The position numbers were made by a program, and so were the translations under genes. 64,000 bases of DNA from a virus. Lineage: Duplodnaviria > Caudoviricetes. Positions 1-64,000 of this stretch are shown piece by piece. The notes below the pieces were generated by a model. The model was not told the origin of the DNA, searched no databases, and saw nothing but the letters and a program-made list of their open reading frames with translations. Numbering within the stretch: the stretch's first letter is position 1; every line of letters begins with the position of its first letter. The DNA lies in IMG/VR virus record IMGVR_UViG_3300043410_001300, positions 2-64,001 of that record; one strand, 5' to 3'.

Positions 1-216
1 GTTAAGTAAGTTGAAACTCTCTGGCGGCACAACATCGCCCTTTGCGTGACGAATCTGTGCCTCTGTTAAGTTTGCTTTTCTAAAGCTATTAGTGCCGCCC
101 ACATAAGCGCCGGAACCGCTGATGTTTCTGATAAACGTCTCGCCGTAGTGAGCAGTTAGAAACTTAGCAACTTCACGCTCATAGGAGCTACCTTTAACCT
201 TAGATTTACTTGTCAT
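1..216 (-). CDS. Holliday junction resolvase, Hjc-like PD-(D/E)xK nuclease (partial, runs off window start)
   Basis: Not in the ORF track. My translation from ATG at 216 is MTSKSKVKGSSYEREVAKFLTAHYGETFIRNISGSGAYVGG...KGDVVPP. The KGxxYERE and SG...D pattern is typical of Hjc-type resolvases, and the gene lies directly downstream of gp46. Confidence 0.7.
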   Translation of the reverse strand, partial: MTSKSKVKGSSYEREVAKFLTAHYGETFIRNISGSGAYVGGTNSFRKANLTEAQIRHAKGDVVPPESFNLLN

Positions 217-256
217 ATAGTGTTTTAGTTATCTCTGTGTAGTGTGCGTAAAAAAT

Positions 257-2347
257 TTATTCTTCTTCAGTGGCGCTGTCGCGGAGACTAGTAAATCCAT
301 TTTCTTTGACAACCGTCAAGATTTTGTCGATTCTGCTTACTAGCTCCTCTTTGTGTGACACTAACCATACGCTCTTGTTGCGTCTGCGAACAAAGTCTTT
401 AAGAACAGCTACAGCATTATCAACGCCAACAGCATCCATACCGTTATCTACGAGTTCGTCAATCATCAATAAGTTGATGGGCGAGTATAGGTTCTCAAAA
501 ACATCACGGAATGCGAACGACAGACCCAAAATCAAGCGGTTACGCTCACCTCTGCTCAAGTTATCAAAGTCTAAGTCTCTACCTAGTTCAGTAATCTCAA
601 CACTCAAGTCATTCTGAAACACAACTTGATGCGGCAAGCCCATTTTGTCGAGATATTGAGCAAGACGAGCGTTGAGATAGCCTAAGTTCTGCTCGATAAT
701 ACGCTTGCGAACAAATGACTTCTTATTTGTTAGGAGGTCTAAGAGATATTCCTGATGCTTCAACACCCTGTTGAGTTCGTCAATAGCGCTATAATCAACT
801 GCCTGAATAGCATTCTTTTCCATATCTGCGATTTGTTCGCTATACGGGTCAGTTTCCTCGTGTTTAGCAACAATCTGTTCTTCTAAGTTTGCTACCTGCG
901 TTTTATGCTCTATGGCTTCCTGTTCAGTCTTATAGATAGTAGTAGGTTTCTGCCCTAATTCGATCTCTACAAGTTCCTTTAGTTGATCTTCGAACGGATT
1001 AACTTCTTGCTTCTTTGCTTCAATCTGACGAACAATATTTTCTACTTCACTGCTGTGTCTGACTGCTTCTGCTTCTGTTCGGTAATGAGTCACCGGTTTA
1101 TCGCCTAGGGGTTCAAGCGCACTAAGAGCATCGGTATGCTCCATCCATTGAGTATTTGTAGCAAGTGCCTGTAGGGCGGCTTCTTGTAGAGCCCGCTCTT
1201 TAGCCGCTAATACAGACTCATGATTACTATCGTGAAAATCTTGACCGCAAGCATAACACTTGTGATTTTTTAGTTCTTGGACCTCGGCCTTCAACTTGTC
1301 GATGACTTTTTGCTCACGCTTCTCGGTCGCAACACAATCATCAATATACTTTTGTAATTGCTTCATGTTAGCTGATTTCACAACCCAGGCAGATAAATCC
1401 CGGTGTGCTTGTAGTTCCGCATCAATATCGATATGTGATCGCTCGTCTAAGTTCCGTTCCAGTTCTCTTAAATCAGTGTAAAATTTATTTAACCACTGAG
1501 TTGAGCGTGTAGAAATGGATCGGTAAGTGTCGCTTTGTTTCTTTTGTTCGTTCCAGATTGCTAAATCTTTGTGAGCGAGTAATTCAGCTTCAATATTAAC
1601 AGCGCTTAGGCGCTCGTGGTTAGTAGCCAAATAAGCGATATCGCTATCGTATTTCTTCTGCCATAATACTTGTCTGCGTTTTAGCGACTCAATCTGCTCT
1701 TGTATTCGCTTGTTGGTTTCGTCAATTCCACGAACACGATATTCTTCTGCTGTGATCGAATCTTTTGTTTGCTTGATTAGTTCTTTGACTGCTGTTGCTT
1801 TCTCGCTCAACAGGGTAATGCCTAGCAACTGCTCAATGACTTCACGCTGTTCTGCTACCTTGAGAGATAAGAAGGGCGTTGTATAGCTATTCAACCCTAC
1901 GATATGATTGAACATAGTGCTAGACATACATAGGACACGCTCGATAGCATCTTGTGTCTCACGGCTATCGCCCTGTGAGTCATCCTCACTGCTTTGCTCT
2001 TTGTTATTGACGAAGAATTTTAAGGAGTTGGGTTTACGGGTTCGCTGAATTTTATAGTCGATACCTCTGACATTGAACTCGATAGTCACCGACATATTCT
2101 TCTCGTTAGTTCTGTTGATCAGATTGTCTTTTTTGATCGAGTTGATGGCAGTGCCGAACAGAGCATAGGAGATACCCTGAAAAATAGTGCTCTTGCCCAC
2201 GCCGTTTTTTGAGCCAGCATCACTACCGCCGAGATCGATATTCTCGCCAAGGATTAGGGTTAGATCCTGATTATTGAGTTCTACGCTCTGCTCAACATTG
2301 CCAAAAGACATGAAGTTTTTTAATTTTAGATTTTTTACTGTGATCAT
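257..2347 (-). CDS. gp46: Rad50/SbcC-like recombination ATPase (T4 gp46-like)
   Basis: KNFMSFG N-terminus, Walker A NGVGKST, zinc hook CYAC, signature LSRGE, Walker B LMIDE, H-loop VSH. Start moved to MITVKNL (2347) to avoid overlapping gp47. Confidence 0.93.
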   Translation of the reverse strand: MITVKNLKLKNFMSFGNVEQSVELNNQDLTLILGENIDLGGSDAGSKNGVGKSTIFQGISYALFGTAINSIKKDNLINRTNEKNMSVTIEFNVRGIDYKIQRTRKPNSLKFFVNNKEQSSEDDSQGDSRETQDAIERVLCMSSTMFNHIVGLNSYTTPFLSLKVAEQREVIEQLLGITLLSEKATAVKELIKQTKDSITAEEYRVRGIDETNKRIQEQIESLKRRQVLWQKKYDSDIAYLATNHERLSAVNIEAELLAHKDLAIWNEQKKQSDTYRSISTRSTQWLNKFYTDLRELERNLDERSHIDIDAELQAHRDLSAWVVKSANMKQLQKYIDDCVATEKREQKVIDKLKAEVQELKNHKCYACGQDFHDSNHESVLAAKERALQEAALQALATNTQWMEHTDALSALEPLGDKPVTHYRTEAEAVRHSSEVENIVRQIEAKKQEVNPFEDQLKELVEIELGQKPTTIYKTEQEAIEHKTQVANLEEQIVAKHEETDPYSEQIADMEKNAIQAVDYSAIDELNRVLKHQEYLLDLLTNKKSFVRKRIIEQNLGYLNARLAQYLDKMGLPHQVVFQNDLSVEITELGRDLDFDNLSRGERNRLILGLSFAFRDVFENLYSPINLLMIDELVDNGMDAVGVDNAVAVLKDFVRRRNKSVWLVSHKEELVSRIDKILTVVKENGFTSLRDSATEEE

Positions 2348-2354
2348 TGTGGGT

Positions 2355-3371
2355 TTAAATTGAACGGTAGATATCAAGTAGTAGTTTTTTATCGAATGCA
2401 CCTTCTTGAAGTTCATCGATTTGCTTTTGAATGATAGCATCTACTGACTCGAACTCGGTATTTGCGTAATCTGTGTTATCAGTCTCTAAGTCCGTCTTTT
2501 GCGGAATTAAGGTCATTTCACGAAGTCCGTATTGGGGAACTAGGGTTTCTCGCAGAAATGCACTCTCTTCATAACTAATTTCAACATCAAGATTAACTTT
2601 AACATAACTATCAGGAACTAGCAACCGTTCTGGTTCTTCTAGTATTTGTGACAGGTTGTAGATACGATATTTTGGTGCTTGAGGCCAGATATGATACACG
2701 GGCTCTTCACCCCACTCAAGTATCATCATACCGCGATTATCGTCTCCCGCATCTGAAAAGTTGTGAGGGAAAGCATTGCCAATATACGAGACATTTCCCT
2801 TGTGCTGACGCTTATGAAAGTGACCCGAGAATACTCGGTCGAATTTCTTCAAGTGCGAGGTTTGTAGTTCGCCGTGATCGGGCATTTCGATCATTGCGTT
2901 TAAAATAAAGTGCGGTAGTTCAAAGTGACCGAATAAGTATTTGCCAGACTTCCTCTCTAATTTCTTCCAATCTTCGCCCACTAACCACGGGGCAATAACA
3001 ACATCGCCTTGTTCGAACCAATCGTCAATGATTTTTACCCTGGGTAGATGCTTAGCCCATTCGACACTATGAACATCACGCTTGTCCCGGAAGAACAGGT
3101 CATGATTTCCAGCAATGAAATAAACCTGCTCGAAGTTATCGTTGAGTTTTTCTAGTGCCTGGAGACCATAGTGTAGGGTCTGAATATTGATGGCAGCACG
3201 ATTGTGGTTATAGTCGCCCAAGAAAAAGCAGGTTTCACAACCTTCCCTCCGTGCCGTTTCGATGAACCAGTCAACAAAGTTAGCACAATCTGTGTTGTGC
3301 TGAACTGAGTTGCTCTTCAGGCCAAAGTGTATGTCGGTGAATGCGGCGGCCTTTTTAAATAAGTTTGTCAT
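2355..3371 (-). CDS. gp47: Mre11/SbcD-like metallophosphoesterase nuclease (T4 gp47-like)
   Basis: Motifs DIHFG, GD, GNHD, GHFH; adjacent to gp46. Confidence 0.93.
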   Translation of the reverse strand: MTNLFKKAAAFTDIHFGLKSNSVQHNTDCANFVDWFIETARREGCETCFFLGDYNHNRAAINIQTLHYGLQALEKLNDNFEQVYFIAGNHDLFFRDKRDVHSVEWAKHLPRVKIIDDWFEQGDVVIAPWLVGEDWKKLERKSGKYLFGHFELPHFILNAMIEMPDHGELQTSHLKKFDRVFSGHFHKRQHKGNVSYIGNAFPHNFSDAGDDNRGMMILEWGEEPVYHIWPQAPKYRIYNLSQILEEPERLLVPDSYVKVNLDVEISYEESAFLRETLVPQYGLREMTLIPQKTDLETDNTDYANTEFESVDAIIQKQIDELQEGAFDKKLLLDIYRSI

Positions 3372-3399
3372 GTATGTAGAAATAGTTATAACTCACCAC

Positions 3400-3429
3400 A
3401 GTATAGCAAAAAGGAGTCAACGATGTCAA
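3400..3429 (-). promoter_or_regulatory. sigma70-type promoter for gp47-gp46
   Basis: Minus strand reads TTGACA-N18-TATACT, with TG one base before the -10 hexamer (extended -10). Confidence 0.6.
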
Positions 3430-3436
3430 CTCCTTT
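3408..3436 (-). terminator. Intrinsic terminator after the late sigma gene
   Basis: Minus strand AAAGGAGTTGAC-ATC-GTTGACTCCTTT stem-loop (two G-U pairs) ending in a T5 tract, just after the gp55 stop. Confidence 0.55.
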
Positions 3437-3459
3437 GGAAATGAATTTGTCCGAACCAT

Positions 3460-4368
3460 TTATTCTACTGGCGGCTTATACTCATTAGCAAACTGACGGG
3501 TGAATGATGGAGCCAAACCATTATATTCCATCAGGTCATCTCTGATGCTTTGACTTTTCTTCTCAGTATTGAGTACTCGACAGAATGAGTTATTGAGTAC
3601 GGCAGTAAAGTAGGCGAACGGATTATTAGACTTTGCTTCATTAAAACGCAAGCCAACATAGGTAAGCTGGAGCACAGCACTTCCGCGCATTTCATCGTTG
3701 TATGAATAGCCACGCCAGTTCCATTTTGTGCCATACTTCTCACATAGCTTCAAATACATACGAGCAAGAGTATTGGTAATCTGGCCACCATCACGCTCGA
3801 ACTCACCAGTTTTCACATCACCCTTCCAATGAGACTTACCAACGCACACGAGACTTCCCATCTTGTTGAGTTTAAAGTGCTGAAACGGAGGAAAGTTCAC
3901 TCGGATATGAACAAGATCGTCCATCTTGACCGGAGCGGCCGCTTCCAAATCCTCGAACAAGTTTTCTTCTTCCTCGAACTCGAACATATCTTTTGCTGTT
4001 TTCTTCTTGGTGACTTTCTTGGGCGCTTTTGGAGCTAATGGAATGTGATCCCAGGTCATCACACGGAAGATCAAGTCGGTATCAGGGATGGTAGCAGGGT
4101 CGGTGGTGCCCTTGGTCAATCCCAGTTCAAGATCAGTGCGTAGCGCCCGCGCGACCTTAGCTGCCTGAATAGTCTCAGCCCTACTAGCATACTCCAAGTT
4201 GACCTCTAAGTCACTGTTGTCTAAGTAGTCAACGATGAAGTCATACTGATGATACTCAGGCTTTGTGAATGAGCAATAGCTATTTTTGCTCTGATGGATC
4301 TCTTTCAAGATGTCCTTATTATTTAAGTAATTTTTTTTCGGTGAGGTAGTGGTGATTGTTGTAGTCAT
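3460..4368 (-). CDS. gp55: Late-transcription sigma factor (T4 gp55-like)
   Basis: N-terminal NYLNNKDILKEI and C-terminal WRGYSYNDEM...RFNEAKSNNPFAYFT resemble T4 gp55 (YVNNKEL; NPHAYIT). The gp55-gp47-gp46 order matches T4-like phages. Confidence 0.85.
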   Translation of the reverse strand: MTTTITTTSPKKNYLNNKDILKEIHQSKNSYCSFTKPEYHQYDFIVDYLDNSDLEVNLEYASRAETIQAAKVARALRTDLELGLTKGTTDPATIPDTDLIFRVMTWDHIPLAPKAPKKVTKKKTAKDMFEFEEEENLFEDLEAAAPVKMDDLVHIRVNFPPFQHFKLNKMGSLVCVGKSHWKGDVKTGEFERDGGQITNTLARMYLKLCEKYGTKWNWRGYSYNDEMRGSAVLQLTYVGLRFNEAKSNNPFAYFTAVLNNSFCRVLNTEKKSQSIRDDLMEYNGLAPSFTRQFANEYKPPVE

Positions 4369-4447
4369 AGTTAGTAATAATTCATTGTATCACACAATGG
4401 GAGAAAATCTACTAAAATGGATGAATTTGTAGTTGACTTAAACTACA

Positions 4448-4476
4448 AAAACAGCACTTTATTTATCTGCTAAATA
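4448..4476 (+). promoter_or_regulatory. Late promoter (TAAATA) with upstream AAAAC-N-TTT element, driving the baseplate operon
   Basis: TAAATA at 4471-4476, AAGGA RBS, ATG at 4498; a second TAAATA lies on the minus strand at 4460-4465. Confidence 0.6.
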
Positions 4477-4497
4477 CTAAAAAGGACAATAGTAACT

Positions 4498-5667
4498 ATG
4501 GCATCGTATGTAGGAACAGCATCAGATCAGGACTCAGACGCTTCTCAGAGGGCTGCCTATGAAGCGGCAGTATCGAACGCAAAGCAAGAACTCGGCGATA
4601 ATATCACTGTAGGGTTCACTCAATATCGAACTAAAATTGAAGGTGAAGCTAAGCCATATCTGTATGTATCTACTTGTACAATTGTAGCGGAACCGGCCGC
4701 CGCCCCGGAAGAACCTACGCCAGTATCTCAGCCCACTGGTGAAGATAAACCCGAGGGTTCGACGCCAGTATCAACAGAAACTACGACACCCGCTACGACA
4801 GAGACACCAGCGGCAACAACAACATTCGATGAGATAGTGACCACCGCGGCACGGCCAACACCAAGTTATCCAACTGCCCCAGACTGGCGTTTTCGTGTAT
4901 CACTTGCTCCTAAGGCAGATTATTTTTACAATGCTGCCGACCCAGGCATATTGGCACCACTGAAAGCAACGAAGGGTGTTATCTTTCCCTACACGCCCTC
5001 TATCTCAGTGTCATATGTAGCAAAGTACGATACTCAGACACCGACTCATAGTAACTTCTCAATAAACAACTATCAACATAGTTCAGTTGAACAAGTAACT
5101 GTTGAAGCAGACTTCACCGCTCAAGATATCATGGAAGCAAACTACCTACTTGCGGTGATTCACTTCTTTAAGAGTGCGACTAAGATGTTCTACGGCAAAG
5201 ACCTGAATCCGGCTCGTGGTGTGCCGCCACCGCTATTGTATTTGACAGGATTCGGTCAATATCAATTCGATAATCATCCTGTTGTTCTTACAAATTTTAC
5301 ATACAAATTACCAGTTGATGTTGATTACATCAACGCTTACCCTAATGGGGTAGAAGTTGGGGTCAACGGAGCACAATTAGCAGCATTCAATCAGGAAAAG
5401 AAAACTGGCGACATAAGAGCATTCATTGAAAAATTACGAGCTACTATCATGAAGGGTAATAAAAAAGCTAGCAGCAGTGAAGCGGCGGCAGCACCGAAAC
5501 TATCACAAGCTCTCACGCGAGTGCCAACTAAGATGAGTATTTCTCTAACATTTCAACCTATTGTTACTCGTAATGCGATAAGTAACGAGTTCAGTCTTAA
5601 AGACTACGCTAGTGGTAAATTACTACGTGGTAGTCAAAATCCTAAAACAGGCGGAGGTATCTGGTAA
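4498..5667 (+). CDS. Baseplate/tail-tube initiator-like protein with Pro/Thr-rich N-terminal linker
   Basis: GVIFPYTPSI...PPPLLYLTGFG...PVVLTNF pattern of contractile-tail tube initiator/baseplate proteins; first gene of the structural operon. Confidence 0.6.
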   Translation: MASYVGTASDQDSDASQRAAYEAAVSNAKQELGDNITVGFTQYRTKIEGEAKPYLYVSTCTIVAEPAAAPEEPTPVSQPTGEDKPEGSTPVSTETTTPATTETPAATTTFDEIVTTAARPTPSYPTAPDWRFRVSLAPKADYFYNAADPGILAPLKATKGVIFPYTPSISVSYVAKYDTQTPTHSNFSINNYQHSSVEQVTVEADFTAQDIMEANYLLAVIHFFKSATKMFYGKDLNPARGVPPPLLYLTGFGQYQFDNHPVVLTNFTYKLPVDVDYINAYPNGVEVGVNGAQLAAFNQEKKTGDIRAFIEKLRATIMKGNKKASSSEAAAAPKLSQALTRVPTKMSISLTFQPIVTRNAISNEFSLKDYASGKLLRGSQNPKTGGGIW

Positions 5668-5966
5668 TGGGGTATTCAGCATCAAGTCCGTATCATACAA
5701 GTAAAGTCGTAAACGGTAAATTTTTAGATGTGATGATCAATCGCCCTATTCCAGGTGACGCTAGTGATTATTACTGGACAATAGAACCAACATATCATCT
5801 GCGGCCCGATCTACTAGCAAGTCATCTATACGATGATAGTAAATTATGGTGGGTATTCGCACAGCGCAACCCAAACACACTTAAAGATCCGCTTGGGGAT
5901 TTCACAGTAGGTACGCAAATTTATGTACCAAAGAGCGATACATTAAGAGCAACACTAGGATTGTAA
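5667..5966 (+). CDS. Baseplate wedge protein, gp53/LysM-like
   Basis: RPDLLASHLYDDSKLWWVFAQRN...G..IYVP is the gp53/LysM-type motif. Confidence 0.75.
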   Translation: MGYSASSPYHTSKVVNGKFLDVMINRPIPGDASDYYWTIEPTYHLRPDLLASHLYDDSKLWWVFAQRNPNTLKDPLGDFTVGTQIYVPKSDTLRATLGL

Positions 5967-5967
5967 G

Positions 5968-8457
5968 ATGGCAGTTTCTGAAAACAAAGTTGACGATAAC
6001 GCAGTTACTGGCACCGATGATACATCAACTGCCAGTGAAGCAAGTGGCACAACACCGCCTTCGTCCTCTACTGGTAGCAAATCAGCTCGTTCTACAACTG
6101 CTAGCGCTGATTACAATGGACCAAAAATACCAGGCGTGAGGATGATTAACCCTCTCAGTCAATTCAGTAGTTACACATATTCACTAGTTCTGTACATGAT
6201 GACACCCGAAGCATTTACTAACTTCACACTTGCTGGCGGCTCGATGTCTGGTATCAAAGGCAAGGGTAAGGGTGTGTACATCGTGGCACAAAGTGGCGGT
6301 ATCAATGGTGATATTGAAGACAGAGCGATTACATTCTCAGGCAAACTAGGCTCAGGGCAACGAGGACTAGACTACTTTATTGATGATTTATCTGTTACTA
6401 CTTACATGCCTGCCGGCGGCGGCGAGGGAGCAACTGTTGGTACTGAATTCAAGTTCAAAATTATTCAGCCAACCGGATTTAGTTTCATCCAAGACATTGG
6501 TAAAACTAGTCGAGCGATTAATCTTGAAAGTAAAATTACAACGAATACCACTATAAACCCACTAGAGCAATTCTATGTCCTTGGTATCAAGTTCTATGGC
6601 TATGATGTTAACGGCTCAGTCATGACAGCATCGAGTCCTGAAGTGCAAGGCTACGACAACGGCGGCAGTGACGGAGATAAGAATGCTGTCATCCAACGAT
6701 ACTTTGGTATTAGTATTAATGAGATGAAGTTCAAATTAGACAATAAAGTAACATTTTATGATATTAAAGCATCGCCCGCTGCAGATCTTTTTGCTTATGG
6801 TACAATCAATAGTACCATCAAAAAAGACTTTACATTAGTAGCAGGAACAGTAGCAGAAGCGTTAGGAGCTGTGGATGGAGAGGGTATTAGAGGTTTATCA
6901 GAAGTACTCAACAACGAAGGTCAAGATCAAAAAGATCGTGGCGTTATTGATACGTCAATAAAATACACATTTGAATTTTATGACGAAAACGGCAATAAAG
7001 TAGAACCTAAAGAAAGCGTGATTGGTAAGAGTGGTCTCGTGGATAAAACAATCGCAACAGCGGAAAATGCTCCTATTTCTGATGCTACTGACTTGAGTAA
7101 AGTAACTGTTGCTGATAGTTACAAAGCCGGTAGTATTCCTAAAGGCAGAAAAACAATTTCTGTTCCTGCCGGCACCAGTCTCGTAAGCGTAGTCGATAAC
7201 ATCATTGTTAAAAGCAACTTCATTAGTGACGCACTAACGAAAACAATCAGTCAGGATGCAGAGGCACAATCTGTCAAAAAATCACCGACGGCAACCCTAC
7301 AATGGTATTCGATGTCGCCGTATGCTGTTCCTCGTGCTAGAGAGAATGGTAACTGGGTTTGTGACATCACGTATCAAATCAGACCATTTAGTGTACCATA
7401 CATACGAAGTGATATCGTAGGAGTCACGAGTAAGTATGATGGACCTTACAAGTTCTATCATTACTACTTTACTGGACAAAATAGTGAAGTGCTAGAATAC
7501 TCGCAGCAATTTGATAATTTGTATTTCATGTTGGCGGATATGCCAACTAACTCAGATGCTGATCCTGTCGATAAGCCTAAAGATGATACTCCACGTGCGG
7601 TATCTAATGCTGTGGAAGGCACTAACAAAGCAGGCAATACAAACAAAGCAGGACAACTAAACGACATGGTCAAAGCTCAGTTGTATAGTCCCGCTGATAC
7701 AAACAAAGCAAAGTTAAAAATATTAGGTGACCCAGATTATCTAGCAACAAACATTGGTGTTACCTATCAACCAGGAACTAAGTATTTTAACAAAGACCAT
7801 AGTATTAACATCAACAGCGGTCAAGTATTCATTCAATTAAATTTTAATACTGCGGATGATTACAGTATCACCGAAAGAGGAAATCCATCTGGAACAGGAT
7901 TACTTAATGTTAGTGATAAAGTTCAGTTCTATGAGTCAACTGCTGCCAAAGATGTAGGTATCGATGGTATGGTGTTCAATGTAATTAAAGTAACAAGTAC
8001 TCTTTCTAAAGGAGTATTCTTACAAATTCTTGACTGTAAGGTGCCGCTATTAGATGACTTAGTTGGTCAAGATAATGCTGCTGGCTCATCAGTTGATGAA
8101 AGTGGCAGAATGACAAATGAGGGTGATGCTAGAACTACTGATTCTGCTTCAAAATCTACGCCGGTCAACAATAAAGCATCAGCGACCAGTGCTAACGGAC
8201 CAGCGTCCGGAGGGAACGCCAGTGAAGTCACGGCGGCAGTTGATACTAGAACTACCAACACTCCAGCAACAACGCCCAGTAATACTGATACTACCACTAA
8301 CGCAAGAGATTCTGGAACTACAGAAAATACAAGCTCATCAGCACAAGCAATATCTGACCCTGTAAATAATACATTACAGGGTTCTACAGTACTTGATGAT
8401 ACCGTTACATCTAGAGCAGAACAAACAAGTGATGAAGATAATCAACGAGAAGCATAA
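5968..8457 (+). CDS. Baseplate hub protein (gp27-like) with Ser/Thr-rich disordered ends
   Basis: NPLSQFSSYTY start, ILGDPDYL motif, C-terminal VIKVTSTLSKGVFLQIL; lies between the gp53-like and gp5-like genes. Confidence 0.6.
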   Translation: MAVSENKVDDNAVTGTDDTSTASEASGTTPPSSSTGSKSARSTTASADYNGPKIPGVRMINPLSQFSSYTYSLVLYMMTPEAFTNFTLAGGSMSGIKGKGKGVYIVAQSGGINGDIEDRAITFSGKLGSGQRGLDYFIDDLSVTTYMPAGGGEGATVGTEFKFKIIQPTGFSFIQDIGKTSRAINLESKITTNTTINPLEQFYVLGIKFYGYDVNGSVMTASSPEVQGYDNGGSDGDKNAVIQRYFGISINEMKFKLDNKVTFYDIKASPAADLFAYGTINSTIKKDFTLVAGTVAEALGAVDGEGIRGLSEVLNNEGQDQKDRGVIDTSIKYTFEFYDENGNKVEPKESVIGKSGLVDKTIATAENAPISDATDLSKVTVADSYKAGSIPKGRKTISVPAGTSLVSVVDNIIVKSNFISDALTKTISQDAEAQSVKKSPTATLQWYSMSPYAVPRARENGNWVCDITYQIRPFSVPYIRSDIVGVTSKYDGPYKFYHYYFTGQNSEVLEYSQQFDNLYFMLADMPTNSDADPVDKPKDDTPRAVSNAVEGTNKAGNTNKAGQLNDMVKAQLYSPADTNKAKLKILGDPDYLATNIGVTYQPGTKYFNKDHSININSGQVFIQLNFNTADDYSITERGNPSGTGLLNVSDKVQFYESTAAKDVGIDGMVFNVIKVTSTLSKGVFLQILDCKVPLLDDLVGQDNAAGSSVDESGRMTNEGDARTTDSASKSTPVNNKASATSANGPASGGNASEVTAAVDTRTTNTPATTPSNTDTTTNARDSGTTENTSSSAQAISDPVNNTLQGSTVLDDTVTSRAEQTSDEDNQREA

Positions 8458-8459
8458 CT

Positions 8460-9911
8460 ATGGCAACCAACGTACAACATAAAGGCCAAAAACCAACAAA
8501 AGCATATGCGGAATCTGGCGCAGGAAATACATCAGGGCCATTTATCGGCGTTGTAAAAAACAATGTAGATAAGACACACAGCGGTAAGATAGAGGTCTAC
8601 ATAGCTGCATTTGGCGGAAGCGATCCCGATTCGTCTAGAAACTGGACACCGGTAAGTTACATGAGTCCATTCATTGGAATCTCAAGCTCTGGTAAGAATC
8701 CTAAATCTGGGCCAGACAAATCAGGCGACGGCGGCTACCTAGGTAATCCGAACAGCTACGGCTTCTGGGCATCATCTCCTGATATTGGCACAGAAGTAGT
8801 GTGTATCTTTATTAACGGTAACAAAAGTCAAGGCTATTACATCGGCTGTGTGCCAAAAGTAGGATTGGTACAGATGGTGCCAGCGATTGGGGCATCTTCA
8901 AAAGTAAAACCAAATGATGCCGAAGCTAGCTCATATGCGGGAGCAAATAGACTACCAACAAACGAAATAAACACTGCTAATCCTAATGTACGAGACAGCA
9001 GTCAACCATACAATGAAACTAAACCAGTTCATAGTTATCAATCGAGCATCTATGCCCAACAGGGGTTGATCAGAGATGATATTCGTGGGGTAATCGGTAG
9101 TAGCGCTCAGCGAGAATCGCCAAGTCGAGTATTCGGCATCTCTACGCCAGGTGGAGCAATTTATGAAGGCGGCTACAACGCGGCAACACTCGGTACCGCA
9201 GTAAAGAACGGCGTTGATCCTAGTAAACTAAAACAACTTGGTAGAACCGGCGGACACACATTCGTCATGGATGACGGCTCATTACAGGGAAAAGATCAGC
9301 ACATTAGATTACGAACATCAGCTGGACATCAAATTACAATGAGTGATAGTGGTCAAACATTATTCATCACTCACGCTAACGGTCAAAGTTGGGTAGAATT
9401 AGGAAAAGAAGGTACAATCGACATCTACTCTACAAATTCATTCAATGTTCGAACACATGGAGACATCAATTTCCACGCTGATAGAGACATTAATTTACAT
9501 GCAGGTAGAAATCTGAATGTAAATGCGGAATCAATTAGTCACGAAAGTACAAAAGATTACTCAGTTAGAGCTGGCGGTTCATTCAAGGGATATACGGTGA
9601 ACTCGTTCACATTCAAAGCAGATGCTAGTATTGCCATGTCAACTAGCGGCAGCTTTGGTCTAAAATCAGATGGCGTAATGAGTATCAAAGGTTCAAAAGT
9701 GAATTTGAATACAGACAGTCCTAATGATGCTCCAGATGTGCCAGCAATGTCGAAAACAAAACACACTGATACTCTATTCAGTCAATCAAAGGGCTGGCTA
9801 TCAGCATCTCCTAATTTGGAGAGTATTGCTACTCGTGTGCCTACGCATCAACCATTCATTGGTGCTGGCAAGGGTCTCGATATTCCGTTCAATGGTGTAG
9901 CAGGAAGCTAA
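8460..9911 (+). CDS. Baseplate central spike (gp5/VgrG-like; OB fold plus beta-helix)
   Basis: GVVKNNVD...GKIEVYI...PDIGTEVVCIF..G...YYIG OB-fold pattern, GHTFVMDD and RTSAGHQI motifs, repetitive beta-helix C-terminus; no lysozyme domain seen. Confidence 0.8.
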   Translation: MATNVQHKGQKPTKAYAESGAGNTSGPFIGVVKNNVDKTHSGKIEVYIAAFGGSDPDSSRNWTPVSYMSPFIGISSSGKNPKSGPDKSGDGGYLGNPNSYGFWASSPDIGTEVVCIFINGNKSQGYYIGCVPKVGLVQMVPAIGASSKVKPNDAEASSYAGANRLPTNEINTANPNVRDSSQPYNETKPVHSYQSSIYAQQGLIRDDIRGVIGSSAQRESPSRVFGISTPGGAIYEGGYNAATLGTAVKNGVDPSKLKQLGRTGGHTFVMDDGSLQGKDQHIRLRTSAGHQITMSDSGQTLFITHANGQSWVELGKEGTIDIYSTNSFNVRTHGDINFHADRDINLHAGRNLNVNAESISHESTKDYSVRAGGSFKGYTVNSFTFKADASIAMSTSGSFGLKSDGVMSIKGSKVNLNTDSPNDAPDVPAMSKTKHTDTLFSQSKGWLSASPNLESIATRVPTHQPFIGAGKGLDIPFNGVAGS

Positions 9912-9913
9912 AC

Positions 9914-11677
9914 ATGCCAACAACTCTAGTCAATGCGCTCAATACATCTACTGCCTCAGCCCCAGAAACTCCAGTAACAGTTGCTCAGATAAATGCTGCT
10001 CCCATATCAACAACAACTGCCGGCCCATTGCCGCCATCAGCAATACAAGCCCTTACTGCTCAGATAGCATCTAACGCCCAACAATTATCTGAGGGTGAAC
10101 AACAGGCAGCAGGAGTAGTTAACTCTACTACTGGCATAACCACTCGTCAACTCGAAGTGGCCGGCGCAATCGCACCCGGTTCCGGTGCTCTAACTGCAGC
10201 TCTAATCAGTAAAGGTATGCCAGCATCTCAGGCGCTTGAAGGAATGATGACCGGCCCCACAACTGCCACCACGATGGTCAATAGTGTAGTGCCTCAAACA
10301 CGAGCATTGGAAAGTGTGTTGTCGAAGTCAGCAACATCCCTACAGAGTAGTGGTGTTCTCACAGGAAAAGAAAGTGCAGCCCAAGCCGGCGGACCAATTA
10401 TGGCCGCCGCCGTAATGGGGGTTGGCGCAGTAACTAGTTTACTCGGAAGCAGTAATCCTGCTTCTGGCCTTGGCCTGAAAATACCAGGCTCGATTGGTAG
10501 CTTAGGAGATAATTTATCTAGTGGCAAATTAGCTGGAGGATTATCTGACAAACTAACATCCGGTGGGATTGCTACCAGCTTAGGCGGCATGTTAGACTCA
10601 GCGAAGAACTCAGTCACGGGCGCTCTAGATGGACTAAAAAGTACAGCAGAAAACGCATTCGCTTCTGTCGAAGGCTCATTCGTGTCACTAAAGGGAGGAG
10701 TTACTAACATATTAGGTAAAGCATCAGGCTCAGCAAATGAAGTTAAATTAAGTGATGCATCTTTGGCAAATAAAAAAGTTGGATCTGCAAAAGCAGAAGT
10801 AGCGGCCCTAGAAGAAGTTGTACTTGACGCTAAAAAAACTTACAGAGAAGATGACTCCCAAGAAAATGCCACGGCACTAGCCACCGCAGAAAAAAATCTA
10901 GCGGCAGCAAAACAAAAAGCAGCAAAGGCCAGTACTAGCTTTCTCTCAGCATCTACTGCTAGCATTCCTGGTGTATCATCAATTAGTAATACATTAAACT
11001 CAGGTCTAAATGCGTTGCCTGGAGGTATAGGAGCATTCGCAACACAAGTGTCGTCAAAGACTGGTAGTAATCCACTAACATCGATTATCGCATCAGCTAA
11101 ATCAGTTAGTGGTTCATCATCGTTTGACTTGTCTAAAAATGCCGGTGATGTAATGTCAAGTGTAAGTTCATCTCTAAATGGCGCAATGAAAACTGCTATG
11201 GGCACTGCTACGGGTGCCCTTGATAAAGCAAAATCTGCCGCCTCTGGGATGCTAGGTCAACTAGAAACTAGCCTAGCATCGATAGGAAATATGCCAGGGC
11301 AAATCAAAATGCCAGTAATGTCAGCGGATGCAGTGTTACCATCAGCAAAAGCGGCGATTGCTGCCGCTCAAGGTAAATTACTAGGTGACCCACGAATTCC
11401 ACGACCAGGAGCAGTCACGGAAGAAACAGAATCTACGGAAGATCCGGATGAAATAGTCAATAAACAAGCAACTGCTCTTGCCGCGATTGAAGATAAACAG
11501 TCAGCAGTAGATATCATTGACCAAAAAATTGCCGCAATATTTGAAAAAATAGCAGCTAATACAATTAGTACTGATGAGGGTTACTCTAAAATTCACGCAC
11601 TACAAGTAGAGCTAGATGCTGCAAATGAAGAATTATCTACTGCTCAAGCGAATTACGAAGCGACCGTAAGGGCATAA
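9914..11677 (+). CDS. Ala/Ser/Gly-rich putative virion protein with coiled coils
   Basis: 587-aa ORF between spike and gp25; low complexity, one hydrophobic stretch, helical C-terminus. Confidence 0.5.
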   Translation: MPTTLVNALNTSTASAPETPVTVAQINAAPISTTTAGPLPPSAIQALTAQIASNAQQLSEGEQQAAGVVNSTTGITTRQLEVAGAIAPGSGALTAALISKGMPASQALEGMMTGPTTATTMVNSVVPQTRALESVLSKSATSLQSSGVLTGKESAAQAGGPIMAAAVMGVGAVTSLLGSSNPASGLGLKIPGSIGSLGDNLSSGKLAGGLSDKLTSGGIATSLGGMLDSAKNSVTGALDGLKSTAENAFASVEGSFVSLKGGVTNILGKASGSANEVKLSDASLANKKVGSAKAEVAALEEVVLDAKKTYREDDSQENATALATAEKNLAAAKQKAAKASTSFLSASTASIPGVSSISNTLNSGLNALPGGIGAFATQVSSKTGSNPLTSIIASAKSVSGSSSFDLSKNAGDVMSSVSSSLNGAMKTAMGTATGALDKAKSAASGMLGQLETSLASIGNMPGQIKMPVMSADAVLPSAKAAIAAAQGKLLGDPRIPRPGAVTEETESTEDPDEIVNKQATALAAIEDKQSAVDIIDQKIAAIFEKIAANTISTDEGYSKIHALQVELDAANEELSTAQANYEATVRA

Positions 11678-11684
11678 ATACACT

Positions 11685-12116
11685 ATGGCACTATTCACCG
11701 GCTTTTCCACAATCGATATTAATCAACCAACATCAAGAATCGTTGATGGGCTTGTTATTGAGAATAAAATACTGGGTAAAAAATTCAAACTAACCGATAA
11801 AGAATTGATAGTAAGAGACCTAATGAATTCATTATCGATAAAGCAAGGTGAAAAAGTAGGTAATCCCGAATATGGCACATCGATATGGAGCTATGTGTTT
11901 GACCCAAGCACATCAGTTCTACACGAAGAGATGAAAATTGAAGTTCGTCGTGTTGTTGCCTTGGACCCAAGAGTAACTTTACATTCGTGCGTAGTCACTC
12001 CTAGTGAGAATGAAGTAGCTATTGAGATGGAAGTTGAATACAATCCACTAGGCGAAATCGACACGATTGGCTTAAGTCTCAGTAAAAGTACCGGCACAGT
12101 ATCAAAAACTTCATAA
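11685..12116 (+). CDS. gp25: Baseplate wedge subunit gp25-like (GPW/gp25 family)
   Basis: GEKVGNPEYGTSIWSYVFDP...DPRV motif; TAAATA 4 nt before the ATG. Confidence 0.85.
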   Translation: MALFTGFSTIDINQPTSRIVDGLVIENKILGKKFKLTDKELIVRDLMNSLSIKQGEKVGNPEYGTSIWSYVFDPSTSVLHEEMKIEVRRVVALDPRVTLHSCVVTPSENEVAIEMEVEYNPLGEIDTIGLSLSKSTGTVSKTS

Positions 12117-12144
12117 AAGCCACTGATTTCTGCTCTGATAAATA
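12115..12144 (+). promoter_or_regulatory. Late promoter with upstream pseudo-palindromic element
   Basis: AAAAGCCACTGATTT (12115-12129), then TAAATA (12139-12144), upstream of gp6. Confidence 0.6.
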
Positions 12145-12165
12145 CTAAATCACGGGAAATCTAAC

Positions 12166-15100
12166 ATGGCATCAACATCAAGACAATCAAGTTTATTCGG
12201 CGCACAAGACTGGCAGAAACTGTATCAGGCATACAGTAGTGCCGATTTACAGTCATACGACTACGAGTCGTTGCGTAAAAACTTCATTGACTATCTGACA
12301 GCTAACTATCCCGAGACATTTAATGACTACGTTGAGTCAAGTGAATTCGTAGCCCTACTTGATGTCATGGCATACATGGGTCAAGCCCTAGCATTCCGTG
12401 GTGATCTAAACGCTCGTGAAAACTTTCTTGATACCGCTCAACGCCGTGATTCAGTTATCAAATTAGCAAACTTGATTAGTTACAATCCTAAACGAAATAA
12501 TGCGGCTCAAGGATTAGTAAAAGTTACAGCGTTATCTACTACAGAAAATATCACTGATATCAACGGTAATAACTTGGGTGGTAGAACAATCTCCTGGAAT
12601 GATCCATCAAATGCTACTTGGCAAGAGCAATTTAACACAATCATTAACGCAACGCTACTGAATAATCAGAGAATAGGCAAACCAGGCAACAGTCAGGATC
12701 TCCTCGGTATTAAAACCGATGAGTATACTATCAATATTCCAGCATCACAATTACCAATAGTGACATATCAGTCACAAGTAGGTGGCACCACAATGAACTT
12801 TGAACTAACATCAGTGTCTAGTTTAAATCAATCATACTTGTATGAGCTGCCACCTGCTCCTAATAGTCAATTTAATATCTTGTACAGAAATGACAAGTTG
12901 GGTTATGGTAGCATCAATACAGGATTCTTCTTCTATTTCAAGCAAGGTAGTTTACAAACTGTAGATTTCAGTTTTACAGAAGCAATCCAAAACAATATGC
13001 AGTTGATAAAAGTGCAGGGAGTGAATAATGACGACACCTGGTTGTACAAACTAGATACTGCTGGTACACCTACTGAACTGTGGACACAAGTACAAAATGT
13101 TTACACATCAGCAACCGATAGTAATGGTGCCGTAGTAAAGAGCTTGTACAGCGTGACTAGTAGAGCTAATGACGAAGTTACTTATGTTTTTGGCGACGGG
13201 GTGTTCTCTACTGTTCCAACAGGAAGTTATCGTGCGTATGTTCGCAGTAGTAATGCTCTACAATACACAATCAATCCGGCAGAAATGTCTGGTGTAAATG
13301 TAGATATCAACTACATTAGTCGCAGTGGCCGCCAAGAAACACTAACGGTCACATTCTCCCTACAGACACCAAACAGCACTGCTCAAAATCGCGAGTCATT
13401 ATCAGCAATCAAAGAACGAGCACCTGCTAGATTCTACACTCAAAATCGTATGGTCAATGGCGAAGACTACACAAGTTTCCCGTTCACCCTCTACAACTCC
13501 ATCATCAAATCAAAAGCACTCAATCGTAGTTCAATTGGTGTATCGCGTAACCTAGATTTGTTAGATCCAACAGGTAAGTATTCTTCAACCAATGTGTTCG
13601 CTGACGATGGCGCACTTACATTTGATAACTCGCCATACACTACTACATTCTCTACATCAAGTACATACTATGCGACTGAGTTCTTGAGTTCGACATTGCC
13701 AAATTTATTAGCTAAATCAGGCACTCTACATTACTACCACACATATTACAAAAAGTTTCCAGAAACTCAAGAGTCACTAGCAACTCGTTGGTGGTTAACA
13801 TCAATCAACGGCACACAAGTAACTGGTTATTTCTACACTCAAGGCACAGACACTGGAGACAAAGCGCCTATTGCTGTAGGTTCATTTAGTAGTACAAGCG
13901 CAAAATACATCACTAAGGGCGCCCTAATTCAATTTGTGCCGGTTAATTCAAACCAGTATTTTGATGAAAATAATAGACTGACCTCAGTAAATACAGGCAA
14001 GCAGAGTATCTGGGTAGCAGTCGAAGGCGTTGTCGGTGACGGTTACAACTACGGTATAGGTAATTTAAGTTCTGGTCTTGGACCAATTACACTAAGTGGC
14101 TATGTCCCAAAGAATGTAAAAATTACAGACATTAAGGGTATTGTACCAGAGTTCAGTACAACATTGAGTACCGCTATTAGTTCCGCTTCTCTTGCTAAAA
14201 TTAGATTGAAACAAAACTTTGCTCTACAATTTAGTAACGGCAAGATTGCTACGGATGAGCGCTGGTCAATAATTGACATCCCAGCATACACCGAGACACC
14301 AGCATACAATGACTACATTGTTAAATTCGAATACAACGCAACCGACAGTATCTACACTGTATCTATTAGAACAGTTTCTTATTCATTCTCTAGCGTATCC
14401 GATGTAAGATTTACCTATGATAGTTCTCAGAGAGTTTATGATCCAAAAACAGGCCAAGTTCTTTCTGATTATGTGAATGTACTAGTTGCTTCGGCTACCA
14501 ACGGCACCACAAACAACTATCTTAATGTCATCGGTCAACCAGTACAGAGTGACGGTTATTCAGATGACTTTCAAGTAACAGTGTCACCAATCAATCAGAC
14601 TACAGGTTACTCTAGTAATCCAAACTTTTTTAGCGAATTAACCGGCAGTGCCCAATCTCCAATAATTAGCGTAAGCGCCGCCGTCTTCTTCTCAGTTGCC
14701 ACTGGTCAAGCAGATGGGTTGACTACGACACAATTACTATCAAATGGTACGGTTGTGTACAGTAACTCATTGACATCGTTGGCGCAAGTTAGTGACTCGG
14801 TTTATGAATATGAGACAGGTCAAGTATTCTATTGTCCCGATGCGCTAAGTGTAAACCTCACTGCGGAAATCAGCGTTGGTACTAACTACTATCTAGTAAC
14901 TGCTACATGTAATATTGAGCATAAGTTAACTAGCGGCAAGAAAGTAACAATTAAGGGAGCTGGCGAAACGGATACTACCCGCCCGTACAACGGCACATTC
15001 GTCATCACTAAGATAGACGAAAAAACATTTACTTATCGGACTGAGACTACAGTTCAGCTCGATACTCCGATAACCAATCACGCAATCGTAGCTAATCGTT

Positions 15101-15807
15101 TCTATTCTTCATCTGAAATCCCAGCAACATACCCAATTGTCCTTGAGTTATCAGATGTAACTGACGATTACAAAGCCGCAGTTGGCAAAGGCGGCCTAAA
15201 CTTTCAATATCGTCACAATAGCGGTCAAACTAGTAGAATTGATCCAGCGACATCAAATATCATTGATTTGTATCTAGTCACGCAAAGCTATTACACTAAT
15301 TACATGAACTGGATTAGTGACACGACCGGAACACTAAGTGAGCCAGATAAACCCACACTAAGTGAATTACAACAGAGCTATGGCGACCTAGAAAGCTACA
15401 AGATGGTCAGTGATAGCGTTGTTTTGAACAGCGTAACATTCAAGCCGTTGTTCGGCAGCAAAGCCGCCCCAGCTCTTCGAGCAACCATCAAAGTTGTGAA
15501 AAATACTAAGTCCACCGCTAGCGAAACTCAAATACGCAGTAGTGTACTCTCAGCAATGAATACATACTTCTCTATTGATAACTGGAACTTTGGCGACAAA
15601 TTCTATTTCTCGGAATTAAGTGCTTATCTACATAGTGAGCTAGGTTCAATGATTTCATCTGTAATCTTGGTATCTAGTGATCCAACAGCAAAGTTCGGTG
15701 ATATGTACGAAGTTCGCAGTGCTCCTCACGAAATATTCGTCAACGGCGCCACTATTAGCGACATCGTTGTACTCAGTAGTTTGACTGCCAGTAATATGAA
15801 CCGATAA
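12166..15807 (+). CDS. gp6: Baseplate wedge protein gp6-like (extended, 1213 aa)
   Basis: DYESLRKNFIDYL...ESSEFVALLDVMAY...ENFLDTAQRRDSV, FGDGVF, ESLSAIKERAP...TQNRMVNGEDY; follows gp25. Confidence 0.85.
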   Translation: MASTSRQSSLFGAQDWQKLYQAYSSADLQSYDYESLRKNFIDYLTANYPETFNDYVESSEFVALLDVMAYMGQALAFRGDLNARENFLDTAQRRDSVIKLANLISYNPKRNNAAQGLVKVTALSTTENITDINGNNLGGRTISWNDPSNATWQEQFNTIINATLLNNQRIGKPGNSQDLLGIKTDEYTINIPASQLPIVTYQSQVGGTTMNFELTSVSSLNQSYLYELPPAPNSQFNILYRNDKLGYGSINTGFFFYFKQGSLQTVDFSFTEAIQNNMQLIKVQGVNNDDTWLYKLDTAGTPTELWTQVQNVYTSATDSNGAVVKSLYSVTSRANDEVTYVFGDGVFSTVPTGSYRAYVRSSNALQYTINPAEMSGVNVDINYISRSGRQETLTVTFSLQTPNSTAQNRESLSAIKERAPARFYTQNRMVNGEDYTSFPFTLYNSIIKSKALNRSSIGVSRNLDLLDPTGKYSSTNVFADDGALTFDNSPYTTTFSTSSTYYATEFLSSTLPNLLAKSGTLHYYHTYYKKFPETQESLATRWWLTSINGTQVTGYFYTQGTDTGDKAPIAVGSFSSTSAKYITKGALIQFVPVNSNQYFDENNRLTSVNTGKQSIWVAVEGVVGDGYNYGIGNLSSGLGPITLSGYVPKNVKITDIKGIVPEFSTTLSTAISSASLAKIRLKQNFALQFSNGKIATDERWSIIDIPAYTETPAYNDYIVKFEYNATDSIYTVSIRTVSYSFSSVSDVRFTYDSSQRVYDPKTGQVLSDYVNVLVASATNGTTNNYLNVIGQPVQSDGYSDDFQVTVSPINQTTGYSSNPNFFSELTGSAQSPIISVSAAVFFSVATGQADGLTTTQLLSNGTVVYSNSLTSLAQVSDSVYEYETGQVFYCPDALSVNLTAEISVGTNYYLVTATCNIEHKLTSGKKVTIKGAGETDTTRPYNGTFVITKIDEKTFTYRTETTVQLDTPITNHAIVANRFYSSSEIPATYPIVLELSDVTDDYKAAVGKGGLNFQYRHNSGQTSRIDPATSNIIDLYLVTQSYYTNYMNWISDTTGTLSEPDKPTLSELQQSYGDLESYKMVSDSVVLNSVTFKPLFGSKAAPALRATIKVVKNTKSTASETQIRSSVLSAMNTYFSIDNWNFGDKFYFSELSAYLHSELGSMISSVILVSSDPTAKFGDMYEVRSAPHEIFVNGATISDIVVLSSLTASNMNR

Positions 15808-15808
15808 G

Positions 15809-15836
15809 AAAACAGTGGTTTTTGCCGAGATAAATA
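15809..15836 (+). promoter_or_regulatory. Late promoter with upstream pseudo-palindromic element
   Basis: AAAACAGTGGTTTTT (15809-15823), then TAAATA (15831-15836), upstream of the giant ORF. Confidence 0.6.
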
Positions 15837-15864
15837 CTTAATCTACAATAGGTAAAGTATTAAC

Positions 15865-18800
15865 ATGGTCAACCAAGTCAGAACACTCGATTTTCTCCCA
15901 GAAATATTCAAAACAGAAACTAACGACCAGTTTCTGTCATCGACTCTGGATGTTCTAACCAAGCAGCCGAACATGACCCGTGTTCAGGGCTACATTGGTA
16001 ATAAGTACGGCTACGCAATCAATGCTGGTGACAATTACATCACTGAGCCTACCGCTACCAGAAGTAATTATCAACTAGACCCCGCCGTAGTATTTCTAAA
16101 AGAAGATACACAGAGCGCTACTGACTTTATTGACTACCCAAGCATCATTGCCGCATTATCAAATGCCGGCGCAGTCACTGACAATCACAACAAACTTTTC
16201 AGTAACAAGTTCTACAGTTGGGACAGTTTTGCTGACATCGACAAACTAGTAAACTACGCTCAATATTACTGGCTACCTTTAGGTCCCGACGCAATTCAGA
16301 TCAGTCAAGAAATCACAATCGATGACATCCTAGATAAGACTAGTTACACAGCACCTAACGGTTTAGAGTTCGTAAACGGACTCAAAGTTAACTTTGGTGG
16401 TATTGTGCATCCAGAAAACTACAAAGGCGTGGATTACTATGTTGAGGGAGTAGGTACATCAATTACGCTAGTACCAGCAAATGAACTTCTATGTACAGAA
16501 GTTACCGGCGGTGGTATCTACACCCCATGGGATAATGACCCGTTCGATACGGTCGACTGGAGTATCTCCTTGTATGTACCTATTCAACCAGACTACATTG
16601 TAATGAGTCGCAGTAGTAGAGAACGCAACGCATGGTCTCGAGGCAACCGCTGGTTCCATCAGGGAGTACTTGATGCCCACATTAAGTACAATGGTGTAGT
16701 AACAAACAATCAGTACAACACACAAACTCGTGCCCAGCGCCCAATTGTTGAATTTCAGGGCAATATGTCTCTGTACAATAGTGGTACGTCATTTGCAGCA
16801 ATCGTAGACTTTATTGATACTCGTACTAAAGACGCATTATCATTAGTAGCGGGACAAGAACACTTTATCGTTAGTACAGATGTTAACAGAACAAGTAATC
16901 GCGTATCAACAGACGGTATTGTGGTAAATGATACTACAAATTTAGTCGAGGGAATGAAAGTTACATTCTCGGCAATCACCGGAACATTACCATCACCACT
17001 ATCATCTGCCACCACATACGAAATTCGTTCGATTGATAATGTACTATCGGCAATCACTATTAGTTCACCAAGTACAACAGTTAATGGTTCAGTAATTACT
17101 CCTAATGTTATTGTAGTCACACCTGGTGCCTATGATATGAAAGTATCAGGCATATCAGAAATTGGTCTACTGAACGACACTACTGTTGTATTCGCTAACG
17201 ACGATGATGTTAATGTTCGTAAGACAGTGTACAAGGTAACATCAGTTGAAGCTGGCGCTGGTCAAAAGAAAATCATCGCACTTACACCACTGCCTAATGT
17301 TACTGTGGAAACAGAAGGTCAACTGTACATTGCTGCTGGACCAGGCGACTACTTAGGACAAGCATGGCGCTTCTCTACTGAAGTTGACGGTATCATTCGT
17401 CCCGCGGGCGAACAAGGCTGGATTCAAAGTCAAAAGAAAATCGCAATCAATCAAAGCCCAATGTTCGATATGTTCGACAGTAACGATGTCAGTTTCTCTG
17501 ACAAGTCGTTCTACATGAACTCAACATTTAAAGGCACAAAATTATTCGGCTACACTATCGGCACAGGCACAAACGACTCAATCTTGGGATTTGCTACTAC
17601 TTACAGTAGCCCAGCGAACACTGGCGACTTCTTATTCACCGTTCATATGAACAGTGACCAGTTTACATACACTAACGCTTCAACTGGCGCTACAATCACT
17701 AAGATGATTAGTGATGGTTACGCACATCATCGCCTAACAACTACATCGACCGTAAAGCGTACTGGTTGGGTAGAAGCAGTTGCACCTAGCGTACAGTATC
17801 AAGTGTTTATCTTTGATGTGACTGATCTTAATAAAGATGGTCTACTATGCGATGTAGCAATGAGCTCAGAAGCACAAACTGTATGGTCACCAGTAAAAAT
17901 TTACAAGAACGGCGAGTTTGTTGACAGCTCATACTACACAACAACAGTAGATACAGTAGCTGGCACTACATTAATTAAATTCAAAACTACACTAACTGTC
18001 GGCGATAATGTATCAGTTCAACTAATCAGTGAACAAGTAAGTAAAACGGCGTATTATCAAATCCCAAGCAACTTACAGAGTAACCCGTTCAACACTCAAA
18101 TCAGTAGTATTGCTGCTGGTGATTTGAAGAACTACTACGCTAGTATCTTTGGTAACGCACCTCGTGCTGCCGGTCTAGTATTCGGTCAGAATAATTTAGG
18201 CAACTTAGGTGATCTAGCAAAATACGGCAACACAATCATTCAGAACAGTGCTAGTTTATTACTGCCTGGCGTATTCTTGCGCAAATCTGACTACGATCTA
18301 CAAACTGCTCTACAGTTCAATGCTGATGAGTACATGGACTACAAGCATACCGTCATTCAACTAGCTTCGTCGGGTGACTACTCTGTGTATCAAACACCGG
18401 CGTCAATTTTAGATGACATCATCTACCAAATTTCTAGTTCAAAGAGCGAATCGGACTCATTCTACTGGAGTGATATGATTCCTTCTGGTAGTCCATTCAA
18501 AGTAAACACATACAACTTTGGCGCTACTGTATCATTTGCTACATTCTCAACTAGCAGAGTGTATGATTTTGCTAGCGCTAATTACCATAGTTTAGTAGTG
18601 TATCAGACTGAAACTGTTGATAATAAAACCATCACAACTCAACTTGTTCGTGACATTGATTACTTTGTCAGCACTACTGAACCTAGTGTTACTATCAAAC
18701 GAACATTAACTACTGGTAGTACTATCACGGTAAAAGAGTACAATCAAACTTGGGGTAGTTACATTCCTAACACTCCGACAAAATTGGGCTTGTTTGCGGC

Positions 18801-21800
18801 AACAGTACCAACGGTTGTGCTTGATACGACATACACTCAACCAACATACTTTATCGTAGGACACGATGGCAGTTACACCCGTCTCTATGGTACATATGAG
18901 AATAATCAACTACAAGATTTCAGAGACATCGTACTTTTAGAATTCGAAACAAGAATTTACAATAACTTAAAAATTACTGATGCTTCACCAGTCAGCTACA
19001 CTGATTTGATGCCCGGGCAATGGCGCAAAACAGGCTACACTTGGGAAGACATTCTGCCAGCATACACTAAAAACTTTCTAGGTTGGGTTGGCAAGAACAA
19101 ATTAGGCGACTACCGCAAGCAAGTGTTCTCGTCAAACAACAAATTTACATTCAACTACAATAAGACTACTAACAAGTTGTCAAGCACACAGAAAAATCCT
19201 GTTCTATTGAAACAGGGTAACTGGCGTGGTATCTACCGATGGTTCTATGATACTTGTAATCCTGCGGCTGCGCCATGGGAGATGCTAGGAATCACTAGTA
19301 AGCCTCAATGGTGGGATTCTCGTTACGGTGCGGCTCCGTACACAAGTGGCAACGCTCTAATGTGGCAAGACATTGCTGATGGTAGAGTATGGAACAATGG
19401 CTCACCATACATCGACAATGCTCGTATTCGCCCGGAACTTCTATCGGTTCTACCAGTTGATATCAACGGTGACTTAGTTGACCCGCTAGAACGAATAGTT
19501 GATAACTATGACAGTTTAACATTTGAGAGAGGCTGGGTAGCAGGAGACAGTGGCCCAACGGAAACAGCATACTTGCGTAGTAGCACTTGGCCATTCGATC
19601 TGATGAAATTATTAAGCGCATTCAAGCCGGCCTCATTTTACAATCTATTAGTTGATAGAGACTTGTACAAGTACAGTACTGAATTAGGTCAACACTTATT
19701 CAATGGTCGCTATCACTTAGACCCGACACAACTGACAATTTATGGCAGTGGCACTGCTAAGCACTCTTACATCAACTGGGTAGTAGATTACATCAATCAA
19801 ACTGGCACTGATGGCCAAGCTTCAGTAGCAACTACGCTAAAGAATATTGATGTTCGTTTAACATACAGACTTGCTGGTTTCAGTGACAAGCAATACTTAC
19901 GCTTCTTAACAGAAAACACTGCTCCTAGTGCTACTTCAAATAGTCTACTAATCCCAGACGACAGTTATTCTGTTTTACTCTACGATAATGTGCCTAGTGA
20001 TCAAGTAACATACAGTAGCGTAATCATTCAAAAAACAGAACGCGGTTACACAGTATGGGGTAATAGTCTAACTAAACCGTACTTTAGTACAGTCGCGCCA
20101 AAAACTGGCCCATATCAAAAACTTACATTCGGTACTACAACAGTTCAACTATCAACAGTGTATGAAGCTGGCTCTAATGTATCAATCGCGTACGGTACAG
20201 AATTCTACACAGTTCAAGGCACTAGTGAGTTCTTACGCAACTATGGTCGTTGGTTAACCGAGCGCGGCATCATGTTTGAAAACATGATTGACGATTCTCA
20301 AGTTAACTGGGACTCAATGATTGGCGAGTTCATTAGCTGGGCACAGCAGAGTTGGGAAGTAGGCAGCATCATCAGTCTAAACCCCAATGCGAAAGAGTTC
20401 AAAGTTTACAAAGCTGGCCTAATAGTACAGCCATTAACACTACACAAAGAAAACTTCATTCTCAATCAAAACTTGATTACACTCAAGAGTCAGAATATGG
20501 CAGTGTTGAGAAAAAATGAAGAGTTTACTGTTCGTGTTCTAAGTGACGGTGATACCGTTGCTTACACAAACTTGAACTTGAGTACAGTCGAACATGCTAT
20601 CGTGTTTGATAACAAGACTGTATTTGGTGATACAATTTACAACACCGACAGCGGACTAAGACAAACTCGTCTTATCATGCAAGGCAAGAAGACTGCTGAC
20701 TGGAGCGGTTATGTAAACGCCGACGGATTTATTCTTAATCAAGCAGATATCAAAGAGTGGAACAACTCAACCAAGTATCCTAAGGGACAAATTGTCTTGT
20801 ACAAGAACAAGTACTGGTTTGCTAAAGAACTTATTCAGCCTACTGATACATTCGATTACACACTATGGACAGAAAGTAGTTACGACAACATCAAGCAAGG
20901 TCTACTGCCTAACCCTAGTACGATTGCTTATGAAAGCAGTCAACTCTACGATATTCAGCAAGCAAACTTAGAGCAAGACGAAGACTTGCTAGCATTCGGC
21001 TTGATCGGCTTCCGTCCTCGTGAGTACATGTCTCTTGCTGCCTTAACAGATGTAACACAAGTAAACATCTACAAGAACATGATTAGTAGTAAGGGTACTA
21101 ACAAGTCAGCACTAGCGTTCAAGGGCGCTACGCCACTACAGGGTGACTTAGACTATGATGTCCGTGAAAACTGGGCTATCAAAAACAGCACATTTGGTAG
21201 TGTACTCAACAGTAACTTCGTTGAAGTACAACTGTATCAGAATCTATTGACTGGCAACCCAGCAATCATCGGCTTCGGTGATGCTATGTCTAGTACTACT
21301 GACTTCTCTACGGTTGCGTTCAATTCTGGCGTACAGCAGAAAGTATCTATCGGTGATGCTCTATTAAAAGGCAAGAAAAAAGTAAAAGGCGACAAAGACT
21401 ACATCTATCAAAACGATCTAATCAACTACGGTCGTAATCCAGCAAATGCGAACTTCTTACCAACATACAGCTTAACTTATGTTGAAGAGCGTGGTCTACC
21501 AAGCGCCGGTTATGTAAACATCGACGATGTTGATTACTATGCTTACAATCTAACCGATCTCAATACTACTGCTACAAATATCTCTGAACTGTATCGTGGT
21601 GATGTAGTATGGGTAGCAAACTACAACTCTAAGTGGGATGTGTTTACTCCAGTAAGTATCGGCACAACTCTAAGCACTGTTCGCAATAACTTAGACAACA
21701 CGGTCACTCTAATATTCGCTCAACCACACGGTCTACTCGAAGATGATCCGTTTGTAATAGTTGACTTTGATGACCGCGTGAATGGTTACTACACAGTGAA

Positions 21801-24800
21801 GTCAGTATCAAATCTTACATCTCTGGTCATTGATCTATCACTAGCTAAGACAGTAGTAAAACTAACAGGCACTGGTATCACATTCAAGTTGTACAGCGTC
21901 AGAGTATCACAAGCAAGTGATCTAAGCGCATACTCGGAAGCAGTACCGTTCTCAGAATTCTCCACTCGTTTGAGTTGGATAGATGAAGACACCAATGGAA
22001 ACTGGTCAGTACTAGGCGCAGCGCCAGTGTATGAGAAGCAAAAAGGCACATTCGATGTAGATGAGAATGGCACTGATGTAAATCCCGGCATCGCCGGTTA
22101 CGGCAAGTCAGTAGCATACACTAGTGCTATTGGTGAACTAGTAGTTGCTAATGCTGGATTGTACAGAAATGGCGCTCTATTGGAGCCTATCTCTGGCTTA
22201 ACTGCGGTCGTAGCATCTGGGACAACCGCCATTTGCAGTACTCCGTCTACACTCTATGTATTAGACTTCTCAACTACAATACACACAAAAATACCAATCG
22301 ATGGAATTAATACTAACACTGGCGTAATGACGCTTAGTAAAGACACTAACTGGTTGTATGTTGCTACCGGCACTGTACTAACTACATACTTCAAAGTAGG
22401 AACTACCTACACGAAAGTAGCATCTACAACAGTAGACAGTGAAATCACAAGTCTAGCAACTGCCAAAGATGGCAGTAAAGTAATCGTAGGCGCCGGTAAT
22501 CAATCACTAGATGTGAACGGCGAGACATACTCGGAAGCCGGTGTAGTGTATGTGTATGACAGAGCAAGTCGTTCTTACTTACAAAATGTAACAGACTTAA
22601 CTAAGAAAGAATTTCCAGTACCCGCATCACGTGATCTAGTAAAAGCACAAGTCTATGTTAATGCCTCATTGAAGGAAGAGGGTGCTGGCGACACAATGTA
22701 CAAGATTGCCGGCAAGAAAATTATTTTCAATACGGCGCCACCTGTTGGTACAACAGTGTACATTAACTATGGCGAACTAACATTACAGCAGACAATCACT
22801 AGTGAAAAGAAACATATCGGTGCTAACTTCGGTCGCTCTGTTGCAACAAACAGATACGGCGCAGAAGTAATCATTGGCGCACCGTATGAACTAGCGACAG
22901 TCAACGAAGTAAAGAACGTTGAAGGTGCGGTCTACCGCTTCACTAACTCAGGTCAGCGCTACGGTACAGTTACTGCGACTGTAACTGATGCAGCGGTAGG
23001 TATTCTGTACATTGACGGCTTTGAAGTTCCATACAATACAGAAGATACAACTAATGACGCGGCAATTGTTGCTCTAAGATACACTGTATCTAAACGCAAT
23101 CGTGTAGCATATCAGATTAACTTGATTGAACCAACAAACGTAATTGCTACATATGGCGACACGCCCGTAATCAGCTTATATAATAAGACTGGCACGGCAG
23201 CGGTGCCTAACGATCAGATCGATATTGTTGGCGGTGACTGTATCGTGGGTAGCACTACTCAATCAGGAGCAAAATCACTTGAGAATATCGGCATCATGCC
23301 ATACACTAGAACTCAAGTACTCAACGACAAGAACTTAGACACAAATAGTCAGTTCGGCTGGACAGTAGCAGTTAATCAAGATGACAGTGATAGAGACAGT
23401 ATCATCGTCAGCGCTCGTTCAGTAGATACATTCAGTGAAACCACATTCGATTTCACTAACGATTTAAACGCGATGAATGATTGTATCTTCGATAACGGGG
23501 CTACAACATTCATAGACAAGTTCCCATTCACGGGCGGCGTGTATCAATATGATTATCTGCCATCGACGACTGAATCAATCGATGCACCAGGTAAATACAC
23601 ATTTGGTCAGTACTGTATCATTCCGACAACCGATGCGGAGCGTAATAAACAAGCAGCCGCACCGCACTATGGCGCAGCCTTATCATTTACTGACGGCGTA
23701 ATCACTATTGGTAGCCCAGACTGGTACAAAAACGGAACTGGTCGTGTCACCACCTTCAAAATCAACAGCAAGTCAACTAAGACAAGTAGTTGGTACATTG
23801 ATAAGCAACCTCTAACACAAGTTGATGTTGCTCGTCTAAGCACAATTTCTATCTACGACACTGAAACTAATAAGACATTAGACAGATTAGATTACATTGA
23901 CCCTGCGCAGGGCAAGATGCTATCAGCAGTAGAAACAAACATCGACGTTATTAGTCTCGTTGACCCAGCCGTTTACACATCAGGTCAAATATGGGGCGCA
24001 AATAAAGTAGGCACAACATGGTTAGATACATCAAACATTCGCTTGATGAACTACAATCAACCAGATGTAGTGTACAACTCACGCTACTTTGGTAGAGCAT
24101 TCCCTGGCAGTACTGCCGATATCTACACATGGATTAGCAGTTCTGTTCTACCCGTTGATTACAGTGGCAGTGGTTACACTACAAACTTTAACGACTACAC
24201 TAGTGCGACTATCATCGATAAGTCAAGTAACACACTAGCAACAGAATATTATTTCTGGGTCAAAGGCTACGAAGAAGTGCCACAAGGCAAAACTCTAAGT
24301 CCAACAGTACTAAGTCAGTACATCTTAAACCCAGCTAACAGTGGCGTGCCATTCTTGGCGGCAATCACTACAAATGTGGTGGCACTGTACAACGCACAAG
24401 ACAGTATTCAAAGTCACGCAAGTGCGCTACATTTAGGCTACAGTGTTGGTAATAATAGTGATCGTGGACATCAAGACTGGTCATTGATTCAAGACGGCAA
24501 CGATGAGTCATTCTTGTCTGGTATGCCACTAACTATCGATGGTGCACCATCTGGTATGTACTTGAAATATGTAACTAGCTTCATGGGTATGGAACTCAAT
24601 GGACTAGCAGTGCCTGATATGGAACTACCAAAACTAGTTCGCTACGGTACATCATTCCGTCCTCGTCAAAGTATGTTCGTTGACCGTGAACTAGCATTGA
24701 AGAACTATGTTCAGTATGCTAATAGCATCATGTCCAAATACACTATTACTGAAACTCGCGGTCTGTACTTGTTGAATCAAAGTTCATACATCACGGGTTC

Positions 24801-27800
24801 AGTAGTTGCCGAGTCAAGCACTAATATCTACATTACTACAGAAGCAGGTAAGACTGTTACTGGGTTGTACATCGGTCAACCAGTAGTGTTCAAGGGCAAC
24901 GCATACGGCGGTCTAGAAGCAAACAAGACCTACTACATTGTATCAACAGATACAGACAAGTATGGTCAGTACATTCGTGTAAGTGTTACACTAGGTGGCG
25001 CAGTAATATCTCTAACAGAATACACGGGCTCGATGAGTGTAAAACTATTTGATACTACTGATTACTGGAGTTATGCTGACTGGTGGGCCACTGGCTACAG
25101 CGCAAGTACAAAAGTCACGCTAGAAGTACAAACATACACTGACTTACTAACTATTGGTCAAGGTGAGCTAGTAGCCGGTGACTTCGGTAATGTAACACTC
25201 AGTGATGGGCTAGTTGCTCGTGTAGTCAAAAACGGTCAGGGCGTAAATGAATACTATGTTTATTCATCGACCACATCTAGTTGGACAAGAATTGGGCTAC
25301 AGAAAGGCACTATCTCAATCGATACTGCCGTTTACACAACTGTTGCTCCTATTCCATCTATGGAAATTTACTACATCATTCGTTGGATCGCAGAACAACT
25401 GTATGTAAATGAACTATTAATTGAGAACAACCAAAGTCTAATAATGATGTTCAACTTGATTCAAAGTGAAGGACAACAGCAACAGAACTATCTACCATGG
25501 TTGAATAAAACTAGTTTGATCGATGTCAAGCATACTATTCGTCAACTATTACCATACAAACAGTACAAGCGAGATACTCGCGAGCTAGTTGAAGGCTACT
25601 TGAAAGAAGTAAAACCTTATCATGTCTACATCAAAGACTTCTCATTCACATATGATGGCACAGAATACTACAACGGTAGCTTTACTGACTTCGATTTACC
25701 AGCTCAGTATGACACTACTACAGGTAAGTTCCTGAGTCCGCAATTAGCATACACTAGCACTGCTAGTGCCGATCAGTACTCTCCTACTAATACTATCTGG
25801 ACAGACGCTGCCTATAGCAGCTGGTTTAAAAACTATGGTCTAACAATCAGTAACTCACAGGTAAGTGCTATCTTAGTTACTGGTCTAACAGACGACCTAA
25901 GTAATACTGGTACATCAATCGTTGTTAACGAGTCATCTGTTCTACCAGTAAATGGCATCATCAAAATAGGCAATGAAACAATCAAGTACACTATCTTAGA
26001 TCGTTCAACAAACACTATCAGTGGTCTTACTCGTGGCCTAAACTTCCAACAACCAACCGATTATGCGGCCGGTACTAGTGTGTATCTACTTCCAGAAGCA
26101 GTGATGGTAATGGACAGTGGACGTGGCTACACCAGTTTACCAGCAATTACTGCTCACTATGATACTACCGAGTATCCTTACGCACCTCGAGAACAAGCAA
26201 CTTTTGTTGCGGGACTAACTGAAACCAAACTATCATCAGTTACTTTAACTAATTCTGGCAGCGGCTATCCAGTGCTACCAGAAATCAGAGTTGCTAGTAG
26301 TAGCATCACTGGTACTATTACATCTAGTCAAGTAGATATTGTACTACATCAAATTTATCTAGCAGGGCATCAGTTTGTTACAGGAGACTGCGTAATAGTA
26401 TCTAACATAGAAGATGATTCTAAAACAGTTGGTCTAAAGAACAATCGTTACTACTATGTGAACTCCGTAGACGAAGATCACATTGCTCTTTACAATTCAT
26501 ACCGAGACGCTCTAGTTGGTTACACCACAGTAGAAAAATCTCTTGCTTATGAAAGTATTAGTGTAACAAAAACTATTACGATATCTCAATCATTTGAGGT
26601 CGATGCTCTACCATTCAGAACTGGTGATCGCATCAAATTGATCCTAGCAAGCGCTCCATCTACGCCACTCTACTATTATGTAGAGAACTTAGGAGTAACA
26701 CCAGCAAGTGTGGTATCAGGTAAGCCATTAATCGCTCTCTACTCGACCTACTCTAAAGCTATGACTGGATTAACGAGTGACAGAGTATCCGTATCAGGCG
26801 TAGGTAGCATATCGAATTTACCGGACGTTGACGCTGACAGAGTAGCATTCACTTCAACTGATAAAGTTGATGGTGTGGTTGCTGTTACTGCTCGTGTCAA
26901 ACTATTTACAGACAATCTACCAACTCGTGAAATGCGAATCGGTATGAAGTTTGATCGTGTGTCATACTTGAGTTACGCTAAAGATTGGAATCAAGAAACA
27001 TCACTATTCGGCGACAGTGGTTGGGATACCGCTGCCTGGGGTAAAGGTATCTATTACTCTAAGAATCAACTAGCAGTGTACAATGGCACACTCTACCGCG
27101 CGAATAGAAATTTAAATACTACGGCTCTAGCAGACACATTCAATCTAGCATACTGGGATGAAGTAGATAGTAGTGACTTATCACTAACTGCAGCAGACAG
27201 AATTGCTGGCTTCTACAAGCCCAACGCAAATATGCCAGGATTCACTATGGACGATATGAGTCAGTTGATGACTGGTGTTACTAGTCCATGGCCTACAGTG
27301 AAAGACCCAGCATTTGCTGATACTAAGACATATGCTTTTGTGTCTGGTCAAGTAGATTTATCTAATCACACTGTACAACTTCGTGACACTAAACCAGAAG
27401 TAGTTACATATGTAGAACTAATTGATAGTACTAGTAATAATATTATCAACCTTACTGCTCTACCAGCCGTAACTGACACATCTAATGTTGGCATGACATT
27501 GAAATCAGTAGATAATGTTCGTATCGGCGACAGAATAAAGTTTGACGGCTCATTGATTGGTAACATTCTAAACAGTGACGGCACTGATTCTAAAGCCACA
27601 GTGAAAGACAAGAGTTATGTTATCAAGTCAATAAATGCCGCTAGAGACATTATCAGTATCAGTAATACTATGATTAATGGCACTATCGGTAACGCAGTAA
27701 CATTTACTGATGCCTCCGGATACATGACAGTTCTGCCTGTAGAATATTCTACTAGTAATCTCTATGCTAACGGCAACATTACTCTTAACACAACATCATT

Positions 27801-30800
27801 TGTTGAGAATAACTCCACTGTTCGCTTTAGTAATACAAGTGTCACGATTAATGCTACCAGAACATATTCTTCTACAAACTCAGCCACGCCTAATCAAATC
27901 TTAGTTGACACTACTAAGAATATTGCTACAGGCATGACAATCACATTCAGTGGAACATCATTTGGTAATATCAGTAACAGTACCACATACTTTGTAAAAC
28001 AGGTTATCGATACTAATCATATCACTGTGTCGGAAACTCTACTAGGAGAAGCTCACACACTAACTGCGAATACAGGAGCACTGACTGCTAAAGTAATAGG
28101 AACTTTTGGTAAGTACAATGTACAAGTAGCTTCGAATACCTACTCATCAAATAACTTCATTAGTGTTGGTTCAACTGATGGACTGTATGCTGGTATGCCA
28201 GTATCATTCACTGGTACAATGAACGGCGGATTGAGCAATATTAGTACCGTTGGAAATAATTACTATTCTGTAAACTCTGTAAGTACCTCTACATTATTTG
28301 ATATCAAATACACAAGTAATAACGCAGTAGTCACATTAGCAAATGGCAATAAAAAGATGCTTGCTACATTTATCGCAGATGGTATCATTAACGACAGTGA
28401 TTACTATGTAACATCAGTAAATGCTAATAACAATGTAACATTGAGTTCTACTGTTGGCGGCGGCACAGTAAAATTACTAAGCGCTACTGGCGTCATGAGT
28501 GCTGATATTAGTTCGTTCTATCTAACTAGCATTACTGATACAAAAGAACTTATCGTAAACTCATCAGATGCCGTTAACTCGTTAGCTATCGGCGACTCAA
28601 TTTACTTTACCGGTACATCGGTCGGCAATGTAGCAGTTGGTAACTCAACCACAAATCTTTACACAGTCAAATCATTGAATCCTGCTACCAACAAGATCAC
28701 CGTCGCAGAGATTGATAATTTATCACAGGCAAATGGTGGACACATGACAATGTGGAGAGTGGCAACACCAGTGAAGACGGCATTTGCTACTAGCGACATG
28801 GTGAAGGTAGTCTACACTTATCCTACCAATAGAACTACTGATTACTACTTTGTTCATAGCGTAGCTAATACACAGATAACTCTACATGATGATGCAACGG
28901 CGGCCGTTGACGGTAGTAACCCAGTGTATGTACCAGATGGAGCAATCGGTACTGTAATCAAGCCACAAACAATCGTGGCACTAACTGATCCTATTGGTTA
29001 CGACAGTGAGCTAAATCCTCGCGGGTTCAAGCCAGGCACTGCGCTAGAAATGACTTTTGAACAGTCAAGTAATCCTACTAACTTCGGTCTAGTGAATTAC
29101 AAGACTTACTGGGTCGGTATCATTGACAGTGTACATGCTGCAGTTTACGAAAGCAAAGATGATGCCGAGAACGACACTAACAGAATTCCTCTACTAAATC
29201 AAGTAGGTGGCCAATTCTTGTATGGTATTACTTATGATAGTATTATCAAGAGTCCACGTGATAATAGTGATACTCAAGTTGATATTGTTGGTGCATCATT
29301 CACAAGTGGCTACTCACCAGAAGAAATGGTAGCGGGTATCGTTACAGACGGCATCAACTTCACCGTTACAACTCGTCCAGGCTCAACTTGGGAAGCTACT
29401 GGCGCCGTAACAGTAGTGAACTCTAGTAATCTTACTGCCAATAAAAAGTACAAGATTGTATCTTTAGGCACAACTGACTGGAACACAGTGACTGGAATTC
29501 CAGGCGTAAGTTACAAAGCAGGAGACGAGATCATTGCCAGAACTAGCGATAGTGGTACAGGCACTGTGACCGCCGTTGAATACGGACACACTGGCTTTAA
29601 CATGGTCAGAATTAGTGCTGTTAATCCAAAAACTGTGTACTATCCAGACGGAACAAAGATTTACACTGATAGTACTAAGTCTACTCTAGTAAATGGCATT
29701 CAATTTAAAGACACCGTAGTGAATCCAGTGACAATTATCGTTTACGGTAATGACAACTATGGCCAAACTAGACTAACACCTACTACAAAGTATTTGACGG
29801 GTGACTACACAGTAGACTGGATTAATCAAGTAGTTACCTTTACTGCGGCTGGTTTAGCAAAAGGATATGTATCATATGATATCGTAGTGTACGAATTTGG
29901 TAACGGTAGCCACCTAGTTCGTAGTAGTAGCAAATACTATCCATTGAAGAAAGTTCAGGATAACAAAGACAGTGCTACAAAGACATACCACAGTGAAATT
30001 CATTTAGATGTACCGTACAGTCAAGTAGAGTTACCAACAAGCGATAACTTTGGTCTATCAACCATGGTATTTGCTGGAAGCACTACTTCAGATACTACTC
30101 CATTAACTTATCTAACTGATATCACTAATCCTGAATATGGTTCAACTGACCCATTAAATTTTGATTATGAAGATCACTACACTATCGAACCTCAGCGTCC
30201 GTATGACCCAGTGAATGATCCGTACAACCCAGCTAAGATCGTATTCTCTAAGTTGTACAGTAATGAAACTGACTATGTATCATTTGTATTAACCACTAAT
30301 GTAATTGGTATGTTCGTGGTGTCTACTACTGATATGAACTCAACATACATCATTGATGGTGTAGAATGCGTAAAGTATGTAGCACCTCTAAATGTAACAA
30401 CCTTTAATTCTCTTAAATTACTAGTATCACTAAACGATAGTCAATTAACTCCTAAGTCAATAGAGTACACCAATAACTTTGTAACTATCATGATCGATGC
30501 TAGTAAGATAAGCGTCAATAATAATATCAAAGTAAGTTACGATAGTAACGGCGCTGGCGCACCTATGACGCAATGGATTAACGCCGCTCAAGCAACAGCG
30601 ATCACCTTTATTGAGCCAGTTAACACTGTACTTAAATCTGTCAGTGTTACAGGTACAGGAGGCGAACTATCATTTCAATCAACGACTGTAAACTACGGCA
30701 CTGCTTGGGACAACACTAAGGAATACAAAGAAGGCGCAATCGTTCGTTACAGTGGAGCTAGATACTCTGCGGTGTCTAGTTCTATTGGTGATCCAAACTG

Positions 30801-33800
30801 GCATACCACAGTTGGCACTTGGGTACCTTCTGAATGGACACTAGCCGATATTAAAGTCGTCATTAGTGGTACATTGAATACTGTTGCCTCGTTCCCAGTG
30901 TGGGACGACTCGTCTGCTTACGCTATTGGAACCGTTGTTAACTATGGTGGTGCTCTGTATTCAGCTAATGTTGATATCACTGCGCCAGCCGATCCATTAA
31001 TTCCTAATACATGGAATGCTGCGGATTGGACACTAGTTCAAATGGCAACCATCACTGGTTACACCGGAACATCGACTACCTATGATCTAACTGCTTCTAA
31101 TAACAGTACTACTATTACCTTGTCTGGGGTGACTACTACGTCTGGTAGAACAGATGGCCTGACATTCACTGTTGTTGCTTCTACGGCGGTCACTCGTATT
31201 CCGTACACTTTGACAGGATTCCTCGGCGATGATAACTACAGTTCTATCGTAGTGAATAAGATTAGAGCGGATGGCTTCTTTGAGGGACACTCTACCATTG
31301 AGATGAAGGTCAATGATGTGGTGACTATCACAGGACTTTACACTCCAGATCCACAGAATCCACCGATCGCGGGTTACCATTCACCTAAGAAATATTACAT
31401 TGCTGAAACTGATGGGTACTCAATCTTTAAGTTGACTAGTTACTTCGGCGGCGTGCCCGATGTAGCTGTAACTGCTGGTCCAACTACTGGGTTAACGTTC
31501 AGTTTACAAAATAACTTAGTTGTGGAAATTGATGGTCTACGTGTCGATGGTCCTTCAGCTACCCAGACTTATCGTAAAATTATTCAAGTTGGTAAAGACG
31601 AATTGAAGTTATCATATCCAACACCGGTTTATGGTATCAACGAGTTCGATATCAATTACTTCACTGTATTGGTAAATGGTTCAACTATCCCCCAAGTTAA
31701 TCCTTCTAATACAGCACAAGTTAACTGGTCATTAAATTATGACTTTGCTAAGGGACAGTTCTATCAGTTTGATGCTGACTTCATCAACGCTGTATTCAAT
31801 CCAGTGATACCAGCCACTGATGCTCAAATTGCTAGCGGAGCATGGGGTTTCTTCGATGATGGCACACCATTTGATAACCAATCATCATTCAATGTGGTAT
31901 TTAATCCTACTTATCTATCATTGAAGACAGGAGATATTGTTACCTTATCATATCAAGTTCCTGGTCAGATTCCACCTGATACGTTTACTATCACAGTTAA
32001 TGATAATAAACTAGGCGGAACTATCAATATTATCACTAGTGCTATACCATCAGTTAATTCTAAGGTAGCAATTACATCGTTTGGTAGAACAACTAATCAA
32101 AGTTTAAGAACTCAGCGAGTTACAGACGCTACAATCAATGTTATTCCTAGAATTTCTACATTAGTAAATACAACTACTGGTTCTCCATTCAAAGGTCTAG
32201 TTATTGATGGTACTAATCCACCATTATTAACACTAGATGCCGCTCATAGTTTGACTACCAAGAGCCCACTACAGCAAGTAATCATTCACGGTACCGCCAT
32301 ACGTTCAATGGACGGCCGCAGATTCTACACAAGTGATACTAACTACAAGACAGGAGCAACAGTACAAGATAAATCACGACAAGTTTATTTGTACAACATT
32401 GATAATCCAACGTCTTCTACCGGATGGGATACTACTGCTATTGCGGGGCCTTTCTCATTAACTGGAAGTAGTTATCTTCAATTATTGAACATTGCTAATA
32501 CCGCTGAATCAACTATCGCTATTAACCCACTAGTAATTAATCAACCTGCTGGATTTAAGATGACTAACGTTGATAGATTGTATGTTAGTATTATCTATGG
32601 TCCAAATTCCGGTTCAATGATCGGTCATCGTGAGTATGTACCTACTTCTAAATTGAGCTATGTCCAGTATGAAGATGTGAGTACGCTTCTAATCAGACAA
32701 GCGGTAGCCCCAGGCGATGAAGTACTAATAACAAGCATGGTGCCTACAGCTAGTCCTAATGAAGGTAAATTCAGAATTAATAATACATGGAACATTGTGT
32801 CTGGTGAACCTAATTCTACCACACTACACAGAGAAAATCAAGTATCAAGAACATATGTAACTAATGTGTATTCTGATACTGATGGAACTATTACTTCATT
32901 CAGAGTTAACAACCCACATGCTCTAGTTAAGAAAGCAGTATTCTCTGGTACAGATTCCGTATTAGGATCTAGAACCCTAGATATTGATTCCGTTACTGGA
33001 CTGTATTACTGTACAGTTGACAATGTGAACAACAAACAAGTTGCTAATATTGTAGTTACTGCTCCAGGTACCACTACTCCTATTACCAGTGAGTTTAGTT
33101 TCGTTGGTGTATCTAATGCGACCACTGTAAAAATTCTATTCAATACTAGACCAGTGGATGCTTCTGGTATCTATCTAACAAAGGTTGATGTTACTATCTC
33201 TGCTGGTAATACGGTAATGATTAACGGTGAGCAACTACGTTACACTAATATCAACTTAGATTACAGTAGTCCTAGTTACGGTATCATAACTGGATTATTC
33301 AGAGGTCTAAACACTACTGGTGATAAAGAAATCAAGGTCTATGATATTGTACAAAGTATCTTGGATGAGAATATCAGTGATACTGGCAATCTCAATAAGA
33401 CATGGTACAGTAACATAATTGAGACTACATTGCCTAGTGCCAATAGTGTTGCGGGTGTTCATACATTCCCGTATGTAGCTACTATTAGTAGTGACGGCAC
33501 TTCTACTCTACCAGAAATTGGTATGGTGAAATCTGGTGACACAATCGCATTTAAGACACAAACAGTAAAAGTAACTACTGGTGGTAACATCACAGTAACT
33601 GATTACATATCTTCTAATGTAACTGCTAATGTGATTTACACAAATGCTAGTAGTGAAGAGTATGTGTATGCTACTTATTATGGAAATTACTCATCGACGT
33701 ATCAAACAATGGAACTGGTATCTACTGCCGGTATCACAATCGGTATGTACATTACCGGCAACGGTGTGGCCGCTGATACGACAGTTACTCAAATCTTTGG

Positions 33801-34503
33801 TTCTGTTATTACATTGAGTAAGCCATTAGTAAGCGGCACAGTTCTATCCTCGGGTGACATCTACACATTCTACAATCTACCTACAACCACTCAGTTCCAG
33901 TTTATTACCACTGGAAATGATAATATCAAGAAGGTAAAAGTAGGCAGTAAGGTACTATTCAAGCATGGTACAGATACGGTTACCACCGCCACTGGAAGTA
34001 CCGGTAAGTACATAACAGTAGCATCTTCCGCTAATATTACTGCCGGACAGTACGTAAGTGGAGCAAATATTGATACATTGAGAGTGATGTCTGTAAATGG
34101 TAGTACCATTGAATTAAATGCTAACTCCGCCGGAACGATATCTGGTAGTTACTCATTCTTCAATGCGGTGTCGATTGTTGAATTAAATAGTAATAATGAA
34201 CCGCAGGAAGTGGTTGAGTTCACTGTAACTAATAGCCACAAGAGCACAGATGCTACTTGGACAATCGAAATCGATAAGGAACCAGCAGTGCGAGTAGGTG
34301 ATGTCGCAGTCATGAAATATCACGACTTTGATATCATAACCAGTCAACAAGTTGGCAATACATGGGTGATTACTACCACTGAAAATCCAAATATTGCTAC
34401 TGGCACTAACGCTTTGGCGTACATGACTTATGCTAAGACGCTGCCAATGCAGTTCGACGAGGACAGTATGGTTGCTACTTTCTTGAATAAGCAGATTAGA
34501 TAA
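15865..34503 (+). CDS. Giant (6212 aa) baseplate wedge/adhesin protein, gp7-position, multi-domain
   Basis: Uninterrupted ORF after gp6. Starts LDFLPEIF and contains VKPYHV (gp7-like), FG-GAP-like repeats, CBM5/12-like W-x4-Y-x2-G-x2-V-x-Y motifs and repeated small beta modules. Confidence 0.7.
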   Translation: MVNQVRTLDFLPEIFKTETNDQFLSSTLDVLTKQPNMTRVQGYIGNKYGYAINAGDNYITEPTATRSNYQLDPAVVFLKEDTQSATDFIDYPSIIAALSNAGAVTDNHNKLFSNKFYSWDSFADIDKLVNYAQYYWLPLGPDAIQISQEITIDDILDKTSYTAPNGLEFVNGLKVNFGGIVHPENYKGVDYYVEGVGTSITLVPANELLCTEVTGGGIYTPWDNDPFDTVDWSISLYVPIQPDYIVMSRSSRERNAWSRGNRWFHQGVLDAHIKYNGVVTNNQYNTQTRAQRPIVEFQGNMSLYNSGTSFAAIVDFIDTRTKDALSLVAGQEHFIVSTDVNRTSNRVSTDGIVVNDTTNLVEGMKVTFSAITGTLPSPLSSATTYEIRSIDNVLSAITISSPSTTVNGSVITPNVIVVTPGAYDMKVSGISEIGLLNDTTVVFANDDDVNVRKTVYKVTSVEAGAGQKKIIALTPLPNVTVETEGQLYIAAGPGDYLGQAWRFSTEVDGIIRPAGEQGWIQSQKKIAINQSPMFDMFDSNDVSFSDKSFYMNSTFKGTKLFGYTIGTGTNDSILGFATTYSSPANTGDFLFTVHMNSDQFTYTNASTGATITKMISDGYAHHRLTTTSTVKRTGWVEAVAPSVQYQVFIFDVTDLNKDGLLCDVAMSSEAQTVWSPVKIYKNGEFVDSSYYTTTVDTVAGTTLIKFKTTLTVGDNVSVQLISEQVSKTAYYQIPSNLQSNPFNTQISSIAAGDLKNYYASIFGNAPRAAGLVFGQNNLGNLGDLAKYGNTIIQNSASLLLPGVFLRKSDYDLQTALQFNADEYMDYKHTVIQLASSGDYSVYQTPASILDDIIYQISSSKSESDSFYWSDMIPSGSPFKVNTYNFGATVSFATFSTSRVYDFASANYHSLVVYQTETVDNKTITTQLVRDIDYFVSTTEPSVTIKRTLTTGSTITVKEYNQTWGSYIPNTPTKLGLFAATVPTVVLDTTYTQPTYFIVGHDGSYTRLYGTYENNQLQDFRDIVLLEFETRIYNNLKITDASPVSYTDLMPGQWRKTGYTWEDILPAYTKNFLGWVGKNKLGDYRKQVFSSNNKFTFNYNKTTNKLSSTQKNPVLLKQGNWRGIYRWFYDTCNPAAAPWEMLGITSKPQWWDSRYGAAPYTSGNALMWQDIADGRVWNNGSPYIDNARIRPELLSVLPVDINGDLVDPLERIVDNYDSLTFERGWVAGDSGPTETAYLRSSTWPFDLMKLLSAFKPASFYNLLVDRDLYKYSTELGQHLFNGRYHLDPTQLTIYGSGTAKHSYINWVVDYINQTGTDGQASVATTLKNIDVRLTYRLAGFSDKQYLRFLTENTAPSATSNSLLIPDDSYSVLLYDNVPSDQVTYSSVIIQKTERGYTVWGNSLTKPYFSTVAPKTGPYQKLTFGTTTVQLSTVYEAGSNVSIAYGTEFYTVQGTSEFLRNYGRWLTERGIMFENMIDDSQVNWDSMIGEFISWAQQSWEVGSIISLNPNAKEFKVYKAGLIVQPLTLHKENFILNQNLITLKSQNMAVLRKNEEFTVRVLSDGDTVAYTNLNLSTVEHAIVFDNKTVFGDTIYNTDSGLRQTRLIMQGKKTADWSGYVNADGFILNQADIKEWNNSTKYPKGQIVLYKNKYWFAKELIQPTDTFDYTLWTESSYDNIKQGLLPNPSTIAYESSQLYDIQQANLEQDEDLLAFGLIGFRPREYMSLAALTDVTQVNIYKNMISSKGTNKSALAFKGATPLQGDLDYDVRENWAIKNSTFGSVLNSNFVEVQLYQNLLTGNPAIIGFGDAMSSTTDFSTVAFNSGVQQKVSIGDALLKGKKKVKGDKDYIYQNDLINYGRNPANANFLPTYSLTYVEERGLPSAGYVNIDDVDYYAYNLTDLNTTATNISELYRGDVVWVANYNSKWDVFTPVSIGTTLSTVRNNLDNTVTLIFAQPHGLLEDDPFVIVDFDDRVNGYYTVKSVSNLTSLVIDLSLAKTVVKLTGTGITFKLYSVRVSQASDLSAYSEAVPFSEFSTRLSWIDEDTNGNWSVLGAAPVYEKQKGTFDVDENGTDVNPGIAGYGKSVAYTSAIGELVVANAGLYRNGALLEPISGLTAVVASGTTAICSTPSTLYVLDFSTTIHTKIPIDGINTNTGVMTLSKDTNWLYVATGTVLTTYFKVGTTYTKVASTTVDSEITSLATAKDGSKVIVGAGNQSLDVNGETYSEAGVVYVYDRASRSYLQNVTDLTKKEFPVPASRDLVKAQVYVNASLKEEGAGDTMYKIAGKKIIFNTAPPVGTTVYINYGELTLQQTITSEKKHIGANFGRSVATNRYGAEVIIGAPYELATVNEVKNVEGAVYRFTNSGQRYGTVTATVTDAAVGILYIDGFEVPYNTEDTTNDAAIVALRYTVSKRNRVAYQINLIEPTNVIATYGDTPVISLYNKTGTAAVPNDQIDIVGGDCIVGSTTQSGAKSLENIGIMPYTRTQVLNDKNLDTNSQFGWTVAVNQDDSDRDSIIVSARSVDTFSETTFDFTNDLNAMNDCIFDNGATTFIDKFPFTGGVYQYDYLPSTTESIDAPGKYTFGQYCIIPTTDAERNKQAAAPHYGAALSFTDGVITIGSPDWYKNGTGRVTTFKINSKSTKTSSWYIDKQPLTQVDVARLSTISIYDTETNKTLDRLDYIDPAQGKMLSAVETNIDVISLVDPAVYTSGQIWGANKVGTTWLDTSNIRLMNYNQPDVVYNSRYFGRAFPGSTADIYTWISSSVLPVDYSGSGYTTNFNDYTSATIIDKSSNTLATEYYFWVKGYEEVPQGKTLSPTVLSQYILNPANSGVPFLAAITTNVVALYNAQDSIQSHASALHLGYSVGNNSDRGHQDWSLIQDGNDESFLSGMPLTIDGAPSGMYLKYVTSFMGMELNGLAVPDMELPKLVRYGTSFRPRQSMFVDRELALKNYVQYANSIMSKYTITETRGLYLLNQSSYITGSVVAESSTNIYITTEAGKTVTGLYIGQPVVFKGNAYGGLEANKTYYIVSTDTDKYGQYIRVSVTLGGAVISLTEYTGSMSVKLFDTTDYWSYADWWATGYSASTKVTLEVQTYTDLLTIGQGELVAGDFGNVTLSDGLVARVVKNGQGVNEYYVYSSTTSSWTRIGLQKGTISIDTAVYTTVAPIPSMEIYYIIRWIAEQLYVNELLIENNQSLIMMFNLIQSEGQQQQNYLPWLNKTSLIDVKHTIRQLLPYKQYKRDTRELVEGYLKEVKPYHVYIKDFSFTYDGTEYYNGSFTDFDLPAQYDTTTGKFLSPQLAYTSTASADQYSPTNTIWTDAAYSSWFKNYGLTISNSQVSAILVTGLTDDLSNTGTSIVVNESSVLPVNGIIKIGNETIKYTILDRSTNTISGLTRGLNFQQPTDYAAGTSVYLLPEAVMVMDSGRGYTSLPAITAHYDTTEYPYAPREQATFVAGLTETKLSSVTLTNSGSGYPVLPEIRVASSSITGTITSSQVDIVLHQIYLAGHQFVTGDCVIVSNIEDDSKTVGLKNNRYYYVNSVDEDHIALYNSYRDALVGYTTVEKSLAYESISVTKTITISQSFEVDALPFRTGDRIKLILASAPSTPLYYYVENLGVTPASVVSGKPLIALYSTYSKAMTGLTSDRVSVSGVGSISNLPDVDADRVAFTSTDKVDGVVAVTARVKLFTDNLPTREMRIGMKFDRVSYLSYAKDWNQETSLFGDSGWDTAAWGKGIYYSKNQLAVYNGTLYRANRNLNTTALADTFNLAYWDEVDSSDLSLTAADRIAGFYKPNANMPGFTMDDMSQLMTGVTSPWPTVKDPAFADTKTYAFVSGQVDLSNHTVQLRDTKPEVVTYVELIDSTSNNIINLTALPAVTDTSNVGMTLKSVDNVRIGDRIKFDGSLIGNILNSDGTDSKATVKDKSYVIKSINAARDIISISNTMINGTIGNAVTFTDASGYMTVLPVEYSTSNLYANGNITLNTTSFVENNSTVRFSNTSVTINATRTYSSTNSATPNQILVDTTKNIATGMTITFSGTSFGNISNSTTYFVKQVIDTNHITVSETLLGEAHTLTANTGALTAKVIGTFGKYNVQVASNTYSSNNFISVGSTDGLYAGMPVSFTGTMNGGLSNISTVGNNYYSVNSVSTSTLFDIKYTSNNAVVTLANGNKKMLATFIADGIINDSDYYVTSVNANNNVTLSSTVGGGTVKLLSATGVMSADISSFYLTSITDTKELIVNSSDAVNSLAIGDSIYFTGTSVGNVAVGNSTTNLYTVKSLNPATNKITVAEIDNLSQANGGHMTMWRVATPVKTAFATSDMVKVVYTYPTNRTTDYYFVHSVANTQITLHDDATAAVDGSNPVYVPDGAIGTVIKPQTIVALTDPIGYDSELNPRGFKPGTALEMTFEQSSNPTNFGLVNYKTYWVGIIDSVHAAVYESKDDAENDTNRIPLLNQVGGQFLYGITYDSIIKSPRDNSDTQVDIVGASFTSGYSPEEMVAGIVTDGINFTVTTRPGSTWEATGAVTVVNSSNLTANKKYKIVSLGTTDWNTVTGIPGVSYKAGDEIIARTSDSGTGTVTAVEYGHTGFNMVRISAVNPKTVYYPDGTKIYTDSTKSTLVNGIQFKDTVVNPVTIIVYGNDNYGQTRLTPTTKYLTGDYTVDWINQVVTFTAAGLAKGYVSYDIVVYEFGNGSHLVRSSSKYYPLKKVQDNKDSATKTYHSEIHLDVPYSQVELPTSDNFGLSTMVFAGSTTSDTTPLTYLTDITNPEYGSTDPLNFDYEDHYTIEPQRPYDPVNDPYNPAKIVFSKLYSNETDYVSFVLTTNVIGMFVVSTTDMNSTYIIDGVECVKYVAPLNVTTFNSLKLLVSLNDSQLTPKSIEYTNNFVTIMIDASKISVNNNIKVSYDSNGAGAPMTQWINAAQATAITFIEPVNTVLKSVSVTGTGGELSFQSTTVNYGTAWDNTKEYKEGAIVRYSGARYSAVSSSIGDPNWHTTVGTWVPSEWTLADIKVVISGTLNTVASFPVWDDSSAYAIGTVVNYGGALYSANVDITAPADPLIPNTWNAADWTLVQMATITGYTGTSTTYDLTASNNSTTITLSGVTTTSGRTDGLTFTVVASTAVTRIPYTLTGFLGDDNYSSIVVNKIRADGFFEGHSTIEMKVNDVVTITGLYTPDPQNPPIAGYHSPKKYYIAETDGYSIFKLTSYFGGVPDVAVTAGPTTGLTFSLQNNLVVEIDGLRVDGPSATQTYRKIIQVGKDELKLSYPTPVYGINEFDINYFTVLVNGSTIPQVNPSNTAQVNWSLNYDFAKGQFYQFDADFINAVFNPVIPATDAQIASGAWGFFDDGTPFDNQSSFNVVFNPTYLSLKTGDIVTLSYQVPGQIPPDTFTITVNDNKLGGTINIITSAIPSVNSKVAITSFGRTTNQSLRTQRVTDATINVIPRISTLVNTTTGSPFKGLVIDGTNPPLLTLDAAHSLTTKSPLQQVIIHGTAIRSMDGRRFYTSDTNYKTGATVQDKSRQVYLYNIDNPTSSTGWDTTAIAGPFSLTGSSYLQLLNIANTAESTIAINPLVINQPAGFKMTNVDRLYVSIIYGPNSGSMIGHREYVPTSKLSYVQYEDVSTLLIRQAVAPGDEVLITSMVPTASPNEGKFRINNTWNIVSGEPNSTTLHRENQVSRTYVTNVYSDTDGTITSFRVNNPHALVKKAVFSGTDSVLGSRTLDIDSVTGLYYCTVDNVNNKQVANIVVTAPGTTTPITSEFSFVGVSNATTVKILFNTRPVDASGIYLTKVDVTISAGNTVMINGEQLRYTNINLDYSSPSYGIITGLFRGLNTTGDKEIKVYDIVQSILDENISDTGNLNKTWYSNIIETTLPSANSVAGVHTFPYVATISSDGTSTLPEIGMVKSGDTIAFKTQTVKVTTGGNITVTDYISSNVTANVIYTNASSEEYVYATYYGNYSSTYQTMELVSTAGITIGMYITGNGVAADTTVTQIFGSVITLSKPLVSGTVLSSGDIYTFYNLPTTTQFQFITTGNDNIKKVKVGSKVLFKHGTDTVTTATGSTGKYITVASSANITAGQYVSGANIDTLRVMSVNGSTIELNANSAGTISGSYSFFNAVSIVELNSNNEPQEVVEFTVTNSHKSTDATWTIEIDKEPAVRVGDVAVMKYHDFDIITSQQVGNTWVITTTENPNIATGTNALAYMTYAKTLPMQFDEDSMVATFLNKQIR

Positions 34504-34517
34504 GGCATAAATACAGT

Positions 34518-34670
34518 ATGGAAAAACAGAATAAATCAGAAATCGTGTCTTCTCAGGGCGAAATCCCTGAGAAGCAGCCGAATGAAAACGCCGGTTTCTA
34601 TTTTTCTAGTTTCTTAAAGATTACAGACCCCGAGACAGGGCAAGTCCTAGTTCAGGCAAGGGCAGATTAA
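34518..34670 (+). CDS. Small virion-associated protein (50 aa)
   Basis: Not in the ORF track. MEKQNKSEIVSSQGEIPEKQPNENAGFYFSSFLKITDPETGQVLVQARAD; TAAATA 4 nt before the ATG; fills the gap between two structural genes. Confidence 0.7.
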   Translation: MEKQNKSEIVSSQGEIPEKQPNENAGFYFSSFLKITDPETGQVLVQARAD

Positions 34671-34683
34671 TAAAGGATTACAC

Positions 34684-35301
34684 GTGGAACAACAAATAGG
34701 CATCTCAGTTAAAGGACACATTAAGATTTTCGATCCAAATGATGGTGAAGTTTTTGTGGACAAAGACAATGCTATTAACTACGAGAACATTTCTCTAGCT
34801 ATTGGCAACTCCTTAAGTGACCGCGGCGTAGGTGCCATCTATCAAATGGCATTTGGTAACGGTGGAGCTAGCGTAGATAGCACCGGTCTAATCACCTATT
34901 TGCCACCAAACGTAACAGGCGTGAACGCATCCTTGTACAATCAGACATATGCAAAGATTGTTGATGATAACCTAATCAGTAATCAAGACCCAACCCGTAA
35001 CAAGATGTCAGTTAGTCACACCAGTGGTAAAACTTACAGTGATATCTTAATCAGTTGCTTACTAGATTACGGCGAGCCTAGCGGACAATATGCTTTCGAT
35101 AATGCCACTGATAGTGACAGTGAATTCGTATTCGATGAACTGGGACTATTATGTAACTATGGCAGTGATGGCACTAGTAACCTAATCACTCGTCTAATCA
35201 GTCATGTTATCTTTCACCCTGTTCAAAAATCATTAAACAGACAAATTCAGATCGACTACACCATTCGTGTACAGGCGATCACTAACTTAGTAACGGTGTA
35301 A
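34684..35301 (+). CDS. Baseplate/fibre-attachment structural protein
   Basis: GTG start after AAAGGA; GHIKIFD...MAFGNGG...FDELGL...HVIFHPVQKSLNR pattern of phage baseplate/tail-collar proteins. Confidence 0.6.
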   Translation: MEQQIGISVKGHIKIFDPNDGEVFVDKDNAINYENISLAIGNSLSDRGVGAIYQMAFGNGGASVDSTGLITYLPPNVTGVNASLYNQTYAKIVDDNLISNQDPTRNKMSVSHTSGKTYSDILISCLLDYGEPSGQYAFDNATDSDSEFVFDELGLLCNYGSDGTSNLITRLISHVIFHPVQKSLNRQIQIDYTIRVQAITNLVTV

Positions 35302-35310
35302 GGAGCATAA

Positions 35311-37272
35311 ATGGCGGATTCATACAAAATTAATTACTACGGTAGCAATGGCAATGCTAATATGCAACTTACCGTCGGCCAAGCACTAGTACCTGGAACT
35401 TCTACAACTACACCAACTGCCCAGACAACAGAAGCACAATTATCAAAGTCTATCATATTGGGCGGTCGTAACTACACTGATACTACTAGCGCAGTTAATG
35501 GATATGGTAAAGCTCTTAATCAAAACTTTATGAGACTGACCGAGAGCTTTGCTGACACCTACACTTCTCATAGTAATACTACTAACTATCCAGCATATGT
35601 AGCAGGTCAATTAGTATTTGAGACCACGCCTCCCAATGTAAGTATTCCAGCAAATACCCTGTACATGTTTACTAGTTCTGGTAATTATGCCACTGCTAAC
35701 AAAGTTCAAATTCTAAGTAACGTTAATCCGCCTCACAAGATTGCCTGGGGTAGTAATAGTCCTAACGTTGAGAGTAATGTGGCTATTGTAAGTCAAGATG
35801 GCAACGTAGTTATTGCGGTAAACGGTACACCTAACGTAGTCACTATTCAAAGTAGCGGCAATTCTAATAGCGGTAATATCACGTTCAATATCGGTACACA
35901 ATTTCAGTACACTTACACTAATGGTGGCATCGGCAACTTAACTGTTGACAGGTACTATGCTCCACAATCAGGCAACGGTACATCTCAGTTCTATGGTAAT
36001 GCTCATGGTTTAGAACACATCTGGGGTCCTAACGTAGATGACTTCGTACCGCTAGCAAATCTTGCGCTAGAAGTATCTAACGCTGCTCAACCTAACATTA
36101 CCAGCGTAGGCACCTTAACAGGCCTAACTGTATCTGGTAATACAACTTCTGGTAATCTTTCAGTCACGAAACAATTCACGGGCAATACTGCTAATCTAGA
36201 CAAACTCACCATGTCTAACGTAATCACTAGTACGTTGACTGGTAGTGCCCCATTCATTGTTGCTTCTAACTCTATTGTTAGTAACTTAAATTCTGAACTA
36301 TTAAACGGTTATGCTCCTTCTAAGTTAGTAGTAGCAGACACAGTGGTAGTTAGAGATACTAACGGCGGATTGACTGCTAATGGTATTACTGCTAACACTG
36401 TTGCTGGCACATTGACTACGGCGGCGCAACCTAACATTACATCGGTGGGCACACTAGATGGCTTAACAGTTGGCGGCGCCGGCATCGACGGTACAATCAT
36501 TGCAGGCAATCAACCGTACATCACCGATCTAGGCAATGTAACATTCAGCGGCAACATTACTATCGATGGTGTTATTAAAGGCACTGTTGAGGGTAACGCT
36601 ACTAGTACAGTGACTGGGGGCAATGCCACATTCAGTTCACAAGTAGAGGCGCCAACAGGTAACTTCACTACAACGGTACAATCACCATCTGCTAACATCA
36701 CTAACGTGTTCGTTACCACAGGCAACATTACTACCGTAAACTCAACTACAGGCAACATTACTACCGTAAACTCAACTACAGTAAATGCCACTACAGTACA
36801 AGCAACTACTATGACTACTGGCGGCTCAGGTACAGCCGGTACAATAACCGGTACATGGACACTGTCCTCTGGTAGTAAATTACAGTCAACTTACGCTGAC
36901 TTGGCAGAATACTACACTAGTGAACTAGATGTTCTACCTGGAACAGTGGTAGAATTCGGCGGCACCGAAGAAGTCCAGATGTGTGATACACGTAATAGTA
37001 CTCGTGTTGCTGGCATAGTATCTACTGATCCTGCTTATGTTATGAACGAGAAGACAGGTCAAACTAAGCCACGTATCTTGGTAGCACTAATAGGTCGAGT
37101 ACCATGTAAGGTTTATGGTACTTGCTCTAAAGGAGATATGATGGTGGCAGCAGGTGGCGGATACGCTATGGCTAACAATAATCCAGCGATCGGGTCAGTG
37201 ATCGGTAAAGCACTAGAAGATAAAACAACAACCGGTATCGGCACCATTGAGGTGGTAGTTGGACGACTTTAA
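35311..37272 (+). CDS. Tail fibre/spike with C-terminal intramolecular chaperone (peptidase G2-like)
   Basis: N-terminal GRNY..YG...NQNF.RL.E.FA anchor, N/T/S-rich beta repeats (AAQPNITSVGTL x2), C-terminal YADLAEYY...GRVPCKV...GKALE. Confidence 0.75.
   Translation: MADSYKINYYGSNGNANMQLTVGQALVPGTSTTTPTAQTTEAQLSKSIILGGRNYTDTTSAVNGYGKALNQNFMRLTESFADTYTSHSNTTNYPAYVAGQLVFETTPPNVSIPANTLYMFTSSGNYATANKVQILSNVNPPHKIAWGSNSPNVESNVAIVSQDGNVVIAVNGTPNVVTIQSSGNSNSGNITFNIGTQFQYTYTNGGIGNLTVDRYYAPQSGNGTSQFYGNAHGLEHIWGPNVDDFVPLANLALEVSNAAQPNITSVGTLTGLTVSGNTTSGNLSVTKQFTGNTANLDKLTMSNVITSTLTGSAPFIVASNSIVSNLNSELLNGYAPSKLVVADTVVVRDTNGGLTANGITANTVAGTLTTAAQPNITSVGTLDGLTVGGAGIDGTIIAGNQPYITDLGNVTFSGNITIDGVIKGTVEGNATSTVTGGNATFSSQVEAPTGNFTTTVQSPSANITNVFVTTGNITTVNSTTGNITTVNSTTVNATTVQATTMTTGGSGTAGTITGTWTLSSGSKLQSTYADLAEYYTSELDVLPGTVVEFGGTEEVQMCDTRNSTRVAGIVSTDPAYVMNEKTGQTKPRILVALIGRVPCKVYGTCSKGDMMVAAGGGYAMANNNPAIGSVIGKALEDKTTTGIGTIEVVVGRL
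36718..36781 (+). repeat. Exact 30-bp tandem duplication encoding GNITTVNSTT x2
   Basis: ggcaacattactaccgtaaactcaactaca at 36721-36750 and 36751-36780. Confidence 0.95.
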
Positions 37273-37305
37273 GCACGATAAATAAACAAATAAGGATAAA
37301 AAGAG

Positions 37306-39255
37306 ATGTCATACACATTAAATTACGGACCAGGTGGCAACAGCACGATATCAGTACCAGATGGTCAGTCAGGAACAGTTGCTAACTTAACATTCCCTGG
37401 TAGAAACTTTAGTGGCTATGGCAGCCCAGTTGACCAGAACTTCTTGTCGCTAGCCGAGAATTTCGCCAGTGCTAACCTACAAGGTCCTCAGTATCCGATA
37501 ACTGGTCAGTTATGGTATGATATTGCTAATACAAGCTACACTGATTATCAGGGACTAAAAGTAAACGTCAGTACTGGTAACACTGCGGACTGGCGTAATC
37601 TAGTAACTTTCGATAAGTCGCCTAACATTGCCGCTAACGGCATGGCAACTGGTAGTAATCCTAAAGATATTAGCGGAGTTGGTAAATTAACCGCGACTAC
37701 TGCTAATATCACTACGGTGAATGCTACCACTGCTACTATTACCACGATGAATGCGACTACCGCTAATGTCAGAGCTATTGACTTGAATGGCGGTAACATT
37801 AGTAATGCTAATGTTGTTACTGCTAATAGAGCTAATATCTCGGCAATGAGTGTCGGTAGCTTAACCAGTAATTCATTGACCTTATCTGATCCAACATCAA
37901 ATTGGTTTACCGCTACTAGTACAGGGGTTACGATTAACGTGCCTGTTTGGATTAAAAAACTAGACTTCGAGACTGGCGGAGCTACTACTCCTACTCCAAT
38001 TGTATCACCTAGTCCAATTATTTCTGCTGGCGCTGTTAGTGTAGGGAACGCTCACAATAAGACAGATACGAGAGCATTTGGTTTAGATTTTGCTTATTAT
38101 TCTAATTCAGGTGGCACCACCGATGGAGATCGCAAGGATGCCTTCATGGGGTGGATGGCACCTAATGCCAGTCCTTATGCTAACGAGTTCGTATTTGCTA
38201 GTTCAGTCAACACGGCTAGTATCAGTAGTAACACTTCTTTAGTGACAGATATTGTTCTAGGCAATCTTAACGCAGGTACATACAAAGGTACTGCGGTCAT
38301 TGCTACCACACTTCAAGGCGATTTAGCTAATGGGTTGAGTAAAGTATCTATTCCAGCATCTGGCGGCAACATCAACATACTTCCAGGTAACGTAGCTGTA
38401 CTAACGGCAAACTCAACATCAGTCACCATTACTGGTGGCAATGTAGGGAATGCGACTAACTTAGCCAATGCCCAAGCCTCCAATACAGCACTTATTGTTA
38501 GTGGCGGCACATACGTCAACGGTAACTTAAAAGTAGCGGGAGTAATTTATGGCAACGTAGTTTCTCCAGCTGGATCGACGGCAAGTATGGCAAATGCCAA
38601 TATCTCCGGAACAGCTACTATTACTACCGTTAGCTCGACCACAGTTAACTCAACCGACGTTAACGTTACTGGAACCACAACAACCCCTACTCTAAAAGTA
38701 AGCACTGCTGCAACAGTACAGAGCTTAACATGTAACACATCTATTGGTACCACATCATTATCTGCTACTGCAGGTATCACTGCCACCGGTAACTCAGCAA
38801 TCACTAGTACTAACTTCACTGCTGGTAGTAATACAACAGCTGGCTATTTAACAGGTGCATTTACCTTAACAGCTGGTTCTACCTTAGAAGCAACCTACTC
38901 CGCCGACTTAGCAGAGCGTCATCACGCCGACGCTACGTACCCAACAGGCACAGTCATGACTGTGGGCGGGGTAAACGAAATCACCTCAGCCAATGAAACT
39001 GATAAAGTACTAGGTGTTGTTAGTGACGGTTGGGCATACTTAATGAACGGCGGGGCTGGTCCACAAGAAACACATCCTGGCGTAGCATATGTGGGAAGAG
39101 TTCCTGTCCGTGTAGTGGGCCCAATAAATAAACACGACGAAGTAAGTCCATTCGCTAACGGAGTTGCTACTAGCAGTAAGTCAAATAGCTTCGGCTGGGC
39201 ATTAGAAACTAATAATGAGCCAGGCGAAAAATTAGTACTGTGTATCGTCAAATAA
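37306..39255 (+). CDS. Tail fibre/spike paralog with C-terminal intramolecular chaperone
   Basis: GRNFSGYG..VDQNFLSLAENFA anchor, P.TGQLWYD, C-terminal YSADLAERH...GRVPVRV...GWALE; TAAATA at 37279. Confidence 0.75.
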   Translation: MSYTLNYGPGGNSTISVPDGQSGTVANLTFPGRNFSGYGSPVDQNFLSLAENFASANLQGPQYPITGQLWYDIANTSYTDYQGLKVNVSTGNTADWRNLVTFDKSPNIAANGMATGSNPKDISGVGKLTATTANITTVNATTATITTMNATTANVRAIDLNGGNISNANVVTANRANISAMSVGSLTSNSLTLSDPTSNWFTATSTGVTINVPVWIKKLDFETGGATTPTPIVSPSPIISAGAVSVGNAHNKTDTRAFGLDFAYYSNSGGTTDGDRKDAFMGWMAPNASPYANEFVFASSVNTASISSNTSLVTDIVLGNLNAGTYKGTAVIATTLQGDLANGLSKVSIPASGGNINILPGNVAVLTANSTSVTITGGNVGNATNLANAQASNTALIVSGGTYVNGNLKVAGVIYGNVVSPAGSTASMANANISGTATITTVSSTTVNSTDVNVTGTTTTPTLKVSTAATVQSLTCNTSIGTTSLSATAGITATGNSAITSTNFTAGSNTTAGYLTGAFTLTAGSTLEATYSADLAERHHADATYPTGTVMTVGGVNEITSANETDKVLGVVSDGWAYLMNGGAGPQETHPGVAYVGRVPVRVVGPINKHDEVSPFANGVATSSKSNSFGWALETNNEPGEKLVLCIVK

Positions 39256-39264
39256 GGATCGACA

Positions 39265-40212
39265 ATGACATATTCAGTAGGCGGATTAATCCAGGCAGCA
39301 GACATTAACGGATTCTTCGTTAACAACACAAATCATCTTAATGATATGTGGGGGACTGGCAGTGGTGACAAGGGCTACGGCCAAACTACAACATCTAATA
39401 AATCAGTAGGTGATACTATTGATCATACTGAGTGGGCATCACTGGTTAATAAAATTATTGCTGCGGCCTCACATCAAGGCACATCTGTTACTTCTAGAAC
39501 TGCTCCAGTAACTAATGATTTGGTAGCTTGGTTGACAGCCGTAGATACTGATCTAGGTACAATAACAACTAATAGATTAAATGCGGCGGCGGCTGGTTCG
39601 ACTGGAGCAGCAACAACCAACATTAATAGTGGCGGCACATGGAGTAATAGTTTATCTATGGTTACTTCAATAACTTTTGCCGATCACAATAGCGCCCGCT
39701 ACTTTTTTAATTGTGGCGGCCAGATTGGTATCACTGCTAGTCACGCTAGTGGAACTAACATCAACGGCCTGATTAGTAATCTATGTACTGATCTCGGAAC
39801 CATATGGTTAAGTGCTGGCACATGTACTATAGGTGGCGTAAATTATACCGGCACCACAAAGATAGGTGGTGGCAACTCAGCCGGAGCAACTATATCTACT
39901 GGAACAGGATTCTATCAATTAAGTTCAAGTCCCACTCAATTAATTCAACAAACAGGCGATTATGTATATAATGGTGGCGGATGGCCAGTCACAACAGTAA
40001 ACTATACGACAGGAACATTCCTTAGAATTAGTGCTTCTTATAACGGTAGCGGCACTATCACGATTACTGTACTATTCGATGAAGTCCCTAATGGAGCTAC
40101 TGTGGCCGCAGGTACCGTCACTAGCGTTGTTTTACGAACTCCTGAAACCACTAACATAACTAACAGTTGGGGAACTCCTTCTGTTTCTGCTGGCGCAATC
40201 ACAAGAGCATAA
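39265..40212 (+). CDS. Virion structural protein (paralog 1)
   Basis: MTYSVGGLIQAADINGF...GYGQ...ARYFFNCGGQI; Gly/Thr-rich; in the tail operon. Confidence 0.6.
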   Translation: MTYSVGGLIQAADINGFFVNNTNHLNDMWGTGSGDKGYGQTTTSNKSVGDTIDHTEWASLVNKIIAAASHQGTSVTSRTAPVTNDLVAWLTAVDTDLGTITTNRLNAAAAGSTGAATTNINSGGTWSNSLSMVTSITFADHNSARYFFNCGGQIGITASHASGTNINGLISNLCTDLGTIWLSAGTCTIGGVNYTGTTKIGGGNSAGATISTGTGFYQLSSSPTQLIQQTGDYVYNGGGWPVTTVNYTTGTFLRISASYNGSGTITITVLFDEVPNGATVAAGTVTSVVLRTPETTNITNSWGTPSVSAGAITRA

Positions 40213-40224
40213 TAGGAATAATTC

Positions 40225-41274
40225 ATGACATATTCAGTCAGCGGTAAAATTCAAGCAAGCGATATCAATGGCTTCTTAAACGACAATACCCCAAACTTAA
40301 ACAAGATTTGGAGCACTGGCTCTGGCGATTATGGTTATGGTCAGACTGCGGTTGCTGGCGTGGCAGTTAAAGATAAGGTAAGAACTCAGACCTGGACAGA
40401 ACTACTATCTGCCATCACTAAGATTGCAAATCATCAAGGCACAACAATAGGTGCGATGACTAACACTGGTGGTCTTAATCCGGGTACTACTAGTCCTACT
40501 ATCCCTGGCGGACAAGCACCAACAACCGGCATCCCCATCAGTTACTTAAACAATTTAAATCTACCAGCTCTTACCAATAATCTAGCATTAATTACCAATA
40601 ATAGAATGAATACTGTTAGACAGGGTAATGATAGTAGTACTACAGTAACTACTACCACTACTTGGTCTAATGTATGTACTGCCACATTTACTATCTCATT
40701 CGCTAGTCATGCCGCTGCCCGATACTTCTTTAATGCTGGCGGTCAGATTGCCACCCAAGCTAGTCACCCAAACACCACTAACATCAATCGATTAATCAGT
40801 GAAATCTGTAGCGACATGGGTACCTTATGGATGAGTAGTCCATCGTCTGGTACAGTATCCCTAGCCGGCACTAACTTTAGTGGAGTACAAAAAGCTGGCG
40901 GCGCTACTGGAAACGGTAGCACGATCAATACTAACTACGGCTTCTATGCGTGGACATCTACCTCTACTCAAGTACAGCGTCAACTAGGCTCATTCTCCTA
41001 CACTGGTCACTTTAATGGCACTCAATACAACACTTCAACCTTCGGACAAGTCAATGTCGCCTACAATGGCAGTGGTGTAGTAACTGTTACTGTTGTATTA
41101 GATGAAGTTCCTAATGGAGCGGTGGTTAGTGCTGGTACATCAGTGACCTTAAAAATTCGCCCACCTTCTACTACCTACTTCTCTGAGGGAGCATGGGGTA
41201 AAACAATTGTGAGTGGTACCGGACAAACCGCCGGACAAATTGCGGTAAGTGGCACAATCACCCCATCTAACTAA
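40225..41274 (+). CDS. Virion structural protein (paralog 2)
   Basis: MTYSVSGKIQASDINGF...GYGQ...ARYFFNAGGQI...DEVPNGA; full-length similarity to the preceding gene. Confidence 0.6.
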   Translation: MTYSVSGKIQASDINGFLNDNTPNLNKIWSTGSGDYGYGQTAVAGVAVKDKVRTQTWTELLSAITKIANHQGTTIGAMTNTGGLNPGTTSPTIPGGQAPTTGIPISYLNNLNLPALTNNLALITNNRMNTVRQGNDSSTTVTTTTTWSNVCTATFTISFASHAAARYFFNAGGQIATQASHPNTTNINRLISEICSDMGTLWMSSPSSGTVSLAGTNFSGVQKAGGATGNGSTINTNYGFYAWTSTSTQVQRQLGSFSYTGHFNGTQYNTSTFGQVNVAYNGSGVVTVTVVLDEVPNGAVVSAGTSVTLKIRPPSTTYFSEGAWGKTIVSGTGQTAGQIAVSGTITPSN

Positions 41275-41321
41275 AAATCTTCTCTCACATATCTGCTTCT
41301 AAATATCACTAGGAGCATCTC

Positions 41322-41633
41322 ATGTCAACAAAAATTCTAGTAGAGAATGTCAGACACCGATTCAACCACAACGAATCCAAACTCTACCTCAAAGAAAAAT
41401 ACACAAACAAACTATCAGTAGTCCACGGTGGTGGATTATGGGCAATCACGCCACAACTAATAGCCTTCCTCCGTGAGCCCACTAATGATACCCAATTTGA
41501 AATCCTGATAGATAGTTATGGTCATCCTATCAAGATCAACAGACAAGAGTTACTTACCCTAGCCGTCAATACATACACTACCGTAATGAATGAGTGGTAC
41601 ACAGAACATCAAGCCTTAGGTGCTCAGAGATAA
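41322..41633 (+). CDS. Hypothetical protein
   Basis: 103-aa ORF with AGGAG RBS and TAAATA at 41300-41305. Confidence 0.6.
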   Translation: MSTKILVENVRHRFNHNESKLYLKEKYTNKLSVVHGGGLWAITPQLIAFLREPTNDTQFEILIDSYGHPIKINRQELLTLAVNTYTTVMNEWYTEHQALGAQR

Positions 41634-42424
41634 TGTCTAGAGGAATAGTAGTATTCGCCCATAATAATCGCCATGATTATTACAGAATGGCTGTCACTGT
41701 AGCCAAACGAGCGGAGCGTTATCTAGGACTACCCACAACAATCATTACTGATCAAAATACACTAGATACAACAGGCTCCGAATCTTACAACTTTGACCAT
41801 ACTATCGTGATTGAACCAGATAGAAATAACTTCCTTAAGAAAGCTACCTGGATTAATAAGGGCAGATATCAGGTCTATGACTTAACACCATACGATGACA
41901 CCTTAATCCTGGATACAGATTACATGATTAATAGTAGTGCTCTACTAAAAACATTCGATTTACCAACTGACTTCTGTTGTTACGCAGATTCCAAGTATCT
42001 GTTTGAAGATACACCCAATGAACTGTTATCTCCTAACTCTCTTAGTACCTACTGGGCAACAGTGATGAGATTTACAAAGACCACTCGTACCCGCGAACTG
42101 TTCGATATGATCCACACTATTCAGGATAATTATGAGCACTATGCGGAGTTACACGGCTTCCTACCATATACCTACAGAAACGATTATGCCCTAACTATTG
42201 CTCTCCGCACCATCAATGGACACATAGAGCAGGCGTCAGATCGCATTCCAGGCCAACTTACCCATATCTCGAATGTATGCGAAGTTATTCGCCTAGATGA
42301 TAATACATATGAGGCTCACTATGAACACTACATTAGAGGCAGAAAGAAAAAGAGTAGAGTAGTACTCCATGACTTTGACTTCCATATGCTTAATAAGGAA
42401 AACTACATAGGACTAACATTATGA
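41633..42424 (+). CDS. GT-A-like glycosyltransferase (nucleotide-diphospho-sugar transferase)
   Basis: RGIVVFA..., TPYDDTLILDTD (DxD), RND; start placed at the ATG overlapping the upstream TAA. Confidence 0.6.
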   Translation: MSRGIVVFAHNNRHDYYRMAVTVAKRAERYLGLPTTIITDQNTLDTTGSESYNFDHTIVIEPDRNNFLKKATWINKGRYQVYDLTPYDDTLILDTDYMINSSALLKTFDLPTDFCCYADSKYLFEDTPNELLSPNSLSTYWATVMRFTKTTRTRELFDMIHTIQDNYEHYAELHGFLPYTYRNDYALTIALRTINGHIEQASDRIPGQLTHISNVCEVIRLDDNTYEAHYEHYIRGRKKKSRVVLHDFDFHMLNKENYIGLTL

Positions 42425-43209
42425 CACGCGGATTCGTTATTATGGCAGTTAATACCGCCACCACTGATTATGTCCTATTAGCCACTGTACTCCGTGATAG
42501 TATCTATCGTGTAATGCCCACCGCTAGGGTATCTATCATCACTGACCAGACTGTCACGGATCCGCTATGGGATAATATTATCCACATCACTAGTACAGAC
42601 AGTAGTGACTGGAAACTGGCCAATGATTGGCAGGTTTACGACCTATCTCCATATGATAGAACCATTAAGCTAGAAGCTGATATGTACATCCCACGCTCCA
42701 TAGAATACTGGTGGGATATCTTAGAGGATCGTGACTTAAACATAGCTACCACTATTAGAAACTTCCGTGGCGAGGTCTCCGAAGAACTATTCTATCGTCG
42801 TACATTTACGGAGTCCAATCTACCACAAACCTACAATGCTATTACTTACTTTAAGAAATCACCGCTAGCCAAAGAGTTCTACGAGTATGTCAGAGATATC
42901 TTCGAGAACTGGATAGAGTACTCACATCTACTGAAATATTCGACAGAAGATCGTGCTACTACTGATGTAGTGTATGCTATAGCAGCCACCGCCATTGGAG
43001 TAGAACATTGTACACTACCCACATTCCAAGAATTCTCCATGGTCCACATGAAGCGTATGATAAATGGTATCTCATCCGAAGTGTGGCACGATGAGCTAGT
43101 GTATGAGTTGCATCCACACACCATGAGGATTAACACCTATCCCCAATTGTACCCCCTACACTATCATAACAAATCGTTCGCATACATCATTCAGGAGGAG
43201 ATCCAATGA
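42421..43209 (+). CDS. GT-A-like glycosyltransferase paralog
   Basis: RGFVIMA..., SPYDRTIKLEAD (ExD), C-terminal LHYHNK; similar to the preceding gene. Confidence 0.6.
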   Translation: MTRGFVIMAVNTATTDYVLLATVLRDSIYRVMPTARVSIITDQTVTDPLWDNIIHITSTDSSDWKLANDWQVYDLSPYDRTIKLEADMYIPRSIEYWWDILEDRDLNIATTIRNFRGEVSEELFYRRTFTESNLPQTYNAITYFKKSPLAKEFYEYVRDIFENWIEYSHLLKYSTEDRATTDVVYAIAATAIGVEHCTLPTFQEFSMVHMKRMINGISSEVWHDELVYELHPHTMRINTYPQLYPLHYHNKSFAYIIQEEIQ

Positions 43210-43601
43210 ATCAGGACTTAACCTCATTAACACCCCTACAACAGCAAGAGTTTATAAACTTAATGCTAGCCAACATACCACCGCCACCACCACCACTAGA
43301 GTACAGAGTGTACTATGATGAACACGGAAAGATACTTACATACACTACAGAAGACCTACCGGGTGACTACTTAGTAATTACCAGAGATGAGTACAATATC
43401 GCCAGACATGATGCCATTGTGCTAGATGGGGTCCTAATCTACACTCACCTTAAACGCCATGTATTTAAATTAGAACCAGACAGAAATAATACCTCCTCAC
43501 GGCGTACTAGTAAATATGACATTAGTATTCTAGCTGATCCCGATGACAGCGAAGATGAATGCCGTTATTACAGAGTACAAGCCAATGAAATCACAAGATG
43601 A
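43206..43601 (+). CDS. Hypothetical protein
   Basis: 131-aa ORF, translationally coupled, poly-Pro stretch. Confidence 0.55.
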   Translation: MNQDLTSLTPLQQQEFINLMLANIPPPPPPLEYRVYYDEHGKILTYTTEDLPGDYLVITRDEYNIARHDAIVLDGVLIYTHLKRHVFKLEPDRNNTSSRRTSKYDISILADPDDSEDECRYYRVQANEITR

Positions 43602-44496
43602 AGTCTTAGAAGTCTTAGATATTGATCAGTTAGACCTGATCTATCTATCCTACGATGAGCCACAGAAGGAAGACTTCTGGTTAGCAATCCAAAACATGGT
43701 ACCATGGGCCAAGCGGGTAGATGGTGTTCGAGGTAGTGACGCTGCTCATAAAGCGGCTGCCGCAGCTAGTGATACTGAGAGATTTATTCTAGTAGATGGT
43801 GATAATATGCTAGATGAAACATTCTTAGACCAATCATTAACTATTACCCACGAGAATAAAGATGCTCAATTCCGTTGGCGAGCCAGAAATTACATCAACG
43901 GATTGTATTATGGCAATGGTGGATTATCTAGTTGGACCAAGACCTTTGTCAATAACATGCGTACTCATGAAGCTAGCGATGGTAACCATAAAACCAACAT
44001 CGAGTTTTGTTTTGACCCACTGTACTGGCCTATGCACAATTGCTACTCTACTACCTACCCTAACTACACGCCCAAGCAAGCATGGCGAGCAGGGTTCCGT
44101 GAAGGAGTTAAGATGTGTAATCGTGATGGCCTAATGCCCACCAACCTACAATCGTTCACTCACCACGTATGGCCTAATAACCTACGCAATCTACACATAT
44201 GGCAAACAGTAGGCCGCGATGTAGAGAATGGCTTCTGGGCAATTCTTGGCGCTCGCTTAGGCACACACTATCTAATGTTACGAGACTGGGATTATACCTC
44301 AGTCCAAGACTTCGATGAACTAGATAGGCTATGGGCACTGCATCAACACGATGACGAACTAGTAGCCCGACAAGTAGCTGCCGACCTTAACCGAGCACTT
44401 AATCTCAATATTGTGGAGCTAGACAGTATAGGCAGCAGGTTCTACAAAGACTATGGAACAAAGTGGACAAACACTGATATTATGGACAGAGAATGA
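43585..44496 (+). CDS. Glycosyltransferase-like protein (DGD / WRxxFRE family, copy 1)
   Basis: DLIYLSYDEP...RVDGVRG...AH...FILVDGDN...AWRAGFREGVK; GT-A-like DxD; start set at MKSQDE. Confidence 0.55.
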   Translation: MKSQDEVLEVLDIDQLDLIYLSYDEPQKEDFWLAIQNMVPWAKRVDGVRGSDAAHKAAAAASDTERFILVDGDNMLDETFLDQSLTITHENKDAQFRWRARNYINGLYYGNGGLSSWTKTFVNNMRTHEASDGNHKTNIEFCFDPLYWPMHNCYSTTYPNYTPKQAWRAGFREGVKMCNRDGLMPTNLQSFTHHVWPNNLRNLHIWQTVGRDVENGFWAILGARLGTHYLMLRDWDYTSVQDFDELDRLWALHQHDDELVARQVAADLNRALNLNIVELDSIGSRFYKDYGTKWTNTDIMDRE

Positions 44497-45857
44497 AATC
44501 ATTAGATCAAGTCGCCCAACAAGTTAACCAGGTTAGCCCATCATTCTGCGCTGCTAAATGGAAGCAAGTAACTATTCATCTCCAGAATGGTCATACTCAT
44601 TCGTGCCATCACCCTGATACCCACTTAGTGCCACTCTCTGAGATTAAGATGAACCCAGGAGCTCTGCATAATACTCAGCACAAAAAAGAACTCCGTAAGC
44701 AGATGTTAGAGGGTGTTCGTCCATCTGAATGTGATTACTGCTGGCGCGTAGAAGACAGTGGCACTAATCAGCACTCCGACCGTATTCGTAAGAGTGCTAC
44801 TCAATGGGCACTACCATATATCCAAGATATCGTCTCCAAGCCATGGGACGATAATGTAGACCCATCGTATGTAGAAGTATCCTTCTCAAGTGTATGTAAC
44901 TTTAAATGCAGCTACTGTGCTCCACACATCTCATCTAAGTGGATGGAGGAGATTGAGCAATATGGTGAGTATCCAACGTCATCTAAGTTCAATGGGCTCC
45001 AATGGATTAAAGAAGTTGGCAAGATGCCTCGACCTAATCGTGAAGATAATCCGTATGTAGAGGCATTCTGGAAGTGGTGGCCAACAATGTATACCAGTTT
45101 ACAACAGTTCAGAATTACTGGTGGTGAGCCACTCTTAGCTAAAGATACATTTAAGGTACTAGACTATATTATCGCTAATCCTAACCCTAATCTAGAAGTC
45201 AGTATCAATAGTAATCTATGCGTTCCGCCTGAACTATTTGATCGCTTTGTGGATAAATTAAAGAATATTACTGAGAATAGATTACTTAAAAAGATACAGG
45301 TCTTCACGTCCTGTGAAGCATGGGGTTCAGGAGCAGAATACATCAGACATGGCATGGATTACCAACAATGGTTAGCTAATGTCAATCGTCTATTCCTTGA
45401 GGTGCCCAACATCTATGTAACTGTTATGAGTACTTACAATCTGCTCAGTCTACCTAGTTACACCAGATTCCTAGAAGATATCTTAGCTATCAAGCAAGCT
45501 AACAATAGAACCCATCGTAGTGGTAATATGTGGTTAGATATCCCATACTTACGATACCCTACCCATCAAGCAGTGTTTATTGCGGATCCGACAATGTTAC
45601 ATTACATAGAAGAGAGTATCCAATTCATGGAGAATAACTCTAATCATCATGGCGAACGAGGCTTCCACCCTGCCGAGATAGATGGCCTAAAGCGCACCAG
45701 AGATGTACTCCTACAATGTAGGGAGGATGAGTACACCACTGTTAATCGACGTGACTTTATCATCTTTGTGGATGAGCATGACCGCCGCCGCGGTACTAGC
45801 TTCTTAGCTACATTCCCCGAGTTCGAGCATACATACCGGCTATGGTCCCAGCTATAA
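44493..45857 (+). CDS. Radical SAM protein with N-terminal Twitch/SPASM-like Cys cluster
   Basis: CNFKCSYC motif, TGGEPLL, N-terminal C..SCHH...CDYCW. Confidence 0.85.
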   Translation: MKSLDQVAQQVNQVSPSFCAAKWKQVTIHLQNGHTHSCHHPDTHLVPLSEIKMNPGALHNTQHKKELRKQMLEGVRPSECDYCWRVEDSGTNQHSDRIRKSATQWALPYIQDIVSKPWDDNVDPSYVEVSFSSVCNFKCSYCAPHISSKWMEEIEQYGEYPTSSKFNGLQWIKEVGKMPRPNREDNPYVEAFWKWWPTMYTSLQQFRITGGEPLLAKDTFKVLDYIIANPNPNLEVSINSNLCVPPELFDRFVDKLKNITENRLLKKIQVFTSCEAWGSGAEYIRHGMDYQQWLANVNRLFLEVPNIYVTVMSTYNLLSLPSYTRFLEDILAIKQANNRTHRSGNMWLDIPYLRYPTHQAVFIADPTMLHYIEESIQFMENNSNHHGERGFHPAEIDGLKRTRDVLLQCREDEYTTVNRRDFIIFVDEHDRRRGTSFLATFPEFEHTYRLWSQL

Positions 45858-45945
45858 TAGTCAAGGTCCTCCTCTCCACTATTATTATATCTCCATAGCC
45901 CGCCAGGGCTCCTCCTCCACCGTACTCTAACACTACTAACCTAAT

Positions 45946-46419
45946 ATGAAACTAATATCCCATCGTGGCAACTTAACAGGCCCCCAACCACATCTAGAAA
46001 ATACCCAAGAACAAATTCTCTACGCTATCTCACAAGGATTCGATGTAGAGATAGACGTATGGTATATCGATGGTAGCTTATTCTTAGGCCATGATGGCCC
46101 CGAACACCCTATCGCACCAGAATTCCTCGAACGAGATGAACTATGGTGTCATGCTAAAAATTTAGGAGCACTCCAATACCTCTTAAATAATAACATACAT
46201 TGTTTCTGGCATGAAGGTGACCAGCGTACACTTACTAGCCGTGGCTATATATGGACCTATCCTGGTAAAGACACTGTGGCTGAAAGTGTCATAGTAGAAT
46301 TAACTTCTACACTACCAACTATCACAGAACAAATAACAGGAGTATGTGGAGATTATGTCGCAAACTGGCGAAAAGAAGATAGCGTTATGCTTCTCGGGGC
46401 AACCAAGAACATGGCGTAA
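45946..46419 (+). CDS. GDPD/PI-PLC-like phosphodiesterase
   Basis: ISHRGN...EN...GFDVEIDVW...LGHD. Confidence 0.75.
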   Translation: MKLISHRGNLTGPQPHLENTQEQILYAISQGFDVEIDVWYIDGSLFLGHDGPEHPIAPEFLERDELWCHAKNLGALQYLLNNNIHCFWHEGDQRTLTSRGYIWTYPGKDTVAESVIVELTSTLPTITEQITGVCGDYVANWRKEDSVMLLGATKNMA

Positions 46420-47110
46420 GTGTGCTCAATCATGGCGTGATAACTTACTTCGTGCTAATACAGATGTATTCTGTCACCTATGGACGGCTAATACTCTACC
46501 CAACGCTATTGCTGGTGGTCAACCTAATATTGAGCCTATACTCCAGTGGGAGATAGATGAGTTATTTGACCTCCTGCGTCCAGTGGATTATATCATTGAA
46601 GAGCCACGTGAATTCACCCCAATGAACCCTGGTCAAGCCTTAACTAATAGTAACTACTTATCCCAGTTCTATGGCGTCCATCGTGCCGCTACCCTTAAAA
46701 AGGAGTGGGAGATTAAGCATGAGTTCAGATACGGTGGTGCTGTTAGAATGCGCTATGATACCTTCCTTGGCGCGGAGACGCATTCTAAGTTTAAAGTAGA
46801 CTACGACAGTATGATGAATGGTATACATATGGGCTGGGATCACGAGACGAAACAGGCCAGAATAGGCGACATTATGTGGCACAGTGATAGTCGTACATAC
46901 GATATCATAGCAGACTTCTGGTTAAACAGTGGTACTATTAGTGGTAGTAGATTTGGTGGTGATGTGCCGCCTGAGCGTATATTCTTCCACTACTTAAAGA
47001 AGAATGGTGTTAAGATTACGCCGCATCACTGGAAGGCGCAACTAATGAGATATGATAGTGAGCGTAGCTTTAGCAAAGTGGAGGATCCCCATGGATTTGA
47101 AACGTGGTAA
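46355..47110 (+). CDS. Putative glycan-transferase-like protein (IALCxSGxxR family, copy 1)
   Basis: KIALCFSGQPR...DVFCHLW...SQFYG...VRMRYD; this family is commonly seen in polysaccharide loci. Confidence 0.5.
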   Translation: MSQTGEKKIALCFSGQPRTWRKCAQSWRDNLLRANTDVFCHLWTANTLPNAIAGGQPNIEPILQWEIDELFDLLRPVDYIIEEPREFTPMNPGQALTNSNYLSQFYGVHRAATLKKEWEIKHEFRYGGAVRMRYDTFLGAETHSKFKVDYDSMMNGIHMGWDHETKQARIGDIMWHSDSRTYDIIADFWLNSGTISGSRFGGDVPPERIFFHYLKKNGVKITPHHWKAQLMRYDSERSFSKVEDPHGFETW

Positions 47111-47837
47111 GGTAGCTATTTGTTTAAGTGGATTAGTACGTACTGGCGTAAGAACTAAGGCACAGTTTGATAGAGTATTTGGTCATCTAGGAGCCGACTT
47201 ATTCTATCATACATGGACAACAGATCATACTCCTGAGGTTACTAACTTATATCAGCCAACTGATTACCTGGTCCAGGAGCCACTCCAAGGTGATCAAGGT
47301 TCATTTGGTAACATGTTATACAGCATCATGATGGCAAATCGTCTTAAGCGCCAGCACGAGGAGCGCCATAACTTTCGATATGACCTAGTGATTAAAGCTA
47401 GATTTGATCTAGTATATAACCCTGGTGCTAGATTTGTGGAGCGGATTGAGCCTAGAACAGTGTATTCTACGGGCGGCAACTGTGGTCTTAACCCTACCGA
47501 CTATGAGACACATGGGATTAGTGATGTCCTATTCTGGGGTGATTCCGAATCAATGGACATCGTATGTGATACTTATATGTACTACCGGCACTGGGCTCTA
47601 GAACTAGATCGATTACTGCGGGATGGTATGGTGTTTGATCACCATGATATCTATCTTAGCCCAGGCACACTAATGATGAATTTAGGTGCGCGGCATAATA
47701 TACACTTTGTAAAACATGCTAGTAGTATCAGAGAGATACCCTGGCGGTTGAATGCCACGCATCTAGACCCCGATACCCAATACCAACAAATTAAGGAGAT
47801 ATACAATAATGGCCACAAGACTAGTAGTAGCAGGTGA
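47091..47837 (+). CDS. Putative glycan-transferase-like protein (IALCxSGxxR family, copy 2)
   Basis: KVAICLSGLVR...DLFYHTW...MLYSI...YDLVIKARFD; GGAGG RBS. Confidence 0.5.
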   Translation: MDLKRGKVAICLSGLVRTGVRTKAQFDRVFGHLGADLFYHTWTTDHTPEVTNLYQPTDYLVQEPLQGDQGSFGNMLYSIMMANRLKRQHEERHNFRYDLVIKARFDLVYNPGARFVERIEPRTVYSTGGNCGLNPTDYETHGISDVLFWGDSESMDIVCDTYMYYRHWALELDRLLRDGMVFDHHDIYLSPGTLMMNLGARHNIHFVKHASSIREIPWRLNATHLDPDTQYQQIKEIYNNGHKTSSSR

Positions 47838-48615
47838 TTCCTGGACATACGGTAGTGAGATCAGAGACCCTAAGCTCACCGAAGACGTTAAAGACTGGGA
47901 TCAACCCAATGATGCCTACAGGCTACCTAGAATTTGGCCTACCAAACTAGGCGCTCTCATGGGTTCTGATACCGAAGTAATTAATCTGAGCTACCCTGCG
48001 GCATCTAATGACCGCATAGTCAGACACTTAACAGGATGGCTAACACAGGAGTACTTATATCCCGGTCGAGATACTAGTGACTTATTCGTAGTAGTAGGTC
48101 TAACTTCACCTGAACGTAAGGACTTCTACTACAAAGACGAGAGCTTACAGAACTGGATCACTATCTGGCCAATGTGGGATCATAGTTATGCACAACCACC
48201 ACTCCGTGAGTTTGGTAAACTATATGCTACCCATATGTGGAACGAGGAGGAGTATGTGCACCGTTATATTCAGCAGGTGTTCTACCTACAAACCCTATTT
48301 AAACAGTATGGTATCAAGCACCTGTTCTTTCAAGCGTTCTATCAGCATCAAACTATGCATATTAAAGACTGGCGAGATGACCCGTATAACAGACATTATA
48401 ATGGCCAACCCGATCGTCCACTATGGGATATGATTGACCCGGTTAGATTTATGAACAAAAATGACTCCAATCATAGCTTCCACCACTATATCACTAGCAG
48501 AGACACTAGCCCACATAAGCAAGTTAGTATAGTGGGCATGCATCCGTCAGAGACTGGCCATACCTGGTGGGCCGAACGTCTTCACCAATATTGTGGAGAT
48601 AATAATCTATGGTAA
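47809..48615 (+). CDS. SGNH/GDSL hydrolase-fold protein (copy 1)
   Basis: GDSWTYG, ASNDRI, C-terminal HPSETGH. Confidence 0.7.
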   Translation: MATRLVVAGDSWTYGSEIRDPKLTEDVKDWDQPNDAYRLPRIWPTKLGALMGSDTEVINLSYPAASNDRIVRHLTGWLTQEYLYPGRDTSDLFVVVGLTSPERKDFYYKDESLQNWITIWPMWDHSYAQPPLREFGKLYATHMWNEEEYVHRYIQQVFYLQTLFKQYGIKHLFFQAFYQHQTMHIKDWRDDPYNRHYNGQPDRPLWDMIDPVRFMNKNDSNHSFHHYITSRDTSPHKQVSIVGMHPSETGHTWWAERLHQYCGDNNLW

Positions 48616-49400
48616 GTCAACCAGTAACCCATCTAGCAGTATGCGGCGACAGCTTTGGCGTAGGCGCAGGTCTACCGTATGACAGATGCTATGAAGACAA
48701 CTTTACGGGCCGAGTAGCCGAACACTTCAATCTACCTCAGAAGGTATATGCCCGTAGTGGTTGCTGTAACTTTACTATCTTACTACAGGTGCGTAAGATT
48801 ATCGAGCAGGTCAAACAAGATCCCACATATCGCCCATTGGTTGTAATTACTACTACATTTCACGAGCGCCTGATATTTCCAGTCGATGGTAGTACTGACT
48901 ATCGAATGCCAGACTTATCACAAGTAGAGTACATGAACTACCCACCATACAGTGATATTAGTCCTAGCGAATCTAGGCCACTCGAATTCAGTATCGAGCA
49001 TGAACCCACACTACTCACTGAGACTGTTAGTAACATAGATCAGTATCTTCGTGGTAATATCAAGTGGGCAGATGGCTTATTCCATCGCGTAACACCCAAT
49101 AAGTTCGAGGCTATTAAGTCCTACATTACTGAACTATTCGATACCGGCGTCAAGCAACAGTGGGATAACTCCCTGTTCATTACTATGCACTACCTATTAG
49201 CTAAGCATGATATACCCCACGTTATCATGGGACACTACTTACATGATCTCCAAGGCCAACCAGAATACATGCAACATGATTGGGGCCACTGGTGTAAACA
49301 TTACCCAGACAACATGGGCAGTGGACACTGTAATGAGGAAGGTAATAGACTAGTGGGAGAGGCACTCGTCAAACACATCGAGGACAACAGTATATTATGA
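48609..49400 (+). CDS. SGNH/GDSL hydrolase-fold protein (copy 2)
   Basis: GDSFGVG, SGCCN, C-terminal GHCNEEGN. Confidence 0.65.
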   Translation: MVSQPVTHLAVCGDSFGVGAGLPYDRCYEDNFTGRVAEHFNLPQKVYARSGCCNFTILLQVRKIIEQVKQDPTYRPLVVITTTFHERLIFPVDGSTDYRMPDLSQVEYMNYPPYSDISPSESRPLEFSIEHEPTLLTETVSNIDQYLRGNIKWADGLFHRVTPNKFEAIKSYITELFDTGVKQQWDNSLFITMHYLLAKHDIPHVIMGHYLHDLQGQPEYMQHDWGHWCKHYPDNMGSGHCNEEGNRLVGEALVKHIEDNSIL

Positions 49401-50092
49401 GGGTATTATACGCTAACGGAGATAGTTGGACCTTCGGCCAAGAGATACCGTCCACGCACCCTACCTCCCAATGTCACACCGATCAATACTACGGAAGCTG
49501 GCCGTTCAAATTAGCCTCCCTACTGGGCGCGGCGTGTGTCAATGAGGGCGCTGGCGCTGGCAGTAATGATAGAATATTCAGGAAGACTACTGAGTATATC
49601 AATGAATGGGTGGCAACCTGCCGCAACCCCCAGGACCTCACCATTGTAGTAGGCTGGACCACACCTGAACGAGCAGAACTAGAGGCCAATGGCGTATATA
49701 CTAGAATAAACATTAATAATATCATTACTAAGTATGGCGAGGATGCCGACTACGAGCGCCAGCAATTAGAAGAGTATAGAGACAGTTACTACCGGGTCTT
49801 AGACCTCGAGATGGCAGCGGTCAGACAGATTAGATATATGATGACACTTCGTACACTAACCGCCGCCCTAGGTATTCGTTACTGGGACTTTCAAGCAATC
49901 GGTGCCCACCCACACCAGCTCCAAGCACTAGCTAACCGACACTATGGTCATACAATGGACAATTACTATGGGACTACATGGCACAATTACTGTCAACTCC
50001 ACGGCCAACCACTACACACTCATGGCCATCCCACCACCGAAGCCCACCATCATTGGGCGTCCTTACTCCACGACTGGATCAGCCATGAATAA
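49397..50092 (+). CDS. SGNH/GDSL hydrolase-fold protein (copy 3)
   Basis: GDSWTFG, GSNDRI, HPTTEAH. Confidence 0.7.
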   Translation: MRVLYANGDSWTFGQEIPSTHPTSQCHTDQYYGSWPFKLASLLGAACVNEGAGAGSNDRIFRKTTEYINEWVATCRNPQDLTIVVGWTTPERAELEANGVYTRININNIITKYGEDADYERQQLEEYRDSYYRVLDLEMAAVRQIRYMMTLRTLTAALGIRYWDFQAIGAHPHQLQALANRHYGHTMDNYYGTTWHNYCQLHGQPLHTHGHPTTEAHHHWASLLHDWISHE

Positions 50093-50855
50093 AACCGTCA
50101 ATATCATCATGGCTCTGGGTGGTGAGGGATCCAGATTTGCCTCCCAGGGCTACGAACTACCTAAGTATCTACTAGCATATGGCGGCTCTACTATGTTATA
50201 TCATTCCTTAGCATCCCTACGCATATCAGGTAATGTATACTTTATCGCTAGACAGGAGCACTTAGACCGTTACCCACAACTCCAACCACTGTTAGATGCC
50301 CTAGGTACCACCATCGTTGCACCACATCTGACCAGAGGAGCAGCAGAAACCCTACTCCTAGCCGAACCACATATACAGGACCTATCCTTACCCATGATTA
50401 GTATCAATTGTGACCAGATGATCAAGTGGAATCCGCAACCATTCTTAGATAAACTGGCCACTAATCCACACACCTCGTACATTGTTACCTATAGGGACAC
50501 TTCACCTAAGTGTTCGTATGTCCTATGTGAAACTCCTGCATGCAATAGTTTAGATAGTACCAAGGTCATTGAGGTGCGTGAGAAACAAGTAATCTCCACG
50601 CATGCCACCGTTGGAATCTATCATTGGAGTAGTACTCAACTGTTCTTTAGGTGTGCCCAGGAGTATATTAGCACCACACCGCTCCAACAATGCGATGGTG
50701 GAGAGTATTATGTAGCACCGGTTTACAATGTGGCCATTGGCCAGGGGCAATCTGTAGAGCGATATAGCATAGAAGACAACGGTGGACAATTCTGGCCAGT
50801 AGGCACACCCCAAGATTTGAACAGTTATATACTAGAGACAGGAGATTTTATATGA
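50085..50855 (+). CDS. Sugar-phosphate nucleotidyltransferase-like protein
   Basis: ALGGEGSRF...PK, TRGAAET, INCD, EK..IS..ATVGIY, GEYYVAPVYN, GTPQDL; start set at MNKTV. Confidence 0.8.
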   Translation: MNKTVNIIMALGGEGSRFASQGYELPKYLLAYGGSTMLYHSLASLRISGNVYFIARQEHLDRYPQLQPLLDALGTTIVAPHLTRGAAETLLLAEPHIQDLSLPMISINCDQMIKWNPQPFLDKLATNPHTSYIVTYRDTSPKCSYVLCETPACNSLDSTKVIEVREKQVISTHATVGIYHWSSTQLFFRCAQEYISTTPLQQCDGGEYYVAPVYNVAIGQGQSVERYSIEDNGGQFWPVGTPQDLNSYILETGDFI

Positions 50856-51184
50856 AACACCACCGCTTAGAAGATTTCTACCGTGGTTGGATAGTGGGTA
50901 AGTTCGAGCCATCATTGCTCCAAGCTGATTTCGAAGTAGGCATTGCCCATCACCACGCCGGCGAACCACACGGAGACCACTTTCATAAACTGTCCACCGA
51001 GATTAACGTGGTGATTAGTGGTACCGTCAAGATTAACGATAGGGTGTTTAACAGTGGCGACATATTCGTCCTAGAGCCCTGGGAAGTGTCACAAGCCGAG
51101 TTTATCACTGATTGCGTGATTGTGATAGTGCGTGATCGGAGTATTCCAGGTGATAAATTCGAATTCAGCATTCGTGGCGAATAA
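50852..51184 (+). CDS. Cupin-fold protein (possible sugar epimerase/isomerase)
   Basis: RGWIVGKFEP, HFHK..TEIN...SG...GDIF. Confidence 0.7.
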   Translation: MKHHRLEDFYRGWIVGKFEPSLLQADFEVGIAHHHAGEPHGDHFHKLSTEINVVISGTVKINDRVFNSGDIFVLEPWEVSQAEFITDCVIVIVRDRSIPGDKFEFSIRGE

Positions 51185-51294
51185 TTGGGCCTTTGTAGGC
51201 CTATCGTGGTATATCAGTGCCTGGTGAGCCTCTGGAGACATTATTTTTCTCCCTACTCCCTTCAAGTGCGTTAGAAATACTTTTTGCTCCCACC

Positions 51295-51329
51295 ACCGTT
51301 AATTCGCTAATATTCGGCTATTTAACGGT
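51295..51329. repeat. Inverted repeat in the 234-bp intergenic gap
   Basis: ACCGTTAA (51295-51302) and TTAACGGT (51322-51329), flanked by a C-rich left arm and G-rich right arm. Confidence 0.6.
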
Positions 51330-51418
51330 ATTTTATCCTGAATAAATATGGAGTGGTTCGTCTGCGGTTGAGGTGGTGAATAATATCTTCTAGGTGGCAC
51401 CACATAGTAAATAACCAC

Positions 51419-52543
51419 ATGAATATTTACCTACCTACCGTACCAGCCGGTCATATTGCTGTTAAATTTGGGATTACTTCCTCTACTACCTTAGATGAGG
51501 CTGCTCGTGGCATTGCTATTGGGCAGTCTATTGGTAATCCTGGTGCTCGTGTGGAGCGTTGGGAGACTAGTCATCTAATTGATACCCATTGTGCTAAGAT
51601 TATTGGCAGTCGAGAGGACTTATTATCTAGACACGAGGGTGATGTTGTTATTGCTTTCCCCCTTATTAATATTAACTGGAGGGAGGATGGCCTATCTCAG
51701 TTATTATGTACTATAATGGGTGGTCAGTGTGATATTGATATTATAGAACGGTGCTGGGTAGTAGATATTGATCTCGATTTAGTACCTAGATTAACTCCAC
51801 GCTATGGTTTGAGTGGCTTGCGTGAGTTAACTGGTCGTTATGATCGTCCATTATTGGGTTGTATTATTAAGCCTAAGATTGGTTTATCGGCCGGTGATTA
51901 TGGTACCATTGTGGAGGAAATGGTTAGAGGTGGTGCTGATATTATTAAAGAGGATGAAATACTAGCTAATCCGGTATTTTGTAGTATGGAGGAGCGCTTA
52001 TCTATTGTTAGAGAGATTATTGGTACTAGAAAGATTGTTTACTTGGCTACTATTAATGCGGATGCAGATAGATTATTAGACAAGGCTAGAATGGTAGCTA
52101 GGAGTGGAATTCGTGGAGTACATTTAAATGTATGGAGCGGATTAGGTAGTTATGGGGCTGTTCGTAGATTAGGTCTAGATATTGCGCTGCATTATCAAAA
52201 GTCTGGTGATCGGGCGTGGAGTGATAGGAATAATAAGTATAGAATTACCTGGTGGGTACTATGTAAATTAGCTGCCTGGAGCGGCGTAGATACTATTCAT
52301 GCTGGTATGTGGGGTGGTTACTTATCAGATGACCCTGTGGAATTGGCGGAGATTATGCGGATGTTGACCGGTTATAATGTAGTGCCGGCATTGTCGTGTG
52401 GTATGAATGCCGAATTAATTCCCAAGGTGACAGATAGATTTGGTGTAGATTATATGGCCAATGTAGGAGCTGCTTGTCATTCGCATCCTCTTGGCGTGGA
52501 GGCAGGAGTTAGAGAATTACGCAGGGCTATCGATGGTAGTTAA
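51419..52543 (+). CDS. RuBisCO-like protein (form IV RLP)
   Basis: PRYGLSGLR...RPLLGCIIKPKIGLS, GGADIIKEDE, DTIHAG, PALSCGM, HSHPLGVEAG. Confidence 0.88.
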   Translation: MNIYLPTVPAGHIAVKFGITSSTTLDEAARGIAIGQSIGNPGARVERWETSHLIDTHCAKIIGSREDLLSRHEGDVVIAFPLININWREDGLSQLLCTIMGGQCDIDIIERCWVVDIDLDLVPRLTPRYGLSGLRELTGRYDRPLLGCIIKPKIGLSAGDYGTIVEEMVRGGADIIKEDEILANPVFCSMEERLSIVREIIGTRKIVYLATINADADRLLDKARMVARSGIRGVHLNVWSGLGSYGAVRRLGLDIALHYQKSGDRAWSDRNNKYRITWWVLCKLAAWSGVDTIHAGMWGGYLSDDPVELAEIMRMLTGYNVVPALSCGMNAELIPKVTDRFGVDYMANVGAACHSHPLGVEAGVRELRRAIDGS

Positions 52544-53261
52544 ATTATGCGGACATAGTGGCGCTGAAGTAGAATTAATAGATGGTAGGGTCCATAAAAG
52601 CGGTCGCGGAGTTATTCGTAATTACGCCAGAATGACTTCCCTAGGTAATTTAATACCACAACCCCGCATTATTGATTATAGCGACAGCCTTGTCCTAGAA
52701 TATATCGCGGGCGATAATATTGCTGATTGGCTAGGTAATAATCAACCACATCAATTAATTAAATTTATTCAGAGTAATATTGATATTCTGGGTGAAGTAA
52801 TTATCGATCCATATAAGGATTATTTGCCGGTGTATGAGGCTAGATTGAATTCTGCCTTATATTTACCTACCACTATTGGAAATATTATTGATGATCTACC
52901 TAGATATCTACCACAAACCCAATATCATGGTGATTTTACATTTGATAATATTATTGCTGGTAGTAGTGGATTTGTCTTAATCGACGCAGTAGACACTGAC
53001 CTAGATAATATCTGGTTTGATTTAGCTAAATTGCGACAGGATGTAGATTGTGGATGGTTTGTGCGTAATCGTGGTGGAGTCACTGATGATCTTGCCATTA
53101 AATTAAGATTGATTAGCGGTGAATTATCTAGGAAATATCGACATTATTCTAATAGGAGCATGGCAATATTAGCGCTAGGCAGAGTATGGAACTATTCTAC
53201 ACCCGAGGAGCAAGAGTGGATAAGTACTAAGATGGATATGTTATGGAGGACACCATGTTGA
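52533..53261 (+). CDS. APH/choline-kinase-like phosphotransferase
   Basis: GHSGAEV, HGDFTFDNI, LIDA, DLAKLRQD; start set at MVVKL. Confidence 0.75.
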   Translation: MVVKLCGHSGAEVELIDGRVHKSGRGVIRNYARMTSLGNLIPQPRIIDYSDSLVLEYIAGDNIADWLGNNQPHQLIKFIQSNIDILGEVIIDPYKDYLPVYEARLNSALYLPTTIGNIIDDLPRYLPQTQYHGDFTFDNIIAGSSGFVLIDAVDTDLDNIWFDLAKLRQDVDCGWFVRNRGGVTDDLAIKLRLISGELSRKYRHYSNRSMAILALGRVWNYSTPEEQEWISTKMDMLWRTPC

Positions 53262-53359
53262 AAAAGATTTATTATGCCTTATTTGGCAAGATTATTCGTG
53301 AGATTAAATATCGCCGTCGGTTAAAAGAATTGCGTAAGCGAGACCCATTTATCTATTAA
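53255..53359 (+). CDS. Small basic peptide (34 aa) ending RKRDPFIY
   Basis: Not in the ORF track. MLKKIYYALFGKIIREIKYRRRLKELRKRDPFIY; GGAGGA RBS; fills the gap before the carbamoyltransferase. Confidence 0.7.
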   Translation: MLKKIYYALFGKIIREIKYRRRLKELRKRDPFIY

Positions 53360-53362
53360 AAT

Positions 53363-54826
53363 ATGAATTATGTAGGAATTAGCTGTGGCTATCATGACGC
53401 GGCACTAACTGTTATAGGCAGTACTGGTAATATATTATTCGCTGGACACGCAGAGCGATACGGTGATAATAAACATACGCCTAATTTAAATATGGGTATT
53501 ATTGATGATGCCCGTAAGTATATTACTGATGAGATAGAAGTACATTATTACGAGCGTCCGCTGGTTAAATATATGCGTAGATTATGGGCAGGTGAGCGTC
53601 CAGTATTATCTAGTATGAGTGCTAAAAATATTATAGGTGATATATTAATAGCAGAATTAGGCGTTGACCGAGGGTGTAAAATACATACTCATAATCATCA
53701 TCTCGCTCATGCGGCGGCGGGGTTTCAGACCTCGCCATATGATAACGCCACTGTTGTTGTTATTGATGCTATCGGTGAGTTTGAGACTATTACTATATGG
53801 AAGGCCAAATATGTCGAAGGTAAAGCAAAATATAAAAAACTTTATACACAAAATTACCCAAATTCCATCGGACTCTTTTATACTGGAATTACTCAGCGCG
53901 TTGGCCTACGTCCATTAGATGAAGAGTATATTTTAATGGGCATGGCAGCGTATGGCAAACCAATATATGTAGAGGAGATGAGAGCTAAATTGGATGAGAA
54001 TTTACATATTGGTGTAGGTGATGATTTCTTACCAGATGCCGATCATTATGATTTAGCCGCTAGTGCTCAGGTATTAGTGGAAGAGTTAATCATGGATATT
54101 ATTCGTAAGGCCAAGCAATTAGGCACTAGTAGTAATCTGGTATATGGCGGCGGCGTAGCTCTTAATTGTTTAGCAAATAGACGGTTAGGTGAATATTACA
54201 AAAATGTATGGATACTACCTAACCCTGGTGATGCGGGTAGTAGTTTAGGTGCGGCCGCATTAGGCTATGGCGGTCCGATTAAATTCGATAATGCTTATCT
54301 TGGTCATAATATCCCAGGCGAATATCCAGTCAGTCGATTAATCGATGAGTTAATTACTAATAAGATTGTTGGTGTGGCTAGCGGCAGAGCAGAGTTTGGA
54401 CCACGAGCACTGGGTAATAGATCATTATTAGCTGACCCTAGAGGTCCTGAGATTAAAGAACTAGTGAATAATATTAAACGACGACAGCAATTCAGGCCAT
54501 TTGCGCCAGTTATTCTAGAAGAATTAGCTGATAGTTATTTTGATATGTCGGGCGATGGCGTTGATAGTAGATATATGCAGCGAGTGGTTCGTTGTATACA
54601 TCCCGAATTATTCCCTGCCATTATTCATAGAGACGGCACCAGCAGAGTACAAACAGTACCTAATGATGGTAGTGGAATAAGGCGATTACTTGAAGCATGG
54701 TACAAGGAGACAGGCTGTCCTATGTTATTAAATACATCGCTGAATATCAGGGGTGAGCCCATGGTTAATAATCGTCAGGACGCTGATAGATTTGAGGAGC
54801 TATATGACATAAAGGTGTGTAGTTAA
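53363..54826 (+). CDS. O-carbamoyltransferase (NodU/CmcH/TobZ family)
   Basis: HDAA, ERY, HHLAHAA, DAIGE, MGMAAYG, GGVALNC, GDAGSSLG, EFGPRALGNRS, FRPFAP, LNTSLN. Confidence 0.92.
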   Translation: MNYVGISCGYHDAALTVIGSTGNILFAGHAERYGDNKHTPNLNMGIIDDARKYITDEIEVHYYERPLVKYMRRLWAGERPVLSSMSAKNIIGDILIAELGVDRGCKIHTHNHHLAHAAAGFQTSPYDNATVVVIDAIGEFETITIWKAKYVEGKAKYKKLYTQNYPNSIGLFYTGITQRVGLRPLDEEYILMGMAAYGKPIYVEEMRAKLDENLHIGVGDDFLPDADHYDLAASAQVLVEELIMDIIRKAKQLGTSSNLVYGGGVALNCLANRRLGEYYKNVWILPNPGDAGSSLGAAALGYGGPIKFDNAYLGHNIPGEYPVSRLIDELITNKIVGVASGRAEFGPRALGNRSLLADPRGPEIKELVNNIKRRQQFRPFAPVILEELADSYFDMSGDGVDSRYMQRVVRCIHPELFPAIIHRDGTSRVQTVPNDGSGIRRLLEAWYKETGCPMLLNTSLNIRGEPMVNNRQDADRFEELYDIKVCS

Positions 54827-55380
54827 ACACCACACACTACGAGGTGAATACGCTCCTGTTCGCCTCCATTGTATACCCAGTGATACTTCGTAGTATCGAC
54901 TTCGTACCAGTTACCATCCATCGGGATATGATAGTTTAGGCCATATACGGGCACATCACTGGATCCCGCATACTCCTGACTAACTTCACCAAATAATGCT
55001 TTGTTATTTGTTTTTAACACTAGATGATATCTAACTTCATGATCTCTGTGGATACTAAGACCGTGATGCGGCATCAATCTCATAATTCTTATTCTGCCAA
55101 ACTCAACGCCGAGATGTTCCTTGAGTTGTTCTAATTGTCCTCTGATATAAGATTGTATATCAATATTCCATATCGTGAAGTCTGTTTCCTTGCCACCATA
55201 AGCTGGGCTATTAGCATTCGACAGTCCACCAACAGCATCATACCATCTATTAGTAGCACCATTACGGCAGTTTAACCCTATTTGATTTTTATCTCCCCAA
55301 GGGGCAATATGAAGTAACTCATCGAGCTCCTCATTACAGCGAGCCACATCACTACTCATAGTTAACCGTTTAATGAACAT
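54823..55380 (-). CDS. Fe(II)/2-oxoglutarate dioxygenase (Asp/Asn beta-hydroxylase-like)
   Basis: HRD...YHLV...H.VYNGGEQERIHLV; start placed at the ATG coupled to the upstream TAA. Confidence 0.75.
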   Translation of the reverse strand: MFIKRLTMSSDVARCNEELDELLHIAPWGDKNQIGLNCRNGATNRWYDAVGGLSNANSPAYGGKETDFTIWNIDIQSYIRGQLEQLKEHLGVEFGRIRIMRLMPHHGLSIHRDHEVRYHLVLKTNNKALFGEVSQEYAGSSDVPVYGLNYHIPMDGNWYEVDTTKYHWVYNGGEQERIHLVVCGV

Positions 55381-56021
55381 TACTTTCTCCAAATTGCCAT
55401 ATAACGAGTGTATACATTAGTCTCCAATTCGCCACTATAATATTCACCTTCAACTCTATTCTGACGTTTAAAGTCTGCTAAGTCAACACTACATCGAATG
55501 TGCTCATCGCAACTGAAATAATTATTGCCCTGCGCTACGATTAGAGTGCCTCTTGGAATACCATCATACCAACTGTCATATACTTCCTGAGTCACATGCT
55601 CAGTCGATGTATTGATTACTACATCGGGACGAATATCGCTTTGATACTCGTATGATCCCATATCAGCAGTCACTGCCTTGAAGCGCCAGTCATCCATTTC
55701 GAAGTTCTTATTCACTTGATCTGCGATTGCTTCGCACCATGGGTCTAGGTCGATTGAACGGCACTTGTTTACGTTGATATTGCTTTGAATTATCATACTT
55801 CCCAGGATACCAATCCAACCACCAAAAATGTAGATATTAGTAGGAGCGCCCGCCATTATGCATTTGCTCAATTCATTGACTAACCACCCTTTACTTGCTA
55901 ATTGTCCATACCATAACGCATCTAATGCCCGTGTCCGTTGCTCGTGATTGTCTATATTACGAATAGCGTTCATCCATTGCGCTAATTCGAGGTTGCTAAT
56001 TTTAAACTCTGCTTTATTCAT
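55380..56021 (-). CDS. Class I SAM-dependent methyltransferase
   Basis: IFGGWIG motif I, SIDLDP, ADM, VINTSTEH; start set at MNKAEF, 5 nt after TAAATA. Confidence 0.75.
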   Translation of the reverse strand: MNKAEFKISNLELAQWMNAIRNIDNHEQRTRALDALWYGQLASKGWLVNELSKCIMAGAPTNIYIFGGWIGILGSMIIQSNINVNKCRSIDLDPWCEAIADQVNKNFEMDDWRFKAVTADMGSYEYQSDIRPDVVINTSTEHVTQEVYDSWYDGIPRGTLIVAQGNNYFSCDEHIRCSVDLADFKRQNRVEGEYYSGELETNVYTRYMAIWRK

Positions 56022-56026
56022 GGGCG

Positions 56027-56045
56027 TATTTATGAGGTGTAAATA
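56027..56045. promoter_or_regulatory. Back-to-back divergent late promoters
   Basis: TATTTA at 56027-56032 (TAAATA on minus) and TAAATA at 56040-56045, each 5 nt from an ATG (56021 and 56051). Confidence 0.7.
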
Positions 56046-56050
56046 TGGGT

Positions 56051-57142
56051 ATGATAGAAGATGATGAAGAAGAAGATTACTGGGAAGTGCCAGATAACAT
56101 AGATACAACTGACTTTGATTTTACATGGCGACCTGATGTATACGAAGAAGAATACATTCATCAGTTCGGCACACAGTGGCAAAAAACTGGTGGTCCACGA
56201 TTAGTAGTAGCTGGCGCTACGAAGATTAAGTATCAGGACTTTCAACGAGCACGAGCGCTACCCGATATGTCTAAGTGGAAGTTGCCTAGAATGACTGGTA
56301 TTGATCGTATTGATTTTGATTACAGTTGGCATCCAGATGATACAGATGAGATGTTCAATTATGTGTTTGGCGACCAACAGGGAACTGCCGAAGAGAGTAA
56401 GATCATTCAGTACACTAGGCAACATGGAGCAGAGATTAAGTTTGTTGATAAGCCAGTAGCAAATGTGGTATACACGCCACTAGATATTATCTTTCTAAGC
56501 AACGGTGAGACTGACGAACAACTACGATATGATAGATTGTGTAAGGTAGCCAGCAGGCCAGTAAAGTGGATAAAAGGCATCAATGGTAGAGAAAATGCTC
56601 TAAGAGAGGCAGCAAGGCAATCATCAACTAAGTGGTTCTTTCTATTTCCTGGTAAATTATGGGCTGATGAGAACTTCGACTTTGACTTTCAACCAATACG
56701 ATATCACGATATCAAACACTATATCTTCTATGCTAAGAACCCACTCAATGGTTTAGAGTACGGACATCAAGCAGCGGTGTGCTATAATCAGCGATTAGTG
56801 CTAGAGACACTGGATTATGGACTAGACTTTACTATGAGTAAAGCACATGACATTATACCAGTACTCAGTGGTATTGCCCAATACAATAGCGACATTACTA
56901 TGACTTGGCGAACTGCATTTAGAGAAGTGATCAAACTCAAAGCAGAAGATAGCGACGAGAGTAGAAAGCGACTACAAATATGGCTGACTGAGGCACGAGG
57001 TCAGCATTGTGAATGGAGTATTATCGGCGCACAGGATGGTATTGCTTACTACAATTCTGTCAACGGTGAACATAGTGAATTAATGAAGTCTTTCTCATGG
57101 CAGTGGTTAGACGAATACTTTACAAGCCGATACTCTGTCTAA
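56051..57142 (+). CDS. Glycosyltransferase-like protein (WRxxFRE family, copy 2) with N-terminal repeated FDxxWxPD domains
   Basis: FDFTWRPD and FDYSWHPD repeats, then DIIFLSNGE...GING...TWRTAFREVIKL. Confidence 0.55.
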   Translation: MIEDDEEEDYWEVPDNIDTTDFDFTWRPDVYEEEYIHQFGTQWQKTGGPRLVVAGATKIKYQDFQRARALPDMSKWKLPRMTGIDRIDFDYSWHPDDTDEMFNYVFGDQQGTAEESKIIQYTRQHGAEIKFVDKPVANVVYTPLDIIFLSNGETDEQLRYDRLCKVASRPVKWIKGINGRENALREAARQSSTKWFFLFPGKLWADENFDFDFQPIRYHDIKHYIFYAKNPLNGLEYGHQAAVCYNQRLVLETLDYGLDFTMSKAHDIIPVLSGIAQYNSDITMTWRTAFREVIKLKAEDSDESRKRLQIWLTEARGQHCEWSIIGAQDGIAYYNSVNGEHSELMKSFSWQWLDEYFTSRYSV

Positions 57143-57698
57143 TTGGGCGGAATGCTTGTAATGCTCTATTGTACTCATTGATGTTTAAATTCCAGATAGT
57201 TTGTGGAGTGTAGTAATACTCTTCCTCTCGCACAAACTCAACAATACCTTGCTTCGATAATAACTCCAGGGCTCGGTGAGTTCGAGACATCTTACCACTA
57301 GCATCATGACTACCGTGTGACGTGGTGATGTATAACTCATCATAACCATTCGCAACACCCCATCCAATTTGCATAGGCAACAGAATACTAAACGGCACAC
57401 TGTTCATATGTGTCTTACTCATACCAGGAATCAATCTCTGATATCTAGGTAATGTGGCACTACGAAACAAACATCGTAGTATTCTGTGTTCGTCGTCATA
57501 GCTATGACATCCACTGATACTAGCAATCTCATCATTGACTATTAGCGCCCAGTACTGAGGGTCACTAGGTAGGTCATGACCATCAATTAGCTTCAATGCT
57601 TCCATAGTGCCATTATTAGTGTATCCCACACCAGCACACTCTCTATTGAAAGCATCGAGTAGTTTATTGTGATTTTGGGATATTTTTACAATATTCAT
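57120..57698 (-). CDS. Hypothetical protein, possibly GNAT-like acyltransferase
   Basis: 192 aa; EIASISGC...RCLFRSATLP...GYDELYIT loosely resembles a GNAT fold; near an adenylation enzyme. Confidence 0.35.
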   Translation of the reverse strand: MNIVKISQNHNKLLDAFNRECAGVGYTNNGTMEALKLIDGHDLPSDPQYWALIVNDEIASISGCHSYDDEHRILRCLFRSATLPRYQRLIPGMSKTHMNSVPFSILLPMQIGWGVANGYDELYITTSHGSHDASGKMSRTHRALELLSKQGIVEFVREEEYYYTPQTIWNLNINEYNRALQAFRPIRQSIGL

Positions 57699-58983
57699 AA
57701 AAATCCTTTAGTTCAGGGAACGTCTCTACTAGATTTAATCCTCTTAGTGAATCAAAGTTACTGAACCAATCATAGAATTCTCTTTGTAAATTAATGTCTG
57801 GAATATTGTCTTCTAGCTGTCTACGTATGCTTTTTAAGAACTTTATGTATACAGGATGTTGCACTGGGCTATTCTCTAACACGATAATAGCATCGTTTAC
57901 GTATCTACTGAATTCTGAAGGTAATACGAACACACTATGACAAGCAGGACTCTTAATCATATGAGGATTCATCGAGACTTTTACTGAATATCTTTCTTCG
58001 AGTTCGACTATCCAGTTGGAGAACTTACTTAGTTTTGGAATACTTAGTACATTAATAGTTGGATTAAATGATAATGTCATATTATCATTGATAGATGCTA
58101 TCTTAAATAACTCCTCTACATTATTATTGAATCTATCCCAATCTAATCCATTTCTTATGTATTCTGCTTGTATATCAGTAGATTCCATACTTATAGTAAT
58201 ACAAAACTTAAATCTATCAGTTAGCCTAGGCAATAATTCAATTAATTTATTGAAGTATTTTTCCCTTGCGTTTAAGTTAGTAACGACTGCCACACCGAGT
58301 TTACTATCACATTCTCTTACTTCTGATAATTTTTCTAACATGTCATAAAACTCTGGTATAATCAATGGCTCACCACCAGAAATTCTGATATCAGTGAGAC
58401 TTCTCCCTTCATCCGAACTGATCCACTCCCACAACAGAGATGTGAACTCGTTGGTTGGTAAAGCAGTTACTTCTCGATATTCTTCTATTGATATGGTTTT
58501 ATTTTTTAACGCCTCACTGGCCCATTGAGTGCTGTATCTAGGAGAGCAATACATACATTTTAAATCACACGTAGCATCTAATGTCACTTCTAGTACCACT
58601 GATGATTTGCTTACTAGTAAATCGCTATTAATGTCAATATCTTCGCTCCAGTTATCGAGTAGGTATTTTTTAGTTTTAGCATATCTATCATTTATTTTTG
58701 AGTGAGATTGGCGAGGACTCTCAATATTTTTATCTTCTAAATCCCAACAGAATTTACAATCACTATGGCGAATGCCTTTGAGCATCTCCAATCGTCTTTC
58801 TTTATAATAATCATTATTTGTTAAACAGCTGGACCCATATTTTTCTATATCTTCCGGTGTAAATTTGTAAAAAGAAGTGAGACAACACATCTTTCCTTCT
58901 CCTCTACTCATATTGATATATGGGAAATCCCATCTTTGGGGACAAATAGCGTTTTCTACCTCAATCGGTATTACTTTTTTCAT
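57664..58983 (-). CDS. Radical SAM protein (paralog of 44493-45857)
   Basis: CDLKCMYC, SGGEPLI, N-terminal C..MCC...CKFCW, AEYIRNGLDW; start set at MKKVIP. Confidence 0.85.
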   Translation of the reverse strand: MKKVIPIEVENAICPQRWDFPYINMSRGEGKMCCLTSFYKFTPEDIEKYGSSCLTNNDYYKERRLEMLKGIRHSDCKFCWDLEDKNIESPRQSHSKINDRYAKTKKYLLDNWSEDIDINSDLLVSKSSVVLEVTLDATCDLKCMYCSPRYSTQWASEALKNKTISIEEYREVTALPTNEFTSLLWEWISSDEGRSLTDIRISGGEPLIIPEFYDMLEKLSEVRECDSKLGVAVVTNLNAREKYFNKLIELLPRLTDRFKFCITISMESTDIQAEYIRNGLDWDRFNNNVEELFKIASINDNMTLSFNPTINVLSIPKLSKFSNWIVELEERYSVKVSMNPHMIKSPACHSVFVLPSEFSRYVNDAIIVLENSPVQHPVYIKFLKSIRRQLEDNIPDINLQREFYDWFSNFDSLRGLNLVETFPELKDFYEYCKNIPKSQ

Positions 58984-59885
58984 TAGTATGCTTTCGGGAT
59001 AATTTGACAACCAGCGCTGACGCGACCTCTGTATATATACCACTCATTTCTCATGTACACACAATCGCCAGTTAGTAGAGAACCATCTTGTACACAGTCA
59101 CCTAGTAATGCCAATTGTGAGCCAATCAAAGCAGTACGACACCATGCTTTAGTGCCAAGTGGTACACCATACTTAAAGATAGACAAGTCATCGCCTAGTT
59201 TGAAGCGATGATTAATGATAATCGGCCCTGCCTCAGTAAGTCCGTAGTTGAGAATGAAATCACAGTCAAGATGGGTAAAATATCTAACATCGTCGGCACT
59301 AATACAATCACTGCCACACATTACGGTTTTTAGAGTAGGAGCACCCTTACGCTCAACCTTCCTTAACACCTCAATCATACGAGGCACCACGTGAGTTATA
59401 GTGGCGCCAATCTCATTGATACGATTGAAGAATGTAAACGCATTAAATGGTTCAACGACCACATGGGCACCTGCTAATAAGGCAGGTAGTGACTGAGCAT
59501 TGATGCCACCAGTATGACGCATGGAGCATACAGTATACACTACATCTTTCGCAGTGATGCCATTACATTCGATAGCATTGTCAGCATTTGATAGCAACAT
59601 GACTTCTGTCAGAACAATTGGTTTACGAGTGCCGCTGCTGCCACTTGACCACAGTACTAGAGAGAATTCATCTACAGAATTGTCAAACGGTACGATATCA
59701 TTCACATTTAACGGCGGAACGACCACGGTAGTCTTCATGCGACTAGCTCGTAATATATCAATTAACACACTATCGCCGCCACTATCCGATTCCACAAGCG
59801 CCAGCAACTCTCCATACGACAGATTGTTGAGTGCGGAACGATGAGCATATTTTTCAGCCACATCTTTGAACCTATTAAATAACAT
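58983..59885 (-). CDS. Compact AMP-binding (acyl-CoA synthetase/ANL) enzyme lacking the C-terminal subdomain
   Basis: SSGSSGTRK P-loop, YGLTEAGP, TGD, GR, then ends after ~12 aa; TAAATA 5 nt before the ATG. Confidence 0.75.
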   Translation of the reverse strand: MLFNRFKDVAEKYAHRSALNNLSYGELLALVESDSGGDSVLIDILRASRMKTTVVVPPLNVNDIVPFDNSVDEFSLVLWSSGSSGTRKPIVLTEVMLLSNADNAIECNGITAKDVVYTVCSMRHTGGINAQSLPALLAGAHVVVEPFNAFTFFNRINEIGATITHVVPRMIEVLRKVERKGAPTLKTVMCGSDCISADDVRYFTHLDCDFILNYGLTEAGPIIINHRFKLGDDLSIFKYGVPLGTKAWCRTALIGSQLALLGDCVQDGSLLTGDCVYMRNEWYIYRGRVSAGCQIIPKAY

Positions 59886-59926
59886 ACTGATATTTACTAT
59901 CAGTCCTCATATCATACAAATAAACA

Positions 59927-60577
59927 ATGAAGACGATAACTGTAGCAGGAATTAATATAGATATTCACGATGGGCCAATTGCTATTAGCGCAAGTGGTGG
60001 AGCAGATAGTTCGGTATTACTATACTTACTTTTGAAATATGCCACTGATACCGTGCATGTACTTTCATGCGCGGACGATCAATTACCGAATAGAGTCGCT
60101 CCAAAAATATGCACAGATGTGATACAGACATGTATTGCTCTTACGGGTAATCGAAATGTCAAACAACACACATTCTTTATTGAACAAAAAACTTATGAGA
60201 CTTGGTTATCTCCAGTAAGAAAACTTACTAATGAAGTAGGGGCGAATATACTGTATACCGGTATAACTTTATTCCCGGATGATGAAGTTTTAGAAACATT
60301 CTCACAGTACGGTGATGATTATCCTCGTCTCAAAGAAGCACAGAGTTATAGAGATCCTAAGAAAGCACATCAATTTTATTTCAACAATAATAAATTTTAT
60401 ACACCATTAAGTAATGCTAATAAAAAGAAAATATCTGAAATGTATGAGGAACTTGACATACTTGATACTCTTTATCCAGTGACTAGAAGTTGCGAAAGTT
60501 CTACATTAACGGAAGGACATTGCGGTAAATGCTGGTGGTGTGACGAGAGAATGTGGGCATTTGGAAGATTGGAATGA
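59927..60577 (+). CDS. QueC-like PP-loop ATPase (copy 1)
   Basis: SGGADS PP-loop; TRSC...HCGKCWWCDER Zn motif. Confidence 0.75.
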   Translation: MKTITVAGINIDIHDGPIAISASGGADSSVLLYLLLKYATDTVHVLSCADDQLPNRVAPKICTDVIQTCIALTGNRNVKQHTFFIEQKTYETWLSPVRKLTNEVGANILYTGITLFPDDEVLETFSQYGDDYPRLKEAQSYRDPKKAHQFYFNNNKFYTPLSNANKKKISEMYEELDILDTLYPVTRSCESSTLTEGHCGKCWWCDERMWAFGRLE

Positions 60578-61251
60578 TGGATATTTTCTTTATAAGCTAT
60601 CGAGAAGCAAATGCGGAAACTAACTGGCAACGATTATTAGCCAAGCATTCACATGCCAAGCGCATTCACGGTATCACTGGTATCGACCGTATACACTTAG
60701 CATGTAACTCACTAGCGACTACCCCTTTCTTTTGGACAGTGGATGGTGACAACTTGATAGTAGAAGACCTGGAGTACAATGAACCAATCACTACTGATCT
60801 AGTGATGTTTAAAGCATATGATCCACTTATTACAGGTGATACTAGTAGTCTTGGCGCAGTTAAACTATGGCGTAAAGATAGCTTTATCAATACAGATATG
60901 AGTAAGGGAGACTTTACACTTAATGCCACCCGATCAAAAACCATGAGTGATAGATGTTATTCAGTATCGGCATACAATGCTAGCGAGTTCGATACCTGGC
61001 GCGCCGCATTCCGTCATTGTGTTAAGTTACTTAGTATGATACTCAGAGATAGAAGCAAAGACAACCGAGAGGTGTATCTCGACAGATGGCGTAAGACTGA
61101 GACTAGTACTGGTAAGTATGCTAAATGGGCCTATCAGGGCTACTTAGATGCGATAGAGTTCGTTCACTTATATGATAATAACATGACCGAGCTTAATAAA
61201 ATCAATGACTATGATTGGTTAGATAACTACTTCACGGAGCTGCATGGATGA
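60574..61251 (+). CDS. Glycosyltransferase-like protein (DGD / WRxxFR family, copy 3)
   Basis: DIFFISYRE...RIHGITG..H...FWTVDGDN...TWRAAFRHCVKL. Confidence 0.55.
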   Translation: MMDIFFISYREANAETNWQRLLAKHSHAKRIHGITGIDRIHLACNSLATTPFFWTVDGDNLIVEDLEYNEPITTDLVMFKAYDPLITGDTSSLGAVKLWRKDSFINTDMSKGDFTLNATRSKTMSDRCYSVSAYNASEFDTWRAAFRHCVKLLSMILRDRSKDNREVYLDRWRKTETSTGKYAKWAYQGYLDAIEFVHLYDNNMTELNKINDYDWLDNYFTELHG

Positions 61252-61853
61252 TTTACACTAGTGAACTGGATGGCAAGCAAATAGAGATTACTATTGACAA
61301 AAATATCAAGTATGGTATCATGCTTAGTGGTGGTCTAGATAGCGCGGTGTTATTGTATCTACTATACATCAACGGTGCCACGAACATACAACCGTATACG
61401 ATTGATAAAGCAGATGGGTCATCCATGTATGCGAGCCGAGTCGTTGAGCACCTTAACAGAAAGTTTGGTATTAGGTTGCCACTACCTATTCTAGTGGGAG
61501 ATCCATCAGTTCATCATAGTCTTCAAAGTAGAACAGCTCTTACTGACATCTTCACCAATTATTCAGTTGATCTATTATTCAACGCTCTTAACAAGAACCC
61601 TGATGAGATGAATGAACTACCAGGCGCACCTAAAAGAGCGACATCAGCGCCTCCCAAGGTAGTATTACCATTCGTTGACTTGTACAAAACACACATCATT
61701 GAATTGATGTATGAACTAGGACAAGAAGACTTACTGAATGTAACGCACTCTTGTACGGAGCAATCAATAGGCAGATGCGGCGAATGCTGGCAGTGTCAAG
61801 AAAGAGCATGGGCATTCAAGCAATTAAGTAAACAGGACACAGGCACACAATGA
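61248..61853 (+). CDS. QueC-like PP-loop ATPase (copy 2)
   Basis: SGGLDS; THSC...RCGECWQCQERAWAF. Confidence 0.75.
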   Translation: MIYTSELDGKQIEITIDKNIKYGIMLSGGLDSAVLLYLLYINGATNIQPYTIDKADGSSMYASRVVEHLNRKFGIRLPLPILVGDPSVHHSLQSRTALTDIFTNYSVDLLFNALNKNPDEMNELPGAPKRATSAPPKVVLPFVDLYKTHIIELMYELGQEDLLNVTHSCTEQSIGRCGECWQCQERAWAFKQLSKQDTGTQ

Positions 61854-62551
61854 CAACAAGAATACCGCCAGGTGTGAGTGGAAGACCAGCACACTACGAC
61901 CCATCTAATGTAACACTAGAAACAGTATCAAATGAATTGGTCCTTAGTAATCTTGGCGACTTCGAGCCACTCAACATTAAGATCGATACTTCACAGACAA
62001 TGAGAGAGCTAGCACAATTCGACGGTGATTGGGTAGACTACTTACCGCGGACTGATAGACCTAATAATCGCAGAGCACTTACTCTAACACAACTAGAGGG
62101 TAAGACGCATACATCACCACCTAGCTTAGCAGAAGCAAGTCATCTTGCTGGTAGAAGATTGAGTGAGTTAGAATTTAGCCATCGTACAGAGGTCTACAAT
62201 AAGTGTGGTAGTTTACACCACTTCTTAAATCAGTGGCAGCCACTTGGTCGCACATTCATTGTACAGAGTAACATCGGTGGTTACTTTGTGCCACATAGAG
62301 ATCACCCGTCGATGCCTCGTGATGTGTTTAGATTGATTGTGTTCTTAAACAATGTCGGACCATATGATTACGATTGGCTGATGGGTGATCGAAAGATTAA
62401 CATCGAGCTAGGTAGAGTTTACTACGTGAACACTAGGCGAGAGCATAGAACGATTAGTTGGGTTAACAACAGTCTTCACTTGATACTCAACATCCCATTC
62501 AATACACAGAATGTAGCACGGGTAGTTGCTAATCTACAACACACTCATTGA
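61850..62551 (+). CDS. Fe(II)/2OG dioxygenase-like protein
   Basis: GGYFVPHRD...FRLIVF...NTRREH...HLILN. Confidence 0.7.
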   Translation: MTTRIPPGVSGRPAHYDPSNVTLETVSNELVLSNLGDFEPLNIKIDTSQTMRELAQFDGDWVDYLPRTDRPNNRRALTLTQLEGKTHTSPPSLAEASHLAGRRLSELEFSHRTEVYNKCGSLHHFLNQWQPLGRTFIVQSNIGGYFVPHRDHPSMPRDVFRLIVFLNNVGPYDYDWLMGDRKINIELGRVYYVNTRREHRTISWVNNSLHLILNIPFNTQNVARVVANLQHTH

Positions 62552-63106
62552 TTCGAAGAATTCAACTGCTTCTTCGAAGCTACAATTAAATCCCCAACTA
62601 AGTGATACTCTAAACTTAGATTGATGATTGTCCACTCGATGAGGAATACTAGTATTGAACACAAGTGGCTGAGTCATATTAAAGCTGAACAATTCACCCA
62701 CTTCATCTATCTCATCAAATGTTCTCCTAGCATCAAATCTCTTATCACTATTGCTGTTACGATAAAATGATGTAACAGATGTGTTGGTATTCCTAATAGG
62801 TATGTTCAAAGCTGCTAATCGATTACTATCAATGTGGGTTGGTACAATCTCCCACGGATTGAAAATGTAAAGGTTGTAAATATCTCCCAAGATAGGAATA
62901 CGCTTTTGAACATTGATCAGATAAGTATGATCGGTAACAGGTCGCTGATATCTTAGTAACCCATCTGCGCGAGATTTAAAAGTAGCATCTCTTAAATACA
63001 ACAAATCAACATCAGGATCGTACTCGTGTCCATCTAAGTGGAATGCTATTCGTTGTAATTCATTTAAATCTAAATCAATCCGAGGATAATAAATGTAGGG
63101 TATCAT
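62534..63106 (-). CDS. Fe(II)/2OG dioxygenase-like protein
   Basis: PTHID...ALNIP...FNTSIPHRVDN...RVSLS. Confidence 0.7.
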   Translation of the reverse strand: MIPYIYYPRIDLDLNELQRIAFHLDGHEYDPDVDLLYLRDATFKSRADGLLRYQRPVTDHTYLINVQKRIPILGDIYNLYIFNPWEIVPTHIDSNRLAALNIPIRNTNTSVTSFYRNSNSDKRFDARRTFDEIDEVGELFSFNMTQPLVFNTSIPHRVDNHQSKFRVSLSWGFNCSFEEAVEFFESMSVL

Positions 63107-63798
63107 AGCTTCTCCGTGAAGATACTAAGACCAATTTTAGACTTGATACTATTCAATCTAAAATCACTAGCACAATGTAATCTAACGGTATCAAACACAG
63201 TGATACTGCCCAATGTTTGTTTAAACGCACTATTAAAACTTAATCCATCTAGCCAAGTAGGATTCATCTTAGGAAAGTATCTCTCTTTAATATCAATAGG
63301 GAATGGCTCGTTGGATAGATTCTTAACATCACTGTAATCGTATACTGATAGATTGTAGAATGATTTAATATTACTACTGCCGTTAAAGAATTTACTAGGA
63401 CCATCTAAGTAATATTGGTTAAAGAAGCACAACTCTGGCACATCATCACTGCCCTCAAACTGGAGAGGAATGTTGACACCCTTGTAACATACAGGCCAAC
63501 TAAACGAGTCGTCGTTGTGAATGATATGAGGTCTGTCAGTCTTAAAGAATAGCGCACTCCATACTCGAAATGGCCCAATTACATCTACTAATCTCTCTAA
63601 GATAGACTTGAAGGGGTCATAGGCCAACTCCTCTTGTGTGACATCAACTGTTATCGGCCCCGTATGTTTATGAATCTTACTACTAGCATTAAAGAACTCA
63701 ATGAGTTCTACCCGTTCATCTTCTGTAATAAAGTCCTGAATTTGAAATGGATCATTAATGTAACTCTCGATGATATCTTTGTCTTCTTGGCTTCTCAT
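63103..63798 (-). CDS. Fe(II)/2OG dioxygenase-like protein
   Basis: IHND...VNIPL...FDTVRLHC...K.GLSIF; TAAATA 5 nt before the ATG. Confidence 0.65.
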   Translation of the reverse strand: MRSQEDKDIIESYINDPFQIQDFITEDERVELIEFFNASSKIHKHTGPITVDVTQEELAYDPFKSILERLVDVIGPFRVWSALFFKTDRPHIIHNDDSFSWPVCYKGVNIPLQFEGSDDVPELCFFNQYYLDGPSKFFNGSSNIKSFYNLSVYDYSDVKNLSNEPFPIDIKERYFPKMNPTWLDGLSFNSAFKQTLGSITVFDTVRLHCASDFRLNSIKSKIGLSIFTEKL

Positions 63799-63824
63799 GT
63801 GGATATTTAGTAATCCAAAAAGTA

Positions 63825-63852
63825 TTGACAGTAATATCTAATCTGCTATACT
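63825..63852 (+). promoter_or_regulatory. sigma70-type promoter
   Basis: TTGACA (63825-63830), N16 ending in TGC, TATACT (63847-63852). Confidence 0.65.
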
Positions 63853-63891
63853 AGTTGTAATGTCATATGACAGATAACAAAAGGAAACACA

Positions 63892-64000
63892 ATGAAGAAA
63901 ATTCTAGCAATCGCGGCCTTAGCCGTAACATCCCAAGCGTTTGCCGCAGACTATGTATCAGTATCAGTTGAGAACGTACAAGGTCGCAAGGGCGCTCAAG
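63892..64000 (+). CDS. Secreted/outer-membrane protein with Sec signal peptide (partial)
   Basis: MKKILAIAALAVTSQAFA|ADYVSVSVENVQGRKGAQ; AAGGA RBS; AxA cleavage site followed by an amphipathic beta strand. Confidence 0.7.
   Translation, partial: MKKILAIAALAVTSQAFAADYVSVSVENVQGRKGAQ

Follow-up and report, generated by a model that had tools for sequence, protein, structure and literature searches.

Gene content of the region

The window, i.e. the whole stretch of 64 000 nt that was analysed, comes from a jumbo T4-like phage, of whose genome it represents a fragment; its source record was classed as viral (completeness 18 %), and the T4-like context is supported by SbcCD-like, gp55-like late sigma factor and baseplate genes. 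The original prediction placed a pathway for an unusual activated sugar within the window, and all the genes that it named were confirmed in position, on the + strand, and in their family identifications. The features are listed below (RLP, RuBisCO-like protein; NTase, nucleotidyltransferase).

45946..46419, +, minimal GDPD-fold protein, 157 aa (invariant residues, model fold, phrog_34507)
46346..47110, +, DUF7796 paralog 1, 'IALCFSGQPR' (alignment, GT-A fold; probable start ATG 46355)
47052..47837, +, DUF7796 paralog 2, 'VAICLSGLVR' (family alignment and clustering; probable start ATG 47091)
47809..48615, +, DUF6071/GDSL-like protein 1 (Pfam DUF6071, E 9e-14)
48609..49400, +, GDS-motif protein, putative SGNH (N-terminal GDS block)
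49397..50092, +, DUF6071/GDSL-like protein 3 (Pfam DUF6071, E 3.5e-12)
50085..50855, +, sugar-phosphate NTase (PF00483, PDB 4evw, phrog_3980)
50852..51184, +, small metal-binding cupin, 110 aa (HxH..E..G motif, phrog_24762)
51185..51418, no strand, cupin–RLP spacer, 234 nt (missing from most related loci)
51419..52543, +, RLP, 374 aa, phage 'form IV-like' clade (Pfam, NCBIfam, 2cwx alignment, clade-invariant motifs)
52533..53261, +, APH/choline-kinase-like kinase (weak APH match; lineage-specific)
53363..54826, +, NodU/CmcH-type carbamoyltransferase (Carbam_trans_N, E 2e-30; Carbam_trans_C, E 3.6e-48)

Genes overlapped or abutted throughout from the GDPD-fold gene to the cupin gene, the RLP and kinase genes likewise overlapped, and no terminator-like sites were found anywhere in 45700–53500. 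The NTase ORF spans 49944–50855, with its start placed at 50085 by family alignment, and its end shares 4 nt with the cupin ATG (50852), in line with the coupling of the two genes noted earlier. The kinase ORF runs from a TTG at 52491; from the alternative ATG at 52533 it shares 11 nt with the RLP gene, whose stop codon (52541–52543) it had been described as overlapping. This gene arrangement is far beyond chance expectation. The cupin–RLP spacer gave no match in an Rfam search (RNA fold z = −1.9).

Family and fold assignments

The RLP was assigned to its clade from profile matches and motifs. It matched Pfam RuBisCO_large (E 1.6e-34, 120 bits, cut-off 30.1), and its closest solved relative was the form III RuBisCO 2cwx (E 5e-29). 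Mapping onto 2cwx and comparison across 22 relatives revealed that the active-site elements KPK, IKEDE and H(x)G were kept, whereas Q-K takes the place of the H-R of the HRAMH motif (the block reading QKSGDK), Y that of the loop-6 K, and GGQxD that of GNVFG. Positions corresponding to H294, R295, K334 and N123, in what we take to be the active-site numbering and residue roles, were substituted in 22/22 aligned clade members. Judged from these residues, the enzyme is predicted to retain the capacity for enolisation and to lack that for carboxylation. Its scores lay well under the cut-offs of the form III (144.6 vs 497), MtnW (103.6 vs 409 and 76.8 vs 513.6) and OiaX (92.5 vs 700) models. A homologue with 45 % identity was identified in Beckwithbacteria in our own scan (L039).

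The NTase matched PF00483 (31.3 bits, cut-off 21.2), PDB 4evw (E 1.5e-15; E 1e-37 with the family profile) and phrog_3980 (E 1.4e-37). GDP-mannose pyrophosphorylases were among the closest solved NTases after 4evw, and the family profile matched GDP-mannose pyrophosphorylase, RmlA and HddC with E values of 1e-13 to 1e-9, compared with about 4e-5 for LicC and IspD; some relatives matched IspD and NTP_transf_3 models. The cupin matched phrog_24762 (E 1.5e-30), and its metal motif HxH...E...G was invariant in 21/21 aligned relatives, 13 of which matched Cupin_7 and seven Cupin_2. Neither the window copy nor the family members matched the MannoseP_isomer Pfam family.

No Pfam match was obtained for the window copy of the GDPD-fold protein, which matched phrog_34507 (E 1.3e-24). 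The family has a core of approximately 145 aa, in which H6, R7, E18, N19, E35, D37, H49 and D50 (HR..EN..ExD..GHD) were invariant in 20/20 relatives, and its profile matched the GDPD 7e0v in PDB (E 1.3e-3). GDPDs were the best fold matches of the model (pLDDT 92; Z 8.4–10.6, rmsd 3.1–3.6 Å, 139–149 residues aligned), with 1v8e as the top Foldseek match (E 4e-3). Pfam DUF7796 was recognized in 10 of the 23 members of the 'IALCxSGxxR' family. The DUF7796 model (pLDDT 81) adopted a GT-A glycosyltransferase fold (Foldseek E 4.5e-6; VIA matches with Z 11–11.9 over 190–213 residues), which agrees with the earlier description of these proteins as transferase-like; the Atlas entry for paralog 1 begins at residue 4.

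The first DUF6071/GDSL-like protein scored under the cut-off for Lipase_GDSL (E 0.0022). A Pfam search with the middle GDS-motif protein gave no match, and its alignment to its neighbour was limited to the N-terminal GDS block. The kinase was also under the Pfam APH cut-off (20.5 bits vs 23.2) and did not match MtnK; its translation contains HGDxxxxN and IDxxD motifs.

Co-occurrence and distribution of the cassette

Neighbourhoods within 8 kb of the RLP gene were compared for 30 viral loci (the window and 29 others) and 47 cellular loci. With HMMs built from members of these same families, and with many loci taken from partly redundant MAGs, SAGs or IMG/VR fragments with crude ORF calls, the viral set contained NTase in 27, cupin in 29, GDPD in 23 and DUF7796 in 21 loci, and the cellular set NTase in 43, cupin in 14, GDPD in 28, DUF7796 in 13 and LicD in four. 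The reciprocal count started from the cupin: viral cupin loci numbered at least 496, and among the best 80 of them an RLP was present in 78 and an NTase in 78. Co-occurrence elsewhere, which had been proposed as a test of the pathway, was therefore strongly evident in both viral and cellular loci. The cupin was missing from 33/47 cellular loci and is therefore not essential to the RLP step.

Natural fusion proteins connect all five families. One (P0135) comprises RLP (residues 1–391), NTase (398–639) and cupin (711–810), and another (P0020) GDPD, NTase and cupin; GDPD–DUF7796 fusions were found in 15 proteins, NTase–GDPD–HAD–NTase fusions in at least 11, and a HAD–NTase architecture in 13/14 longer NTase relatives. 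In two further proteins (P0027 and P0037) the GDPD domain is fused to a ribulose-phosphate 3-epimerase (218.2 bits, equivalog cut-off 212.6). Fusions and adjacency thus tie the GDPD-like gene to the NTase itself, instead of its merely heading the transferase genes.

The conserved core of the cassette is the RLP, a dedicated NTase and the small metal cupin, and the GDPD-fold enzyme and GT-A-fold DUF7796 transferases are usually its companions. Two components of the original gene set proved to be lineage-specific: the three putative SGNH genes were found in 8/29 loci, and counterparts of the kinase in none of the 76 other loci (0/29 viral, 0/47 cellular). The carbamoyltransferase, a context gene, was found in 7/29 related loci.

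Hundreds of phages carry this gene set, as do SAR11, tiny archaea and tiny bacteria, and some Legionella; DPANN genomes are among the cellular carriers. Its neighbourhoods are glycan islands with GT2, GT8, GT10, GT17, GT25 and GT61 genes, together with FkbM and O-methyltransferases, DegT, SDR dehydratases, NeuB, Wzz, bacterial sugar transferase and GtrA; cellular surface-glycan loci with the cassette carried Wzz, an initiating sugar transferase, GtrA and GT9.

Around the NTase–GDPD core, the RLP and a β-phosphoglucomutase-family HAD were nearly mutually exclusive (Fisher p = 6e-6): of 72 GDPD-centred loci holding an NTase, one had both, 12 the RLP only, 45 the HAD only and 14 neither. The HAD scored 60–107 bits against NCBIfam β-phosphoglucomutase models, under the cut-offs of 153–189, and could be a phosphatase instead of a mutase. 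A PMM-family HAD followed the RLP in loci L008–L013. In the NTase tree, RLP-linked and HAD-linked NTases separated with three label changes among 204 labelled tips; the two cassettes may therefore yield different products, as opposed to a simple replacement of HAD by RLP. In Legionellaceae, a divergently oriented LicD gene (E 6e-44 and 3e-43 in Legionella loci) adjoined the RLP–NTase pair and occupied the place of the GDPD in 4/4 loci (by HMM; four related loci only), all without GDPD.

Proposed function and alternatives

On balance we favour, by a modest preponderance of the evidence, an RLP-dependent feeder that supplies a nucleotide-activated rare sugar or sugar-phosphate for glycan decoration, as a cassette within a phage glycan-building island. 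Roles beyond family and fold are read here from gene context. The RLP, with its Mg2+/carbamyl-lysine enolisation machinery apparently kept and its carboxylation/cleavage residues gone, would enolise a common keto-sugar phosphate and thereby isomerise or epimerise it. The cupin may then perform an additional isomerisation of the aldose–ketose type, since the order NTase then cupin is that of the bifunctional mannose-6-P isomerase/GDP-mannose pyrophosphorylases. The NTase, placed in its family from sequence, would convert the product to a nucleotide-activated sugar, which DUF7796 (a glycosyltransferase by its modelled fold) and other island glycosyltransferases would install. The GDPD-fold enzyme presumably catalyses a phosphodiester step linked to the NTase product, possibly sugar- or alditol-phosphate transfer, the role that LicD would have in the Legionellaceae loci; against this, the GDPD enzymes known to us are hydrolases and not transferases. 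RLP and cupin appear to stand in for the HAD that feeds the sister NTase–GDPD cassettes.

The kinase would be a lineage-specific entry step in this phage. It had been predicted to act after the RLP; to our knowledge, however, every substrate of a characterised RuBisCO-superfamily enzyme is already phosphorylated, and the kinase, where present, therefore more likely precedes the RLP. Of the pathway as originally drawn, the families, their co-occurrence and the glycosyltransferase fold stand, whereas the kinase and GDS trio as conserved parts, the position of the kinase and the role of the GDPD are unsupported or revised.

The GDP-mannose route, in which a type II mannose-6-P isomerase (a cupin) is fused to GDP-mannose pyrophosphorylase and is accompanied by phosphomannomutase, is a close parallel. 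The cassette resembles it in the C-terminal cupin following the NTase in P0135 and P0020, in the PMM-family HAD of L008–L013 and in the proximity of its NTase to GDP-mannose pyrophosphorylases among solved structures; it differs in that its cupin lies outside the MannoseP_isomer family and in that the GDP-mannose route has nothing corresponding to the RLP.

An unlikely but serious alternative is a phosphodiester route of the CDP-alcohol type, with precedents in CDP-xylulose, CDP-6-fructose and CDP-ribitol. Here the RLP would make or reshape a keto-pentose, keto-hexose or alditol phosphate, the NTase would activate its primary phosphate, and a phosphotransferase (LicD in Legionellaceae, the GDPD-fold enzyme in other carriers) would move the sugar-phosphate onto the glycan with release of NMP. 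The LicD genes of the GDPD-less Legionellaceae loci, the fusion or proximity of GDPD to NTases, the two epimerase fusions and the IspD/NTP_transf_3 matches all point in this direction. Against it, the NTase profile has its far closer matches among NTases of sugar-1-phosphates, with LicC and IspD more distant, HAD partners of the β-PGM/PMM type are better suited to conversion of sugar-6-P to sugar-1-P, and GDPD fusions to DUF7796 suggest glycosyl transfer; moreover, we know of no GDPD-family transferase. The Lic pathway itself (LicA kinase, LicC cytidylyltransferase, LicD phosphotransferase) has parallels in the APH-like kinase and small NTase of the window, as well as in the true LicD of Legionellaceae, but lacks RLP, cupin and GDPD.

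Salvage of SAM by-products, in which kinase, RLP and cupin would recycle 5-methylthioribose or 5-deoxyribose from radical-SAM enzymes of the island, is considerably less probable. This reading is modelled on bacterial methionine salvage (MtnK, MtnW, MtnD), in which the Bacillus RLP occurs with the APH-type MtnK, and the Rhodospirillum MTA-isoprenoid shunt, with an RLP isomerase and a cupin methylsulfurylase; both share with the cassette an RLP enolase/isomerase acting on a keto-sugar 1-phosphate beside a cupin and/or APH-fold kinase. Two twitch radical-SAM genes (N_Twi_rSAM, E 1e-99) lie in the window, some related loci also carry radical-SAM genes, and in L013 the cupin–RLP pair is flanked by a PNP_UDP_1 phosphorylase and a phosphoribosyltransferase. 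The kinase, however, is unconserved and unlike MtnK, the RLP falls well short of MtnW, and none of the scanned neighbours was recognized as an MtnA-type isomerase. Salvage has no need of an NTase, which here is the obligate partner and in one case is even fused to the RLP, and the cassette is also present in glycan loci that lack radical-SAM genes.

Decoration of phage DNA (base hypermodification) instead of a glycan seems more improbable still: T4-like phages do glycosylate their DNA, and the island also encodes PP-loop ATPases, an AMP-binding enzyme and hydroxylases, but neither a hydroxymethylase nor a base-modifying gene was observed adjoining the cassette, which is carried by SAR11, DPANN and Legionella genomes and by cellular surface-glycan loci. 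A bona fide carboxylating, form III-like RuBisCO that would fix CO2 or salvage AMP in the course of infection can practically be dismissed, since, despite form III enzymes being the best sequence matches, the four substituted positions and the form III score argue against it, and AMP phosphorylase, ribose-1,5-bisphosphate isomerase and phosphoribulokinase were not seen in the scanned contexts. The RuBisCO-superfamily enzymes of D-apiose and acid-sugar catabolism (OiaX and relatives) belong to the superfamily of the cassette RLP and have branched or keto sugar phosphates as substrates, but are catabolic, whereas the cassette context is biosynthetic.

Relation to published phage gene clusters

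Literature searches found no published account of an RLP–NTase–cupin–GDPD cassette, in line with the earlier remark that the gene set matched no characterised pathway. Divergent phage-encoded 'form IV-like' RLPs, from IMG/VR myovirus-like contigs and grouping with Beckwithbacteria, were described by Jaffe et al. (2019, Mol Biol Evol, PMC6389311), and the family of the window RLP likewise has its Beckwithbacteria homologue. In the available part of that paper their function is left open, and the words 'nucleotidyl', 'glycosyl', 'cupin' and 'polysaccharide' are absent from the main text. The phage RLP clade has thus been known since 2019, and the cassette itself appears to be unreported. In jumbo phages, cupin isomerases, sugar kinases, NTases, glycosyltransferases and carbamoyltransferases are encoded together in clusters that were proposed to change the host surface polysaccharide (Iyer et al., 2021, Viruses, PMC7824862); the available text contains 'rubisco' and 'ribulose' zero times, and no description of the RLP–NTase–cupin–GDPD cassette was found in it. 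The jumbo phage of the window carries cupin, kinase, NTase, glycosyltransferase-fold and carbamoyltransferase genes as in those clusters, as far as they are described in that part of the text, and differs from them in that its cassette includes an RLP.

Setting of the cassette in the window

The window, an IMG/VR virus record of 64 kb with a CheckV completeness of 18%, encodes SbcCD-like nucleases, a gp55-like late sigma factor (3460-4368) and baseplate wedge and hub proteins, together with a 6212-aa ORF among fibre-like genes that is presumably a giant fibre or baseplate-attached protein; because of this gene content it was assigned as a fragment of a jumbo T4-like myovirus. Beyond about 41.6 kb, and up to the window end, nearly all genes encode sugar- or small-molecule-modifying enzymes, among them a carbamoyltransferase, an Asp/Arg-hydroxylase-like protein, an AMP-binding enzyme and two PP-loop ATPases. 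The features with coordinates are as follows.

15865-34503, + strand: giant ORF (6212 aa), between the baseplate wedge genes and the fibre-like genes
43543-44496, 56045-57142 and 60553-61251, + strand: three paralogous proteins, no Pfam match, 'DGDN' motif in two
44493-45857, + strand: twitch-domain radical-SAM protein (N_Twi_rSAM, E 1e-99), same island
51185-51418, no strand: non-coding cupin-RLP spacer, 234 nt
51419-52543: RuBisCO-like protein (RLP), a clear RuBisCO large-chain homologue (Pfam E 1.6e-34; 2cwx E 5e-29)
57664-59043, - strand: second twitch-domain radical-SAM protein, same island

The three paralogues, which have relatives in 12 of 29 related viral loci, may be further glycosyltransferases. 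All the genes named in the original prediction were found in the window. A GDPD-like gene heads an overlapping run of two DUF7796 paralogues (the 'IALCxSGxxR' genes) and three GDS-motif genes (previously called SGNH). The sugar-phosphate nucleotidyltransferase (NTase), whose start was placed at 50085 by family alignment, overlaps the preceding gene, and its end overlaps the cupin start by 4 nt. The kinase ORF overlaps the RLP, with an ATG at 52533, 8 nt ahead of the RLP stop codon. Cupin and RLP genes abut or overlap in most related loci; the spacer between them in the window folded marginally better than shuffles (z = -1.9) and had no Rfam match at E up to 1 when riboswitches and other RNAs were sought. 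Sigma-70-like sites were at chance level (22 against 23.1 expected), and 45700-53500 contained no terminator-like site. Despite the gp55-like sigma factor, the T4-type late promoter TATAAATA occurred 0 times in the window, compared with 6.4 +/- 2.5 expected from shuffles. No DNA similar to the region (megablast) and no RLP match (tblastn) was found in the annotated phage collection.

Residues kept and replaced in the RLP

RuBisCO-like proteins are a classic case of an enzyme scaffold gaining new chemistry. The RLP of the window belongs to PF00016 (120 bits against a gathering cut-off of 30.1, residues 132-372). Comparison of 22 clade members showed that KPKxG (KPKIG), IKEDE, the histidine of 'IHxG', PALSCGM and NVGGA are kept. 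IKEDE and KPKIG are invariant, which leaves in place the KPK motif and, in KxDE, the activator lysine plus Mg2+ ligands. Between them, the kept motifs account for the activator lysine, the Mg2+ ligands, the enolisation lysine and the glycine-rich phosphate site. In the alignment with 2cwx (Pyrococcus RuBisCO), the positions of H294, R295, K334 and N123, which belong to the full RuBisCO catalytic set, read Q, K, Y and Q, and these substitutions are invariant in the 22 members. The H-R of HRAMH has become Q-K (block QKSGDK), the loop-6 lysine tyrosine, and GNVFG GGQxD, all without exception in the clade. Because of this pattern of kept and replaced residues, we read the RLP as a predicted enolising isomerase or epimerase rather than a carboxylase.

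The nearest NCBIfam models were, in order, form III, MtnW and OiaX, all far under their cut-offs. Assignment as a bona fide RuBisCO of forms I-III was rejected (catalytic residues replaced; rubisco_III 144.6 against 497.45), as were MtnW, the 2,3-diketo-5-methylthiopentyl-1-P enolase (equivalog scores 103.6 against 409 and 76.8 against 513.6), and OiaX, the 3-oxo-isoapionate-4-P decarboxylase (92.5 against 700).

Jaffe et al. (2019; PMC6389311) described about 80 'form IV-like' RLPs from phages, together with related sequences from Beckwithbacteria, and left their function open; nucleotidyltransferases, glycosyl enzymes, cupins and polysaccharide do not come up in the main text of that paper. 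The RLP of the window may belong with these sequences: it is phage-borne, with 29 viral relatives, and has a Beckwithbacteria relative at 45% identity. Novel groups of ocean RuBisCO homologues were reported in the text of Yooseph et al. (2007; PMC1821046) with no function assigned, and that of Iyer et al. (2021; PMC7824862) describes jumbo-phage sugar clusters and never names RuBisCO. Full-text literature searches returned no paper that connects RLPs with nucleotidyltransferases, nucleotide sugars, the SAR11 hypervariable region or the glycan genes of Legionella.

Partner proteins

The NTase matched PF00483 (31.3 bits against a gathering cut-off of 21.2), and G13, G15, R17 and F18 of its nucleotide loop G-x-G-x-R-F were invariant in 25 relatives. 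Its family profile matched 4evw, an uncharacterised Vibrio 'NDP-sugar pyrophosphorylase', at 1e-37, followed by GDP-mannose, dTDP-glucose and GDP-heptose enzymes (1e-13 to 1e-9) and by LicC and IspD (about 4e-5). The cupin is a 110-aa metal cupin with an invariant G(x)5HxH(x)3-4E(x)6G motif. Its family matched Cupin_7 in 13 of 21 members and Cupin_2 in seven, the window copy on its own matching Cupin_3 alone at 14.3 bits (cut-off 23.5). No member of the 21 matched MannoseP_isomer (type II mannose-6-P isomerase) at E up to 0.05; the family profile matched 7zvm, a small cupin deposited as 'mannose-6-phosphate isomerase', at 7e-4.

PF03009 (GDPD) was not matched by the window GDPD-like protein and was matched by only two of 20 relatives, at E 0.021. 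The catalytic set HRG..EN..ExD..HD (His/Arg, metal-binding Glu and Asp, second His) was invariant in all 20 and aligned to the motif of 1v8e and 7e0v. With the structural model (pLDDT 92), the top 22 VIA rows, nearly all GDPD/PLD-type entries, had Z of 8.4-10.6, compared with 7.3 or less for generic barrels; 139-149 residues aligned to chains of 218-479 residues. The protein is thus modelled as a shortened GDPD barrel with its catalytic His/Arg/Glu/Asp/His intact.

DUF7796 (PF25072) was matched by 10 of 23 family members (best E 4.7e-6), the first paralogue of the window itself giving no match. The earlier view that the 'IALCxSGxxR' genes are transferase-like is borne out by the DUF7796 model, which is predicted to adopt a GT-A glycosyltransferase fold (254 Foldseek matches at E 1e-3 or below; VIA Z 11-11.9). 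Among the GDS-motif genes, DUF6071 matched two, Lipase_GDSL reached 18.6 against a cut-off of 23.6, and the middle gene had no Pfam match. The kinase carries the APH-type motifs HGDxxxxN and IDxxD and scored 20.5 bits with PF01636 (APH/choline-kinase-like), below the gathering cut-off of 23.2. Its identification as a methylthioribose kinase (MtnK) was rejected, since the MtnK model was not matched and NCBIfam offered only weak Bud32 matches (E up to 0.01). Searched by sequence against the PDB, the cupin alone, the kinase and the DUF7796 profile all yielded nothing useful.

Co-occurrence in viruses and cells

Scanning with the RLP recovered 29 viral loci (40-66% identity) and, with one genome per species, 47 prokaryotic loci, E-values being relative to the candidate stretches. 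The cellular hosts include SAR11/Pelagibacter (one complete chromosome), Patescibacteria including Beckwithbacteria, DPANN archaea, Verrucomicrobia, Turneriella, Azospirillum, three named Legionella species and a Tatlockia MAG. One further RLP locus (L236) came from a giant-virus MAG. By tblastn with the window proteins, the 29 viral loci contained the cupin in 28, the NTase in 26, the GDPD-like protein in 23, the two DUF7796 paralogues in 13 and 15, and each GDS-motif gene in eight. HMM counts are tabulated below. They have several limits: ORFs were called crudely, the HMMs came from the very families being counted, and the source material (IMG/VR contigs, MAGs and SAGs) is fragmentary and redundant. 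Contig ends cut off many of the loci scored as misses, and some of the 'cellular' contigs may be of viral origin.

Table. Families found by HMM within 8 kb of the RLP gene
Loci; n; NTase; cupin; GDPD; DUF7796; LicD
Viral RLP loci, window included; 30; 27; 29; 23; 21; 0
Cellular RLP loci; 47; 43; 14; 28; 13; 4

It had been proposed that the RLP and cupin make a sugar that is phosphorylated by the kinase, activated by the NTase and transferred by the 'IALCxSGxxR' proteins. Recurrence of these families elsewhere is borne out by the RLP and NTase, found together in 27/30 viral and 43/47 cellular loci. Counterparts of the window kinase were found by tblastn in 0/29 viral and 0/47 cellular loci, so that the kinase drops out of the conserved gene set; the proposal stands as to co-occurrence and transferase fold and falls as to the kinase being part of that conserved set.

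A cupin-seeded scan gave at least 496 viral loci. Among the top 80, RLP and NTase were each present in 78; the two lacking the RLP are cut immediately upstream of the cupin. At least 177 viral loci were obtained with the fusion protein P0135 (813 aa), which consists of RLP (1-391), NTase (398-639) and cupin (711-810). In many of the 80 kept, the match covers most of the fusion, which indicates a colinear RLP-NTase-cupin arrangement.

P0135 is one of several natural fusions among longer relatives of the cassette proteins, for which the searches were made. P0020 joins GDPD, NTase and cupin; 15 proteins join GDPD and DUF7796; at least 11, of 1060-1230 aa, read NTase-GDPD-HAD-NTase, HAD being a haloacid-dehalogenase-type protein; and 13 of 14 longer NTase relatives are HAD-NTase proteins of about 450 aa. 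In DPANN loci a full-length GDPD adjoins, or is fused with, a second NTase paralogue. Through these fusions the RLP, the cupin and the GDPD-like protein are each tied directly to the NTase.

RLP and HAD as alternative partners of the NTase-GDPD core

A viral scan seeded with the GDPD-like protein gave 490 loci, the best 80 of which contained the NTase in 72, DUF7796 in 40, the cupin in 25 and the RLP in only 13. Most have, instead of the RLP, a HAD of the beta-phosphoglucomutase family, fused to or beside the NTase; its best NCBIfam match is TIGR02009, under the cut-off.

Table. RLP and HAD in the 72 GDPD-seeded loci with an NTase
RLP; HAD present; HAD absent
Present; 1; 12
Absent; 45; 14

The exclusion is significant if kinship among the loci is ignored (Fisher p = 6e-6). 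In a pool of 216 non-redundant NTase loci, which mixes differently ascertained samples, the HAD was present in 9/160 loci with the RLP compared with 43/56 without it. These counts indicate that the RLP, usually with the cupin, and the HAD are alternative partners of the NTase-GDPD core. When 226 NTase domains were placed on a FastTree tree, the label (RLP or HAD) switched only three times over 204 labelled tips; judged by this, the cassette types form two ancient and distinct lineages, and their products may differ.

Genomic neighbourhoods

In phages and cells alike, the cassette lies in glycan islands with GT2, GT8, GT9, GT10, GT17, GT25, GT61 and WavE genes, FkbM and other O- or C-methyltransferases, DegT aminotransferases, SDR dehydratases/epimerases, NeuB, a formyltransferase, a sulfotransferase, Wzz, an initiating sugar transferase and GtrA. 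Of 118 non-redundant loci, 21 have an O-methyltransferase after the cassette. The closest relatives of the window (L002-L007) have, 3' of the RLP, an APH/fructosamine-kinase-like gene (HGN for HGD) and a dehydroquinate-synthase-like sugar-phosphate cyclase, both absent from the window; this kinase is different from that of the window (BLASTP E 0.73). Also beside the RLP are a eukaryote-type phosphomannomutase in L008-L013, an NTase with a C-terminal HAD in L017 and a cupin fused to a C-methyltransferase in L024. In one phage (L013), a PNP_UDP_1-family phosphorylase and a phosphoribosyltransferase (9099-9653 and 11283-11822) directly flank cupin-RLP, a hint that a nucleoside-derived compound of the ribose-1-P type can enter the pathway.

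Proposed route and alternatives

Given the observed protein families and folds, the kept and lost RLP residues, the tight linkage, the fusions and the glycan-locus setting, we lean towards an RLP-dependent nucleotide-sugar route for glycan building. The RLP would enolise a common keto-sugar phosphate and so isomerise or epimerise it, and the cupin would contribute aldose-ketose isomerisation; NTase-then-cupin is also the domain order of type II PMI-GMP enzymes. The NTase would activate the product, the GDPD-fold enzyme would contribute a phosphodiester step, acting on the NTase product or after it, and the GT-A-fold DUF7796 proteins and other transferases would install the activated sugar. The window kinase is probably a salvage entry, phosphorylating a free sugar ahead of the RLP. 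A more specific version, which we regard as doubtful, is that RLP and cupin turn a central keto-sugar 1-phosphate or bisphosphate straight into an aldose 1-phosphate, the carbonyl being moved and the phosphate kept. If so, the kinase or mutase step of nucleotide-sugar synthesis would be unnecessary, and the mutual exclusion of RLP and HAD at the common NTase-GDPD core would be accounted for.

The main alternative, which we judge fairly unlikely, is a route of the CDP-alcohol type, with the GDPD or LicD transferring a sugar- or alditol-phosphate. LicD lies about 1-3 kb from RLP-NTase, on the opposite strand, in four Legionellaceae loci (L072-L075; Legionella maceachernii, L. nautarum, L. drozanskii and the Tatlockia MAG), from which GDPD and cupin are absent, and it was found within 8 kb of none of the 30 viral RLP genes. 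Salvage of SAM by-products is improbable, modification of DNA by the sugar even more so, and true carboxylation can practically be discounted, all three fitting the data poorly.

In L072-L074 a conserved 328-aa protein of no known family stands beside LicD, and L072 encodes a LigT-type 2H phosphoesterase about 4 kb away.

The cassette thus appears, from its genes and their arrangement, to be a widespread nucleotide-sugar or glycan-precursor system that has recruited a RuBisCO-like enzyme. To our knowledge, every RLP function assigned to date is catabolic or salvage; the direct conversion to an aldose 1-phosphate, if true, would be the first biosynthetic, glycan-building role of the RuBisCO superfamily outside CO2 fixation and salvage, and a new path to rare NDP-sugars, possibly pentofuranoses, in phages, SAR11, CPR/DPANN and some Legionellaceae. 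As the cassette is found in many viruses (the cupin in at least 496 contigs), in SAR11, among the most abundant marine bacteria, and in genome-reduced CPR/DPANN, the sugar may be a widespread surface or virion decoration affecting phage-host recognition. The phage RLP clade now has a testable setting, with an obligate NTase partner, expressible natural fusions and a HAD-type cassette for comparison.

The minimal GDPD-fold domain, fused to NTases, glycosyltransferases, methyltransferases and a ribulose-phosphate epimerase, is a second enzyme worth attention. Further fusion partners of the GDPD are GT61, an APS-kinase-like P-loop kinase and Cof-type HADs. P0027 and P0037 join it to a ribulose-phosphate 3-epimerase, the latter passing its equivalog cut-off; no relative of P0027 was found when its genomic context was sought in viral contigs. 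The C-terminal third of both (residues 360-595) resembles 2H (LigT-like) cyclic phosphodiesterases by language-model features, with a high score, a lead that hints at cyclic-phosphate chemistry. The minimal domain was also seen fused to other domains in P0081, P0083, P0093, P0097 and P0070, whose sources are chytrid fungi (Spizellomyces, Geranomyces), a diatom (Thalassiosira) and a giant-virus MAG (Homavirus).

Follow-up and report, generated by a model that had tools for sequence, protein, structure and literature searches.

A non-carboxylating RuBisCO-like protein of a jumbo myovirus and its linkage to a sugar-phosphate nucleotidyltransferase

Here, we report that a jumbo myovirus carries a RuBisCO-like protein (RLP) which is a non-carboxylating member of a distinct, widespread and already reported form IV-like clade of phages and Beckwithbacteria. 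New here is the gene context of the RLP, namely its linkage to a nucleotidyltransferase, the fusions between the two and the accompanying cupin. In the best reading of these data, which we consider probable, the RLP is a Mg2+-dependent enolising isomerase that feeds an NDP-sugar pathway within a glycan island. The DNA analysed, referred to below as the window, is a stretch of 64,000 nucleotides (positions 2 to 64,001 of the IMG/VR virus record IMGVR_UViG_3300043410_001300). The contig encodes an SbcCD-like nuclease, a late sigma factor, a baseplate hub and a baseplate wedge; it is a fragment of a jumbo myovirus, and the window makes up about 18% of the genome. A preliminary description of this DNA, made from the sequence alone, had placed the RLP in a phage, and the virus contig with its phage structural genes bears this out. 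There are 29 related IMG/VR loci with an RLP. The gene itself is as follows:

51419..52543, + strand: RuBisCO-like protein, ATG start, 374 aa (Pfam, NCBIfam, alignments, tree)

The translation holds all of the strings on which the preliminary description was based (IIKPKIG, IIKEDEI, LHYQKSGD, IHAGMWGGYL and ALSCGM). Residues 132-372 match Pfam PF00016 (RuBisCO_large) at E 1.6e-34 with 120 bits against a cut-off of 30.1, a match that also appears in the genome search, and owing to this score the ORF is no chance frame. Among 8000 scored sequences, 1604 homologues were collected at E<=0.001, the best 120 of which are 47-100% identical. The residue equivalences were checked three times, by HMMER against the form III structure 2cwx, in a 19-sequence family alignment and in a MAFFT alignment of 68 rows, for which the annotated C. 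necator pHG1 form I enzyme served as the anchor; the spinach numbering and the anchor motifs are those that we take to be correct. The three alignments agree with the earlier assignment of kept and swapped residues. Kept are K175 (K151 of the window protein), K177 (K153), K201 (K177), D203 (D179), E204 (E180), H327 (H294), S379 (S326), G381 (G328) and G403 (G350), while H294 is changed to Q260, R295 to K261 and K334 to Y301. Further changes, absent from the preliminary description, are N123 to G102, H298 to D264, T173 to I149, T65 to N40, G380 to C327, G404 to A351 and G405 to A352. In the window protein, the loop around E60-W66 has the sequence GQSIGNP, which takes the invariant form GQSxGNP in the family.

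This pattern is shared throughout the family. Y334, Q294, G123, N65, K175, K177, K201, D203, E204, H327, S379, G381 and G403 are each found in 49 of 49 family rows, K295 in 47 and D298 in 46; with such conservation, the rewiring is a fixed family signature rather than the decay of one gene. The change of G404 to A is unique to the window protein (one of 49 rows), where it could weaken phosphate binding. As judged from the alignments, the Mg2+/carbamate core and the P1 phosphate cradle are intact, and the residues for carboxylation and for the distal phosphate are replaced. In bona fide RuBisCO, N123, H294 and K334 are the carboxylation and cleavage residues. They are replaced by G, Q and Y, respectively, in all 49 family rows, whereas N123 and H294 are present in all 12 form I-III reference rows, and K334 is K in the ten form I and form III rows, being displaced by one alignment column in the two form II rows. 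The earlier view that this is not a carboxylase thus holds, since the residues for the addition of CO2 or water and for C-C cleavage are gone and the protein fails all of the RuBisCO family cut-offs.

The cut-offs are failed by a wide margin in all six NCBIfam models. The scores are 145.5 (cut-off 438) for PRK04208, 144.6 (497.45) for the form III model TIGR03326 and 66.1 (489) for PRK13475 among the RuBisCO models, 76.8 (513.6) for TIGR03332 and 103.6 (409) for NF007095 among those of MtnW, and 92.5 (700) for the OiaX model NF042437. The best solved-structure matches are to form III (2cwx, E 5e-29); the family profile scores 163 bits against the form III structure 8dht, 145 bits against MtnW structures and 116 bits against C. 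tepidum 1ykw. A tree of 73 rows places all 49 family rows together on one side of a branch whose SH-aLRT support is 100. The other 24 rows are references, which comprise forms I (5), II (2) and III (5), one MtnW, nine acid-sugar/OiaX-type RLPs and a Thiodictyon RLP, with R. rubrum-type (DeepYkr) and Chlorobium-type (IV-Photo) RLPs not represented. The search of 401 Pseudomonadota genomes gave no MtnW above the TIGR03332 cut-off; one match passes the other MtnW model, NF007095, at 431 bits, and this long-branched sequence (L110) is the only MtnW reference in the tree. A place within a methionine-salvage clade, which would have spoken against the preliminary description, is contradicted by the failure of the MtnW models and by the position of L110, the sole such reference, across the 100%-supported split. 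The clade comprises 41 clusters at 50% identity with E<=1e-30 in a library of 1.84 billion proteins, and its hosts are phages, SAR11, CPR/DPANN genome bins, Legionellaceae and others, although the 'cellular' loci come in many cases from metagenome bins or single-cell assemblies and possibly represent mis-binned phage DNA.

The clade as such has been described before. Jaffe et al. (2019; Mol Biol Evol 36:435; PMC6389311) reported phage contigs, Myoviridae among them, that encode about 80 non-redundant form IV-like RLPs, and they left the function of these proteins open according to the passages of the paper available, so that the phage location, previously regarded as unusual, is not new. In the same passages, that clade resembles the window RLP in lying on IMG/VR phage contigs, partly of Myoviridae and with very large phages included, and in being highly divergent, with key residues partly kept and a grouping with a Beckwithbacteria sequence (PMC6389311); the likeness is one of description and not of direct sequence comparison. 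In our tree, a Beckwithbacteria locus (45% identity) lies inside the 100%-supported family clade, apart from all 24 references. The available passages make no mention of nucleotidyltransferase or cupin linkage or of fusions (PMC6389311), and our literature searches retrieved no described link of RLPs to nucleotidyltransferases or nucleotide sugars, nor relevant later work on phage RLPs.

Two genes upstream of the RLP form its closest conserved context:

50085..50855, + strand: sugar-phosphate nucleotidyltransferase, the conserved partner of the RLP (Pfam, profile, linkage, fusions)
50852..51184, + strand: small cupin of 110 aa, in which the metal motif HxH...E is invariant (family alignment, profile, PHROG)

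The mechanical ORF start of the nucleotidyltransferase is at 49944, and a start near 50085 suits its relatives of about 240 aa. It matches Pfam NTP_transferase at E 2e-7, and its family profile matches PDB entry 4evw at E 4e-39. Linkage was counted over 57 distinct RLP loci, each flanked by 1.5 kb or more in both directions. Of these, 52 have the nucleotidyltransferase no further than 1.5 kb from the RLP and 56 have it no further than 8 kb away, which leaves five loci and one locus, respectively, without it at the two distances; the two genes share a strand in 58 of 61 pairs. Moreover, PF00483 and PF00016 occur together in 15 of the 16 longer RLP homologues found. According to the family profiles, three fusions (P0122, P0128 and P0140) carry the RLP at about residues 10-419 and the nucleotidyltransferase at about 429-660, and a triple fusion of 813 aa (P0121) carries the RLP at 1-391, the nucleotidyltransferase at 398-639 and the cupin at 711-810; the RLP is N-terminal to the nucleotidyltransferase in all four fusions checked. 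Two further RuBisCO fusions of 726 and 742 aa (P0173 and P0183) were rejected as IF-2B-family plus form III-like proteins of another family. The cupin matches PDB cupins by profile at E 4e-5 to 1e-3, and phrog_24762 at E 1.5e-30. The cupin is found within 8 kb of the RLP in 32 of the 57 loci, that is, in 22 of 22 viral and 10 of 35 cell-labelled ones; the other 25 cell-labelled loci lack it, and a cassette of the three enzymes is therefore not universal.

The preliminary description had proposed a biosynthetic setting. The nucleotidyltransferase and cupin, together with carbamoyltransferase, SGNH-like and radical-SAM proteins nearby, favour this proposal. The remaining members of the island are the following:

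44493..45857, + strand: radical-SAM protein on the upstream border of the island (Pfam Radical_SAM 2e-7)
45946..46419, + strand: miniature glycerophosphodiester-phosphodiesterase (GDPD)-like protein, 157 aa (alignment, profile)
46346-47110 and 47052-47837, + strand: two paralogous DUF7796-like proteins, candidate glycan-building proteins
47809-48615, 48609-49400 and 49397-50092, + strand: three SGNH-like proteins (GDS motifs in the translations)
53363..54826, + strand: NodU/CmcH-type O-carbamoyltransferase (Pfam Carbam_trans_C 3.6e-48, Carbam_trans_N 2e-30)

A 2OG-oxygenase-like protein also belongs to the island, and a second radical-SAM gene lies at 57664-59043. Relatives of the first radical-SAM protein are present in eight related viral loci. 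The GDPD-like protein has invariant HR, EN, ExD and GHD motifs in its family alignment, and its profile matches the GDPD 7e0v at E 8e-4; 41 of the 57 loci have it no more than 8 kb from the RLP, and its protein-atlas clusters are nearly all viral. The DUF7796-like proteins lie within that distance in 29 of the 57 loci, and such paralogues adjoin the nucleotidyltransferase in the cyanophages S-CAM9 and Bellamy; a LicD-like identity for them was rejected (hhalign probability 0.5%). Two of the three SGNH-like proteins match Pfam DUF6071 (9e-14 and 3.5e-12). The O-carbamoyltransferase matches phrog_1601 at 2.2e-91 and is present in only one of the 29 related viral loci. The neighbours of cellular RLPs include GT2 glycosyltransferases, NAD epimerase/dehydratases, DegT aminotransferases and UDP-glucose dehydrogenase-like genes, and the LicD phospho-alcohol transferase occurs at four Legionellaceae RLP loci only.

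On the promoter side, the RLP is preceded by a 234-nt non-coding gap, which contains the following motif:

51342..51348, + strand: ATAAATA motif, late-promoter-like (AATAAATA in context), 71 nt before the RLP ATG

A late promoter had been suggested ahead of the gene. The T4 late consensus TATAAATA has no copy in the whole window; the motif upstream of the RLP is the shorter ATAAATA. The window contains nine copies of ATAAATA against 19.7 expected, and all nine are sense-oriented near the start of a downstream ORF; from its sequence, a late promoter ahead of the RLP is plausible. Between 45.5 and 55.5 kb, sigma-70-like sites (32 against 29.1 expected) and terminators (3 against 5.4) are not above chance, and Rfam and tRNA scans of the window returned nothing. 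The gap does not fold convincingly better than its shuffles (z -1.9), and no credible ORF was seen inside it.

The pairing of an isomerase with a nucleotidyltransferase has parallels in other phages and in bacteria. Neither the RLP protein nor 15 kb of DNA around it has a match in the cultured-phage collection, and no PHROG family contains the RLP. The Synechococcus phages, which do not have an RLP, hold the same nucleotidyltransferase, cupin and GDPD-like families, and the cassette of Bellamy shares homologous nucleotidyltransferase, cupin, DUF7796-like and GDPD-like genes with the window. Bellamy gp206 is a fusion of the nucleotidyltransferase with a sugar-phosphate isomerase of the RpiB/LacAB type (PF02502, 3.9e-32), and a class II aldolase-family gene is nearby. 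A 461-aa protein of S-CAM9 has the nucleotidyltransferase as its C-terminal part (residues 221-458), and over residues 1-457 it matches, end to end, a 456-aa protein with an N-terminal extension from the locus L038. The N-terminal part of the L038 protein is read as HAD-like because it matches separate HAD phosphatases of S-CAM9 and Azospirillum, by BLAST only. The bacterial type II phosphomannose isomerase/GDP-mannose pyrophosphorylase likewise consists of a nucleotidyltransferase and a cupin, and it follows the same logic as gp206, in which a sugar-phosphate isomerase is coupled or fused to the activating nucleotidyltransferase. Unlike these pairs, the window has a RuBisCO-fold protein in the isomerase slot, a pairing that we have not found in print.

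From the observed superfamily membership, residue pattern and conservation, clade separation, linkage and fusions, we infer the chemistry of the RLP, the order of the steps, the substrate and the glycan target as follows. K175, K177, K201, D203, E204 and H327 would bind Mg2+ via a carbamylated lysine and abstract a proton from an alpha-hydroxy-ketone phosphate, while S379, G381 and G403 would cradle the proximal phosphate, the site for a second phosphate having been remodelled (R295K, H298D). The substrate, a ketose monophosphate or another alpha-hydroxy-ketone phosphate like it, would be enolised and the proton returned elsewhere, so that the RLP would act as an isomerase or epimerase. The best mechanistic model for this proposal is the RLP of Rhodospirillum rubrum, a 5-methylthio-D-ribulose-1-phosphate isomerase according to the part of the source available (PMC6302742), in which only protons move and the carbonyl is shifted along a ketose 1-phosphate. 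The two are likened by mechanism and not by sequence, and the setting of the R. rubrum enzyme is sulfur and isoprenoid salvage, whereas that of the window RLP would be glycan synthesis. The product of the RLP, or less likely its substrate, would be handled by the nucleotidyltransferase encoded just upstream, and the small metal cupin would act in the same short pathway, which would yield an unusual sugar, or sugar phosphate, activated as its NDP derivative. The DUF7796-like, SGNH-like, carbamoyltransferase, radical-SAM and 2OG-oxygenase-like proteins of the island would use and decorate that sugar, and RpiB, HAD or class II aldolase-family proteins may be the stand-ins for the RLP slot in related phage cassettes. 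More tentatively, the RLP, nucleotidyltransferase and cupin, in some cases joined in one polypeptide, may constitute an unrecognised three-enzyme cassette. Its product would be a rare sugar or a sugar phosphate in NDP-activated form, possibly made from a pentulose or other ketose phosphate, with which jumbo phages, SAR11, CPR/DPANN and Legionellaceae would build or decorate their surface glycans.

The order of the steps, on which gene linkage is silent, could also be reversed, although we regard this as unlikely. The nucleotidyltransferase would then make an NDP-ketose and the RLP would isomerise or epimerise the nucleotide-linked sugar, with the P1 cradle holding the beta-phosphate. In agreement with a reversed order, the N-domain loop E60-W66, which in RuBisCO closes over the P1 site, is wholly rewritten and yet invariant, as if making a new contact. 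Small cupins commonly act on NDP-sugars (RmlC and FdtA types), and the cupin is the last domain of the triple fusion. Against it stand the position of the RLP ahead of the nucleotidyltransferase in the four fusions and the domains to which RLP-less phages fuse the nucleotidyltransferase, RpiB in Bellamy and the HAD-like part of the S-CAM9 type, which act on free sugar phosphates; neither point is decisive.

The other alternatives depart further from the proposed isomerase. One of them is a catabolic acid-sugar RLP of the OiaX/OiaT-like kind that works with an adjacent kinase to break down a sugar acid. The ORF concerned is:

52533..53261, + strand: possible kinase-fold protein, weak assignment (sub-threshold APH match)

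Its mechanical start is a TTG at 52491, and the ATG at 52533 overlaps the RLP end. The APH score of 20.5 bits is under the cut-off of 23.2, no PDB relative was found, and BLAST at E 1e-5 gave no match in the 29 related viral loci. The proposal that this kinase is the partner of the RLP is therefore not supported, the conserved partner being the nucleotidyltransferase upstream. A fructosamine-kinase-like ORF (E 2.9e-4) follows the RLP in the closest relatives, and the closest plasmid-borne homologues by BLAST, the OiaX/acid-sugar RLPs (NF042437; at most 28.8% identity), also adjoin a phosphate-handling partner, in every case a four-carbon acid-sugar kinase. Nevertheless, a catabolic role is quite improbable. 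The kinase-like neighbours are weak and not significantly alike (E 0.63 between the window ORF and the 321-aa ORF after the RLP in the locus L002), and no DUF1537 kinase was seen among the scanned ORFs of the window. The acid-sugar RLPs keep H294, R295 and K334 (6/6 rows), have lost K177, are catabolic and form a separate clade with 96% support; the OiaX score of the window RLP is far below the cut-off, and its setting is a phage glycan island and no catabolic operon.

Very improbable, in our view, is a methionine-salvage enzyme that would recycle radical-SAM by-products, either as a DK-MTP-1-P enolase of the MtnW kind or by isomerising MTRu-1-P as the R. rubrum RLP does. Like the window RLP, MtnW/YkrW (2,3-diketo-5-methylthiopentyl-1-phosphate enolase; TIGR03332, NF007095) has no carboxylase residues and keeps the K201/D203/E204 metal site; it acts, as the window RLP would act, by enolisation of a 1-phosphate substrate, and the kept enolisation core and lost distal phosphate site suit a 1-monophosphate. 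In classical methionine salvage, a cupin dioxygenase acts after the enolase, and here a cupin adjoins the RLP and two radical-SAM genes (44493-45857 and 57664-59043) lie in the window. Unlike MtnW, however, the window RLP is in a separate clade, across the 100%-supported split from the NF007095-passing sequence, scores under both MtnW cut-offs and has a nucleotidyltransferase as its partner. No MtnA (IF-2B family) or MtnB (Aldolase_II) match was found among the 30 Pfam-scanned ORFs of the window, which is about 18% of the genome, and methionine salvage would leave the near-universal nucleotidyltransferase link and the fusions unexplained.

The RLP might instead have no catalytic activity and serve the nucleotidyltransferase as a regulatory or scaffolding subunit that binds a sugar phosphate, and the fusions and tight linkage would suit a physical complex of this kind. 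We consider it highly improbable, because the metal/carbamate set and K175 are invariant in all 49 rows, from phages to Legionella and DPANN archaea, a constancy that is difficult to account for unless the protein is an enzyme. Finally, a divergent form III-like RuBP carboxylase in nucleotide salvage, to which the top solved-structure matches point, can be practically dismissed given the invariant K334Y, N123G and H294Q, the low form III score, the nearly equal family-profile match to MtnW structures and the lack of any match to the IF-2B family, which holds R15P isomerase, among the window ORFs scanned.

RLPs are the main source of ideas on the RuBisCO fold before carbon fixation, and to our knowledge all those characterised are catabolic or salvage enzymes. 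A glycan-building cassette of RLP, nucleotidyltransferase and cupin, if real, would give an enzyme of the RuBisCO fold its first anabolic role, and, if the proposed isomerase is real, metagenome surveys that count such genes as rbcL or as viral 'carbon fixation' would be mislabelling a glycan gene. The linkage and fusions turn an RLP clade of unassigned function into an in vitro experiment with three proteins. The clade spans phages, abundant ocean bacteria and ultra-small cells, and, if our reading is correct, a new sugar nucleotide is still to be discovered.

The gene around which this analysis is built is as follows.

51419-52543, + strand: RuBisCO-like protein (RLP), ATG start, 374 aa

Its product scores 120 bits on Pfam RuBisCO_large, for which the cut-off is 30.1 (E-value 1.6e-34). 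Every motif string quoted in the preliminary description is present in the translation, and the RuBisCO position equivalences proposed there are borne out in three alignments: a HMMER alignment of RLP with the form III enzyme 2cwx, a family alignment of 19 sequences, and a third of 68 rows in which the form I enzyme annotated on C. necator pHG1 serves as the anchor. Residues were placed by spinach numbering and anchor motifs, which we take as given. RLP retains K175, K177, K201, D203, E204, H327, S379, G381 and G403, each of which is kept in all 49 RLP-clade sequences (the family rows). It replaces T65 by N, N123 by G, T173 by I, H294 by Q, R295 by K, H298 by D, K334 by Y and G380 by C, and the loop E60-W66 now reads GQSxGNP. 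These substitutions are themselves fixed or nearly so: N65, G123, Q294 and Y334 occur in 49/49 family rows, K295 in 47/49 and D298 in 46/49. Position 404 is G in 46/49 rows, the sole A being that of the window RLP. Strict conservation acts on the predicted enolisation core and proximal phosphate cradle, and the positions that in RuBisCO would serve CO2 addition, hydration, cleavage and distal phosphate binding are swapped for another fixed set. This pattern, a strictly kept core with fixed alternatives at the carboxylation and distal-phosphate positions, points to an active site that is altered but genuine.

Profiles and trees set this family apart from the characterized ones. Six NCBIfam models touch RLP, and every score falls far under its cut-off: PRK04208 (form I/III subfamily; 145.5 against 438), TIGR03326 (form III; 144.6 against 497), NF007095 (MtnW; 103.6 against 409), NF042437 (OiaX; 92.5 against 700), TIGR03332 (MtnW; 76.8 against 513.6) and PRK13475 (form II; 66.1 against 489). 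Against solved structures, the family profile scored 163-144 bits for form III enzymes, 147 for the uncharacterized RLP 3nwr, 145-130 for MtnW and 116 for the RLP of C. tepidum; these scores overlap in one range, and the profile is not specially tied to any of the solved proteins. Two trees were built as quick searches with few RLP references, none of R. rubrum or Chlorobium type, and identical duplicates and family members shorter than 340 aa are omitted from them, as are 26 cell-labelled loci out of 49; form I, II and III rows were labelled via NCBIfam cut-offs or record annotation. In the second tree (73 rows, 423 columns; IQ-TREE quick search, SH-aLRT only), a branch with 100% support sets all 49 family rows to one side. 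Across it lie five form I, two form II and five form III rows, one MtnW (which passes NF007095), one MtnW-like row, nine OiaX-type or acid-sugar RLPs and a Thiodictyon RLP. The phylogeny called for in the preliminary description thus separates the family from forms I-III, the OiaX-type RLPs and the sole MtnW reference, and so places it outside the methionine-salvage clade among references with no R. rubrum-type RLP.

The preliminary description considered a phage location unusual, and in this respect it was anticipated. Jaffe et al. (2019; PMC6389311) report a non-redundant set of about 80 form IV-like RLPs from phage contigs, whose sources include IMG/VR contigs, Myoviridae and a curated ~200-kb phage genome; these RLPs group with Beckwithbacteria sequences outside all other RLPs, and their key residues are divergent, the authors leaving function open. 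As a Beckwithbacteria locus (L040, 45% identity) falls inside our RLP clade, the window RLP is assigned to that published clade.

The neighbours considered below are, in the window:

45946-46419, + strand: GDPD-like protein
46346-47110 and 47052-47837: pair of DUF7796-like proteins
50085-50855, + strand: nucleotidyltransferase
50852-51184, + strand: cupin
52533-53261, + strand: kinase-like ORF
53363-54826, + strand: carbamoyltransferase

We collected 29 related viral loci and 49 from species-representative genomes, the latter including a complete Pelagibacter chromosome, SAR11 single-cell genomes, three Legionella species, a Tatlockia, Turneriella, a Verrucomicrobiae chromosome, Azospirillum oleiclasticum and many CPR and DPANN bins. 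All locus ORFs were searched with profiles of the window neighbours; 76 loci gave 70 distinct RLP sequences and, after 13 with short flanks were dropped (at least 1.5 kb being needed on both sides of RLP), 57 loci for counting. The nucleotidyltransferase lies within 1.5 kb of RLP in 52/57 loci and within 8 kb in 56/57, and the two share a strand in 58 of 61 pairs. The corresponding counts are 31 and 32 for the 108-aa cupin, 29 and 41 for the 145-aa GDPD-like protein, and 15 and 29 for the DUF7796-like family. By source, the cupin is found within 8 kb in 22/22 viral loci and 10/35 cell-labelled loci, many of the latter being bins, some of which may be mis-binned phage DNA. Among longer homologues (659-813 aa), 15/16 contain PF00483 and PF00016 together. 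Family profiles place RLP before the nucleotidyltransferase in three of these long proteins (P0122, P0128 and P0140), and a fourth, P0121, consists of RLP (1-391), nucleotidyltransferase (398-639) and cupin (711-810). These natural fusions are strong evidence that the three proteins share one short pathway.

Several variants deserve mention. Two further long proteins, P0173 (726 aa) and P0183 (742 aa), were rejected as clade fusions: they join a full RuBisCO, N-domain included, to a domain of the IF-2B family, to which ribose-1,5-bisphosphate isomerase belongs. As Rosetta-stone fusions they point to the nucleotide-salvage RuBisCO pathway and have no relation to the RLP clade. The cultured Legionellaceae (L074-L077: Legionella maceachernii, L. 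nautarum, L. drozanskii and Tatlockia) carry the RLP-nucleotidyltransferase pair without cupin or GDPD-like gene, the smallest version of the cassette among the loci seen. The RLP of viral contig L015 is divided into two ORFs, 8001-8840 (279 aa) and 8834-9112 (92 aa), because of a sequencing error or because the copy is broken. The GDPD-like protein (~145-157 aa) has the full glycerophosphodiester phosphodiesterase motif set (HR, EN, ExD, GHD) in about half the usual length; nearly all its Atlas clusters are viral, and the Atlas model has a pLDDT of 0.90. The barrel may be a miniature one or may be completed by dimerization.

RLP belongs to no PHROG family and gave no tblastn match among 50,697 phage records. 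Matches to the nucleotidyltransferase come from 22 phage records, of which 19 are Synechococcus phages; there are 17 such records for the GDPD-like protein and three for the cupin. Synechococcus phage Bellamy carries a fusion of the homologous nucleotidyltransferase with an RpiB/LacAB sugar-phosphate isomerase (PF02502, 3.9e-32), followed by a homologous cupin and a DUF7796 protein. A few genes further on, a class II aldolase-family protein, the GDPD-like protein and a small HAD-like one are encoded. The fusion (L108, gp206, 5489-6646) is annotated 'phosphatase'; gp212 (102 aa), annotated 'phosphoheptose isomerase', has as its sole match a weak one to a HAD-like model. In phage S-CAM9, the nucleotidyltransferase forms the C-terminal residues 221-458 of a 461-aa protein, which aligns end to end with a 456-aa protein of Pelagibacter locus L038; the N-terminal part of the latter matches separate HAD phosphatases (BLAST) and is read as HAD-like. 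Because RpiB and this HAD-like part adjoin the same nucleotidyltransferase, we infer that its neighbour slot holds a converter of free sugar phosphates across related cassettes, and that in the RLP clade a RuBisCO-fold protein takes that slot. Plasmid homologues of the nucleotidyltransferase (H61-H84) are mostly annotated 'glycosyltransferase family 2 protein', which looks like a misnomer, since they match NTP_transferase-family profiles. On Azospirillum lipoferum p6 (L107), a tandem double nucleotidyltransferase adjoins a HAD phosphatase and a WavE-family gene, with a SIS-domain gene a few genes off.

The adjacent kinase of the preliminary description fares less well: its APH match is weak (20.5 bits against a cut-off of 23.2), it has no PDB relative, and no homologue stands beside RLP in the 29 viral relatives (E 1e-5). 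In the closest of these (L002-L005, L015 and L026), RLP is directly followed by a 321-324-aa, weakly fructosamine-kinase-like ORF (E 2.9e-4; in L005 this is two ORFs of 163 and 146 aa). A dehydroquinate-synthase-like ORF of 354 aa (sugar-phosphate cyclase family) also lies 3' of RLP. The window has its kinase-like ORF and carbamoyltransferase there instead, and similarity between the kinase-like and fructosamine-kinase-like ORFs is not significant.

In the alignment, RLP retains the residues for Mg2+ and carbamate binding, proton abstraction and the proximal phosphate, and those for CO2 and water addition and the distal phosphate are replaced. RLP would enolise an α-hydroxy-ketone phosphate, most simply a ketose monophosphate, and re-protonate it elsewhere, thereby isomerizing or epimerizing its substrate. 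The model for this chemistry is the R. rubrum RLP, which acts so on methylthioribulose-1-phosphate according to PMC6302742. The nucleotidyltransferase would then activate the product, and the cupin would contribute a further isomerization or epimerization. The order may be reversed, with RLP acting on an NDP-sugar after the nucleotidyltransferase; the N-domain loop, rewritten yet invariant, leaves room for such a substrate. The wider genomic setting points to glycan synthesis. The window encodes the two DUF7796-like proteins, three GDS-motif SGNH-like proteins, the NodU-type carbamoyltransferase, radical-SAM proteins and a 2OG-oxygenase-like protein. Neighbours in the relatives include GT2 transferases, NAD epimerase/dehydratases, DegT aminotransferases, and UDP-glucose dehydrogenase-like, PMM-like and dehydroquinate-synthase-like proteins; in four Legionellaceae loci a LicD phospho-alcohol transferase faces the RLP-nucleotidyltransferase pair. 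The residue observations and the RLP identification of the preliminary description stand; its main proposal, a non-carboxylating, biosynthetic sugar-phosphate enzyme, draws support from the context that falls short of proof.

The virus record has 64,001 bases and a CheckV completeness of 18%. Its genes include those for an SbcCD-like nuclease pair and a late sigma factor; the baseplate is represented by a hub and by a wedge protein of 1213 aa whose best matches, at ~31% identity over the whole length, are in Rak2/CBB-type jumbo myoviruses (345-378 kb). These matches, in agreement with the completeness estimate, identify the contig as a fragment of a distant, uncultured jumbo phage. Other features are:

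15865-34503, + strand: single ORF of 6212 aa directly 3' of the wedge gene, with ATAAATA ahead at 15830; presumably a giant structural or fibre protein
57664-59043, - strand: second radical-SAM protein
58983-59885, - strand: AMP-binding-enzyme fragment
59927-60577, + strand: QueC-like PP-loop protein (E 1.8e-8)
61248-61853, + strand: QueC-like PP-loop protein (E 1.3e-10)
4460, 11674, 12138, 15830, 34507, 37278, 39124, 51342 and 56027, sense: ATAAATA copies

The last four genes lie downstream of the glycan island and could belong to a separate modification pathway. ATAAATA is under-represented (nine copies against 19.7 expected), and all nine are sense-oriented near a downstream start or likely internal start, in a window only 3.3% non-coding. 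Seven lie 5-171 nt ahead of a listed ORF start; the genes concerned include baseplate and giant structural ones as well as RLP, whose copy is 71 nt 5' of the start. Of the other two, one is 92 nt 5' of the late-sigma gene and one is within the listed 55380-56108 ORF just ahead of an internal ATG. The motif may be the core of late promoters in this phage lineage. The late promoter earlier proposed for RLP is plausible on this evidence; the window contains no copy of the T4 form TATAAATA. The copy before RLP lies in a 234-nt non-coding gap (51185-51418) that opens with a 7-bp GC-rich hairpin directly 3' of the cupin stop; in most related loci this interval is a gap below ~40 nt or an overlap.

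The literature searched yielded no later work on phage RLP function and no link of RLPs with nucleotidyltransferases or nucleotide sugars, and the supplementary gene maps of PMC6389311 might already show the neighbours. Within that literature, the partnership and fusion of RLP with nucleotidyltransferase and cupin, and the RpiB and HAD-like stand-ins, appear undescribed; together they make the function of RLP directly testable.
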